A stretch of DNA of 64,000 nucleotides from Octopus bimaculoides. Taxonomy: Eukaryota. The stretch is taken from assembly GCF_001194135.2 (NCBI RefSeq), contig NC_069000.1:6784633-6848632 (forward strand). The letters are read 5' to 3'. Below the pieces are notes generated by a model, which saw only the letters and a list, made by a program, of their open reading frames with translations, was not told the DNA's origin and made no database searches. Shown piece after piece: positions 1 through 64,000 of this stretch (its first letter is position 1; the number at the start of each line of letters is the position of its first letter). The translations under genes were made by a program, and so were the position numbers.

Positions 1-44
<44 letters not shown>

Positions 45-188
45 CTGTTTGTATATATTTGTATATGTATAAAATGTGTGTATATGTATTTATACATATA
101 TATATATATAATGAATTACAGACAAGCACAAACGCAAGCAAGCAATCAATCACAGAGCTTTAGTAGAATATAGATACGGAAAACTTAC

Positions 189-257
189 CCCTTCTCCATA
201 AGGAGGATGCAATTTTTGACACTGTCTTGGTCAGGACAGAGGTCAACATAGAGAATT
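189..257 (-). CDS. HDAC10: HDAC exon [23 protein letters not shown]
   Basis: AG/GT, 69 nt, degenerate equivalent of [11 protein letters not shown]. Confidence 0.82.
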
Positions 258-1071
258 CTGAAACAGATTGAAAAATGAAACAAAAAAAAAAACCCATTTT
301 AGATAATTCATAACAATATGTCATTTTTTTTTTTTTGCTTTATTATTTATAGATGCAAACATAGCTGTCTAGTTAAGAAGTTTGCTTTGCAGTCACATGG
401 GTTTGAGTTCAGTCCCACTGCATGGTACTTTGGACAAACAATGCTTTGGGAGAAAGGATTTGGTAGAAGGAAACTTAGAATATGAGGACAGCACTGGGTC
501 CTCCTACACAACCTACACTCACCACTCCATCTCTCACTTTCTCATTATACCTCACATTAATCCCTCCCTCCTTTCTCCAGTCCCCTGCACACTCTCTCCC
601 CCTGTACTGTATATTTTCTTACTCTCTTTACTATTAGGTTAGTCAACATTACTCCATAAGGAGCATAGTGCTGGTGACCTGGTTTCTCTGAGATATATAT
701 ATTCCTCCTTGGCTGGCAATATGTGCATCTCTGATCAGGAGCAGGAATAGTGGGGGAGCCTATAACCATGTGTTGAGAGGAATTCTATGGGGTTTGGGTA
801 ATTCACCTTTGGAAACATGGGTGTTTCGTTCAGCATCCCTAAACAACCCTTATTCAGGGACCTTTTGGGCAGGATGGGCTACTCAGCCTGAAGGAAATTC
901 TAACTGGGCCCCACCTGCAAGGTCATGCACTGTTAATCTTGATATGAGATCACATAGTTGTGACGCATGTGCTTGGTGTACCCTTATCAGACGGGTAGTC
1001 ATGATGGGTATAATGGGCTTCGTATATTTTACCCCAGTGTCACTTTGATGGCATGCACTGCTCTCTCACTC

Positions 1072-1112
<41 letters not shown>

Positions 1113-1126
1113 TAATACAAGAGAAA

Positions 1127-1164
<38 letters not shown>

Positions 1165-4100
1165 TGTAAAGTTTACCTTTGAAGGTGCTGGTGTTGAAGA
1201 TGGTGTTGTAGAATGGTATAGGATGATTTGGGGCTGGCAGCGTTCTTCTGTCTGTAGAAGAATGGTAAAATATTGTGTGAGGAATATGAGGAATATTTTA
1301 AAAGTATACACATACAGAATAACATACACAAACATACATATATATATATACACGCACAAACATTCAGACATACACACACACAAACATACATACACACACA
1401 GAAACATACATACAATTTCATACACATTAACACATTTGCACAACACACAAATTTACAAGTGGGCAATAAAGAAATAAGAAACGTTAGCATGCCGGGTGAA
1501 ATGCTTCGTGGTATTTCATCTGTCTTTATGTTCTCAGTTCGAATTCCACTGAGGTCGACTTTGTCTTTCATCCTTTTGGGGTATTTAAATTAAGTACCAG
1601 TTTCATACTGGAGTCGATCTAATTTCAGGCCTAGTACCTAGAGTAGAAAAGAATATAATAATTGGGACATTATATTTTTCATGTGTACAGGCACAGGCAT
1701 GGCTGAGAAGTTTGCTTGGCAATCACCTTGTCTTGGGTTCAATCTCACTGTGCAGTAACTTGGACAAAGTATCTTCTACTGTAGCCCCAGGTCAGCCAAT
1801 GCCATGTGAGAGAATTTGGTAAATAGTAAATGAGTGGAACTATTCGCGTGTGCATGTGTGTGTGTGTCTTTGTATTTCCCCCCAGCATCACTTGACAACC
1901 CGTGTTGGTTTGTTTACATCTCTGTAGTTTAATTAGAGGTTCGACCGCTAGAATAAGTACTAGACCCAAAAATAAGCACAAAGGTCGGTTAGTTTGACGA
2001 CCTTCAAGCAGGTGCTCTAGCATGGACGCAGTCCAATGACAGAAACGAGTAAAAGATAAAAGATAAAAAAAAGCATTCACTTTACTTACAGAGAAACAAA
2101 TACACCATTTTGTATCTGGAAAAAAAAAAAGAAAGAAAATTACAAAGAATCTTTGTGTGTGTGTGTGTGCGCGCGTGCGTGTGTGTGTGTGTGTGTGTGT
2201 GTTATCAGTATAAGTGAGGTAACATTATAGAGTGGGGAGACATCATTCTCATCAAGCTGAAAATATGTCTTAGAAGAGTGATTGAACACTACAGTTCAGT
2301 CCAAGCCAATGAGGCTGGATATGATCCATGTGAATATCTGGGCCACTGAAGCACTCAGTTAACAAGTGTTCAATGTTGTTAAATCTTGATAAGAAATAAA
2401 GGACTGCTAACCTGCTCTGTTGGACTGTTAAGTTGTTAAGTGGAACAGCTAAGCTGGACTGCTAACCTAATAGTAAAGCTGGACTATTAAGCTGGATTGC
2501 TAAGCAGGACTACTAAGCTGGATTGCTAAGCTGGACTGCTAAGCTGGACTACTAAGCAGGACTGCTAAGCTGGACCGTTAACTTGCTCGGTTGGACTGCA
2601 GCTAAGTTGAAGTGCTAAAGCTGCTAAGCTGGACGACTAACTTCTATATTTAAACTGCTAAGTTGTTAAGTTGAACTGCTAAGCTACTAACTTGAACTGT
2701 TGTCTTGCTGGATTCTAAGGTGGTGACTTTTCCTTTGAATAAACAACAGTAGTTTGGATGGGGAAGGAAGACTCATATACAAAGACAATTATTGGTCTTC
2801 CTCCAAGAAAAATAAAAGCCTTCACCAAGCTTGTGTATATATGTGTATATATGTGTAGGTGTAAGGTCTACTTTGTCTCATGGAGGCCTCAGAGAACTAC
2901 AACATCATCAGTAGTAACAGCAACAACAACAATAAGAGGTTCATGGGTCTGATCACACCCTTCTTCCCATGGGAATGTAAGCTCAATCATGAATCAGTTT
3001 CTTGGTCTTGTCAAACTGCAAAACCACATCTGGTCTCAGAGCAACAATCACAGCAGCAGCAGCAGCAACAACAACAACAGCAGCAAAAATAGCAGTGTTA
3101 ACAATAGCGACAGCAGCAGCAACAGTAACAACAGCAGTAGCAACAATAACAACAACAACAACAACAAAAATCTCACACTCATATCGCAATGTCACAAAGT
3201 AATGTTCATCAGTGAACTAGACTGAAAAACGATGATTTGCAGTTTAGTTCTAAAGACATTCCAGCAAACTCAAAAGAAAATATGTCAGTCACTGTTGCAT
3301 ATGTTACAACAATTTCTTCCTTGTATAGCAACAATGTGTTTATAACACACTTGGTTTGTTGGTACAATATGTTTGACATGTCGTGTTTTGTCAGCCAGAA
3401 GTCCCAGGACCATTGCCTCTAAACAAGCCACTAGTGCTATTCTTTTATTCTTCTATTTGTCTCAGTCATTTGATTGTGGCCATGCTGAAGCATCACCTTT
3501 AGTTCCCAGGACTTATTCTTTGTAAGCCTAGTACTTATTCTTTTGGTCTCTTTTGCTGAACTGCTAAGTTACAGGACGTAAACACACCAGCATCGGTCAT
3601 CAAGTGATGTTGGGGAGACAAACACAGACACACAAACACTTCTTTCAGTTTCTATCTACCAAATCCACTCACAAAGCTTTGGTTGGCCCGAGGCTATAGT
3701 AAAAGACACTTGCCCAAGGTGTCACGTAGTGGGACTGAACCCGGAACCATGTGGTTGGTAAGCAAGCTACTTACCACACAGTCACTCTTGCGCCTGTTTA
3801 TAATTCAGCAAATGAATTATTTGCTGATCAATGCTGGTATCTGCCAACTGATAAAAAAAAAAATTGCTATTTGCTCTGTTTAATTCTTTGGTATCCACAT
3901 AATTTTATCAAATGTAATGCCTTTTATCTCACTGTTTATAATTAATCATATATTTTTATGTAGCTTAGAGATTTTTAAAATGACATTATAGGATAGATGT
4001 TAGAGGCTGGATCTAGCTGGTTTGAACTTAAAACAGGTAGAATATTTCGGTCAGATGTGGCTGGTTTAACCTTTTCGATACCAACCTGGCAGAAACCACC

Positions 4101-4688
4101 TCTGGCTCTGTAGTACAAATGTCTTGTTTTCAAAAGTTCTGAATTAAAATCTTCCACCAAACCTTAGTCACAATTTATGTTCCTAACACTAGCTTAACGA
4201 TAACTAAGCTATTTTACTAAATTCTTTGTTATATTTAAAATTGATTGAAAGAAACACAGAGCATCTCAACAGAAATATAGTAAAAAAAAGGGTTAAATGC
4301 TAATGGGTTACAGTGAGATCTAAAATGATGATTTACATATATATTCTTCAAACATTCTGGCATATTCAAATGAAAATATGCTAGTTGCTGTTGTGTATGT
4401 CACGAGAGAACAATTTATCCTTTTTACATTTCTGAAATATAAAAACGCAGGCTAATTACCTTCCGTTCTATCATTGGGTGAACCAATTCAGAGGCATTGT
4501 CAGTGTTCTGGAAAAGAAAACAAAATATGTAAGGTCTTTTGCTTATCTTCGTGGACCCTTATCTCCTTGATGGGGGTCATAGGGACACTGTGATGACATA
4601 TATAAGATGTATCTTGGATGTATCTTGGATGTATCTAGACATGGCAAAGTTCATCATTCAGCAGATCTGAACATAACAAATTTCTGTA

Positions 4689-4776
<88 letters not shown>

Positions 4777-5085
4777 TCTCAACACCTGGCACAAATATAT
4801 GTACACACAAACAGACAGAAGAATCAACATTACCTCAATTACATGTAACCGTGGCAATAACTTTTGGAATCGGGAGAAACCTTGCAATCTGGAATGAAAA
4901 AAAAATACGAGGAGATTATATGTGTGTGTGTCTGGAGTGTATGTATATGGCATGATATACATAAACACACACATATATGAGGAGTGTATGAAAAGTCTTC
5001 AGTCTCAAAAAAAGAAAACATGGTACAAGACTTCTGATGAAAGTACAAGACTTCAAGGCCCAAAACTTTTCATAAACCCCTTGTA

Positions 5086-5137
<52 letters not shown>

Positions 5138-6676
5138 ACTATCATCATCAGTGTTTTAAATCCAGGATTTGTCCCTGTTAACAGGGCTGGCCGGATCTAC
5201 CTCAATGCCATAGTAACCAAGGTAGGCAGGTGCAGCCCACTCCAACCTTTGGGCTGGTTGGTGCCCATTCTCCTTTGCTATCATAAGGCTTTTGTGAAGC
5301 TGGTTTTTCAATGAGGAGCATGCCCTTCCTTACCCCCAACCTCAGTTTCTAGACATGAGTGATCCCGAGATCAAGGCCTCTACCATGATTTTTAAGAAAT
5401 GTGGTGGAAAACTAGCTCAGGAAGGCAGGACGCTACTCCCTGAAACCCTTTTCGGGGCTATAGTAGTAGAAGACACTTGCCCAAGGTGGCATGTAGTGAG
5501 ACTGAACCCAGAACCATGTGGTTGAGACGCAAACTCCTTACCACACAGCCACACCAGTGCCTATAGTAGAAAGAATTACCAAAACACAGTGGAATGGATT
5601 GGCAGAATCGTTAGAGCATCGGACAAAATGGTTTGTGATATTTTGTTCCATTTTTTTAAATTCTGAGTTCAAATCCCACCAGGAGTGACTTTGCTTTTTA
5701 TCCTTTCTGGGTCAATAAAATACAGTTGCAGCGAAATTTTGGGCTCAGAAGTGTCAACCAATCCAAAACCCACCCACCCACTTCAGAAGTGCTGGCCTTG
5801 TGCCCATATTATAAAGAATTCTTGAAGTATTACAATAAGAATGGTTAAGTATTTAGCCCCTTGTGGGCAATAAAGAAATAAGAACGGTTTAAGTATGATG
5901 GTGCTTCACAAGAAGGAACCAAGGTTAAAGGTTTAAGACATGGTTAAGACACATGCACACACATGCATGTGCGTGTGTGTGAGTGCGCATGTGTGTGTAT
6001 GTGTATGTTTACGAAGAAACCATCGGAAGCAGTAACAAGGATGCAATCTCAGTGTTACATTAAAAGTTGCACTGCTTTCTGAGCCCAAACCCCACCATTA
6101 TCACCATCATCATCATCATCATCATCCTCATCATCATCATCGTTGTCAGCACCCCCTGCTACCACCAGTAGAACATCACCAACACACCATCATCATCGCT
6201 ACTATCTATGCCATAATCACCACCACCACCACCACCACTGCTAGCATCAATGAACACAACTGCAATAAAAACAACAAGTGGCATAAAACAAACACAACAA
6301 AACTATAAAAAAATCACAAAACAAAACAAATAAATATCAAACAAAAAGACTGCAGCTGTGCAGATTGATTGAGGAAGTTGACTGAACTGTTTTAGGGGAC
6401 ATTATTATTACTATTATTATTATTATTAATATTATCATTATTATTATCATTATGTGTTGGTGGTGTTTTGTTGTTGTTGTTATTAGTGGTGTCATTGATA
6501 GTGATGATGTAGTCGCTGGTGGGGTGGGAGTGGGGGTGGTGGTCAACTGGTCAAGACATGCCCAAAAGGCATCACATGTTTGTCTTCTCTTCCGGCAATT
6601 ATGTGAAAGACAAAGGTTGGCGAAAATGGAAAACACTCCAGATTAAAAGACAACAACCACCACCACCACCACCACC

Positions 6677-6713
<37 letters not shown>

Positions 6714-9700
6714 ATAGTAGTAGTAGTAGTAGCAGGAACAACAACAACAACAGCAACAAAAAGGAATATAAAATGATGGTGGTGGTAGCAATGACAGTGT
6801 TGGCAGTGGTGGTGGTAATGAAAAATGTTGATCAGAAGAAGAAAAGGGGAAACTTACTTGTGAGAAAGGTCTTTGAAAGTTTCTATGCTGGGGTCGAAAC
6901 AAACAGCAGTTCTGTAAAATAGATTTATTAACAAAAAGGATTTAATTAAACAAATTTTAAGGAAAAGAATAAATAAATAGATGTTAAAAAAAAAAAGAAA
7001 CAAAAATGAAATTAAAAAAAAAGATTCTAGTCTGATGAGAGTTTGAAGATTTGTCACAAGAACTGGAAATATCTTTAAATTTGTTTCAGTCATTGGAGCA
7101 AGGCCATGCTGGAGCACCCTTTTCAAATGCTTTAAGTCAAACGAGCCAACCCTGGTACTTATTTTTTATGAGTCTAGCACTTATTCTATCAGTCTTTCTC
7201 ACAAACTGCTAAGTCATGAGGATGTAAACAAACCAGCATTTGCCAAGCAATGTGGAAGAAGTCAAGAAGACTCGTCTGGCGTGCTAACATTTCTGTCAGC
7301 TTGCCACCTTAACACACACATATTATCAATGTCATAAGATAGAGAAATTCAAAGGATTGGTTTGGTCCAATGGTAGAACAGCAGTCATGTTTACAGGAGG
7401 TGTGGGTTCAAGTTCCAAGAGCAACCTTCAACTTTTTTCTCTCAAAATTAACCTAATAATTATAGACTATTATTTATACCTACATCTGCTTCATGGTTCC
7501 CCATTCAAAAGAAGATTATATATGCATGTGCATGTGTGTGTGTGTGTGACTTGTGGTGGTGTCACAATCTCATGACTGTAAACGCAGTGCTCTAACCACA
7601 GAGCCATGCACCTTCTTATAGTAAATCTCTAGTTTTCTGAGAACGCATCCAGGAGTAAAGGCCAGTTCATAAACCTGTTTACCTTATAGTGGGAACGTCT
7701 GTAGGCTGTGACTGAATCATTTCATTAAGCAGTTTGTCACACATCTCCACCTCTTCTAATGGAAGTATCTCATTGGTCAAAATATGAGCATCAGGTTGGT
7801 TCTCTTCTGTACAAAATATCACACCTTCTCTAAAAGTAAAAAAAAAAATATTAAAAAAAAATGTATTAAATACATTACAAAATACTTGCTATGTGTTTGT
7901 ATGTGTCTGTATGTGTTTATATGTTGTATCCTTGTTTTGTTAATTGAATTTCAACAATAAGGGTACGGTGACATTATCGTTTTTATTGAAGGAAGATAAT
8001 TTTGTCAAGTTGTGAAAGAGAGAGAAAGGGTGGGAGATGAGCAGGAGAGAGAGAGAGAGAGGAAGGTGAGAGAGGGTGAGGTGGGAGGTGAGAGAGGGTG
8101 AGGTGGGAGGTGAGGGAAGGGAGAGGGGAAAGAAGTGCAAGGGGAGGGAAGGAAGGAGGTGAGAGCTGGAAGGGTTGAGAGAAAGGAAGGGGTTGAGACA
8201 GAGGAAGGTGGGAGAGAGGGAAGGTTGGGACAGAAGAAGGTGGGAGAGAAGGAGGGTTGAGAGAGAGAAAGGTGGGAGAAAGGGAGGGTTGTGAGAGAGG
8301 GAGGGGTCGAGGGAGAGAGGTAGGAAGAGAAGAGTGGATGACAGACAAAAATTAGAGACCAGACTAAAACAGGACAAATGTCCCTTACCACATCAAAAAA
8401 AAAAAGAATGAAATTAAAGCTTACTTGGGTGGCATAGTCAAAAGATCAGGGTAGGCACACTCATCAGGATGTTGCCAATAACTCTGGTGCCGCAGTCGGG
8501 ACCAATAGTTCCGGTGTACTTTGATGACATTCAAGATACTCTCAGCTACACTGTAACAGAAAAACGTAAGGGTAAGGTGTGTGGTTTGAAACAGACTGCA
8601 GCTGCTATTTCTAGCATGATGTGTTGAGTCGGCAGTTATTGATGTTGTTGCTGTGGTTTTAACCCCAGGTCAGTCGTGATTTGGGAGATCTATGATCAAA
8701 GTGCTCCAACTGTGACCATCCCCACATTCATCCACACCCTTCTTGAATACTTTTGATCATAGGCCGGCTGGTTCAGGTTTGACCTAGGGCTACATTAGAT
8801 AATGTAGTCCAAAGAAGGCTACATTAAATAATGTAGTCCTAGATACACTATACCAGAATAAAGGATTTGATAGTTGCTGTTGAAATACATTTGGTCATAG
8901 GTCTGACAATAATGACGACGACGATGGTGGTGGGGATGATGACCTGATTGGAAGAGTAGGAATATTCGAAGTAAAGCTTACCTGTCTGAAGGAGGCGCCA
9001 GTGGTCCCAAATCAGGGCAAGGATCACCTAAAAGACTCTTTATGGAATAGGCCACACCCTCAGCCAGAGATTTCAGACAGTAACCACCCTGAAACAGTGA
9101 ATAATTACTGGTATTTAGAGAGGGGCACACAAAGAGTGAGAGAGGTGGAGGGGAGAGAAAGAGAGAGAGAAAAGTACGATAGAGAGAAATGCAAAATGCT
9201 GTCCCCATCCATGGGTCTTGTCAGCCCACACTTTGAGTTGGCACACTTAATATTGGCACATTGAAAGGTAAGCTTAATGAGATTGCCAGAGGGTAAGCAA
9301 AAAAGGTAAAGGTGATGCTTTAGATAGAAATAATTACAGAGGTACTCTTTCTATCATGGTCAATGTAATGATCACATGCTACACACCTTCCTTCCAAGCA
9401 CTGCTGTAAACAGCAGAAGTGAGCTAGAACGTTAAAACTTAGTGCACGTGCACAGTTAGAATTCAAGGTTAATCTTTGTCAGGCAGCCTTAATGGAATCA
9501 GATGGAAGGCTATGAAATACTGTAACTTACCTCGAGGATAGTACAAATTTTTCCATTGGCTAAAGTAGACAGCATATGTGTAAAATGAGCATAAGCCATA
9601 GGGGACACACTCATTTGACCCTAGAAAAAGAATAACATGTTTAAAGCACAAGATATTAACAGTATTATTTAAAGAACATATATGCTAACTTATCCATAAA

Positions 9701-11028
9701 AATATATATATTAGAACATCTATACTAGCTTATCCATAAAAATATATATATTAGAACATCTATACTAGCTTATCCATTAAAATATATATATTAGAACATC
9801 TATACTAGCTTATCCATTAAAATATATATATTAGAACATCTATACTAGCTTATCCATAAAAATATATATGTATATATATTTTACAATTCTGCACTGATAT
9901 TGTTTTTCTCTTGCTCAGAGATTTAATAGAACATATTTCTCTCTTGTTATAAATAATTAAAATATTACTATGCAAAGACATTTCCTAAACTAACCCCATA
10001 TTTATCAGTTTTGGTTAACCCTTTTGTTACCATATTTCTGTTGAGATGCTCTGTGTTTCTTTCAATTAATTTTAAATATGACAAAGAATTTAGTAAAATA
10101 ACTTAGTTATCATTAAGCTAGTGTTAGGAACATAAATTGTGACTAAGTTTTGGTGGAAGATTTTAATTCAGAACTTTTGGAAACAAGACATTTCTCCTAC
10201 AGAGCCAGGGGTGGTTTCAGGCGGGTTGATATCAAAAAGGTTACACACACACACTTCCACTCCACTCAATTCCACTGACAAGATATTGGTAAGCAGAAGG
10301 CTATAGAAAAAGACAGTTAGCAAACATGTCTTATAGTGAGATGAAATGTTATGTGATTGTGAAGTGAATGTCTGAAGAACACAAGCATATTAGCATCCTT
10401 TCTGTATATCGGTAAAAACCAATTCCAAAGGTGATTGAGAGACATGAGACCAACACCAATAGATTGTAGTGTTTTAGACATTAATTCATTAACACCATTA
10501 TCATCATCACTATCATCATCACCATTACCATCATCATCATCAACACCACCACTATCATCATCACCATCACCATCATCATACCAACATCATCACTAATACC
10601 ACCACCACCACCACAACCATTACGATCATCACCACTAACATCACCATCACCCTTGCTGCCATTAATACCACCACCACCAGTTCCATCGTCATCGTCATCA
10701 TCCATAGTATTTCCTCTGCAAAAAAATGGACTTCACCTTACTTGAGGAAGGAAGGCTTGAGTAAAAGGAAGAGCACATTAGTACACGGTACCTTGATGTC
10801 ACCAAATGCCGAATCAAATCCTGCAGAGATGAGGACAAGCTGGGGATTGAACTAGAAGCCGAAAAAGGAACAAAAAGAAACTGAAAAGTTGAATATGGGT
10901 GAATACATTGGGAAGTTTAGATTGTGTTGACCTCAAAATCTCTGGGTTGTGCTGCAAATTACCTCAAATGGATCCTGAGAAATGCTTAAATGGTAAAAAA
11001 TATTCCTTAATATTTCTGCCATGCCACC

Positions 11029-11060
<32 letters not shown>

Positions 11061-13675
11061 CCTTTCTACTGGAAGCACACGGCCTCAAATTTGGGGGAAA
11101 GGAATTAGTTGATTACATCAACCCCAGTATTTCACTGGTACTTAAAGGATAAAAAGGATAAAAAGGTAAAGTCGACCTCGGTGGATGAAAGGCAGAAATT
11201 ACACCGCAGAATTTGAACTCAAAACATAATGAGTCAGAGGAGACATTGCATTTTTTCCCAACACTAATGACTCTGCCAGTTCATTGCCTTAAAATGATAA
11301 TCGTTTCTGATTTAGACACAAAGCAGGCTAATTTAAGGAGTGGTAGGGGTGATTGATACAATGGACCGTCCCAGTATATGACAGGTACTTAATTTTAACA
11401 AGCCTAAAATGATGAAAGGCATAGTTGACATATGGTAACTGTAGTGGTAGTAAAAGATAGTTAAAGACGGTTGGTGGTGGTAGGGTGGTGGTAGTGGTGG
11501 AAGTAGTGGTGATGTTCACAGTGGTGGTGTTAGCAATGATGGTGGTGGGGGGAACTGGAGCTTGTGATGGTGGTGGTGTTAGTGATGATGGTAGGGGTGG
11601 TGGTATTAGCAATGACAGTGGTGCTGGTAGTGTTGGAACTAGAGGTTGTGGTAGTGGTGGTGTTAGTGAGGATGGTGAGGAGGATTGGAGGTTGTTGTGA
11701 TGGTGGCGCTGGTGTTAGTGATGACGGTAGGGGTGGTGTTACAACTAGAGGTTGTGGGGGTGGCGTTAGCAACGACAGTTGTGTTGGATCTAGAGGTTGT
11801 GGTAGTTGTGTGGTGGTGATGATAATAATGGTGGTGGTGGTAATAAATGTCAAAATGGTGATAGTTAATATTACTGACTGCTAGTTACAAAGACTTGATC
11901 ACAAAACATAACAAATGCTACAAGACAAGGCATTCAGTCCACCATGCTACCTACCATGTCCACCATCCCACCAAGCTACATAAATAATTGAATATATATA
12001 TATATATATATAAATATTAGTGCTAAGCAGTGTTTAGGCATAAGCAAAGTTTAGGTTAGTTAAAATATGTTTGTGGAATATTTCAACTGCTAAAAAGTAA
12101 ATTCACTGCAGTTAGCATAAAGAAAAATATTTCTCTTATGGTATAAAGGTGAGTAAACACCTTATTTGTTCAGCGCCACCATATATCAGGACTCCCAGAC
12201 ATTGATGTTTCAAGTTAATTGGTTTTTATCAATGGAAGGTACCTAAGGGAGGCAACTCTGAACAAATCTTATAAAGCAATGGCTTTATGTAAAATGCAGT
12301 CAACAACATTGACTGATTTATTGAATAAATTTACTCTTTAGTGTTTCAAGATATTTTTACGCAGTTTTTGTAAATATATCTGTTAAAATGAGATGTCAGT
12401 GTTATTTTCATTTTTGCATAATTAAGACGACAGTTTATTAACTGCACACTATAGATATATAAATGTAAGTATGTATGTATGTAAATATCGATATATATAT
12501 ATATGTATGTATGTATATAATACATTAATCTGTTTAATAATAGTTATTACTTATGTTTAGCTGAGTAAGATATACAGAGAGAAGGTTTTAATGATGAGCA
12601 GATGACTGAACAGCATACCTCAGGGCATCCAAGGGCTGCATCATAACCAGAGGATATTAAAACCAATTGAGGATCAAACTGAAATCGAACATCACAATAT
12701 AACACATGTACACAGAATTAAAACAAACAAACAAACAGAAAACAATTATATACAAATTATACAAGTTTGGTCATCAATAACATTTATATATATTTCAGTG
12801 TTGCATTTGTCTTTCTCAGTATTTTGATTTTGATTAGAGAATATCAGGGGGAAAACTAAAGAATTTAGACCATGGAAAAACCATTCTAGATATTTAACCT
12901 CTTTCTTTTTTTTTACCATATTTCTCTCATAATATTTTAAACCATATTTTTGTGCTACTTTCTTTTTTTTTTTTTAAATAATTTTGAAAATACTGAAGAA
13001 TTTATTGGAATGACTTTGTTCCTTATTAAGTTGGTATTTGGAACATAAATTTATGCGAAATCTTATGGGAATGTTATAATTCAGATCATTTCAATCCATT
13101 AGTTACCATATTTCTGTTGAGAAGGAAGCATATAGAAGATGTGGAAGGTTAAAAAATGGAAAACGAAAAAGTAAAAATTTAAAAGTAAAAACAGTAGAGC
13201 TTAAATTATAAGGCTAGAAACATATCAACACACACACATAAAATATATAACAGTAAATATAAATCTCAGTTGATTCGCAAAATGAAGGAAATGCCTTCAT
13301 TTACAACAGAAGATCAAAAATAAAATCTCAGATGCAAAAAAGAAACGAACACGCAATACAATGAGAAAAGTATTAAAAGTGCCCCTTGCACAAATTGCAT
13401 GGCATGTGCACACTTGCTCATACGAGCATCCACAAAAATGTAAGCATATGCACATATGTGGTTTAGTGCACATGTGATTTAGTGTTTGTCCCCCTACCCC
13501 CACCCAACCATCTCTTGACAACTAATGTTGGTGTGTTTACATCCATGAAACTTAGCAGTTTAGCAAAAGAGACCGATAGAATAAGTACTAGGCTTACAAA
13601 GAATAAGTCCTGGGGTTGATTAGTTCAACTAAAGGCAGCCGCAGTAAAATTACTGAAACAAGTAGAAGAATAAAA

Positions 13676-13719
<44 letters not shown>

Positions 13720-16700
13720 CAATATTTAAATAAGGTCATTACTACAGAATAATGCCCTTATATAAATATAAATGAATAATTATATTCTTGGGAATAAAAA
13801 ATGATGGGTTTTTTTTCCCATATGAATTTTTTACAAACTAGCTTCCTGATAAAATTCTTGTAAAAGATTTTTATCCCATTATTGATTTAATTATAGAGAT
13901 ACATACATACATACATACCTTGTCAGTCAACCTGCAATATATACCCTGTTAGTTGACCAATACATATTTTTAATATATATTTGATGTGAATTCAAAGAGA
14001 CAAGGAGATGAAATGAGCGATAGCTTACCTCATAGGCAACTGGCATCAAAATATGATGGAAGATGGCAAGATAATCTGATTCTGTTAATCCAATCTAGAA
14101 ATAAAGAACATAGCAGTGTTCTAGAACATGTATATAGAGTGTAAAGGGGTGTATATAGAGTGTAAAGGGGTGTATACAGAGGAGCATAGAGGTACAAAGA
14201 ACAGTGTGCATAAAGAGTTAAATAACATGCATTTATACAGGTAAATGCAGTGTGCATAGAGGTGTATATGGAAATCTACAGGGGTGTATAAAGCTGTGTA
14301 TAAATTGTAAATACTGTAAATATACAGGTATATATAGGATGCAGAGATGTGCATATGGAAGTCCAGAGAGATGCATAAAACAGTGTATATAAAAAGTATA
14401 CATAACATGTGTGTGTGTGTGTGTAATAAGAAAACAGAAAATGGAGATAATATTGATGAACAACAATTGATTTGCATCAATTATTATTTATTAATTATTT
14501 ACAAAAAGACTGGATCCTCGGTGGAATTTGAACTCAGAATGTAAAGACAGATGAAATACCACTAAGCATTTCGCCCGGCGTGCTAACGATTCTGCCAGCT
14601 CACCCGCCTTGATGATGAATTTAATAATGATGATAATGATGATGCTAATGATGATGATCCTTACCTTGTTTAAAGGAACATTGATGTTAAAGCCAAGCCC
14701 AGGACCTTTTCCTACAAAGTCGTAGTCAGATTGTCGTAAACAGGGCCAGAATTGTCCATTTTGGTAACGGTGGATGGAGAAGTATAAGACACTGGTAGAA
14801 GGACAAGAAGACAGGGTTATACCAATGTGTGTGTATGTGTGTGTGTATGTGAATATCCATGTTGATTAAAATTGATGGAGAAATATAAGACACACATAGA
14901 ACAACAACAACAAGGAGACAAAATTATATCAATGTTTGTGTGTGTGTGTGTGCATATGTATGTGTCTGTGTGAGTGTGTGTGTATGTATGAGCAAAAAGG
15001 ATTACATCAATATGTGTGTACATGTATATGTGAACTTGTGTGTATGTATGGTTGTGTAAATGAAATATCGGCCAAATTTCCTTCACTTCATATCCTAATA
15101 TTTCAGAAAAAGTTATATAATACACTATGAGGTGTGACAGTTACAGCTAAAAATGTCACTGATCAAAGGTCTGCTGGATGAGGGCAGACCTAGGGTTAAA
15201 CAAGAAACAGTAAAGTAATCTTTCTGTTGTTACTTACCGCGGATCGTCATAGTAACTGTACTGTGTAGCCTGGCCGTGATGAACGTCCCAGTCAACAATC
15301 AGGATCCTGTTAATTAACAAGATAATAATCAATTACAAAAAAACAGAGTCAGCATATTTGATTATGGGACACAAGTATACAACAGTGAAATATCATGCTA
15401 TATATGTAGGTGTATATGTAGGTGAAGACACATGGCTCAGTGGTTAGAGCATTGGGCTTACATTCATGAGGTAATGAGTTCAATTCCTAAACTGGGCTGT
15501 GTGTTGTGTTCTTGAGCAAGACATTTTATTTCACGTTGCATCAGTTCACTCAGCTGTAGAAATGAATTGCGACATCACTAGCGCCAAACTGTATTGGCCT
15601 TTGCCTTGAATAACACCAGTGGCACAGAGAGGGGAGGCTGGTATGCATGGAAAACTGCTCATCTTCCATAAGCAATCTTGCCTGGATTTGTGTTTCCGAG
15701 GGGAACTTCCTAGATGCAATCCCATGGTCATTCATGATGGAAGGGGGTTTTTATGTATGTGTATATCTCTCTCTCTCTCTCTGTCTGTCTGTCTGTATGT
15801 ATACATATAGTCCAACTCATGCTAGCATGGAAAGCGGACATTAAACGATGATGATGATGATGACATATATATACATACACACATACACATACCATGAGCT
15901 TCTTTCAATTTCCATTTACCAAGTTTACATACACGGTGTCACACAGCGGGACTGAACCCAAAACCATGCGGTTAGGAAGCAAACTCCTTAACCATACAGC
16001 CATGCCTACACCTTAATAAAGTACTTAATTATCTCTTGAATATGTATGTATTAAAAACTTTTGGGTCAAAATCTTTATTTACAATAATTGGAGACACAGT
16101 GTCTAGATAAGAAACAAAATGTTTTATTAATAAGGTCCTTTGTTGACTCTTAGGCCCTTTATTTATGATAAATTCTTACCTTTCAACTCCCTTTGATAAA
16201 GCATGGGCAGCAGCGATTCCTACATTATTGAGATAACAATAACCACAGAACTCATTGTAGAGGGCATGGTGGCCTGGAGGTCTGGGAAGGACAGAGAAGG
16301 AGAGAGAATTGTAGGTGAATTATAGAGTACATGGTGGTGGCGGTGTTGTGGTGGTGGTGGTGGTGATGGTGGTTGCAGTATGGCGATGGTTGTGGTGGTG
16401 ATGGTGGCAGCAAACTGGAGTGTATGGAGGTTTGAGGAAGGACAGAGATTAAACAGAAATAATATTAGTCACGGTGGTAGTAGTGGTGGTGGTGGTGACA
16501 GCAGTGGTGGTGGTGGTGGTGGCGCAAGAGATAGAGGTCATTCCTAGAAACAACAAAAGATTTAATGAGCAAGCAAACATTCTGTACCAGAGAAGATAAT
16601 TAATTAACTACCACTACTATCCACTACCCCACTCCTGTACAAGAAAAGTCACGAATTGTTCATTAATATATATGACTGTGTATATATATATATATATATA

Positions 16701-19581
16701 CGCTTTTCAATTGAGCTAACTCAAAGTTGCCATGCAAACTCCCCACCATTTTTAACATAGACATGCAAATAAAATAAAGGATTTTACTCTTACCTCACTA
16801 AGGCAAACCCATTCCTTATCTGTGAATAAGAGAAATAATAATAATAATAATCACAGAACATTCAGGAATAATTGTATTGCTACCATCAACATCATCATTT
16901 TCAACAGTTTCGTGTCAGTTTCAGTTGCATCACATATATACTCACGCAGGTGTGTATGCAATATTATATTTTGAGGACGTAGAATTGTTAGTGCATATAT
17001 GAAATCTGTTTTACTTTGTTGTAGGATTGGTTTTACCGTTTCTGCTGCTATTGGTACTGTTCCTGCTGAAGACGGTGGTGGCGGTTGTAGTGAAGGTATT
17101 TTAATGATTCTTCTGCTTGTTGTATAGTTTATGTACAATACAATGAGCTGTATTTGTTTGTTGAATTATGGTAATGTGGTGTAAGTGTTATAATGGTTGC
17201 GAGGACGACTGCACAGTGTATATGCTGTGAGAGTCGTTTAATGTGTTGGATGATGCATCATATGTGTTGCAAGATGCCAACAGTTAAACTTATTCCTCAC
17301 TGCATCCTCTTTTCAGATAAATATTTCTTTAAGAAAGTCTCTTACCTTATTTTCAATAACTTTATCAACGAGTTTCACTGTACAGCCAAGTGCTATCCAA
17401 GCACATTTGTTAGTGTCCTGCAATGGTAAGGAGAAAAGAAATAAAATTCAACTCTTATGGTACCAGCCCACCTGAGGTCACCACCTTTACTTCTACAACA
17501 CCAACCTACCTGTGACCAACACTTTTGATTCTATGACACCAACTCACCCAAGACCTTGGGTTCTATGATTCAAAACTTCTTATTTTAAAGTATATAAGTG
17601 CAGAAGTAGTTGTGTGGTAAGAAGCTTGCTTCTTACCACACAAGGCGGCGAGCTGGCAGAAACGTTAGCACGCCAGGTGAAATGCTTAGCGGTATTTCGT
17701 CTGCCGTTACGCTCTAAGTTCAAATTCTGCCGAGGTCGACTTTGCCCTTCATCCTTTCGGGGTCGATAAATAAAGTACTCTGAGCTACTTGCTAATAAAT
17801 CCTATCCAAATCTTCCTCCAGTTAACAACTATAAAACAAAGTGTCTAAATTAAAGATGGGATTGTCACGGTTGGAACACTTTTGATCATAGATATGTTGG
17901 GTCAAAGTTGAGCTGACAGGAACGAAAATTCAGGAGGAGACAACTAACCTTTAAACGTTTATGACATAGATATACGAAACAATAAAAAAATAACCTGTAA
18001 AATTGATATAGATACAAATTTGGCAAATGCATCTCATGTAGTATACACTCATATATTCCTCCCACTCGTTTTTGGTTCCTCAAATATTGCTGTTACCCAA
18101 ATTAATCCTTCACGAAGCAAATTGCTTAATACTCAGAGGAGATAACTTATATGAGTGTAATATTTCCGTTTAATATTTAGCCGCTACATTTGATACTAAA
18201 ACCAGCTTTAAAACAGACCATAGAACTATAAAAATACATTTCTTCCTACAACAAATGCGATGTAATGTATTTAAAAATATCAAATGTCTTAAATCTATTT
18301 TTTTTAAATAAGCATACTATGTAGAAACACATTATTTCAGCAAGAAGAAACAAAAGTCTTCTCCCTTAGTTAAACTGCCATTACTGCGTCGACATGCTAA
18401 CATCTGGAATTTCATTTGTATTTATATTTAAAACAGTTTATGGAAAAAGCCTCTTCGTTACTTCCAGAAAAAATTCTGTATTAGAACTGTATTATGCCTG
18501 GCAGTGTTAGGAGTAAAGTCAAAAGGTCATGGACCTATCGACGTCACAAGTCTTTGTGGGTGTTCACTGGCATGTTTATATATGCTTGTAATGTTTCATT
18601 TTATAAAAAAATATACTGAAATTACACTTTACCTTATGAAAGTAAAGACTGTCGTATTTAGTGGAAAACTCTTTTAATTCCTCGTTATCCATTTCCTCTG
18701 TTTTAATCAGAGCATCAATCAAATTTTTGCTGTGTTGTAAAAGTGCCATTTCTTCTGTTCCCACGCAACTCTGAAAGTGAAAAAAGAATCTCAGAATGTA
18801 ACCATTGTTTAAATAACAAGTGTATGTGTTTGCTTAACCCTAACCCTAACCAACCTGAGGGAAGTGCAGGAGAAGGAGGGTGGGAGACAGCAGGATAGAG
18901 ATGGTGGCAAAATGCCAGACATACTCCCAAGGAGCAGGGATCAGAATATATTATGCCCTGGCACTTGCCACCATCGATATCTCTCTCTTCCTTTACTCAA
19001 CCTTGAGTTTCAAATGCCATAATATATATAAGTGACAGGATATTGTGAAGGGAGTGTGAGTAAGTGACAAAAGACCTGGGTATGTCTGGAGTTGAGGTGG
19101 AGGCTACTGGATAGCAATGATACAGAGAAACGGGTGTGAGGACAGGATTGGGGAGTGAGAGCTAGGCATAGTGTATGAGGGAGTTACGTGTGGTGAAGAA
19201 ATAAGCATAAATTTCACAGATAAATCTGAATACTAAATGGTGAATCCTAACTGCCAGTTCTTAAGTGATCTTAATGAAAACCTTCCATCAAAATTTCATG
19301 TCAATTTATTTATTTTTTCAAATGCCAACTTAATATTGACAAAGCTATTTTACAAAATTCTTTATTATTTTTTAAATTAATTAAAACAAAAATCATGTTT
19401 CCACAGAAATATGGTAACAAAGTAGTTAATTCTTACATCAAGTTGTTGACATCTGTCAATAAGGTTTAGTTCATTACATCGTTTAAAGGCCTGGATAACT
19501 CGCTGTGGCTGTTCTGTAAAGTCAGGGATCCAAAAACACTCATGTTTGGTCATTTCTGGGTTGTAAATGAAACCAGTTGAA
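189..19581 (-). CDS. HDAC10: Class IIb histone deacetylase (HDAC10/HDAC6 family), spliced gene span; 3' end lies beyond the window start
   Basis: Phase-consistent GT-AG exons in transcript order: 19437-19581, 18633-18770, 17346-17417, 16794-16819, 16180-16281, 15238-15306, 14665-14791, 14029-14094, 10792-10851, 9531-9620, 8982-9088, 8425-8550, 7683-7829, 6858-6911, 4834-4888, 4460-4507, 2090-2115, 1177-1251, 189-257. Translation contains [41 protein letters not shown] and LEGGY. The second domain is degenerate as in HDAC10. The HDAC10 versus HDAC6-paralogue label is not certain. Confidence 0.92.
770..1112 (+). mobile_element. Probable retroposon (LINE) 3' end with (AAT)n tail
   Basis: GC-richer segment ending GCACTGCTCTCTCACTC followed by about 13 AAT units. 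Confidence 0.45.
1177..1251 (-). CDS. HDAC10: HDAC exon [25 protein letters not shown]
   Basis: AG/GT, 75 nt, phase 2-2. Confidence 0.75.
1700..2070 (+). mobile_element. SINE family B copy (diverged)
   Basis: Head and ACCTTG core, (GT)n, tail GCATGGACGCAGTCCAATGACAGAAAC and AAAAGAT repeats. Confidence 0.75.
2090..2115 (-). CDS. HDAC10: HDAC micro-exon IQNGVFVSL
   Basis: AG/GT, 26 nt, mirrors exon 16794-16819. Confidence 0.82.
2400..2705. repeat. Degenerate 13-bp tandem repeat
   Basis: Consensus GCTGGACTGCTAA. Confidence 0.85.
3040..3166. repeat. (CAG/CAA)n trinucleotide field
   Basis: CAGCAGCAG and AACAACAAC runs in an intron. Confidence 0.9.
3441..3796 (-). mobile_element. SINE family B copy
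   Basis: Colinear with 62049-62435. Confidence 0.85.
4070..4292 (+). mobile_element. piggyBac-like MITE (~222 bp)
   Basis: TTAA|CCTTTTCGATACC ... AAAAAAAGGG|TTAA, with TTAA flanks and CCC/GGG-type termini. Confidence 0.75.
4460..4507 (-). CDS. HDAC10: HDAC exon [16 protein letters not shown]
   Basis: AG/GT, 48 nt, phase 0-0. Confidence 0.72.
4834..4888 (-). CDS. HDAC10: HDAC exon [18 protein letters not shown]
   Basis: AG/GT, 55 nt, supplies the needed phase 2-0 change. Confidence 0.7.
6858..6911 (-). CDS. HDAC10: HDAC exon [17 protein letters not shown] (start of pseudo-domain)
   Basis: AG/GT, 54 nt; resembles the RTGLVYD start of HDAC6 domain 2. Confidence 0.82.
7683..7829 (-). CDS. HDAC10: HDAC linker exon [49 protein letters not shown]
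   Basis: AG/GT, 147 nt, open in the required phase 2-2. Confidence 0.85.
8010..8345. repeat. Polypurine (GA/GG-rich) low-complexity tract
   Basis: Repeats such as GAGAGAGGGTGAGGTGGGAGGT and AGGAAGGTGGGAGAGA. Confidence 0.85.
8425..8550 (-). CDS. HDAC10: HDAC exon [41 protein letters not shown]
   Basis: AG/GT, 126 nt, end of domain 1. Confidence 0.9.
8982..9088 (-). CDS. HDAC10: HDAC exon [35 protein letters not shown] (catalytic Tyr)
   Basis: AG/GT, 107 nt; matches ORF 8978..9208. Confidence 0.95.
9531..9620 (-). CDS. HDAC10: HDAC exon [30 protein letters not shown]
   Basis: AG/GT, 90 nt. Confidence 0.93.
9691..9869. repeat. 40-bp minisatellite, about 4.5 near-perfect copies
   Basis: Unit TATCCATAAAAATATATATATTAGAACATCTATACTAGCT. 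Confidence 0.95.
10019..10240 (-). mobile_element. piggyBac-like MITE, inverted copy
   Basis: TTAA|CCCTTTTGTTACC...GATATCAAAAAGG|TTAC; reverse complement of 4070-4292. Confidence 0.75.
10792..10851 (-). CDS. HDAC10: HDAC exon [20 protein letters not shown]
   Basis: AG/GT, 60 nt, Zn-ligand Asp in GFD. Confidence 0.95.
11470..11845. repeat. (GGT)n-derived cryptic repeat with internal duplications
   Basis: GGTGGT runs with repeated GGTGTTAGTGATGA.GGTAGGGGTGGTG and AACTAGAGGTTGTGG. Confidence 0.75.
14029..14094 (-). CDS. HDAC10: HDAC exon [22 protein letters not shown]
   Basis: AG/GT, 66 nt. Confidence 0.93.
14665..14791 (-). CDS. HDAC10: HDAC exon [42 protein letters not shown]
   Basis: AG/GT, 127 nt. 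Confidence 0.95.
15238..15306 (-). CDS. HDAC10: HDAC exon [23 protein letters not shown] (Zn ligands)
   Basis: AG/GT, 69 nt. Confidence 0.95.
15422..15750 (+). mobile_element. tRNA-derived SINE, third family
   Basis: A-box GGCTCAGTGGTTAG, B-box GAGTTCAATTCC, central TTCTTGAGCAAGAC...CACTCAGCTGTAGAAATGA; a related copy lies at about 25160-25440. Confidence 0.72.
16180..16281 (-). CDS. HDAC10: HDAC exon [34 protein letters not shown] (catalytic His dyad)
   Basis: AG/GT, 102 nt. Confidence 0.95.
16794..16819 (-). CDS. HDAC10: HDAC micro-exon IRNGFALVR
   Basis: AG/GT, 26 nt, conserved NGFALVR motif. Confidence 0.9.
17346..17417 (-). CDS. HDAC10: HDAC exon [24 protein letters not shown]
   Basis: AG/GT, 72 nt, phase 0-0. 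Confidence 0.88.
17644..17779 (+). mobile_element. tRNA-derived SINE, family A
   Basis: GGCGAGCTGGCAGAAACGTTAGCACGCCAGGTGAAATGCTTAGCGGTATTTCGTCTG...GTTCAAATTCTGCCGAGGTCGACTTTGCCCTTCATCCTTTCGGGGTCGATAAA. Other copies at about 1480-1650+, 5595-5820+, 11060-11290-, 14500-14610-, 32740-32920+, 34000-34090-, 35000-35190- and 53690-53870-. Confidence 0.85.
18633..18770 (-). CDS. HDAC10: HDAC exon [21 protein letters not shown]...KYDSLYFHK
   Basis: AG/GT, 138 nt; matches ORF 18576..18764. Confidence 0.9.
19437..19581 (-). CDS. HDAC10: HDAC exon [48 protein letters not shown]
   Basis: AG/GT boundaries, 145 nt, class IIb N-terminal motif. Confidence 0.9.
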
Positions 19582-20125
19582 CTAAAACATTCAAAAACAG
19601 AGCAGTCGGTTATACAGCAATAAGAAAGCTATAGAGAGAGTGATTGTTATATGGACTGTTAGATATGTAAATCGTCTGACGTTCCGTGTGTCATGTGGTT
19701 CGTCTGAGTTCATTGTTTCATTGTTGTTGTCTTGTGGGACTGTCGTAGTAAAATGTCATTGATATATATATGGCGGACATGATTTTTGTTTATTCATAAC
19801 GAACATTGGGTGAGTGCGTTCTTTGTATGTAATTGAACAATAAATGTAATAATTAAATTGTATAACTCGTTGTGTTATCTCTGCGAGTCAGTCCGAGGGA
19901 AACATAACAGTGATGATCAGTTACATAGTGATAAACAGTTTTATACATATAGTGCATAAACAGAGCCTGGAAAACTGCTTTAAGATACATAGCATATTTC
20001 ATGAATATGACTGTTTAAGTATCACAATAGCATGAAACTATTAGTAGCTCTTTTGGATGCGTATTTAATTTGATGTGTGTGTCAGCTTTTAGCACCAAAA
20101 TGTACTGTTGTCACAAGAAGCTAAC

Positions 20126-20178
20126 TGTCCACACAGCCCTGCCAAATCATCAGCATCCGAACAGCTGTGCCCAATCAT
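20126..20178 (-). CDS. Tentative start-codon exon of the HDAC gene (MIGHSCSDADDLAGLCG...)
   Basis: Acceptor TCTTAG| at 20192/20191 and ATG at 20178. Phase-2 donor CA|GTTAGC at 20126 (alternative TG|GTGCTA at 20096) fits the phase of exon 19437-19581. Donors are weak and there is no homology support. Confidence 0.45.
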
Positions 20179-20384
20179 CTCATTCCAACATCTAAGATGC
20201 AACAGATAAAACTGATGTTCATGATAAAGTATGAGAGGAAAAGAAAATGTCACTTAAATGTTTTTACTTACTTTGAAGCCATTTTTACTTCTTCAATCCT
20301 TTTTTTTATTTACTGGAATAGAAAAAAAAACAATTTTTATTTATTAATACATTGCAACATAAACAGAAAACAACCCCCAAAAAC

Positions 20385-20582
20385 ACTGTCCTGAAATTTT
20401 TGTGGGGAGGGGACCGGTCAATTAGATCGACCTCAGAACGCAACTGGTATTTAATTTATCGACCCCGAAAGGATGAAAGGCAAAGTCAACCTCGGAGGAA
20501 TTTGAACTCGGAATGTAAAGACAGACGAAATCCCGCCAAGCATTTCGCCCGGCGGGCTAATGGTCTTGCCGGCTTGCCACCT
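20385..20582 (-). mobile_element. SINE family A copy
   Basis: Reverse complement of the family A consensus. Confidence 0.85.
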
Positions 20583-21652
20583 TCAGTCATTAGAGTATTG
20601 CCATGCTGACCCCATATGCTATCTCCCACTCTGCTGAGTGGTTGGTGTTAGGAAGGGCATCCACCTGTAAAAATCCCACCAAGGCAGTAACAAAAGTATG
20701 GAAGAATCACGACTATTGTTTAGGATCTGTATTTTAATGTGGTTTTGTATTATTCATATATCAAATACATACGTGTTCTATATGTAATAAAATTAACTTT
20801 ATACCATTTTATATGTGTTACTGGCATTTTATTGATAGCAAAAGAAACCGAAAGACAAAGTGAAGTAGAGTGTATTTGAATTAGACCAAACAAATATTGA
20901 ACCAGATATTGCAAAGAAAACATCTAGTCGGTTAGTTTTAATCCTAATTATCGACAGGAAAACAAATGCTAAATTAAAATAATTGAATATCTAATATGTA
21001 TTATTGTGAATATTTAGTCAGCCATGACATCGCTTCAATGTATCGCCATGTGCTTGTGGCAAATCAATATTTACGCTACGCTTGAATCTGTCCTATCACC
21101 TAGATGTATACATAGTATCGGACTGGATTCGAACCAAGAAGAGGTGCCCCAGCATGGCCGCAGTCAAATGACTGAAACAAGTAAAAAATATACATGCGGC
21201 AGTGACACAGGGAATAAGAAAGAGATTGTTTTACTTCGATTAATTAAGAAATAAAGTTCCGAGTTCGAACCCAGCTTTGGACATAACCAGAAACAGGACA
21301 TTCGATGACGAAGATCAAATTAAATGTAGATTTAAACATTGGCATAATACAAACAAACAAAAAATATGGAAGGGGAGGGTGTATTTGATTAAATCGGTTT
21401 CAGTTCTTGATTTGAATTTTACTTTATCGACCCTGGAAGGCCGAAAGAAGAAGTTAACCTCGGCGAGATTTGAACTAAGAATGTAAAAAGGGTATCTAAA
21501 CTAATGCAAAATATATCGGCTGACCTTAACCGATCTTAGCACCTCACTGTTCTGCTAGTGTAAATTATCAATTATTATTTTTTTTTTTTTTAATATTCAC
21601 CGTGGAGTAGATAAACAGTTCGTAAAACAACAAACAATTCACTACGTCTTAC

Positions 21653-21700
21653 CTTCAGTGATTTGTCAATGAACTTGATCGGGGCGCCACGTGACAATAC
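21653..21700 (-). other. Putative non-coding first exon of the HDAC gene (upstream limit approximate)
   Basis: Strong minus-strand donor AAG|GTAAGA at 21653/21652, no ATG in the exon, and it lies next to the E-box promoter. Confidence 0.55.
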
Positions 21701-21808
21701 CCACGTGACAATAAACAACCTATCAGCGTATGGTGCTTCAATACCCGCCTTAGTTAAATGTCAGTTAGTAATTAATCTCCCGCAATTTTAGGCTGAAAAA
21801 ATAAGAAG
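21660..21808. promoter_or_regulatory. Compact bidirectional promoter between the HDAC gene and CHTF8 with two E-boxes
   Basis: CCACGTGACAATA at 21687-21699 and 21701-21713; the HDAC 5' exon donor (21653) and CHTF8 ATG (21809) are 156 bp apart. Confidence 0.65.
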
Positions 21809-21831
21809 ATGGTCCAAATATTTATAAAAAT
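21809..21831 (+). CDS. CHTF8: CHTF8 exon 1 (MVQIFIK)
   Basis: ATG in AAGATGG, donor AT|GTAAGT, 23 nt. Confidence 0.85.
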
Positions 21832-24010
21832 GTAAGTATTTTAAACTCAGACATTGTGAATTAATATGTAATCCTTATTTGCATGTTATATTATATTTCA
21901 CTGGTTTCTTGTTTGTAGTCTAAGTGATAAAACTTGTTGAGGCCCATACGTTGCCTTCTATTACATTGGCTGACGTGTTCATTCATTTTTTTAAAAGGAT
22001 TAAACTAATAGCGTAATATGATGGATATTTGGCTGTTATTTCTACAAGTGAAGTAGGTATTATGTGGATTGGTAGAAGTGTCAGATCGTCAGTCAAGATA
22101 TCTTCCGGTATTTAGCCCCAGCTGTTTTTGTTCAAATCCCGTTATGGTCAGTTTTGCCTTTCTTTCCGTCTCGGGCCGATAAAGTAAACTGGCAGTTAAA
22201 TTATGAATCGATATCGTCTACTAATACTCTGCTCACACTCCTAAAAATGTCGAGGCGATCTTAGACATTGATATTTTGTCAAACAAACGTGTTCTAATAG
22301 TTTAACAACAGTCTAGCCCTTATTCAATAAACCTGTGACCAAAAGCAATTTAGCTACGCAGATCTCACCTGCCCTTCCTCCATCTCAACCTTTAATGCTT
22401 TTGGGATTCATATGATGGCTATATGGTTTCTATTTCTAGCAAATCAAACGATTTCATTTTCCCAAAAGGCCGTCATTGGTTTCAAAAGCAATTAGGTAAC
22501 AAATAAAGCTGGTTGATAAATATTTGAATATTCAGAAATCTGTATTTCTTCTGCCGATGAAGAAACGTCCAACATAATTAAGGACGTGACATAGAGTTAA
22601 ACATTTTGTAAAATATTCTAAATATGTTTAAATATGCCATTACAGTAGTTGGTAATCTTTCGGTAAAAGTCTATGGCGTCATGAGTGAGTTAGTAACATT
22701 GTCTTTCATCCGCTCGACAAATCTGAATAAACACACACTCACTTGACGAAAGTAACAAGTCAAATGAAACAGTAATTTATTATACACTATTTAATATCCC
22801 TGATTATTAATTATTTACCATTCTTCTAATGATAACTAGAATACTTGATAGTTGGGAATAATACTAAATTTTTGTGGTATTAATTGGGCAGGGGTGTGAG
22901 GAAAGAGTCAGTCACAACCCCATGTCACCAAGTTCCAAGTGCGCCAGAGTCTAGCGTTTACATAGCAGCTGATGAGGGCTTGCCCTCCATGATCTTCGGA
23001 ACGAGTAAGTGCCCCCGTCAGCGTTTGAGAGTCTATTCAATTAAGTTGATTCGTTAATTAAACTCGCTTAGCTATAATAATAGCTCATAGTAATTACCAT
23101 GTAATTGGTGATTTTAAAAGTTTTTATGAAAAAAATCCATGACTTAAAAATGATTGTAAGTTAAAGAAAAAAAACTTATACGATTGCTCTGTCACTTCAA
23201 ATATCCTCAAAAATGAAGCCAGGAATCTGTATATGGTCACTCGATCTGCGAGAAAAAACAGCTAATTCTCCTTCAAACTTACTCCTTTGATTCCTATTGT
23301 ACTTGGGTGAACCCTCGTATTTTAGAAATCCATAATTTTATAATTAAATATTATTAGGAATAGTAAAAGAAAATTGTTAAAATTTACGCGCAATAAATTG
23401 GTTATATTTCTACAATACACAAAATATTTTAACAATTTTTTTTTACTATTCCTAATAATATTTAATTATAAAATTATGGATTTCTAAAATACGAGGGTTA
23501 TATGGACCCTGGTAGAGAACCGCTATCCAACACCTTTTAAAAGTGGGAAGGACACATTGCATAATGTAATGCTAGATATACAAGTCTGAATGATATATAT
23601 TTAAAAAAAAAAAGAACTGAAAGAATAATAGCAACGTTTTCCATTGTAGGTGTGCGGGATCGATTCTGACGTACGGTGGAATAACTTTTTGTATTACATT
23701 TCTATCAATGTAAACAGTGTTAAAAAAAAACAATAACAATAGCGACATTATTATAATAGTTAGTTTAAATATAACGTTAATTAAGTTTATTATAGATAGA
23801 GAACATATAGTCAGAGGATGCGTGAAAGCTGAATATAGAATTTATTTTAACCACATGACTTCCGTAAGGTTACGCTCGTTTCACACCTTTCTTCATGTGT
23901 GAAGAAATCCAAGCGAATCATCTATCATTTGCATTCTTTGGATTTTCAATTATGGACATTTTACGCTACACTGCTTTGTAATTGATCGCTACATGGACTG
24001 CGCCGAGTCC

Positions 24011-24085
<75 letters not shown>

Positions 24086-25440
24086 CTGTGTGTGTGTGCA
24101 AGCTTGAGAGAAAGGGCACTTGTTCTTTAAATCTCAAATACTGATAGAGTGAGGAATTTTTTCTATCATTAGTGCACCTCATGGTATTTAGTTATGGCTA
24201 TTTACATTCCGGGTTCGAATCTCGCCCAGATAAACTCTTTCATCCTTTCGGGGTTAATAAAATAAGGTAGCAGTCGAGTACAGCGAATCGATTTATATGA
24301 AAATGCATCCTATATATGTAAGTGAATGGAATTACGATCGGCGACTATGACTTAATAATTTGTTATTTACCTTCCAAGTTCTTCCCGTGACTGGATATTA
24401 TCTGCTGTTTTAGACTTTATGACGATAAAATCAAATATGAGTCTGTCTCTCTTCACCTCCAGATGTTGCTTGCTTGTGTTCCTCTAAAATTAGTTCAAAT
24501 GAGCTACCGCCACCGCTACTGCCCTACTTAAATAACTAAAAATTCAATTGTCTCGATTACAAACACTGCACGGATGCAAGCCGTCATTGTGGTCTTTCAT
24601 CGCTGGCGAGGGTGATCGTCTCAACGTCTTGATGACATAGAATTTTTTCTACACTGCCAAGTTGTGACATAATGAGTTTTTGGGTGTCCAAAGTCCGCAG
24701 CACTTTTCTTTCATTCATTATTTTTCTCCAAAATATTCAGTTCTTTCTTTTTCCAAAATGTTCGGCTCCCCGATGAAGTGATTGTCTCCACCCTTAAAAA
24801 GTCTGTCACCAGTTCTTCTCATTTAGTCCTGTCGATGTTGCAGGACTCCAACTAGTCCTTGTTTCTTTCTGTCGTCCCTTTTTTTTTTTTTTTTGTATCA
24901 TTTTCCTTCTTTCGGTTTAGAATACAGGAATTGTTTTAGAGACAGGTTAACAAGTCAACAAGGTCACTCATCTGCCTGCGTTTACTTTCGATAACATTTT
25001 CTTCACTCATCATCATCATCATCAATTTCCCCATGGCCAGACATGTTTTTCGACTAAAATTTGGAAACAATGTCTCTTGCATGAGGGTGATGCTCATTTA
25101 CAACCATTGCATGATGTCAAGACAAAGATACACACACATAAACATACATACGTATTTGCATAAATGTGTGTGGCCTGGTGGTTAGGGTGTTTCACTCACA
25201 ATTGCTAGATAGTTCAATTCTCAGACTGAGCAACACATTGTGCTCTTCAGCAAAACACTTCATATCATGTTGCTCCAGTCCACATAGCTGCAAATGAGTA
25301 ACTCAGCAATGGACTACTTTCTGATCAAGGAGAATGTTGGACTGCATGCCTAGCCAGTGGGGTGGCATCAAAACGATGCAAAGTGCAATCTGACCAGTCA
25401 TGTATATCAGCATTTCATAGTCTGGTTGATCACATGATAC

Positions 25441-25484
<44 letters not shown>

Positions 25485-28400
25485 TAAATCCTCGAGTATA
25501 GTCCGCCCTTGAGTATAATACGCAGGGGATTTTTAGGGGGCTGTGCCTCTGAAAAACCTAAACCTTGTGTATAATATGCACCCCTTCTCTAACTTGAGTC
25601 AAGGAGGTCTATATACCGTCCTTGGTTTGTAAACGTATATACGGTAACATCCTTTATTATTATTGTATATATAACAGCAAGAGGTGCAAATGAAGGTAGC
25701 GACATCAAACTTCCTTATTCACCAAATACCACATATTAGAGAAGGTTCTCAATAATAACAGTTAAACAAAACGGTGGTGCCCCAGCTTTGACCTGATACT
25801 GAAAAAAAAAAAATATGGGTGGTTAATTTACAATTTTACAACCTAAATATATACGCTGCTGAGCACTTTGTCTAGCGTGCTAGCGATTCCGCCAGTTCAC
25901 CTGTATAGAAATATTGGTTTCAAATTTTAGCATAAGGCCGGCTTAATAAGTTATTTCAATAAACTCTTCGTTATTTTCAAAATTTAATTTAAACAAAGAC
26001 AATGTACTTCAACAGAAAATATTTGAAAGAGTGCAACAGGGTAACAAAAGGATAAAAAAAAATATTCAATGAATATATTTAAATATATTAGCAAAGTAAG
26101 TATTAACAATCTTGATAAAGTTAGCTAAAGTATATATGGGTACACCCACCCACACATACACAGACAATGCTTCGAAGTTTGTTAAGTGCTAATGTACGAA
26201 ACTCTTGACCCTTGAGTCACTTGCGTTAAATATTAATCAATATATGTATGTAGATAGATGTACACACACACACACAAAAACATGAGTACACAGGTACAAA
26301 ACAAGGTGAAGAAAAACTACTTGAATAGCAAAAGTAGATTAAGACACTGTTATTTTTTTTTCAGCTTCAATAAAATAGTGTGTGTATGTATGTATGTATA
26401 TATGTATACATGTAGATAGATAGATAGTGTGTGTATTGATACAAGTATTTATGTATGTAAAGTGTGTGTGTGTGTACATGTATTACAGAAATGAAACTTT
26501 GAATGTAGTTTATCTCTGAGGTATTTTTTGTGTCTCCAGAACCTGTTTTTGGTGCAGAAATAGAATATATGATATTATCTAACCTTTATAGGTTAATGAC
26601 ATTGTACCTTCACACAGCCTAATAGAGGTCAACAGCTATACAACTCTTAGACTTATACCCATACAGAAATTGTCTTTTATTTTATTTTTTTTCCTGCTCT
26701 AGATGCAAAGCCTGAGGTTTTTTGGCTGGGGTGTGATCCAGTCAATTCCATCAACTCCAGTGCTCAACGGGTACTTATTTTACTGACTGTGAAGGGATGG
26801 AAAGGAAAGACATGTTTTTAAAAAAGAAACCTACAAGTCTGTCTTGGAGTGCTTGTGAATTGGTGATCACGTCTACAAGTGATGGTGTGCGCAAGCCTAG
26901 TGCGAGTGAGAGTGATTCAGAAAACGATTATAATAATAATATTTTTTTTATTATAAATAATCTTGACATTCTTTTTACTTTACATTAAATATTCTTTACA
27001 TTCTTCTGTTGTTTTATTACCATTTATTTACGAGTATTATAAATTTTATAGATAAAATATTTTTCTGGGCACAATTGCTACTATCGGAAATATTTTTCTG
27101 GGAATTATTGCTACTATTGGAAATTATGCTCTGCTTTACGAGTTTTCGCTTTATGAGTGATCTCTGGGAACAAATTAACTTATATATCAAGGCATTACCA
27201 TATTATTAGGAATTGTAAAAAAACAAAAAAAAAAATTTAATATTTTATGTATTATAGACATATAACCAGTTTATTACAGATAAATTTTAACAATAGAACC
27301 CCTGTTGAGAACCACTGTGAACTGGACAGTATGATAACTGTCACACCATATAATTGGTTTTAATTAACAGTCTGTCTCTCATGCTGAATTATATATTGGC
27401 AAGGCAGAATTTTCACTGTAAAATTTCGTTCAGTAGCACCAGTCTCATAGTTAATGACCCAATGTGCTGGTAACAGATGCAGCTGTCATTCCCACTTGAC
27501 ATTTATGATTTTAATTTCCATATATCCTACATATTTGCTGTGTTCACATTTAAGTTGTAAAATAAATAGATATGTTTGCTGCTATGGCCCAGTTCACTTA
27601 GCTGTTCCACTTAATTTGTTGCTCTCGTACCACTTTCACACAGACCCTTAAGACACAGTTCTCTCTTGCTACCAATGCTGTAACTACCACCACCCTGAAT
27701 TGTCCACTTTCTATAAAACTCTTTTCTCCTGCCTAAGCCTCAGCCAGATTTGAAATAAGAACATTAATGAAATAATGTGCCATTCAAATTGTCGACCCTC
27801 CTGTCATAAACAACAGATGAGGGTTTCACAACTTCTTGCGGGGCAGCCAGTGCAGATGATTTATTTATATTTATCAAATTGACATTGACTCTCTGAGTGC
27901 TCTTGTTATTATTATTAGTGAAAATTCATTATGTAATTATTAATTTCTTATCATCGTTTAATGTCCGCTTTCCATGCTAGCATGGGTTTATTGCCTTAAC
28001 TTCCCTTCCACCCACCCACCTTTCTCTAATTTATCGACTTCAAAGTAACAACTTTTATGTTTTTATAATTTATTTTTTCAATTTGCTACAGGTCATCAGG
28101 TCAATCCTGTCCAGAGTGGACAATCGTAGAACTCCAAGGAGATCTTGAAATGCGATACCCTGTGCCATTAGAGGGTAAATTTATTGGAGATTTACATTTC
28201 ACAACTAAAGTAAGAGCTTTCATTCATTTTTTATCATCATCATTATTACCATCACCCTCATCATTTAAGATCCCATTTTCCATGCTGGCATGGGTTGGAT
28301 GGTTTGACAAGATCTGGCAGATTGGAGAGCTGCACCAGGCTCTAATTGTCTTGTTTTGGCAAGGTTTCTAAAGCCAGATGTCCTTCCTGATGCCAACAAC

Positions 28401-29293
28401 CTGAACGCACTGGGTGCTTCGATATGCCACCGGCACGGGTGCTAGCTGTGTGACACCAGTATCTACCACAACTATTTCACTTGGTCTGATGGGTCCTTCC
28501 CTCAAGCACGACATATTGCCGAGGGTGTGGTTTATTTGTCATAGCCTCTATGAGGCTCAACTCTTGAAGGGTGCTTTTTACATGTCACTGGCACAGACAA
28601 TCTTGGTTCCACTCCCTCACTCAGCTGAGAGGTCCTGCACCATGCTCCAGTGTCTCCTTTTGGCATGGTTTCTACAGATGGATGTTCTTCCTAGCATCAA
28701 CAATTTTACAGTGTGTACTGGGTGCTTTAAAACTATGAATCTCATGAGAGTAGCTTTATGCTGGGGGATGAGAAACAGAGGTAGGGGTAAAGTATGAGAA
28801 AAGGTTTCTTGCTGAAGAGTAGCCAAATGACTTAGTCTCATTTTATAAGAAAGACAGTGATTAGGTGGAGCTGGAAAACAATAGAAATAGGTTAGAAAAT
28901 TATGTAAGAATGAATGGGGCCAGGACTGAGCAGGGGATGTCTGGTGGTGCAAAACAGCAGAAATAGTGATGGTGATACAGTAAACGGGAGAACAAGAGAG
29001 AGGGGAAGGGAGAGAGAGATGACATTTCAATAATCAATTACTAAATAGATTTGATCTGTTTTCAGGAACAACCTGTTCTTATCATTGGTCACCATATCCT
29101 CTATGGAAAAAAGATGCAACTTGAGAAGCCTTTTGTTCTTTTGACTAAGCACCATCATAAAACAAGTGAAGAGACGGATGATGACTCAGCAAACAGAGCC
29201 ACTGAATATGGAGTGGAGGCCATCATTAAAACAAAATTGTTGTTCAAAACACGACCAAAGCCTATTCTTGCGCATGTTCCAAAGAAAGTTTGA
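21809..29293 (+). CDS. CHTF8: Chromosome transmission fidelity protein 8 (CTF18-RFC subunit), complete spliced gene, 122 aa
   Basis: Exons 21809-21831, 28092-28209 and 29066-29293, GT-AG and phase-consistent. Protein [27 protein letters not shown]...[23 protein letters not shown]...LEKPF...[19 protein letters not shown] matches the CTF8 family. Confidence 0.95.
23310..23499. repeat. Inverted repeat, 74-bp arms, 42-nt loop
   Basis: Arms 23310-23383 and 23426-23499, one mismatch. Confidence 0.92.
24011..24082. repeat. (GT)n(TA)n microsatellite
   Basis: About 30 TA units; other long TA runs at 1-40, 5093-5133, 13678-13718 and 25443-25482. Confidence 0.95.
25483..25646. mobile_element. Possible pogo/Tigger-like MITE remnant
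   Basis: CTCGAGTATA near the left end and GTATATACGGTA at the right end resemble Tigger-type termini. Confidence 0.35.
28092..28209 (+). CDS. CHTF8: CHTF8 exon 2
   Basis: CTACAG|...|GTAAGA, 118 nt, EWTIVELQG motif. Confidence 0.95.
29066..29293 (+). CDS. CHTF8: CHTF8 exon 3 with stop
   Basis: TTTCAG|, 228 nt to TGA; ORF 29051..29293. Confidence 0.95.
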
Positions 29294-30923
29294 TGTTTTA
29301 TGTTTGTAATTATTATTGAAACATGGAAAATTTTATGATGAAATACCAAAGACTATTTATCTATCTACCCAAAGTCTCTGTGGTCTGTAATTTGGTGTAA
29401 CCAGTTGCAAATCATTGCACTTCACTGAGAAGCAACATAACATTCCAAAACCATTTTCAAAATGAAGGGCAAAGATGAAGTGAGGTTGTCTGTTGTCTTG
29501 TTTACAAGACCTAGATTCTTTGCAATGAACTCTAGTATTTTCTTTCTAAAACATGTTGAACTCACTATTGTGTAAAAACCATCTATTGCAGTTAATATTC
29601 TTTAAAACAGTTCTCTCCATAGTGTGGAAAGTGGCAAAAATCCCATGTTTATCTAAAACTTGTATTTCACAAATTTTCAACTTCTCCCAAAATTCTGCCT
29701 GAAAGCTGATATTGTTTAACCAACTTTTTTTTATTCATTAACTATTAGGTTTTCTATTATAATTTATTATTAGTTGACCCATGTCTAACTGCTGACTTTA
29801 TAATAAAATATTTAATCGAGAAATCCTTTACATTATATAAAAAAAATAATTTGTTTTAAAACTTCGTGTTTTTTTATTTAAAAAAACATCTTGTCTTACA
29901 CTCCACATTGTCTCTGTTTAACTCTGGCACCATATTCCTGTATAACTTTGGTATTATTTAGGTTAATACAGACACTTAAATGTCACAACTTCTTCTCTCC
30001 CTCCCTCTTTATGCATCTATCTCTCTATATATCTATTCATATATTTATCTATCCACCCATCTATCTATCTAGTTAGCTGACTAGCTCTCTTGCAGTTTGG
30101 AAGCATGTCTTTTATTTGCCACATTTCAAAACAAATTGTCAGAACATTGCTGTGGAAGCAGACTTCAAGTCTTAATTCAGTTCCAGGAGAAAAGTTTTCC
30201 CTCCGTCTCTGGTTTGCTAAGAAGAAGGATAATTATGTTGATTGTCTCTTTTCCCAAGTCCAGATGCAGAACAATGCAATGAGATAGACTACAATAACAG
30301 GAGCAGCAGTGGAAGGAGGCAGAGTAGTGTTTCTCTACAGCATTTCCTGTTGATGCTGCCACACCAACAATGGAAGGAAGATAACTGGTAAGAGCTTTGA
30401 ATGTGTTATGATGTGAGTCTGTGTGCATGTCTCAGGATATGTGTGTGTTTGCGTGTGACAAACTGAATGACAATTATGCACAGCTTTCTGTGCCCCGGCA
30501 TGGCCACAGTTCAATGACAGAAACAAGTAAAAGATAGGACACACACAAAGATTAGATGATTCCAACATCCAATTTTATATAATCTTGTTTGTTTTTTTTT
30601 TGTTTTTTTTTTTTTTCATTCAGTGTAAAATGTCAAAAATAAATCTTCAGAACTGCAAAAAATCGGAAGGAAAATAAAGGAAAAATTGTTTAAAATTCCA
30701 AAATATATTGAAGTTGTAAAAAAAGACAAAAAAAAAAAGAACGATGCCAACAACCACATTGGATATGAATGTAATAAAATCAATGGAGCTGGATTACAAT
30801 TGATGGCAGGATTGTCTCCATTCTGGCAAAGGTTGCAGACGTGAATTAATTTTTGGCTTTCTTTATTGAATTATTATCGCTGTTAATTGGAATTGTCACC
30901 AATAAAATGTCGTCGATTGCTAT

Positions 30924-30986
30924 TTAGAGATTTGGTGCCAACCAGTTAAGTACTTTCATTGCAACTTCGTATCCCAAGAAGCAAGC
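30924..30986 (-). CDS. SLC25A20: SLC25A20 exon 9 [20 protein letters not shown]-stop
   Basis: TTTCAG| acceptor, 63 nt to TAA; AATAAA on the minus strand at 30862-30867. Confidence 0.95.
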   Translation of the reverse strand, partial: ACFLGYEVAMKVLNWLAPNL

Positions 30987-33900
30987 CTGAAATAAATGAA
31001 TAAATTATTTTTAATAAAGAGTAGCCATCTATTAATTCAACATTATAGGAAATAAATTGAACAAAAATATTGTCAATAATGATAAAGGAAATTTTTTTCA
31101 ACCTAATCCAATTTCCTCACAGTGATCTCCTGGAATCCTAAATTTTGTCCCCTACCCCAATTCACTGCAGGTTGAAAATTGTGGTTCTAATAACGCCAGT
31201 GATACAAGGGAGACAACTCGCTACATGAACCAATCGTAATTTCAGTCAATATTCTGTGATGTAACAGTTCAATAAAACAAGATTATGGCAATTACCAACC
31301 TAATATATCATCATCGTTTAATGTCCACTTTCCTACATTTGCAGGGGGTCAGACAGAATTCACTGAGGCAGATTTTCCACAACTGGATGCCCTTCCTGTA
31401 GCCAACCTTCTCCATAGCTAGACATATTCTCTCAGAAAATTGGAAACAAATGACTGACATTTATTTACATCTGTCAGGTCATATCAAGACAAGGAGGCAC
31501 CAACACACACACATATATGTAACAAGCTTCTTTCAGTTTCCATCTACTAAATCCAAGGAATGGGGTGGTGTTCCAGACATACTTATTCAGTTAAGCCATT
31601 TTCTTTTAAAAAAACAAAAACAATCAGGTGTGATTTTAAGGGTGATTTGGCTTTTTATTTTTCCTAGCAGGTCAACTGATTAAACACCTGTAAAATATTT
31701 GTGATAAAATTACTTACACCGTTAGCAGGGAAGGCTCTTATCATGACTGGTGTTACACCTCGATACATGGCAAAGATTCCTTCTTCTTTCATTAGTTGAC
31801 GGAAAACATCTCTGATACCATTTGGATATGTACCTTGTGGGGCTACAAAAGAAGCACATTTCAAAATGTTTCATATAAAAAAATACGATTGAAATACATA
31901 AATTATTGAAAATAAAATACACAACCACAAACAACACACTTGTCACCATTCTATCAATTAAGCTAGAAGTCTTGGAATTTGTTAGCATGGCTTAAGAAGT
32001 TCTACCTCTCCAAAGAAGTCATACACCAAGCAACTAAAATACCTTTAGATGATATTGACAGAAATTATATGGATTTATCTGTGAACACTTTCAAGGGCCA
32101 TTTCCATCAATATTTCTATTTGTTCAATTTAAAGAATAGAGAAAATTCCACATCACTTTCATGATTCATCACATTCACAGACCAGGATTTGGGATGCCTT
32201 CCGGTAACATGGAACACTAGATAGACCCAAGCCATACATTAACAGGGTATGGAACTGAAGAGAGTGCAAATTCCCGGTTGTGAAATAACATCTCTAAACT
32301 AGGAGGTTAGAAAAAGTGTCGTACAACTACTACCACTGACAGAGATTCCTCTTGGAAAACTTCCAAAAGCCTGAATGACAATTCATAAAAATCACTTCTC
32401 AGAAATTCTATTTGCTAGTTCCATGGAATCCTTGAAGACAATAACCTTTATTGCCACCCTCGAAAAAAAATTTTAAAGGAATGAATCGACAAATGGCAAC
32501 AAGGTAAGTCACATGACCAGACTTAACCAATGAGAAGTAAACTTACAAGTTCAGCTAACGATGTAACATTTTTAGTCATCATTCACAATCGCAATTTCAG
32601 CAGAAGGATTACAAATAGGTCCTCTATATGAGTGAGTGTGAAACCAAGGAGGGATGGTGTCAACCTCACTTTTTCTGAATTTAAATATAAACTTAGCTTT
32701 ATATATTAAGTTCTTTTCATCTTCCACTTAGATGAGCTGGAAGAATTGTTAGCATGCACGACAAAATGCTTAGTGGTATTTTGTCTGGCTCTACATTCCG
32801 AGTTCAAACTCTGCCAAAGTTGACTTTACCTTTCATGCTTTTGGGGTCGATAAAATAAGTACCAGTTAAGCACTGGGGTCGATGTAATCGGCTTAGCCCC
32901 TCATCCAAAATTGCTGGCCTAGTAGAAGACGCTTACCCAAGATGTCATGCAATGGAACTGAACCTGAAACCATGTGGCTGGCAAACTTCTTACCACACAA
33001 GCACACCTGTACCCATAGTGTTAAATAAAAACAAAGCATCTTACACATGAATGTAATTCCATTAAAATGTACAAAATACACGCAAACACATAAATTCACA
33101 CATGGTGCACCAGCATGACCGCAGCCACTTGGCTGAAACACATAAATAAATAAATAAATAAATATTACTTAATATTGCTTTCGCTTCCAGCAGAAAAAAA
33201 AGTGTTATGGTAAAAAAAAAAATAGTGTTAATGAATGTTTTACCTGTTTGATATCTTGATTTCAAAACATCAGGAGGAATGGCAACAATCCAGTTGAAAA
33301 CGCCAGCCATGCCACCAGCACATAAGGTCCTGAGAGGACTTAGTTCCCTGCGACTGCAAATTAGAAAATAAACAAATTTTTATGATTACCATATATACAG
33401 ATGTGTGTGTGTGTGTATATATATATACACTTTACATCTGTTCTCCATGCTGGCATGGGGTGGACAGTTTAACATAAGCTGGAAGGCTGCACCAGACTGT
33501 ATTCGTCTACTCTGGCATTGTTTCTACAGCAGGATGCCCTTCCTAATGCCAACCACCTTACAGTGTACTGGGTGCTTTTAACATGGAATGAGAGGGGTCA
33601 CCAAGTATCTTGCAAGACGACTTCTCAGTTGAGTGGGATGACAGATGATGAGAAGGAGAAGTCTGGATGAAATGTCTGTGAAAGAAAGAGACCTCAACAC
33701 TAGAGGCAACAATGGACTAAGTTGTGGTGTTAAACAGGGTAGCATGCTATGCCTAATTCCTTATACAAAGTGTAATGTCTAAAACCAGGAAATAAAAAAA
33801 CATTGTGGCTTCGCAGGAAGCTTACCTCAACTCTAATGGCACTCCCCACTGGTAGGTAATATATTATAAACACAAACTTACTCTCCTCCTTTTGGTGCTA

Positions 33901-36900
33901 ACATATTTTGCATCCATTCATAAGTCATAAAGTAAGTTCCAGAAGCTGGCATATCTACAAAAAAAAAAAAATAAATAAATAACAATAATGGTTTCGAATT
34001 TTGCCATAAGGACAGCAATTTGTGGGGAGGGGATGAGTCAATTACATCGACCCCCTAGTGTTTCACTGGTACTTAATTTATCAACCCCAATGATCTCTAA
34101 TATAAGCACAAAGCCACATTTTTAAGAAGGGCACAGTTAATCATATCAACCCCAGTATTTAACCAGTTCTTTATTTGGTCAAAGGATGGAAGACAAAAAT
34201 CAGTTACAGCAAGAGAACAATCAAGGAATTCAGTTATCAAAGTGTTTATAAAACTACAAAACATTTCGAACCTCGTAGAAGAGTGGCACCGGTGCCTCTG
34301 TATAAACTGCGCATGCCACCTTCTTTGTAAAGTTTTTTGGCACAATCAATGGGACCATTATATTTCCGAGGACCTTTAGAATCGGCTTGAATCTGCAAAG
34401 AAAGACAATATTATCAGCAACAACAAATAAGATGAGTTGACAATAATGTTATTATTATTATTATTATTGTGAGGGTGCATGAAAGAAGCCCGTCATGTGT
34501 GTGTGTGTTTGTCCTCCACCACTGATTGGCAGCTGGTGTCAGTGTTTGCATCCCCAGAACTTAGTGGTTCAGCAAAAGAGACTGACAGAATGATTATCAG
34601 GCTTGATAAAAAAAAGAACCGGGGTCAATTCATTTGCCTAAATTTCTTCAAGGCGGTGCCCCAGCATGACCACAGTGAGCTGAAACAAGTAAATGATAAA
34701 AAATACACATAAACTGATGTATAATACATGTATAATGCAAAAACACCCTGCACACCACAATAGACAATGAAATTTTAAAATTTATTGTTTCTGTGTGGCC
34801 TGGTAGAAAATGATCTGTGGCCTGGTACTGGTCACTGGCCTTGTGGTTGGGGACCCTTTGCTCTAAACCCTGAAATAGGTGTGAATTGTTTTCCCAGAAA
34901 CCAGTTGGCTCTGTATAGAATATCTACTGAAAACCTCTTTGACAACAATGCCAGCTCCAGCTCTTGTCAGTTGATGATGACAGTGAATAATCCTTTCTAC
35001 TAAAGACACAAGGCCTGAAATTTTGGGGAAGGGGACTAGTCATTTACATTGACCCCAGTGTTTCACTGGTACTTAATTTATCAACTCCAAAAGGATGAAA
35101 GGCAAAGTCGATCTTGGTGGAATTTGAACTCAGAACGTAAAGACAGACAAAATGTCACTAAGCATTTTGTCCAGCGTGCTAACGATTCTGCCACCTTAAT
35201 GATGGTGAATAATGATGATATTTCAAAAAAATGTTATCTTACCTGCAGAAGGCACTTTATTCTTTCTCCCGGCGTCATTATCACAGTTGTCATCACACCA
35301 GAAAGCAAACCAGCATTGAATATTTGAAAATAGCTAGAATATATGGAATATACAAAAAAGACATTTCATGATTCCTGAAACATTAACCTTTTCTTGATTA
35401 ATTCTTTCTAATGAATAGGCACATACGTGGTCGCGTGATTAAGAACCTTGCTTCCCATGGTTCCAGGTTCAGTCCCACTGCGTGGCAGCTTAGATGTTTT
35501 CTACTCTAGCCCTAGGCCAGCAAAAGCTTTGTGAGTGAATTAAGTAGATGGAAACTGAAAGAAGCCTGTCATATGTGTGTGTTTGAGTTGGTGTCTCCTT
35601 TGTTTTGACATTGTATGACTGTTGTAAATGAGTATCACCGTCATACAAGCAGTGTCCTTCGTTCACAATCTTCTGTGGAAACTTGTCCAAGCATGGGAAA
35701 AACCTAAAAAATTAACACTATGTCAATTACAACAATGAGGGTTCCAGTTGATCCGATCAATGGAACAACATGCTAGTGAAATTAACATAGAAGTGGCTGA
35801 GCACTCCATAGACACACATTTCTTTAACATAGTTCTCAGAAAGATTCAGCGTGACACAGAATGCGACAAGGCTGGTCCTTTGAAATACAGGTACAACTCA
35901 TTTTTGCCAACTGAGTGGACTGCAGCAACATGAAATAAAGAGTCTTGCTCAACGACACAATGCACTATTTGGAATCAAACTCACAACCTCATGATTGTCA
36001 GCTGATTACCCTAACCACTATCTTAAACAACCAGGCAGCCATATAAAATAAAATGGTTTTTAAAAAATGGTAACATTTGATTACATGGAATTAAATTTTG
36101 GTCAATATTAGAATTGGAAATACCTTAATGTATCTGTTGGAGACTTTTGTTGCAATTTCTTCCCAACACTAAAACCAAAGAAACAAATGGCAAATATAGG
36201 AGCAATTCCAGTAAGAGGCGCTGCCATTCCTTTATATAGACCAAAGAAACCCTAAGGAAAAAAAAAACAAAAAAAGCTTTTAAATAAGAATTAAAATATT
36301 TCTATTAAAAGATGTAAGGATGAAAATGAGTGTTCCAGTTGATCCGATCAATGAAACAGCCTGCTCTTGGAAATTAACAGACAAATGGCTGAGCACTTCA
36401 CAGACACATGTATCCTTAACAGTCCTCAGAGAGATTCAGCATGACACAGAATGTGACTTGGCTGGCCCTTTGAATTACAGGTACAACTCATTTTTACCAG
36501 CTGAGTGAACTGGATCAATATGAAATAAAGTATCTTGCTCAAGGACACAACATGCTGCTCAAAATCAATATATATATATACACACTTTGCCATGTTTGCA
36601 TGGATCTGACAGAATTTGTTGAGATAGATTTCTACAGTTGGATGTCCATCCTGTTGAGAATCCTTTCTTGTTTCCAAGTTAAGATAATATTTGTCCATGG
36701 CTGAATATGTTTCTACGGAACACTGAACACAAAGGAACCTGTTTCTATGACAGTGACACTCGTTTGTAACTCTCATGTTAAGTCAAGAAAAAGGGACTTT
36801 AGAGAGAGTAACTCAAAGGCTCTGTAGAGGTAGTACCCTTCCCTGAATGGCTCACAATACATAGCCTCTCTTCAGATGCTGGTTCTCACACTCCTGGGCA

Positions 36901-39900
36901 ATCAGTCATATTCGGAGAAAGAATTGAACATCTGGTTTACTAATAAGACTGAGCCAGCTAAAATCTTCACAAAAGTCTGTTGCCACTGATCTCAGTAAAT
37001 CTTGAGGGGCATACCTCAAAAATAATAGACAAAAGGTGTAATTGATATAATAAAGTACCTACCTCTTTTGTTACTATCTTCTTGGCACAATCCCATGTTC
37101 CTTTATAGACTACAGATTCCCCTGGCAGAGGTTTGGGCATTGTCTGGAGCCGAACCTAAAAAGAGACATGAGTTTTATTTTACACAGATAATATTTATTT
37201 CACACCACTTGAATATCTTCCACTAACTAATCCAACAAAAGCAACCTTAATCCTTCCCAAAGCTGAGGTCAACTTTGTCTTTCGTCCTTTTGGGGGTCAA
37301 TTAATAAGTATCAGTTACGAACTGGGGTCGATGTAATCGATCTACCCTCTCTCAACTGAGTGGACATGCAGTAATGGTGGAGGTAGCTCATGACAGATGT
37401 TGTAAGGCTAACGTGTATAGACCCTGGGTATCTATATAAGATTTTTTTGAGTCCACAGATGCATTGTAGTAAATTGGGGGTCCACAGTAATTTTTCAGGG
37501 GTCATGAAAAAATTGTGCTTCAGACCAGTAAAGTTTATGTGCAATAAATTGGTTATACATCCATAAAACACAAAATATTTTAACATTTGTATACAAGCTC
37601 TGAAATACTTAATTATGAAAAATATAATATAATTTTTTTAAACATCAAATGGCTATGAGGGTCCACCCAAGTTAAATAGGAATCAAAAGGGTCCATAGGT
37701 AAAACATGGTTGAGAACACCTGGGTTAAAACATGATAGAGGGACAGAAACAAGTGTTTTGCTATACAAGAAATGCATGGTTCCTCTAGGGAATGGAATCT
37801 GATGCAGCTCCTGTCAAACCATCCAACCCATGCCAGCATGGAAAGGCAAAGGATGATGATGACATATAGACAGACAGTAGCTAAATAAAGAGATAGTATT
37901 CCATCCTTCACAAAAAAGTCTTACAACCTACATTTAGAAAAACAGTTGTTTTATGACATTAAATATTTATTCTCATACATAATTTAATGTTTTAACAAAG
38001 CTATATATCTAAGACATGGTATTCACAAAACTTTCCTCAAACTCATAATGTAAGATGGTCGCCCATAAAAAAAAATACCTTTTCCCACAATTCCATGGAT
38101 AATTCTCACGGTCACAACATGAGGCTGCATTTTGAAGTAAAATAACAACAATTTTAATTATTCCAAAATTGTTTAATGTAATTACTTGTGAAATTTGTCA
38201 GTCGGTTCTGACTCACAGCTCAGCACATTGAGCAAGCGTCTTCTACTGTAGCCTCAAGATTGACCAGTGCTACGTGAGTGAAATTACTAGACGATAAATT
38301 GCATGGAAGCTCATCATATACACACATATATATACATATATGTATACTATGGGCTATCTGCAACATCAGTGTCCCAAAAAAGATACTGATATTTTATATA
38401 TCATAGCAATGAGATTTGACTAGCATTCAGTAACCAGATGCCTTCCACTGATGATCTCCAGTAGAATGAAATCACGTAACAAGAGAGTTCTGGCACCCAT
38501 GACAGACAATCCTCATCTGCTATGATCTACATGTGTGCTTTTGTACACCAAGTACCTACATGAGAGGATCTCTCAAGGTTGGCATCCATGTTAAGGTGAC
38601 TATAAAGATTACCTTTTGGTATTAATGCTACTTCTGTTGCTAATAATTAATTTTTAATAAGCCCGTTGGTTATTTGCGATATCAATGTCTGAAAAGATGC
38701 TGGTTGCTTATATATTGTAGCAGTAATATAATGCTTGTTTACAACCATTGTGTAATATCTAGTCAAGGGTACACACAAACACACACCATCATCATTCTTT
38801 AACATCCTTTTTCCATGCTGGCATGGCTTAATATCTACTTTTCCATGCTTGAATGGGTCAGGGAACACACACACAGAGTCAGTCTTCCACCACTGTCCCC
38901 AATGTGACTTCTATGACACCAACAACATCACCATTTGGTGAACTGCTGTTTCTAGCACAAACACCAGACTACAATGGAGTACTGCCCATCCAGCTATCCA
39001 AATGGTAGGACCTACATAGATATACATTTCTTTGGCTGTGTTCTTGTGAAAATAGGCATTTGCACTCAAAATTCAAAGGTTTTTTTTAAACTTATTGCAT
39101 CATTAGAAGCTTTTCTTTTTTCTCATGCACACACACACACACATATATATGATGGGCCTCTTTCAGCTTCCATGTATCAAATCCACTCACAATGCTTTGG
39201 TCAAGCCAGAACTATAGTAGATATTTGTCCAAGGTGTCATGCAGTGGAACTGAACCCAAGACTATGTGGTTGGAAAACAAACTTCTTAACCACATTGCCA
39301 TGCCTGCACTGAAAATTATTAATTTCATTAAATTTAATGATGCTCATCAGTTTATATTGGATTCTTTTTTTCTTAAATTTACAGCTGTAATATAAAAGAG
39401 TGACGATTTGGCTATTATTGCTAACAAGTCAAACAACTAAATAAGCACAGACTTCCTCATTGCTTCAACAGGAGTTACATAAAAAAGTGAGAGTCAAACA
39501 AGTGGTGGTGTACTCTATACAGTGTGACTACAAGTACAGAGTGAGTTTCCAGCCAGAGACAAATTCAAAGTTCATATCTTAGTAACAAACTTAAAAGACA
39601 GAGTCATATTTATGAGTCTATCTTTTACTCTAACCTTCCCCCTCACCGCCACGGTCTCTCATATAAATATATGAGAGATAGGAAGGGGGATTAGCTTATC
39701 AATAGCTAAAAATCCTATATCATGACCTTGTTCAATAACCATGAGATAAAACTCATAACATCTTAACCACTTATAAGTACATCCCTCATACACCTTTCAA
39801 TCATATATATATATCCAATATAATAGATGTGAAGACTAATCTCTGTGTCAGTGTGTCACACTTCGACCCCTTCTCTCACAAAAATACAAAAGATGAAGAT

Positions 39901-40663
39901 AGGTAGTGTAGACAACAAACAGATGTATTAGTTTAATGCTCAGGAAGTGAAAAGGTCATTAACGTTTCGAGCCTACGCTCTTCTGCAGAAAGAAACAGGG
40001 AGAGAAAATAAAGAATGTGTAGTGGCGAGCGATGTGTACACACACGCACACATACATGGCTGTGTGGCAAGAAGTTTACTTCTCAATGGCATGTTTCCAG
40101 GCAGGTTCAGTCCCACTGCATGGCACCTTGAGCAAGTGCCTTGTACTATAGCCTCAAGCCAACCAAAGCCTTGTGAGTGGATATGATAGACGGAAACTGA
40201 AAGAAGCTGATCATGTGTGCATCTTTGAGTTTGCATTTGTCCACCACTACCACCACTTGACAACCAGTGTTGGTGTGTTTACATCCCCCATAACTTAGCA
40301 GTTCAACAAAAGAGACTGACAGAATAAGTACCAGGCTTTAAAAAAAAAGTACTAAGGTCAATTCATTTGACTAAAAAATTCTCTAATGACTAAGATTAGA
40401 GTAATCCTACCCAAACAGGATACTTACTCATCCTCCCTATGTCTGTTTTTCAGGGGTTGATGAGTTAACAGAGGGTTTACAGTTAAAGTTATCTTTTTGG
40501 TCCTTAGAGGTATAAAAGGGAGTTGGGATTTATTTTAATCACAATACACACACATATATAAAGAAAGATAGAGAGAGAGAGAAAGGGGGGATGTGTGTGT
40601 GTGTGTACATAAACATATGGTCTGAGTATATTTGCAAAACAACACTCAATACAAATAGTAAAG

Positions 40664-40701
<38 letters not shown>

Positions 40702-42246
40702 ATGCACATTATTCTTTATACATTAATTACTCCAAGTTTCAAGTGTTAATTAATAAGTGATTAATCAAGTATTATAAGAATTACGATAGGTAAATAAATC
40801 TGGTTTGCTGAATGCACAATGACCCTTTAATTAAGAAAGTAAACTTAGAGTAACTAATGTTTAATTAGTAGCTTGTGTGTATGCATATATCATCATCATC
40901 TTTGAACGTCTGTTTTCCATGCTGGCATGGGTTGGACAGTTCGACCGGAGCTAGTAAGGTCAGTGTCCGCACCAAACACCATTGTTTGTTTTAGCGTGGT
41001 TTCTACGGCTAGATGTCCTTCCTAACACCAACCACTGTACAGAATGTACTGGGTGCTTTTTATGTGACACCGGCATTAGTGCTTTTTATATATAATGATG
41101 ATGATGATACAAATAAAGAGAAAGAACCCGCTGAATAGAAAAGGGGGTGGGATATATATGAATTTATTTCGTAGTCCTGTGAATTAAACAGAAGCTAAGA
41201 GCAAATGTCTACATCATTGACAACTCCTAAGATGGGGTAGCCATCTGTCTGATGTATGGTTAACCCTATTGGCATCAAGGGACAAAGAAAATATTAGTTG
41301 TGGATTTATACTTTGCTTAAAGGACATTAATATACAGAGTGGCGGAATTCTCTGAGTTCAAATCCTGACAGTCTTATCGACTATTCTTTTATAATTTCGT
41401 CTAGGATGCATTATAAGAATATTAAATTGACTCCAATACTTGAATGGTACTTTATTTAATCAACCAGGAAAAATGTAAGGCAAAACTGCCCAGCCGGACT
41501 TCAACTCAAAACGTAAAGGCCCATAACTAAACATCGCAAAGTATTTTGCCTGATATACCTTTTTTGCTAATCCACTTTACCTTTCTTCGCTCCGTGGGTC
41601 GATAAAATAAAGTAACAATCAAGTACTTGGGAAACTGATTTAATATTTCTTTAAAGCATCCTAGATGTGACTGAAGTTATAAAAAAACGGAAGTATTGAA
41701 ACAGTTACAAATGGAGATCTTTATATATTTCGCACACGGTTTATATACATACATATATACAAGTCTGTGCGTGTATATTTATATATATCGTAATGTAAGA
41801 GTAGTGAAATATATTTTGCATAGTTCAAACATTATAGAATATAATTGAGCAGAGTGGATAAGATATATCTATTATACTCAGAGAAGATTGTCGGCGTTTT
41901 TTTTATATATATCGTCAGTGTATCAAGTATCAGAAAAAGAAGCACACTTTTAAAGCATAAAGCAGTAATGTATTTATATGCAATTAAGTCTATGTCCAGT
42001 CATAGAGTGGTCAATGGTTTCACATCCATAAAAGGCCTAGCCCCATGAACATATATAGTAGTCTCGTGGTGAAAGTAATAATGTTAGGTGTGACAGGCAA
42101 AAAATACCTTGGTGTGAAAAATATGTTATCGAAAGTAAAAGTTGGTTTACCTTGATGGTATCTAACGGGTGACCAGTGAGAACGATACACATTCCACCAA
42201 AACCTCCAGCAATGAAATCTTTCGCAGGACTCACTTTCTTTGCCAT
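30924..42246 (-). CDS. SLC25A20: Mitochondrial carnitine/acylcarnitine carrier (CACT), complete spliced gene, 299 aa
   Basis: Nine GT-AG exons (42151-42246, 37063-37155, 36124-36251, 35243-35333, 34272-34392, 33882-33954, 33244-33353, 31718-31842, 30924-30986) totalling 900 nt. Three mitochondrial-carrier signatures ([30 protein letters not shown]) and the C-terminus [27 protein letters not shown]. Confidence 0.97.
31718..31842 (-). CDS. SLC25A20: SLC25A20 exon 8 [42 protein letters not shown]
   Basis: AG/GT, 125 nt. Confidence 0.95.
33244..33353 (-). CDS. SLC25A20: SLC25A20 exon 7 [36 protein letters not shown]
   Basis: AG/GT, 110 nt. Confidence 0.95.
33882..33954 (-). CDS. SLC25A20: SLC25A20 exon 6 [24 protein letters not shown]
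   Basis: AG/GT, 73 nt. Confidence 0.95.
34272..34392 (-). CDS. SLC25A20: SLC25A20 exon 5 [40 protein letters not shown]
   Basis: AG/GT, 121 nt. Confidence 0.95.
35243..35333 (-). CDS. SLC25A20: SLC25A20 exon 4 [30 protein letters not shown]
   Basis: AG/GT, 91 nt. Confidence 0.95.
35741..36020 (-). mobile_element. SINE-like repeat (copy 1 of a direct pair)
   Basis: GTTCCAGTTGATCCGATCAATG...GCTGAGTGGACTG...AAATAAAG...TCTTGCTCAA. Confidence 0.75.
36124..36251 (-). CDS. SLC25A20: SLC25A20 exon 3 [27 protein letters not shown]...
   Basis: AG/GT, 128 nt. Confidence 0.95.
36331..36558 (-). mobile_element. SINE-like repeat (copy 2 of a direct pair)
   Basis: Colinear with 35741-36020. Confidence 0.75.
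37063..37155 (-). CDS. SLC25A20: SLC25A20 exon 2 [31 protein letters not shown]
   Basis: AG/GT, 93 nt. Confidence 0.95.
40065..40385 (+). mobile_element. SINE family B copy
   Basis: GGCTGTGTGGCAAGAAG...GGTTCAGTCCCACTGCATGGCACCTTGAGCAAGTG...GGAAACTGAAAGAAGC. Confidence 0.85.
42151..42246 (-). CDS. SLC25A20: SLC25A20 exon 1 [32 protein letters not shown]
   Basis: ATG and donor |GTAAAC, 96 nt. Confidence 0.95.
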
Positions 42247-42249
42247 TTC

Positions 42250-42760
42250 TATTTCCTATTCGGGAACTGAAAATCGTAGTCGATTAATTATAAAACTAAG
42301 AACCTATCCCAAACTGCTGCAACTGAATCGACTTCAGGAGTCTCTATAGAATGCGAGGTCGAATTCTAGACCGACAACAAGAATGGTATCTGTCACCAAA
42401 CAACACGTGTTATATGACATAGAAAATATTTAGGTCGCCTCAGTCTAAAGTCCTGACAGGACAGAGTCAGAGGAGTGTGAATGCCCTTTATCGTGGGTGA
42501 CGTTATCAGTCAAATCATTAATCGACGATTATTAATTATATTCAGAACAACGACGGTGTTCCGCGATTATTTATAATATTGAGATCAGAGTTGGGGTTTA
42601 TTCAACGATATTTAATTATTCAGAGAACAACACGGCGATGTCAGTTCAAAGATATTTACTTATAACTGAGAACAGATGATGTTTAAAAAAAGATGATCGC
42701 GGAATAACAGAGGAGCAACGCATAGTTTTTAACGGTGTTAATGTAAAAAGGTAAACTTGT
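42250..42760 (-). promoter_or_regulatory. Probable SLC25A20 5' UTR/promoter, locally CpG-enriched
   Basis: Directly upstream of the ATG; more CpG than the intronic background; palindromic E-box AACACGTGTT at 42402-42411. Confidence 0.4.
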
Positions 42761-42949
42761 CAAAAAAATAATCAGCTATGACACCTACACGCACACTAAT
42801 CTACAATTATATAACTTTGGTGATGCATATAAGGAAAATAGAACTCGAGTATACGAATAATATTTTATTAAATATTTAATCCGCAGAAGTTACAAAGTTA
42901 CTTCAGAGCCCGGGAGTTTCGTTTATTGACACTTATCAAATTATATATA

Positions 42950-43045
42950 AGTTAATTGCCACATCAAAGTGGCTGTTCCATGTTACTACTAATTTAGCCC
43001 CAGGCAGTTTAACACGGAACAGCCACTTTGATGAGGCGATTAGCT
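42950..43045. repeat. Inverted repeat, 35-bp arms, 26-nt loop
   Basis: Arms 42950-42984 and 43011-43045, four mismatches. Confidence 0.9.
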
Positions 43046-45339
43046 TTACTTGTTCTCTTCTTGAGATTTTACAACAAACTATATATGTGTGTGTGTGTGT
43101 ATACAAACACACACACAGCTATTTTCGTAGACGATTGCAACATTCTGTTCTTATGAAGACATTGCACACTAGAAACAAGATAAAATTCAAATGTTATTTT
43201 ATAAGATAAATACATTTGGATTCTATGCTTTAAGTGTTATAGTCGCCCTGCTGTTCGTTTTACGGACACATGACTGTCTCCTTAGTCAAAATAATTAACT
43301 TTTGAAAGTCCCAGAGCCACCGAGTTATAAATAGGTACCACGCTTCTCTCCACCATTTCCCCCCTCTTTCTTTCTATTTCTTTCAATAACTTATAAAGGG
43401 CAATTGAAAATGCGGTATTTATGACCTTTGCGGGCCTGCATAGTTTAGGTCGGTAAAAACATTGCAGAGGTTTATCTTTATTGAGACGAAGAAGTGTGTA
43501 ATGTATTTAGGATGAAGTCGGGAAGGTGAGATAAAAAGTGCTGGGACGGGGTTGCGGGGTAAGATTTTAGGAAAGAAAATACCATCATTGCCGCAGGGAG
43601 GGAGAGAGAGAGAAAAGAAGCACTGGATTGGTTAACTAGCGATTGTTGCAGTCAAGTGTTCTTCTCTTAAGGAACGTTGTCTTGGATAGTAATTTTAAAT
43701 CTTCAAATATCAACACCTCCCCCGCCAAATATGCTTAGGAAATTGTTATCACTACTCCCTATCATCTTCATTAACCTTTTAACTGTGTAATTGAATTTCA
43801 TGGTCATTCCTGTAATGACGCCATTTATCTGCTTCGGCAATTTATTTCCAGCCCACCCACCCCTGTCGGTGTGGATTTCATATTCACCACTAAAAGTATT
43901 TGATACTCTTGTAGTGTACACTCGAGTGAAATTCCTCTCCCCTTTATTATGTATACGTGCATTCAAACGTAGCAGGTAACAGCTAGCTTTGGCCACTATT
44001 TGGACCCCGTTGTGTCCACTATTCTGATTGGTTGGTATTGGTGCAATTTGTCTCATACTCTGTTGCGCCAATTTGCAGTGTATAACCAGTCACAGCCTCT
44101 AAATAAAATCACGTGAGACAGCCTGTTCCTAACCCAGTTTTGAACCTACAACTCCTTATAAAAACCTAGCTTCTCCTTGCCTCAAGGTCTTTGGTTTCAG
44201 ACCTTTTAAGGTCTAGCCACTGACCACACGAGACAGCCAATTCCAGCGACAACACCACAGCAGTCATGTTGAGACTTACTAACTTCGTCCAACAGCATTA
44301 CAGCAACCTCCGTCTTTGTCGCCACCATCATCTTCTCAACATCGTCGACATCATCTCTACGTACACAACCCAAGAGAAATAACCCATAGCATCTGCACAA
44401 TATTTTTTTAAACACTCAAGGGAAAAAACCCATTTCATTGTTTATGTTCAATTACTTTGAATATTGATTTTTTGTGTGTTCAATTTCTAATTTTTGCAGA
44501 CAATATCACTTTGACACGTGAGTAGAACTCCTGTCTGGAAACCTCGTGACATACTTATATTGTTGATAAAAATCGATAATAGGGTCCCTCCAATGGATCC
44601 TTCTATCTACTACATATTACTAATATTTTATTTAAACAACCCAAGGGAAATAACCCATACCACCTGCAGTTTTTAACGAAGCGATCAATATTTGATTCTC
44701 ATGATCAACAGACCTAATTCTGCATTTTGCTACTCAGAGTTTTGAACTGCTAAACATTATTATTGCACTTTCTTCAAACATTTCATTCATATATTTATAT
44801 AACCTCTCTCACAAACCTCCAACAATCTTTCTTGCCAACCTCTCTCTCCAACCTCCAACAATCTCTTCCTCCTCCAACTGACAGTTTTTTGTACTTTTTC
44901 GTGATAAATTAAATACCAGTGAAACACTGGGGGCAATGTAATCAACTAGCTTCCTCCTCCCAAATTTCAGGCCTTGTGCCTTTAGTAGAAAGGATTATCA
45001 TTATCATATCATCATCATTTAATGTCCACTGTTTCCATGCTTTCAAGAGTCAAACAGAATTTGTTGGGGCAGATTTTCTACGGCAGGATACTCCTCCTGT
45101 TGCCAAGCTTCACCTGTTTCCAAGCAAGATGTAAATTTCATAGTATCATCCAGTGTTGAAAGGTTATGACATCAGGGTTTGTTTCGGTGCATTAGATGTT
45201 AGCAGCCACCAAATACATCACAGGAGATTGAGCAGACAGTTCAAAAACACGAGAGGTTGGTCAAATAAAGTAACAACTCCAGAAAGTTCTACTAAGGCCA
45301 TGTGATTAACAATAAAAAATTAGACTTCACTGAAATATT

Positions 45340-45960
45340 TAAACAGTGCTTACTGTTTGTTCAATGTCAGTTGTTTTATTTAGCAGTTACTGTTTGCATA
45401 ACTCTGTTTATTCAATGCATACTATTTGTTCACTGTTACTGTTGGTCTAGTCAAAGCATACTATTTGTTCAGTGTTTACTGCTTATTTAATGTTTGTTCA
45501 ATGTTTACTATTTGGTGGTTACAGTTTGTTCAATGTTTACCTTTCATTTAATATTTGCTGTTTGTTCAATGTTTACCATCTGTTTAATATTTGCCAGTTT
45601 AATTGTTGTTTATACAATGTTTATTGCAGTTCAATGTTTATTGTTGTTCAATGCTCAGTATTCATTCATTTTTTACTGTTTGTTCAGGGTTTACTATCTA
45701 ATCAATGTTTATAGTTTGTTCTATGTCCAGTGTTTAATAAATGTCTTATGATTGTTCAATATCTATTGATCTTAAATATTTACTGTCTCCAGTGTTGATT
45801 GCTGTTCAATGTTTATTATTATTTGATGTTTTTTGTTCATTCAATGTTTACTATTTGTTTGTTAAGCACTTACTGTTTGTCAATGTTTACTCTTTGATGT
45901 TCGCCATTACTCAGTGTTTGCTATTTCTTCATTGTTCACTGTCCATTCAAATATTTACTC
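45340..45960. repeat. Degenerate ~22-24 bp minisatellite
   Basis: Recurrent TGTTCAATGTTTACT(A/G)TT core. Confidence 0.85.
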
Positions 45961-46283
45961 GTTAACATTTATTCTGTGTTTTCCTGTTTGGGCAGGAACT
46001 ACCCACCCAACCACGCATCTGAATTACTTTTAACAAGCTGTTATCTCCCTTTAAATTTTGAATTCAAAGGGAAACCAGCCAGTCACCAGATCACAACCCA
46101 CTGGTCATCGTCATTTAATGTCTGTTTTCCATGTTAGCATGAGTTGGCTGGTTTAACTGGATCCAGAGGGCTGCAGGGCTGCATCAAGCTCCAATGTTGA
46201 ACTCCAATGTCAGCTTTAGCATTGTTCCTGTAGCTAGATAACCTCCCAAAAACCAATGTAAACTACTTGCCTTTCGTTTAGAC

Positions 46284-46614
46284 CAGTGGTTCTTAATTGG
46301 GATCCATATAAGATTTGGTGGTGGGGGGTACGCAACAAAGTAGTAAATTGGGGATCCAAAATGGTATTTTAAGGGACCCAGAAAATATTTTGCTTCAGAT
46401 GTATGCATTGCAAGAAACAGCTGCTTTCTTTCTCTAACATTTTACATAGTTCAAACTACACAAGTGAATGTGCGAGAAACAAAATAGGAATTTCGAAAGA
46501 ACTTTTTATAAAGCTAGTATATAAATATCGAATGGCTATGGGGGTCCACCAGAATAAAATAGTAATCAAAGGGGTCCATAGGTAAAAAGAAAAAAAAATA
46601 GTTGAAAATTCTTG
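46284..46614. mobile_element. hAT (Charlie-like) MITE
   Basis: Begins CAGTGGTTCT, ends GTTGAAAATTCTTG, flanked by imperfect 8-bp TSD GTTTAGAC/ATCTAGAC; related segment at about 37420-37720. Confidence 0.55.
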
Positions 46615-47399
46615 ATCTAGACAATGGGGTCGCTAAAGTAAAATATTACCCCAGTGCTGCCCAATTTGCCTCTTTTTTTCTTTTTTACTCACTTTCCGGT
46701 GCCCATCCCATCGGTAGGATATAACTAAAGCTATTCCACCCCGTTAGAAATAGTTATACGTTGTTATTTCCCTCTGGGTCATCCCTGATTGAGCTATAAA
46801 GGTATTCCTGTCATGACCGTTCACTTAATTCCCCCGCACCGAAGGCTGCAACTGCATTGCCCATTGTCCTTGCTTTTAAAAGATGATCGGGTGTGAAATG
46901 AAGGGATGTCTTGCTGCTATTTCTAACATGTCGATCGACCATACAGATTCGACAGTGTAGAGGCTGGATCATAGGGTCGTAATTCTGTATACGGAGTCGT
47001 TTCTAGCCACAATGTGAAGCTTTGGTCCTATGGCTAGCATTTAGGATCGAACCGTCTACTTTCACAATGCAGAATTCCAACACAGAGACAGAGAAGAAGA
47101 GGTAAAGAGAGAGGAAGCGGGGTAGAAGAAAGTGTGATAATAGTTTGTCTTCTGTGTTTGATCGACCTTTCACAAACGTGCTCACACACAACTACATAGA
47201 ACAGATAGCAGGGCTGCTCTTTAATGTTTGATCGGCCTATACACACACATATATATATGTACTTACATAAGTACATATAGTTGTATAAACACACACACAC
47301 ATGTAGGCGAGTCCAACTCATCAGCAGCAGCAGCGGCAGTAGCACAGCCTCTTTCTGAGATATCGGCCGAGCCTCTTTTTCACATGAGACAGGAGGAAA

Positions 47400-47488
47400 A
47401 TGGCGGAAGGTGGTCCTCCTGACTGTGCAAATCAAAAGAAAGAGATCGATAACTTACTGAAAACTGTACTAAAGAAGGGTGATACCTG
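47400..47488 (+). CDS. USP15: USP15 exon 1 (coding part)
   Basis: Strong Kozak AAAATGG, donor TG|GTAAGT, 89 nt. Confidence 0.93.
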
Positions 47489-48989
47489 GTAAGTAATCTA
47501 GCTTCAACTGTCGTCCAGCGATTTAGATTGTTTAATGTAGCTTTTTTCCAGTTTTAAATGCTATATATTTCTGCTGTTGTGTCGTCTCCCCTCTCCTTCC
47601 TCACAGCTTCAATGAATGTAGTTGAGGTTATATCATACATACTGTACATACTATATTGTACGTGTGCGCGCGTATATATCACATATATATATCATTTATA
47701 TAAATATATATAACGCATGCATATGTATTATATATATATATAACATTCACGTATATATATATATAGCTAGCTCATACATACACAAATTGTTGGAAGAACA
47801 CATTTTCATGTGAATACGGCGTATCTATTATATATGTATATGACATGAATAGAAATGTGTATAAGAGTCTCAAAAAGGAAAAAATAAAAAGACAGCTCTA
47901 TCTTATTGCTAAACATTTGATATTTCTGTTTTTTTTTGTTTTTTTTTTTAAGTATCAGGCGAAATGAAAGATATCACCCAAAACAACAACGAAAAAGACA
48001 AAAAAAAAAGCGTTTAAATTAAATTAACACCCCATCCGTTAGACATACATAAAAAAAGTATTGAAACTAATAATTAAAAAAAAAAGTGAGTAATTATTGT
48101 TATCGATTACCTGTTATTTATTTCTAGAAAGATTCTGTGAATTGTTTTTTTATTTTGATAAAAATTCCGAAGTTTCGGCGTTTCTTGCGAGCAAGGATAA
48201 ATACTAGTGTAGTTTATATTTCACTTCTCTTTCTCTCTCTCACTCCCTCATAACCACTCGTTATATCATTACTATCATCATCATCCCTCCACCACCATCC
48301 CTACCACCACCACCATCATCATCATCACTGTTATTACCGATGCTATCACCACCGCTACTTCCCCCACTACCATCGCCATCAATGCCACTACACACCACCG
48401 CCATTACCACCAACACCATTATCACCACCGTCACTGTCACGACGACGACGACCACCATCAATATGATAACCATCCCCATCAGCGCTCCCACCAGCATCAT
48501 CACCACTATAGTCTTTACCACGTCCGAGGAAATAACGTCATCGAATTGTTTCACTGGTTGTGATGTTTCTCCCTCCACTCCCTCCTCGCGGGGTGTTCTT
48601 TTATTCCATTTTTATTGAATACTCATCGAAAGGATAATCGATTAATTTATTATTTATTTTTAATGCTATTTTTCATTTAAAAATTTTGCTTTTCAATTTC
48701 ATGCATGGAAATCTAAGATGTATCATCGCACACGCACACACACACACTTTGGTAACCAACTGGATATACATAACGCAGGGTATTTTCATGAAAGTGCTTG
48801 TCTAATGTATGTGTGCATGCTTTTAAGTATACAAAGATTGACCGATTGAATAAATTGATTCAATACGTGTATAATAAGTCTATTATAATTTCTTGACTGT
48901 GACTTCGAAGCCTTGTCGGTTGCAGGCAATGCGAATTTTATATACACATACATATAGTATAATGTATTGTGTGTGTGTGTGTGATGTGT

Positions 48990-49030
<41 letters not shown>

Positions 49031-49994
49031 CTCATATTGTAGTGGACACAGGAATGTGTGTGTACTGTTTTATTTTCGGTTAAATCCCACCAGGAATATG
49101 GCTGCCAGAGCCGTCATCCTCGTGCCAAGTGTAAAATTAATTGCCTGGTCTACACTGTCTTCTGAAATGTCACATTATATCGATAGCTATATATATGTGT
49201 ATATATACACACATATATATATATATAGTGTGTGTGAAAGAGAGAGAGAGGAATAGCTAGGCGGAATGTTATTCTTATTCTGAACTCGGTGCTTGATCAT
49301 TTAGTAGAAATAGTTGTGTGTGTCTTTTCTTTTCACTTATAAATCTATCTAGATAGACATTCCGGACTAACAGGTTTTCATTTTATTTGTCTTCGAGGTT
49401 TCTTCTAGAAGAATTCCTCTTTCCTGAATCTCTTTCGCTCTCTCGCTCTCCCTTAGAAATGATTCGAGTCTTCTGATCGATCTCCATCGATATCAATAAT
49501 GTCTAGCCTTGGTGCTTCGTTTCACGTGAATATACTTCATATTTGTGGGTACTCGTAGTATAGAGTGGTAAGTGTTCTTGCCCGTGACGCAGGACACTGG
49601 TTCGATTCCCTGCCGGGGAGGCAGTTTTTTAGGAGCAGGCGTGGCTGTATGGTAAGAAGCTTACCTCTGAACCTCTTGGTCCCAGGTTCAGTCACACTGC
49701 ATGACACCATGGGTAAGCGTTTGCTATTGTATCCCTGGGTCGACCAAAACTTCGAGTGGATTTGGTTGACAGAAACTGAAAGAAGACCGTCGTATCTGTC
49801 CCCCATCACCGCTTGTTAACCGGTGTTGATATGTTTACGTCCTCGTAACTTAGCGGATTGGCAAAGAGATTGCTAGAAGTATGCTTAAAAAATACTGGAG
49901 TCGATTCGTTCGACTAAACCCTTCAAGGCGGTGCACCAGCATGGCCGCAGTCTAACGACTGAAAGACATCAGAACAGCCTAAAGATATATAGAT

Positions 49995-50026
<32 letters not shown>

Positions 50027-50610
50027 TAGATAATGTGTGTGTGTTATAGTGGTTTGTCTGCTTGTTTGTTTTTGTTTTTTTTATTCACTGATGGCACGAA
50101 ACCAATTTCTATAGCTTTTTCTCGATTACATAAAAAGTATAAAAGATTGAGATGATTGGAAATGCAATCACATTCGCTCAGTGTCCAAATCATGTGATGA
50201 ATGCCGGTGAAACTGAGTTTTGACGCTAACCTTTTAAATTATAAATGTAAAGTCTCTTTCCCTCTCTCCCTCTCTCTCTCGTGGTCACATGCTTTTAGAT
50301 ATTTGGAAATTGTCTTTCGGATTGTGCAGATGGTGTCTGCAAAATTCAAAATTTCCAATGCGGCGTCTGCTAGGTCAGACTGCTGGCGATTTCACAGATA
50401 ACCGCGTGTGTATTGTATGTACGTGTGTGTGTGTGTGTGTGTATTTATGCATATATGCTGTGTGTGTGTGTATTTATGCATATATGCTGTATGCGTGTAT
50501 AACATGAATATGCTTTTATGTATATGGTTGTGTGTGTGTTTATATATGTGTATGTGCATATACATATGGATATGTGGATGTGTGTGTGTGTATATATATA
50601 TCTATGTGGA

Positions 50611-50641
<31 letters not shown>

Positions 50642-50910
50642 GTGTGGATGTGTATATAGATGTGGACGTGGACGTGTGTGTATATGTGGATGTGTGTGTA
50701 AATATATATATGGATGCGCATGTATGTGGATGTGTGTGTATATATGTAGTGTGTGTGTGTATAGATGTGGATGTGTGTGTGTATATATGTGTGTGGATGT
50801 ATGTGGGTGGGTGTATATGTGGATGTGTGTGTGTATGAATGTTTGTGTGTGGTTATATTTATCGATATGTTTGCGCATGTGTATATAGATATCTATATGA
50901 ATGTTTGCAC

Positions 50911-50944
<34 letters not shown>

Positions 50945-53900
50945 GGATATGTTTGTGTATGTATGGATATATTTGTGTGCGTTTATGTGTAGATATACAT
51001 GTATGTGAACATGCTTGTGTGTATGCACATATATATTCCGCGGTACACGTGTTTCAAGCTTTATACACAAACAGTCGTTGCATCATTATATGAGTATATA
51101 ATTGATAGAAAGGATGGTTTAAAGCTATCTTCAGCCGCAAACATGTTTAAACATGTATAAAGCTTGAAACACGTGTACCGCGGAATCCTTTTGTGTTCTG
51201 TTTTCATTTTATGTTATAATGTATTCTTTCACCTCGGCCACTATCTGGCATATACAGGTGCTTACACTTATCAAATATATATATATATATATANNNNNNN
51301 NNNNNNNNNNNNNNNNNNNNNNNNNNNNNNNNNNNNNNNNNNNNNNNNNNNNNNNNNNNNNNNNNNNNNNNNNNNNNNNNNNNNNNNNNNNNNNNNNNNN
51401 NNNNNNNNNNNNNNNNNNNNNNNNNNNNNNNNNNNNNNNNNNNNNNNNNNNNNNNNNNNNNNNNNNNNNNNNNNNNNNNNNNNNNNNNNNNNNNNNNNNN
51501 NNNNNNNNNNNNNNNNNNNNNNNNNNNNNNNNNNNNNNNNNNNNNNNNNNNNNNNNNNNNNNNNNNNNNNNNNNNNNNNNNNNNNNNNNNNNNNNNNNNN
51601 NNNNNNNNNNNNNNNNNNNNNNNNNNNNNNNNNNNNNNNNNNNNNNNNNNNNNNNNNNNNNNNNNNNNNNNNNNNNNNNNNNNNNNNNNNNNNNNNNNNN
51701 NNNNNNNNNNNNNNNNNNNNNNNNNNNNNNNNNNNNNNNNNNNNNNNNNNNNNNNNNNNNNNNNNNNNNNNNNNNNNNNNNNNNNNNNNNNNNNNNNNNN
51801 NNNNNNNNNNNNNNNNNNNNNNNNNNNNNNNNNNTATATATATATATATATATATGGATGTGTGTATACACATGGATTTATGTTGTGTGGGTGTTTATGG
51901 CTATATATTGTATGTGTATGTCCAAATGTATAAACACACACATGTTCACACATACCATTTACACTCCTAATTTAGTTTTAATTCTTGTCATTTGTCCTTA
52001 GCTTCTCCCAAACCGGTTTTTAGTCAGTTGTCGAGCATTTGACACTTTTTAGTATTCTTTTTGTCATTTCTTGTTCCTTAACATACAAAACCTACTTTTT
52101 AGAGCTTTTTTTTTTTGTTACTATCACACTTGCCTCCTTCAGTTAATTTTAGTATTGGCCTTTAATATCGACAAGCTTGTTTCACTTACTGCATTTTAAA
52201 CATGCCTTTTTTATAGCTAACCAAGCGTGTGTGTGTGTGGTCTTTTACCTATTTCAGTCATTGCAGTGCAGCCATGCTGGGGCACCGCCTTCAAAGTTTT
52301 TTGTCAAGCAATTCGACAGCCATTCTGACATTTTCTTAAGCCTGGTATTCGTGCTATCGATTTCATTTTGCCGAACAGTTTTAAGCTTTTTGGGGACATA
52401 AATAAACCGACACCAGTTTTCAATCGGTGGTGTATGCAAATGTAAATGATAGCTGGAGGGAATTTGAAAATATTTGAATATTTTTGTTCTGTCATTCTGT
52501 TTAAGTGCTGTTTAGTCTCAGTTCAACCCTGAGCAGACAGACATGTGATCAAAGGCATTCCAGTCACGACTATCCTTCCTCCCTGTTTTTTTTTTTTCTA
52601 CTTGGAGGGAATCTGGAAACACATTATCCAACCTGTCTTTTTAATTCGGTCAGGTCTGACCTGAAGGCGATTTGACTGCTATCTCTAGCATTCCATGCAA
52701 CCACGTAAAAGTCCACCCGTCAGCTTGCAAAATGTATTGTCGGTGGTGATGAATAAATAGGTTTGCTTGTTAATCACTGACTGACCAACATTTGACGTTC
52801 CAGTCATGACTATACTTCTTTTCCTGTTGTTTTCTTTTGCGTTATCCAAAGGTGTGAAGTTAACTAAATGTTGGCTGATATAGTGTTTCACACCTTGTTG
52901 ATGATAATTAGAACACAGGTGTGATGTGTTTGTATTTTTCTGTGTTTATATAACATTGTGTGGGTTTGCAAACCATATAGAGGGAGCCTGTAGAAATGGT
53001 TGCAAGAAATAGCAACCAAATATCCCTCAAATTATATCTCAGCTTTCCTAAAAATCTAACGACACATTGGATAACTATATAGTCTTGAATATAAAGTCGT
53101 GATGGTCATGAATGAAAATTATCCGATCGTGTTTAGCAGAACAGTCACTTGGTCAAACCTTTTAGTAATATTTATAGAAAAAAATTAACTCAATCTTCCA
53201 AATTTTGTAAAACTTCTGTCCCTGTAGTTTAGCCATTTCTCTTTAAGTTTGCACCGAAATATCTTCATTTGCAAAACAAAACTTTTGTACACTTTTAAAA
53301 CTGAAGAATGACAGCTTGGAATGAATATTGTCAAGGTTATAGTTTTTGTTATTCATACTCTATATTGGTTTCTATGGTTCCATAAATTATTGGTGGTGTA
53401 ATCTTTTTATATAAAACTCTGCTGTAGAGTTGCCAGCAGTTGTCTTCTGCTTTTTTTCTTTTTCTTCTTGTTTTTTTCCAAAATAGTAACCAAATTACTC
53501 TCGTATAGCATCCTAAAAATAAACCCTTGCCCTGAATTACAAGTGAGGACAAGTTGATAGTATGTGCTGTGCTGTAATTAGTTGCTTTTTTTCTTCTTTT
53601 TTTTTTTTAAATGCTTGTGATGTAATTTTGAACAGGCTGAGTACTGAACACCATTCTGCGACTGGAGTAACTGGAGAGATATTCCTTTCTACTCTTGGCA
53701 CAAGGCCTGAAATTTTGGCGGGAGAGGGCCAGTTGATTAGATTGACCCCAGCATGCAACTGGTACTTAAGTTATCGACTCTGAAAGGATGAAAGGCAAAG
53801 TCAACCTCAGCGGAATTTGAACTCAACATAAAAAGACGAAATACTGCTAAGTATTTCGCTGCCTTGCAACTGGAGAGACATTGGCCAGTCTTGGAATCCA

Positions 53901-56900
53901 ACCTATGACTTTATGATCAAAAGGCCACACGCCTTCTCTCTCTCTTTCAATAAATATATAGATATATATATATATTTTTAAGCCTGATACTTACTCTGTT
54001 TCTTTTGCTGAAGTGCTAAGTTACCGTGACATAAACAAACCAACACTGGTTGTCAAGCTGTGGTGGGACACACACACATGACGGGCTTCTTTCAGTTTCT
54101 GTTTACCAAATCCACTCACAAGGCTTTGGTTGGCCTGAGGTTATAGTAGAAGACACTTGTTAAAGGTGCCAAATACCATTTAGAATATGAGTTATAAGAG
54201 CATTGGATGGAATGTGTTTTGAGTTCTGGGTTCAAATCCCACTCAAATCAACTTTGCTTTTTGTATTTCTGGGGGTTGATAAAGTACCATGTAGGATGGT
54301 AGGATTAACCTATAGCCTGGTTCAACACTATCGCATGGTCCTTGAGGGCCTGTAACAATTTGTTCTGTTATTGTATTTGGGCTCAGTTTGTAGTTTGAAA
54401 AAATTTAATCCCTCTCTCCCTTTCAGTCTTAGAGGCTTTGTTAAAAATTATGAGTATTGTTCTTCCTCCTGACTAATGTAAACATGTCATTGAGACTCAA
54501 GGTTGTACCTTACATTGAGACAGCTGTAGTAGTTTGAAGTATCTTTATTCTTGGGCCATAAATAGTGATAAATTAGTCACCTTATTTCATAATTAAAATG
54601 CACTGGTATACAAAAGGCATATCTGTATGCTTATACATTTTCATTTTATACATACACACCCAAATAAGAGTGTGTAATACTGGTGGCCCATTTCATTCAA
54701 ACAATTTTCAACAATCTAAAAAGTTTGACTACGAACGCTACTAGTTGAACTGTTGACAACTGAAAGAATTCAGATATGACAGTGTCTAGACTATTGTGCC
54801 TGGTGACGGACCAGGCAGTAATGTTCTGTCACCAGATTCTGCCTTATGCATGGAACTTGTGGCTCTATTTTGGTAAATGGTTGATCAATGACAACTTCCT
54901 ACTCATTGTAGTAGAGTAAATGGCTGAAAATTCCACTGACATTTAAACTGGCTACATCTGGCCTCTCACACCTATCCTATGATATTATGAAAATAATCAC
55001 ATCATCAAAATTTCAAAGCTAAAAGATCATGCATGATTAATTCAAGATAATTTTAATTCTTTCCATATGACAATAATCTGAATGCTAAAGGGTTAGAAAC
55101 ATCCATCTTACACTTTTGGCATTTCACATATTACCCTTTCATAATTGTTTCTAGGGATTGAACTCTTTGCTAGTCTCTACCAACACAGTTTCTAAAGCTA
55201 CATCACTTACAAAGAAGATTTAATTTTAATGGCCATTGTCCTTTCTCGTTATTTAGCTGACTTAATCTCCTGTCTGTTTGTGATTTATTATTGTCTGAGA
55301 TGAGACTATTCACTATACACTTAATGTTTGTATTGCGACTGTTGGTATTTTTATCATGGCCTGTGTCATGCTTAACCTCAATTCACTTCATTTGTCCAGA
55401 CTGAATCTAGCCGGTAATTTTCATCTAGGATAGTAATGATCTTTTTACAGATTCCTCAGAAAAATACCAAAGTTTGATCTTTGTTCCAAGTATATATTTG
55501 GTTTCAAAGTATTGAATAGCATATTTATAAGTTCTTGCAGTTGTCCCTATTGGTGTTTATAATCCTGATCATCATATTATTATTCTATCTATTTTCCATG
55601 CCAGTATGAGTTGGACAGGTTGTCTCTCAGTTAAAGTTACTTCCTCAATTATATACATCTTTGTTACATTGTACTTAGCTCTAGGTCAGGCTTGACTGAG
55701 CAAACTTATTATTGAAAGCATTCCATCTTCAACCATCCCACTTTCAGATTTGAGTATACAATGTGGCCTTCCTATTGTAAGACAATCGGTTGTGATTTGA
55801 GGAGATTTGGTTGTTTCTTATAATAGGTCAAGTGACTACTCAGTACTCCCACCCTGTTTTTTTTTTGTTTTTTTTTTTGAGGTGAGTCAAGAGTATGTAT
55901 ATAAATCCAATACCTGGATTTTTTTCCTGTCGTGAAATGCTTCAACTGGATTGCGCTTCTCGTAATTAATGAATCATGTTGTGACTTAGCTCCATTGCTT
56001 TAACCAGACTTCTCACCTGATTGTTAGAAAACAGAAGTTAGCACCATTTCTTTCTCCCACCTTGTTTATCAGCAGTGTATTTTTATTCCTCTTTAGTTAT
56101 TTCCTAGTACTGTGTGACTAATACAACATAGTTATATAATTAAAACCTGGAAAGTACAACTGATTTACCATCCCCACCTTCCCTCTTTGTTTATCACAGA
56201 TCAAATTACTTTGTCTGATGTTGAAACACAGCAGAACTGAGGAAGGTGAGAAATCCCTTGGTTAGATACAGGGACATTCTGACAAATGATATCAGTTATT
56301 GTAATGGGTATTGATTAGTTTGGAAACTAGTATCATTATAGATGGAAAGGAGGGAGATTTGATAGCACATTGAAATATTTCAGTAACATTACAGAGTGAG
56401 GTGGTTTGAGGAAAGGGTCCACAAGAAAACGAGGCTCCAAGGAATGTCTCTACATGCAAGATGTAGCAACTAAACCTCCCTCAAACTACATTCTACTGTG
56501 TTATAAAATATATTTGCATAATGTAGTCTGAGGTGGAAATGACCACGGTTTGAATTCCTTTAATTAGAGTTGATCAATCAATCATTTTTACATTCCCACA
56601 ATGTGGGTAGCATTCTAATCCATGGGTTGTGAGTTCATATTTCTCTTGTCACTCACACTTGTTTTGTTTCATCTCAACACAAATGGAATGATTGACTTCA
56701 TTATCCTTGGAAAGTTCTGTACGATGGCCAACATCTCATTAATTAAAACTGGTGTTCTTTTTTTGGTTTGTTTATCTTTCCGCTTCTCATTAATAGAACC
56801 AGAGTAGGCTATTATTAATGTCGTCATTAACTTCTGGTTCATTAAGAGAGTGAGACATTGTTTTGTCAATACACAGTAGAAAATGTTTACAATATTGACA

Positions 56901-59900
56901 TGTTCCAAGGTGGTGAGCTGGCAGAAACACTAGCATACTCTGGACAAAATGCTTAGTTCTGAGTTCAAATTCTGCTAAGGTCAACTTTGCCTTTCATCCT
57001 TTTGGGGGTCAATAAAAGAAGAAACCAGTTGAGCACTGGGGTCGATGTAACTGACTTAGCCCCTCCCCAAAAAATTTGAAATCAGTATTGACATGTTCAG
57101 TAAAACACAATATTATGGTGAGGCCCTTTTTTTTTTTAACCGATTAGTATTCAAATTTTTCTGTTAAACGTAATGTTTGTTTCATTTATATTGTTTTGAA
57201 TTAATTGTGCATTATCTTGTTGTTTAGAGATCTCAATGATGTGATTGTTTAGTTTTAACGGCATTGTAGAGTTCAGGTGAGAGGCCAGATCTGGCCAGTT
57301 TTTCAACATAAAGCTGGTTAAATATTTTGGCCAGATATAGCTGGTTTGAATGCTAAAGGGTTGATGGTATAAGTCTTTTATCCTCTGTAGCTTCACTCAA
57401 AATTTGCATACCATATTTTCTGGTATACTAGTCAAGTTTTTCAGACCAAAATTTACTGCAAAAAACAGAATCATCCAACCCATGCTAACAGGAGAAAAGG
57501 GATGTTAAATGATGATGACATATATGTGTCTTACTGTGTCCTTGCCTTGACTTTGCATGGTAGTTGCAAACGAGTGTCACTGTTGCACAGGTGGTCACCT
57601 TGGCTTCCAGTCCTCCTTGGTTTGAAAGAAGAGCCTACTAAGGATTTATACAAGAAAATGAGGCTCCAAGGAGGAAGTCTCTACATGCTAGATGTAACAA
57701 CCAAACCTCCCTCAAACCACATTCCAAATTACTGGCATAAGGCCAGTAATTTCAGAGTAGGGGTAAGTTGATTACATTGACACCAGTGTCCAACTAGTAC
57801 TTACTTTATTGGCCCCAAATGGATGAAAGGCAAAGTCGACCTCAGCGGAATTTGAATTCAGAATGTAAAGTCAGATGAAATGCTGCTAAATATTTTTCTT
57901 GGTGTGCTAATGATTCTGCCAACTTGCTTCCCTAGCATATATATGTTATTGGCATAACAATTGTCCCAGCATATAGCAAAATTCAAAATATATTTTGTTC
58001 AATTAAGACATTGAAACTGTTGTCTTATTGTGCTGTTTCCTACCCAATTCTTTTGCAGAGTTGATGGCATGGCTGGCATACAATCTTTTACTTTATAATT
58101 TTAGGTATTTAGTGGATACCAAGTGGTTAAAGCAATGGAAAAAATATGTCGGATTTGATAGCTGGGACTCCTATAGCGCTGGAGATCAAAGTGCTAATCC
58201 CGGCCCTATTGACAACAAGACATTATTCAAAGGTGAGCTTGTTTTTTTTTCTTTTGTTGTTTCAAAGAACCTAACATTGATATTTCCAGTTGGTTGATAT
58301 GATTTTTGGAAAGATATTTGCCTCTACATCCATCTCTAACTATTTGTCACTTTCTGCTTACACTCTAATGAACTTATCCATCTATTATTCCTAAACTTCT
58401 CTCTCTGGGTCAGCCAAGACTTGTGGAGTGACTATATCTGTTCTTGAGAGGGGACCTAATCCATTGCCCTTGTTTTAACACAATCACTTGGGGCTCTTCA
58501 ACTGATTCCCCTCTGTTGTGAAAATAGACCAAATCTATGGTTTGGAGAAAATTGATGAGATCTCCTCTTTTCTTGACCAGTCTTAGATGTCTGCAAAATG
58601 ATCTGGTGCTGCTCTCCTATTCTTGACTAAGCTTTACAAACTATCATCTTGAAATTATTCAGTTGTAGTATTTTCATTAAAGAATCTCTGCGTTAATGTT
58701 CTAAAAGTTCTCTCTCTTAATTGGGTTCAGTCCCACTGCATAGCATCTTGGGCAAGTGTCTTCTACTATAGCTTTGGGTCAACCAAAGCTTTGTAAGTGG
58801 AATTTGGTGGACAGAAATTGAAAGAAGCCTGTCATGTGTATGTGTGTTGACATCACATGATAATTGTGTATGTCCCTGTCATACAAGCAGTGATGCATGT
58901 TTCTGATATTCTGTGAAAACCTGCATGGCCATGGAGAAATGCTTGGAAACAGGTGAGGTTTGGCGAAAGGAATGGTGTCCAGCTATTGAAAATCAACTTT
59001 ATACTGCATCTGACCCATGTAAACCTGGGAAAGTGGATGCATTTACACATGGACACCACTCAAGCTTTCCTCTTTCACTCAAGTAAAAGGCAAGGTAACC
59101 ATGAATCTCCTTCACAACAGTGAGACTGTTCTGGCTCCTCTCAATCATACTTCAATCTTTTGACACCTTGATTAAAGCAACTACGCTATTTTCCTTGCTC
59201 TCTCTCAGTTGAAGGGGCTCCCCAGTCTAACAAGATACAAGCTAGCCTCACTAAGTGATTGACATTAGGAAGAGCATCCAGTTGTAGGGGCCATGCCAAA
59301 ACCCAATCATTAGAGTATCATATATTGCCTCCAATCCTTTGGATCCAGTCAAAATGTCGGCCTTAGTGTGGAAAGCAGGCATAAAAATCATGTATATACA
59401 TATTTGAAAAAGAAATGAATAGAACTGGCTTTCCTGATGATTTTTAAACTTTAGTAATTAGATATTTGACCATTTATAAACATTTAATTATTAAAGCAGA
59501 AAAATTACCAGAAAAACCATCCCTATTCATTATTTTTTTCAAATATATAATGCTGTACGAAAGACTTTCTAATTCTAACTATATATATATATATATATAT
59601 ATAAAAAGGGATTACAACATTTATGTTTTAATGAAACAATTGTAACTATAGAATGGAAAAATAATACCATAAATTCCAGTTTTTGTTTTAATGTACACAG
59701 ACAGCTCAAAAGTAATTAAACATCACCATTTTCAAAAGGTTTATTTGTAGAAACAAAATGTCATTTGATGCATGCAAATACTTCATCTAGTATTTAGTAG
59801 GTATGCTTTGTGCACTTTTAATGATTTTAACCTGTCTTGGCATTGTAATAATGAGTAGTGTCTGCTTAGATAAAATGGGCTTAATGAGGGATGTCTATTT

Positions 59901-61350
59901 ACTTTCGAGGTGTGTGTGTGTGTGTTCTTTTATTCTTTTACTTGTTTCAGTCATTTGACTGCGGCCATGCTGGAGCACCACCTTGAAGTGTTATAATTGA
60001 ACAAATTGACTCGGGACTTATTTTTGAAGCCTAGTACTTATTCTATCGGTCTCTTTTGCCAAACCGCTTAGTTACGGGGACATAAACATACCAACACCGG
60101 TTGTCCCTGTTGTCAAGTTGAAACTTCAGTGTCACTATCAACTTTTCCTTGTGAAAGACAATAAGTATACTATTAGAAGTATTGAGTAATCTTTTGGTTT
60201 AATGTTAAGTTGATTTTATAATATATTTCAACATAAGAACAAGCATTAACATAATACATAGGCACATGTGTGAGGGTTTAATGGATTGGCATTGTGGAAT
60301 AATGATTCTGTGTTTCGTGTACTGTATGTGTAACCCTAACCCTTTTGATACCAACCTGGTTGAAACCACTTCTGGCTCTGTAGGACAAATGTCTTGTTTC
60401 CAAAAGTTCTGAATTAAAATCTTCCGCCAAAGCTTAGTCACAATTTATGTTCCTAACACTAGCTTAATGATAACTAAGTTATTTTACTAAATTCTTTGTT
60501 ATATTTAAAGTAATTGAAAGAAACACAGAGCATCTCAACAAAAATATGGTAACCACAAGGTTAATGAGGTTTGCTTCATCATCATCATCATCATCATCGT
60601 TTGACGTCCGCTTTCCATGCTAGCATGGGTTGGATGATTTGACTGAGGACTGGTGAAACCGAATGGCAACACCAGGCTCCAATCTAAATTTGGCAGAGTT
60701 TCTACAGCTGGATGCCCTTCCTAATGCCAACCACTCAGAGAGAGCTTCTTTATTAATATTAATGTAACCATAAAGTGGTAAGCTGGCAGAATTGTTTGCA
60801 CACCAGACAAAATGCTTAATGACATTTCGTCTGTCTTTGCATTCTGAGTTCAAATTTCACCAAGGTTGACTTTGCCTTTCATCCTTTTAGGGGTTGAGAA
60901 AATAAGTACTAGCTGAGCACTAGGGTTGATGTAATCGGCTTAAACCCCCCCCCCTAAAATTGCTGGCCTTGTGGCCAAAATATGAAACCAATATTAATGT
61001 AACCTCAAAGCAGCAGAATTGTTAGCATACCAGACAAAATGCTTAGTGGCATTTTATCCGTCTTTACATTCTGGGTTGACTTTGCAGTACATCCTTTTGG
61101 GTCAATAAAATAAATACCAGTTGAGCATGGAAGTCAATGTAACCAATTTAGTTCCTTCCCTTGAAATTGCTCTCCTTCTGCCAAAACTTGAAATCAATAT
61201 TAATGTAACCTATTTTTTTACCTTTTGTCTTTTTTTAAAGAGGATATGTGTACATTGAAAGAGCATCTGATTGATGAACTTGATTATGTCTTACTACCTA
61301 CTGAAGGATGGAATAAACTTGTATCTTGGTATGGAACTGTTGAAGGACAG
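47400..61350 (+). CDS. USP15: Ubiquitin carboxyl-terminal hydrolase 15/4 (DUSP domain N-terminus), first three coding exons; gene continues beyond the window
   Basis: Exons 47400-47488, 58105-58232 and 61241-61350 give [51 protein letters not shown]...[48 protein letters not shown], the USP15/USP4 N-terminus. Confidence 0.95.
49550..49620 (+). pseudogene. tRNA-Asp(GTC)-derived pseudogene
   Basis: TACTCGTAGTATAGAGTGGTAAGTGTTCTTGCCCGTGACGCAGGACACTGGTTCGATTCCCTGCCGGGGAG aligns end to end with the metazoan tRNA-Asp consensus. The anticodon reads GTG, the T-stem and acceptor stem are broken, and a T6 run follows at 49625-49630. Confidence 0.75.
49633..49972 (+). mobile_element. SINE family B copy
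   Basis: Full head, core and tail. Further partial copies at about 370-480, 5455-5560, 7080-7240, 13500-13680, 15890-16010, 32930-33010, 34490-34700, 35420-35700, 39150-39310, 52240-52440, 53990-54170, 58720-58860 and 59930-60110. Confidence 0.85.
50410..51030. repeat. Compound (TG)/(TA) microsatellite field
   Basis: Interrupted GT and TA dinucleotide runs with ATGTGG spacers. Confidence 0.9.
51035..51186. repeat. Perfect inverted repeat, 33-bp arms, 86-nt spacer
   Basis: ATTCCGCGGTACACGTGTTTCAAGCTTTATACA at 51035-51067 and its exact reverse complement at 51154-51186. Confidence 0.92.
51294..51834. other. Assembly gap (541 N) flanked by (TA)n
   Basis: Run of N with TA microsatellite on both sides. 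Confidence 0.99.
56908..57078 (+). mobile_element. SINE family A copy
   Basis: Colinear with 17644-17779 plus 3' part. Confidence 0.82.
57733..57932 (-). mobile_element. SINE family A copy
   Basis: Reverse complement of the family A consensus. Confidence 0.82.
58105..58232 (+). CDS. USP15: USP15 exon 2
   Basis: TTTTAG|...AG|GTGAGC, 128 nt. Confidence 0.95.
60340..60560 (+). mobile_element. piggyBac-like MITE, third copy
   Basis: Colinear with 4070-4292; ends AAGG|TTAA. Confidence 0.75.
60577..60742 (-). mobile_element. Retroposon 3' end with (GAT)n tail (SINE/RTE-like family)
   Basis: (CAT)nCGTTTGACGTCCGCTTTCCATGCTAGCATGGGTTGG...GGATGCCCTTCCTAATGCCAACC. Related copies at about 15810-15860, 28250-28750, 31310-31450, 33430-33600, 37800-37860, 40890-41090, 46100-46240, 62975-63160 and 63770-63960. 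Confidence 0.75.
60770..61200 (+). mobile_element. Two tandem SINE family A copies
   Basis: 60773-60990 and 61010-61196, bracketed by an identical 15-mer. Confidence 0.82.
61241..61350 (+). CDS. USP15: USP15 exon 3
   Basis: TAAAG|...CAG|GTATTG, 110 nt. Confidence 0.95.
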
Positions 61351-62048
61351 GTATTGTAGCCCTTTTTTATCAGTTGCTCTTGTTAGCAGCATTTGAATTT
61401 TACCAGAAGGAGATTGAATGCATTTACTATTTAAACCCACAGCATTCAGTTTTCTCTGTCAAATCCTGTATTATCTCATAGCTTTGAGATTTCAATATGT
61501 GATTGTTTGTTTTATGAATGACATTGTTGGGAGATGTGAGAGGCTGGTTCTAGCCAATTTGAACTGAAAACGGATAAAGTATTTGAGCCAGATATCGCAG
61601 GTTCAAATGCGCACATGGTATAATTTAGTCTTCAATTATTGTCTGAAAAAAAAAATGGTTAGACATGTCTTGGAACACCTGTAGTGATAGGTCTGCTGGG
61701 ACTAAATGACGACAGCAATCACTATTTCATGTTGAATAATTTCCCTCTAAAACTTGATGGCAGTTTATAAAATATCACTTTGATTCTATAACTTCACCAC
61801 TTGAATCAGTTTAAGTTTTCAGGATCATCTGCTGAGCTGCAACATCTAATAATAATATTCCAGATTAGCTGAAAATAAAATACATTACAAGAATTTGAAA
61901 AACCAAAGCAAATCTCTCTAAGCACGTACATACACACATACCTTATTACTTACTATAATCTTTCGTCTCAAGAATATTCAACCATAGACATCCCATACAA
62001 GTTTTGTCCTTCATTGCCAATCTTCTGTAAAAACCTTTCTGGTTATGT

Positions 62049-62435
62049 CTTTTACTCTTTTAGTTGTTTCAGTCATTTGACTGTGGCCATGCTGGAGCAC
62101 CGCCTTTAGTCGAGCAAATCGACCCCAGGACTTATTTTTGGGATGCCTAGTACTTATTCTATCGGTCTCTTTTGCCGAACCGTTAAGTTACGGGGACATA
62201 AACACACCAGCATCAGTTGTCAAGCGATGTTGTGGGGACAAACACACACATATATATATACATATATACGACAGGCTTCTTTCAGTTTCCGTCTACCAAA
62301 TCCACTCACAAGGCTTTGGTCGGCCAGAGGCTATAGTAGAAGACACTTGCCCAAGGTGCCAGCCACGCAGTGGGACTGAACCCGGAACCATGTGGTTGGT
62401 AAGCAAGCTACTTACCACACAGCCACTCCTGTGCC
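62049..62435 (-). mobile_element. tRNA-derived SINE, family B (near full-length, young copy)
   Basis: Reverse complement reads GTGTGGTAAGTAGCTTGCTTACCAACCACATGGTTCCGGGTTCAGTCCCACTG...CCTTGGGCAAGTGTC...GGAAACTGAAAGAAGCC, then (TG)n and a tail ending TGACTGAAAC...TAAAAGAGTAAAAG. Confidence 0.88.
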
Positions 62436-64000
62436 TAATATGAAAATATTACCTTACTTGGAAAGGGTGAAGGTTGGTGTTAGGAAGAGCATCTAGTTGT
62501 AGAAAATCTTTCTCTCCAGACTTTTGTCCAACTCCTGCAAGCATGGATAAGTGAGCATTAAAAATGATGTGGTTCACACTACAGTAGTCATCAATTGATA
62601 ACCATTTCATTGACCTTCTTTTATGAAGTAACAAACACAGGTACACAGGTCTTTTGTCACTTCACATACTTCATGTTAGTGATAAACATAACAATGTAAA
62701 ATGATTATGAATATTCATTAGTCTTGTATTTATATCTACAACAACATTGTACGGCAGATTTTCGGCTAGCTTTCTAAAACTCTGTTTGTATGTCAAGGTT
62801 GTGAATTTTCTGGGGAAAAGAAAAAGTTTTCTAGACTTATATGTGACAGGTATCAAGAGTTTGATTAGGAAACCTTCATTTTAGACAAGTTTCACAGAAA
62901 TATGTTAATATATGAATTCACAGCATATCATCTCTGTAATTAGTAATTATCTTTACTTAGTGTCAAAACTGTTCATCATCATCATATGTCCAGTTTTCCT
63001 AACTGGCATGGGTTGGACAGTTTGACCAGAGCTGCACTAGGTTCCAGTCTGATTTGGCTTTGTTTCTACGGCTGGATGATCTAACTAACACCAATCACTT
63101 TACAGAGTGTGCTGGGTGCTTTTTGTGTGGTACCGACATGGGTGCTTTTCACATAGCATTATTATTTTAAGATTTGGCTGCTATTTTTAGTGCTGAAATA
63201 ATCCTTTATTGGTCCATAAGTGTTACATCTATGTCTCCTCTCCTATAGGTACCATGTCCCTGCTTGTAGTTGCTGTGGTGTTTATAGCTACTGCCTCATT
63301 CCTAAAGTTGCTGTATATGTACCATGGCACTGTATTCCTTAGAACAGAACTGATAACCTCATAGAAAACTAAGTCAAGAGGTTCTCATTAATAATTAGTT
63401 AAGTAATAGTTAATGTATTAATTTATCTAAAATTAGATCATATTTGTATATCATTACTAACAGCTGCTGTACATTGATCAGTGAATATCTTATATTTTCA
63501 TTTTTTGTTTTTTGTTAATTGTTAATGAAATTTTGTTTTAGCAAATAATCTGAATATATTTTGTAAAATTGAAGTTGTAGCTAATTTAACGTTTAAGTGT
63601 TGTTGCTATTTCTGAGGATGGGGGCATAAGTTTAATAAACATGAAAGAGTTAACGTCTTTCTGCAAGATGGTAAACATTGCTTTGTACATAAGCAGAGTT
63701 GATTCTGTCACGAATTAGATATATGAGGAGGAGCAATTATAAATACCACATTTAATGTTTGTTTGTCGTCATTTAACATCTGTCTTCCTTGCTGACATGG
63801 GTTGGACGACAGCTTGACAAGATCTGGTGAGCCACAGAACTGCATCAAGTTCCGATGTCAGTTTTGGCATGGTTTTTATGGTTGGATATTCTTCTTAATG
63901 CTAATCACTTTATAGTGTATACTGGGTGATTTTTTGTTTCTTTTGTGGGGTGGGTGAGTGTTTGGACATCAGCACTAGTGAGGTTGCCAAGTAACCTGCA

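Follow-up and report, generated by a model that had tools for sequence, protein, structure and literature searches.

Vertebrate HDAC10, known from the zebrafish structure 5TD7 and later entries, combines one active class IIb deacetylase domain with a dead domain and has no ZnF-UBP. The roles of its gatekeeper residue E274, and of the corresponding K330 in the first catalytic domain (CD1) of HDAC6, are established: a Glu gatekeeper makes a polyamine deacetylase, a Lys gatekeeper makes a C-terminal acetyl-lysine deacetylase, and the single substitution E274L reverses the specificity of vertebrate HDAC10 at what has been termed a 'hot spot' (PMC5454378). A 3-10 helix specific to HDAC10 adds ~15-fold to polyamine specificity (PMC5454378). 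Here we describe a 64,000-nucleotide stretch of Octopus bimaculoides DNA (NC_069000.1, positions 6,784,633 to 6,848,632; hereafter the window) that carries the catalytic half of a class IIb histone-deacetylase gene on its minus strand. The exon encoding the gatekeeper is present in two copies, one specifying Glu and the other Lys, so that one gene can yield an enzyme with either residue at this site.

Results

RefSeq names the product of this gene 'histone deacetylase 6' (701 aa), and at least 20 of its coding exons lie on the minus strand of the window. Translation of the reconstructed CDS matches residues 1–537 of RefSeq isoforms X1 and X2 with zero mismatches; residues 539–701 are encoded outside the window, past its start, and this C-terminal part of the protein was taken from RefSeq. 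Pfam PF00850 (Hist_deacetyl) scored 284–291 bits on the protein, and a PDB search with the domain returned HDAC6 CD1 and HDAC10 at 342–381 bits. The catalytic set RPPGHH, DWDVHH, G(F/Y)D and GGY is complete in the first domain, and every motif listed in the original prediction was found on the minus strand where it had been placed (RPPGHH at 16266–16283, CGYC at 16236–16247, DWDVHH at 15276–15293, GGY at 9080–9088 and the N-terminal loop motif within the exon at 19437–19581). The constitutive exons of the active domain and linker, placed by CDS reconstruction, are as follows:

20272–20282, minus strand: first coding exon, ATGGCTTCAAA (M-A-S-N, last codon split), with donor GTAAGT; also found by pattern search
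19437–19581, minus strand: L1-loop exon, ending ...QQLD, two-residue PEACE insertion absent
18633–18770, minus strand: exon SCVGTEEM...DSLYFHK
17346–17417, minus strand: coding exon, 24 residues
16794–16819, minus strand: 26-nt micro-exon IRNGFALV(R)
16180–16281, minus strand: His-His dyad exon, (R)...GVE(R)
15238–15306, minus strand: exon bearing the Zn ligands Asp/His, ending (R)
14665–14791, minus strand: exon ending ...NVPLNK
14029–14094, minus strand: last constitutive exon ahead of the alternative pair, ending in phase 0
9531–9620, minus strand: common acceptor exon after the alternative pair, 30 residues
8982–9088, minus strand: catalytic-Tyr exon
8425–8550, minus strand: linker exon (S)...TMPP(K)
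7683–7829, minus strand: linker exon ending ...TDVPTI(R)

In the protein, a complete Zn-deacetylase domain is followed by a linker and then by a dead deacetylase-fold domain. A single deacetylase domain was detected in the window by tblastn, with homologues of two domains as queries, and again by hmmsearch over every six-frame segment; with the RefSeq protein as a guide, the degenerate exons of the second domain could be mapped exactly. They were placed by CDS reconstruction, one of them being located via the RefSeq protein:

6858–6911, minus strand: opening exon of the dead second domain, ending (K)
4834–4888, minus strand: second-domain exon, located via the RefSeq protein
4460–4507, minus strand: second-domain exon, 16 residues
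2090–2115, minus strand: second-domain micro-exon IQNGVFVS(L), counterpart of IRNGFALV, after which RPPGHH is lost
1177–1251, minus strand: second-domain exon at the place of the His-His dyad exon, ending (R)
189–257, minus strand: second-domain exon ending (G), with DWDVHH degenerated to DLCPDQ

All catalytic and zinc-binding residues are lost from the second domain, where SLQKNA stands in place of RPPGHH, DLCPDQ in place of DWDVHH, KLS in place of GFD and EDGQ in place of EGGY. The HDAC10-like combination of one active class IIb domain and a dead second domain, as originally predicted, is thus borne out by the degenerate exons at 2090–2115, 1177–1251 and 189–257. The closest likeness of the dead domain is to HDAC6 CD2 (64 bits), and a database search with the Solemya pseudo-domain gave zero matches. 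Hist_deacetyl is the sole Pfam family matched in the 701-aa RefSeq proteins, and on this ground we describe the octopus protein as having no ZnF-UBP. A first homologue search returned no match above 60% identity and no octopus protein, and for a separate two-domain octopus HDAC6 there was no cephalopod match among the proteins listed (all below ~620 aa).

Between the last constitutive exon and the common acceptor exon lie two exons of equal length, the first of which had been overlooked in the original prediction:

12619–12678, minus strand: alternative exon A, 60 nt, phase 0/0, with zinc-ligand Asp and Glu gatekeeper; used in RefSeq isoform X1
10792–10851, minus strand: alternative exon B, 60 nt, phase 0/0, with zinc-ligand Asp and Lys gatekeeper; used in RefSeq isoform X2

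Exon A (acceptor TTTCAG, donor GTATGC) is placed 1.77 kb upstream of exon B (acceptor TTCTAG, donor GTACCG) with no exon between them. Joined to the common acceptor exon, whose GQMSVSP... begins at 9620, exon A gives GCPE|GQM and exon B gives GDIK|GQM; the CDS with exon A is XP_014770301 (X1, Glu) and the CDS with exon B is XP_052830898 (X2, Lys), each of 701 aa and without mismatch over residues 1–537. The element that either exon encodes comprises a beta-strand, the G(F/Y)D zinc-ligand Asp and a loop that ends in the gatekeeper, and alignment to solved structures places the E of gcpE in one column with the K of gdpK (HDAC6 CD1) and the L of gdpL (CD2). A and B agree at 12 of 20 residues and 34 of 60 nucleotides, yet only 1 of the 12 shared residues has the same codon in both. 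Such low codon and nucleotide identity behind shared residues indicates that the duplication is old and that both copies have been under protein-level constraint. The 8 residues that differ include the gatekeeper itself, the residue two positions ahead of it (Cys/Asp) and the neighbor of the zinc-ligand Asp (Phe/Tyr).

Two trivial accounts of these exons were rejected. Chance open reading frames are ruled out by hmmsearch of six-frame segments, which gave E = 5.2e-10 for the segment with exon A and E = 1.3e-7 for that with exon B. Exon A is also no decayed pseudo-exon: its splice sites are intact, 59 of its 60 nucleotides equal those of O. sinensis, the one change is synonymous, and 17 of its 20 residues are those of an aphid exon. 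The use of the two isoforms in octopus is as given by the RefSeq models, and Gnomon isoforms normally require transcript support; the collections searched contained no transcript contig encoding the octopus protein.

The original prediction proposed for this locus a possible 'CD1-only HDAC6' within an HDAC10 architecture, a Lys-only enzyme that should repel acetyl-polyamines. Its observation of a Lys gatekeeper in the exon at 10792–10851 is correct, since that exon is intact between its splice sites (TTCTAG|/|GTACCG) and is included in isoform X2. A gene of the same architecture in the bivalve Solemya velum (P0136), moreover, has the Lys exon alone. The Lys-only conclusion nevertheless fails, at the level of both genome and annotation, on the presence of a different, Glu-bearing exon: firstly, exon A sits 1.77 kb upstream of exon B and its splice signals are perfect; secondly, RefSeq X1 includes it in two Octopus species, as do the gene models of O. 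vulgaris and UniProt; thirdly, up to 17 of its 20 residues recur in Glu-type exons from distant phyla. We therefore regard a Lys-only enzyme, unable to act on acetylpolyamines, as highly improbable. The gatekeeper traits that separate HDAC10 from HDAC6 CD1 are divided here between isoforms, with Glu in X1 only and Lys in X2 only.

The Glu-then-Lys exon pair is present in O. sinensis, mussels, Daphnia and insects. In O. sinensis both exons occur in the genome and a Glu and a Lys isoform are likewise annotated; exons A and B together differ between the two octopuses by 4 nucleotides, all of them synonymous. Exon A is nearer to arthropod Glu-type exons, the best of which is that of the aphid (17/20), than to exon B, and exon B is nearest to Lys-type exons (15/20 to a crustacean one). 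Equal-length isoforms that differ in this exon only are annotated in Daphnia carinata (XP_059352443 and XP_059352444) and in Mytilus edulis, M. trossulus and M. galloprovincialis, while one crustacean is represented by two transcript-sized contigs, P0144 (Glu) and P0142 (Lys), that carry one exon each and are near-identical elsewhere. Mis-fused models from Diaphorina, Phthorimaea, Trinorchestia, Ephemera and P0077 hold the Glu exon before the Lys exon in every case, as in the window. In Mytilus, certain RefSeq isoforms include the two exons together, in frame and with 20 additional residues, so exclusivity may be imperfect. Nor is the pair universal in molluscs: the Solemya genome holds the Lys exon only at this locus and the Babylonia locus holds the Glu exon only, and, with one exon lost in each of them, the pair is dispensable in some lineages.

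These comparisons also bear on whether the Glu isoform alone matters, with exon B a rarely used relic of duplication and the Lys isoform splicing noise. Most annotated protostome models do take the Glu-type exon (gatekeeper motifs in the collected sequence set: 88 Glu-type, 47 Lys-type), and in the gastropod Babylonia the Lys exon is gone. Against this, the reading frame, length, splice sites and G[FY]DSA.GD.K signature of the Lys-type exon are preserved in molluscs and arthropods alike, while its synonymous sites are saturated when set against those of exon A; the Lys exon is found in the transcript-sized contigs P0142 and P0035 and in separate RefSeq isoforms of several genera; and one Solemya paralogue has kept the Lys exon and no other. 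A relic exon B is, on this evidence, improbable. Together, these data indicate that A and B are probably an ancient mutually exclusive exon pair that reverses the charge of the gatekeeper.

The introns around exon B contain two low-complexity tracts of complementary composition:

11420–11894, minus strand: C/A-rich, G-poor low-complexity tract in the A–B intron, sense RNA (CAC/CAU/ACC)n, complementary to 10470–10694
10470–10694, minus strand: G/U-rich, C-poor tract starting ~100 nt downstream of exon B (RNAduplex)

RNAduplex gave −191 kcal/mol for the CA tract against the GU tract, whereas dinucleotide-shuffled tracts gave −151 +/- 6 and other segments of the window −60 to −82; z was −6.3 for the tracts flanking exon B, with the energy coming mostly from composition. 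The (UA)n tracts that flank exon A reached z = −2.2 only. A like arrangement of tracts is seen in O. sinensis, a weak comparison because the introns are 83–93% identical between the species anyway. We speculate that the CA- and GU-rich tracts could pair, loop out exon B and help set the choice between A and B. Complementary tracts around exon B could also make its skipping the default, a point in favor of the improbable reading in which only the Glu isoform matters.

We placed the octopus active domain by neighbor joining, a crude method, with the columns of the alternative exon left out. The domain falls inside a bilaterian CD1/HDAC10 clade with 95–100% bootstrap, in which vertebrate HDAC10 and vertebrate HDAC6 CD1 are sisters (78–80%) and octopus domain 1 is placed within a protostome CD1-type clade. 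It thus groups with HDAC6 CD1 and HDAC10, and not with CD2 or other classes, but is not an HDAC10 orthologue and lies among protostome CD1 domains; judged by these trees, the HDAC10-like architecture of the octopus gene is convergent, not orthologous. The PEACE insertion is likewise missing from the octopus L1 loop, as originally noted, but its absence is no special trait, since the two-residue insertion occurs in vertebrate HDAC10 only and is absent from every protostome, cnidarian and HDAC6-CD1 sequence examined. The absence is the ancestral state.

Structures were predicted for the O. sinensis isoforms, which are ~97% identical to the window protein. AlphaFold gave pLDDT 88.0 and 87.9 for the two isoforms, with pTM 0.93 for both, and over the alternative exon pLDDT was ~97 with secondary structure alike in both isoforms.

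Discussion

The evidence presented above makes it likely that one gene encodes two enzymes, identical save for 8 of the 20 residues of a single element and with the gatekeeper charge reversed between them. By analogy with the vertebrate enzymes, the Glu form would be expected to prefer cationic substrates such as N8-acetylspermidine, and the Lys form those in which a carboxylate lies close by, for example C-terminal acetyl-lysine. As it lacks the constricting 3-10 helix, the Glu form is probably less strict in its specificity than vertebrate HDAC10. Moreover, the Glu-type exon reads GCPE, its Cys taking the place of an Asp present in every other class II HDAC (GDPE); given this Cys and the missing HDAC10 constriction, the analogy with HDAC10 may not hold.

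The same features lend some weight to an account in which both isoforms are real but the swap leaves the substrate class unchanged and tunes another property, for instance catalytic rate, metal affinity, redox sensitivity via the GCPE Cys, binding of inhibitors or partners, or contacts with the dead domain. The differing residues extend beyond the gatekeeper to the Phe/Tyr and Cys/Asp positions, and the octopus active site is without the helix that contributes ~15-fold to polyamine specificity in HDAC10 (PMC5454378). Yet at the vertebrate 'hot spot' E274L is by itself enough to reverse specificity (PMC5454378), and no other difference between the exon types is conserved as consistently as Glu versus Lys. 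We consider this account rather unlikely.

A switch in substrate class is, to our mind, possible though not yet probable. In this tentative reading, the protostome exon toggle would let one gene provide a cation-selecting deacetylase of the polyamine type as well as an anion-selecting one of the C-terminal-acetyl-lysine type, and the Glu isoform would be the N8-acetylspermidine deacetylase of invertebrates. Vertebrates may have split this labor between two genes, HDAC10 and HDAC6 CD1, their Glu having arisen independently (GDPE as opposed to GCPE), and the exon pair itself may predate the mollusc–arthropod split.

Such a conserved splice switch would amount to an evolutionary experiment in which specificity is partitioned by splicing in protostomes and by gene duplication in vertebrates. 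It would point to a candidate enzyme for deacetylating polyamines in invertebrates, where an HDAC10 orthologue is absent, and offer a natural matched pair of isoforms with which to probe the role of the gatekeeper without the HDAC10-specific helix. There are also consequences for annotation, as several deposited models fuse or skip both exons and the automatic names 'HDAC6-like' and 'HDAC10-like' conceal the pair. In the literature on HDAC6 and HDAC10 we found no description of a Glu/Lys exon switch; the Drosophila catalogue of mutually exclusive exons was not covered by this search.

Compared with zebrafish HDAC10, the full-length octopus-type model superposes with a TM of 0.84–0.88 normalised to the target, and X1 has Glu in the gatekeeper column whereas X2 (GDIK) does not. 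The octopus Glu stands in a GCPE context and that of HDAC10 in GDPE; the octopus protein is also without the two-residue P(E/A)CE insertion, and its gatekeeper is alternatively spliced. Vertebrate HDAC6 CD1 is the best single-domain structural match (rmsd 1.0–1.2 Å, 45–46% identity), with an L1 loop of equal length. The Lys of X2 corresponds to K330 in zebrafish and K353 in human CD1, while X1 has Glu in its place; the octopus Lys is optional and in a GDIK context, in contrast to GDPK in CD1. Unlike HDAC6 as a whole, the octopus protein has neither an active second domain nor a ZnF-UBP. Protostome HDAC6-like genes share with the octopus gene the same two 20-residue exon types, in the same order and at the same site of the first catalytic domain. 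However, full-length models from Mytilus, the crustacean (P0142/P0144) and Tuta absoluta (P0133, which falls in one 90% cluster with the truncated Phthorimaea model) keep an active CD2 where that of octopus has degenerated, and the crustacean and Tuta proteins retain the ZnF-UBP that the octopus protein has not.

Mutually exclusive tandem exons are known to switch specificity elsewhere, as in exons 9 and 10 of pyruvate kinase M and exons IIIb and IIIc of FGFR2. There, as here, homologous exons of equal length swap one structural element, and in those genes the swap changes ligand or effector specificity. What sets the octopus pair apart is that the swapped element contains a ligand of the zinc ion and reverses a charge in the active site.

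The gene encodes two alternative gatekeeper exons

The window is AT-rich (GC about 0.36) and carries the HDAC gene on its minus strand, where all motifs quoted in the original prediction were found:

9080-9088, minus strand: GGY
15276-15293, minus strand: DWDVHH
16236-16247, minus strand: CGYC
16266-16283, minus strand: RPPGHH
inside exon 19437-19581, minus strand: the quoted N-terminal loop motif

A first homologue search gave no match above 60% identity; a profile-free search seeded with the best match, from Solemya velum, led to a protein of 701 aa that is 97% identical to the window model and whose 90% cluster comprises the O. bimaculoides 'histone deacetylase 6' isoforms X1 (XP_014770301/2) and X2 (XP_052830898, formerly XP_014770303), an X1/X2 pair from O. 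sinensis, O. vulgaris and UniProt models. As RefSeq already lists the gene with its two isoforms, the gene as such is no novelty. Each isoform is 701 aa long, and they differ solely in the 20 residues of one alternative exon, X1 using exon A and X2 exon B:

10792-10851, minus strand: exon B, 60 nt, TTCTAG acceptor, GTACCG donor
12619-12678, minus strand: exon A, 60 nt, TTTCAG acceptor, GTATGC donor; 1.77 kb upstream of exon B

Twenty window exons, all AG/GT, assembled as a coding sequence, reproduce residues 1-537 of X1 (with exon A) or X2 (with exon B) with zero mismatch; residues 539-701 are encoded past the window start.

Exon A surfaced in a listing of stop-free segments as a second, similar segment, and an HMM built from homologues recognised both (E = 5.2e-10 for the exon A segment, 1.3e-7 for that of exon B) and found no third copy of the gatekeeper exon. 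The two exons are equal in length and phase (0/0), have no exon between them, and are phase-compatible with their neighbours, phase 0 marking both the end of the exon before them (...PVAYE|) and the start of the exon after them (|GQM), with exon B joining GQMSVSP... at 9620 to read GDIK|GQM. The last codon is Glu in exon A and Lys in exon B. Exons A and B are alternative, each supplying the zinc-ligand Asp, with the charge of the gatekeeper reversed. The original prediction, an enzyme carrying only Lys at this position, falls by its own measure, since a Glu exon is present and is used in RefSeq X1; its observation was real but incomplete, describing isoform X2 only and overlooking exon A. The exons share 12 of 20 residues but only 34 of 60 nucleotides, with the same codon at just 1 of the 12 shared residues, the mark of a duplication that is old and of protein-level constraint on both copies.

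The exon pair recurs across phyla

Exon A is closer to Glu-type exons of other phyla (17/20 in an aphid) than to exon B, whose nearest relatives are Lys-type exons (crustacean, 15/20; Trichoplax, 15/20). The Glu-type signature is G(Y/F)DAA.GC.E, in which Cys takes the place of the Asp found in all other class II enzymes, and the Lys-type signature is G(F/Y)DSA.GD.K. Equal-length alternative RefSeq isoforms with this exon pair occur in Daphnia carinata and three Mytilus species, and one crustacean has two transcript-sized contigs, P0144 (Glu) and P0142 (Lys), that are almost the same apart from the exon, both coding for a complete HDAC6 including CD2 and ZnF-UBP. O. sinensis has both exons, its 4 nucleotide differences from O. 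bimaculoides all synonymous. The exons are fused, Glu always before Lys, in models of Diaphorina, Phthorimaea, Trinorchestia, Ephemera and an arthropod-like contaminant, and some Mytilus isoforms hold both in frame (+20 aa). Taken together, these comparisons point to an ancient pair whose members are used alternatively.

Not every locus has both exons: that of Babylonia has the Glu exon only, and the Solemya locus of the HDAC10-like paralogue the Lys exon only. Solemya has a second class IIb gene, with CD2 and ZnF-UBP, whose annotated protein carries Glu. The Solemya pairing is opposite to that of vertebrates, with Glu in CD1 of the HDAC6-like protein (P0162) and Lys in the HDAC10-like protein with a dead second domain (P0136). 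In the Solemya locus L001, a long tandem array encoding SSLYTPPSR repeats (34499-35350) directly follows the last exon of the truncated gene model and probably made it stop early. Arthropod and Mytilus gene models P0011, P0014, P0042, P0077, P0181, P0301, P0307, P0312 and P0214 carry both exons in tandem (+20 aa), and a Plakobranchus model skips the exon entirely; in these cases the exon pair seems to have misled annotation systematically.

The switch falls on the residue that sets specificity

In an alignment with sequences of solved structures, the last residue of the alternative exon falls on K of gdpKgem in HDAC6 CD1 and L of gdpLgg in CD2. Glu274 of zebrafish HDAC10 and Lys330 of zebrafish HDAC6 CD1 share the gatekeeper position, and E274L reverses HDAC10 specificity (Hai et al., 2017, PMC5454378), confirming the roles originally assigned to these residues. 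The P(E/A)CE 3-10 helix of HDAC10 arises from a two-residue insertion, and its deletion cuts polyamine activity 15-fold (PMC5454378). In our alignment of the L1 loop this insertion is present in vertebrate HDAC10 only; the loop is short in octopus, in other molluscs, in arthropods, in a coral and in vertebrate HDAC6 CD1. Absence of the PEACE helix, correctly noted in the original prediction, is therefore the ancestral state and carries no information specific to this gene.

AlphaFold modelled both isoforms of O. sinensis with confidence (pLDDT 87.9 for Lys and 88.0 for Glu; pTM 0.93), and the two models were indistinguishable over the alternative exon, which comprises a helix end, strand 257-263, the loop with Asp265 and gatekeeper 272. 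Judged by the enzymology of the vertebrate proteins, the Glu form would favour cationic, acetylpolyamine-like substrates, probably with less selectivity than HDAC10 because it lacks the constricting helix; the Lys form would favour substrates in which a carboxylate neighbours the acetyl-lysine. Full-text literature searches, with the Drosophila catalogue of mutually exclusive exons outside their scope, returned no account of a gatekeeper exon having an alternative copy in any gene of the HDAC6 or HDAC10 type. Although annotated, the pair is a splice switch that seems to have gone unrecognised; it falls on a residue whose part in specificity is established, and is arguably more interesting than the enzyme first proposed, with a functional meaning that is putative.

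Sequence tracts flanking exon B are complementary

Two tracts flank exon B:

10470-10694: G/U-rich tract, about 100 nt downstream of exon B
11420-11894, sense strand: C/A-rich tract, upstream of exon B

They are strongly complementary (RNAduplex -191 kcal/mol, against -151 +/- 6 for dinucleotide shuffles and -60 to -82 kcal/mol for other window segments), and O. sinensis, a close species, has the same arrangement. Speculatively, their pairing would loop out exon B; since base composition accounts for most of the energy and the two octopuses are near relatives, we regard it as a lead, not a result. Self-complementary (TA)n-rich tracts at 13667-13732 and 12450-12531 bracket exon A, with a duplex energy barely better than shuffles (z = -2.2).

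Other features of the window

28069-28368 and 29045-29290, plus strand: two exons of a Ctf8-like gene (chromosome transmission fidelity 8; Pfam Ctf8, E = 2.8e-11)
about 33200-33340, minus strand: mitochondrial carrier (SLC25-type) exon (Pfam Mito_carr, E = 6.5e-7)
51294-51834: assembly gap (run of N) within (TA)n and (CA)n microsatellites
about 58100-58260, plus strand: DUSP-domain exon (Pfam DUSP, E = 5.9e-9), presumably of a ubiquitin-specific protease gene
3697-3804, 5461-5610, 32896-33168 and 49559-49816, among others, both strands: copies of a short interspersed repeat

The interspersed repeat was recognised by a recurring pseudo-peptide, …HMV(L/P)GSV(S/P)LH(A/D)TLGK(C/R)LLL…, in stop-free segments, and several of its copies lie within HDAC gene introns.

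HDAC10-like architecture is convergent

The second domain is dead, as originally stated: in window exons 2090-2115, 1177-1251 and 189-257 degenerate residues replace xNGxAxVRPPGHHA and likewise the 12-residue DWDVHH segment, and further on the RefSeq protein reads SAKLSSQK for SAGFDAxxGD and FVEDGQ for LEGGY. It is still a recognisable deacetylase fold (best match HDAC6 CD2, 64 bits). Pfam finds Hist_deacetyl only, so the protein has no ZnF-UBP. By Foldseek, the two-domain model matches zebrafish HDAC10 (TM 0.84-0.88, target-normalised) and the HDAC6 CD1-CD2 tandem (TM 0.83, query-normalised), and the first domain, taken by itself, fits HDAC6 CD1 to within 1.0-1.2 A (45-46% identity).

Neighbour-joining trees, built after removal of the alternative-exon columns, group vertebrate HDAC10 with vertebrate HDAC6 CD1 (78-80% bootstrap). 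The first tree places the octopus domain inside a protostome CD1-type clade (100%), with Babylonia, Nucella and one transcript contig outside; the second, with broader mollusc sampling, has no single protostome clade, with Babylonia, Nucella, Plakobranchus and Crassostrea forming one separate group (99%) and the remaining protostome group, octopus included, having only 50% support. Dead second domains turn up repeatedly among protostomes, in lineages separate from one another (octopus, Solemya P0136, Plakobranchus and a crustacean transcript), which, with the position of the octopus domain among protostome CD1-type sequences, argues that the HDAC10-like architecture is convergent.

Cnidarians and Trichoplax have Lys at the gatekeeper, and the GFDSAIGDPE of vertebrate HDAC10 resembles a Lys-type exon in which K has become E more than it resembles the GCPE exon of protostomes. 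With the thin support of 20 residues and neighbour-joining trees, this suggests that Lys is ancestral and that Glu arose twice.
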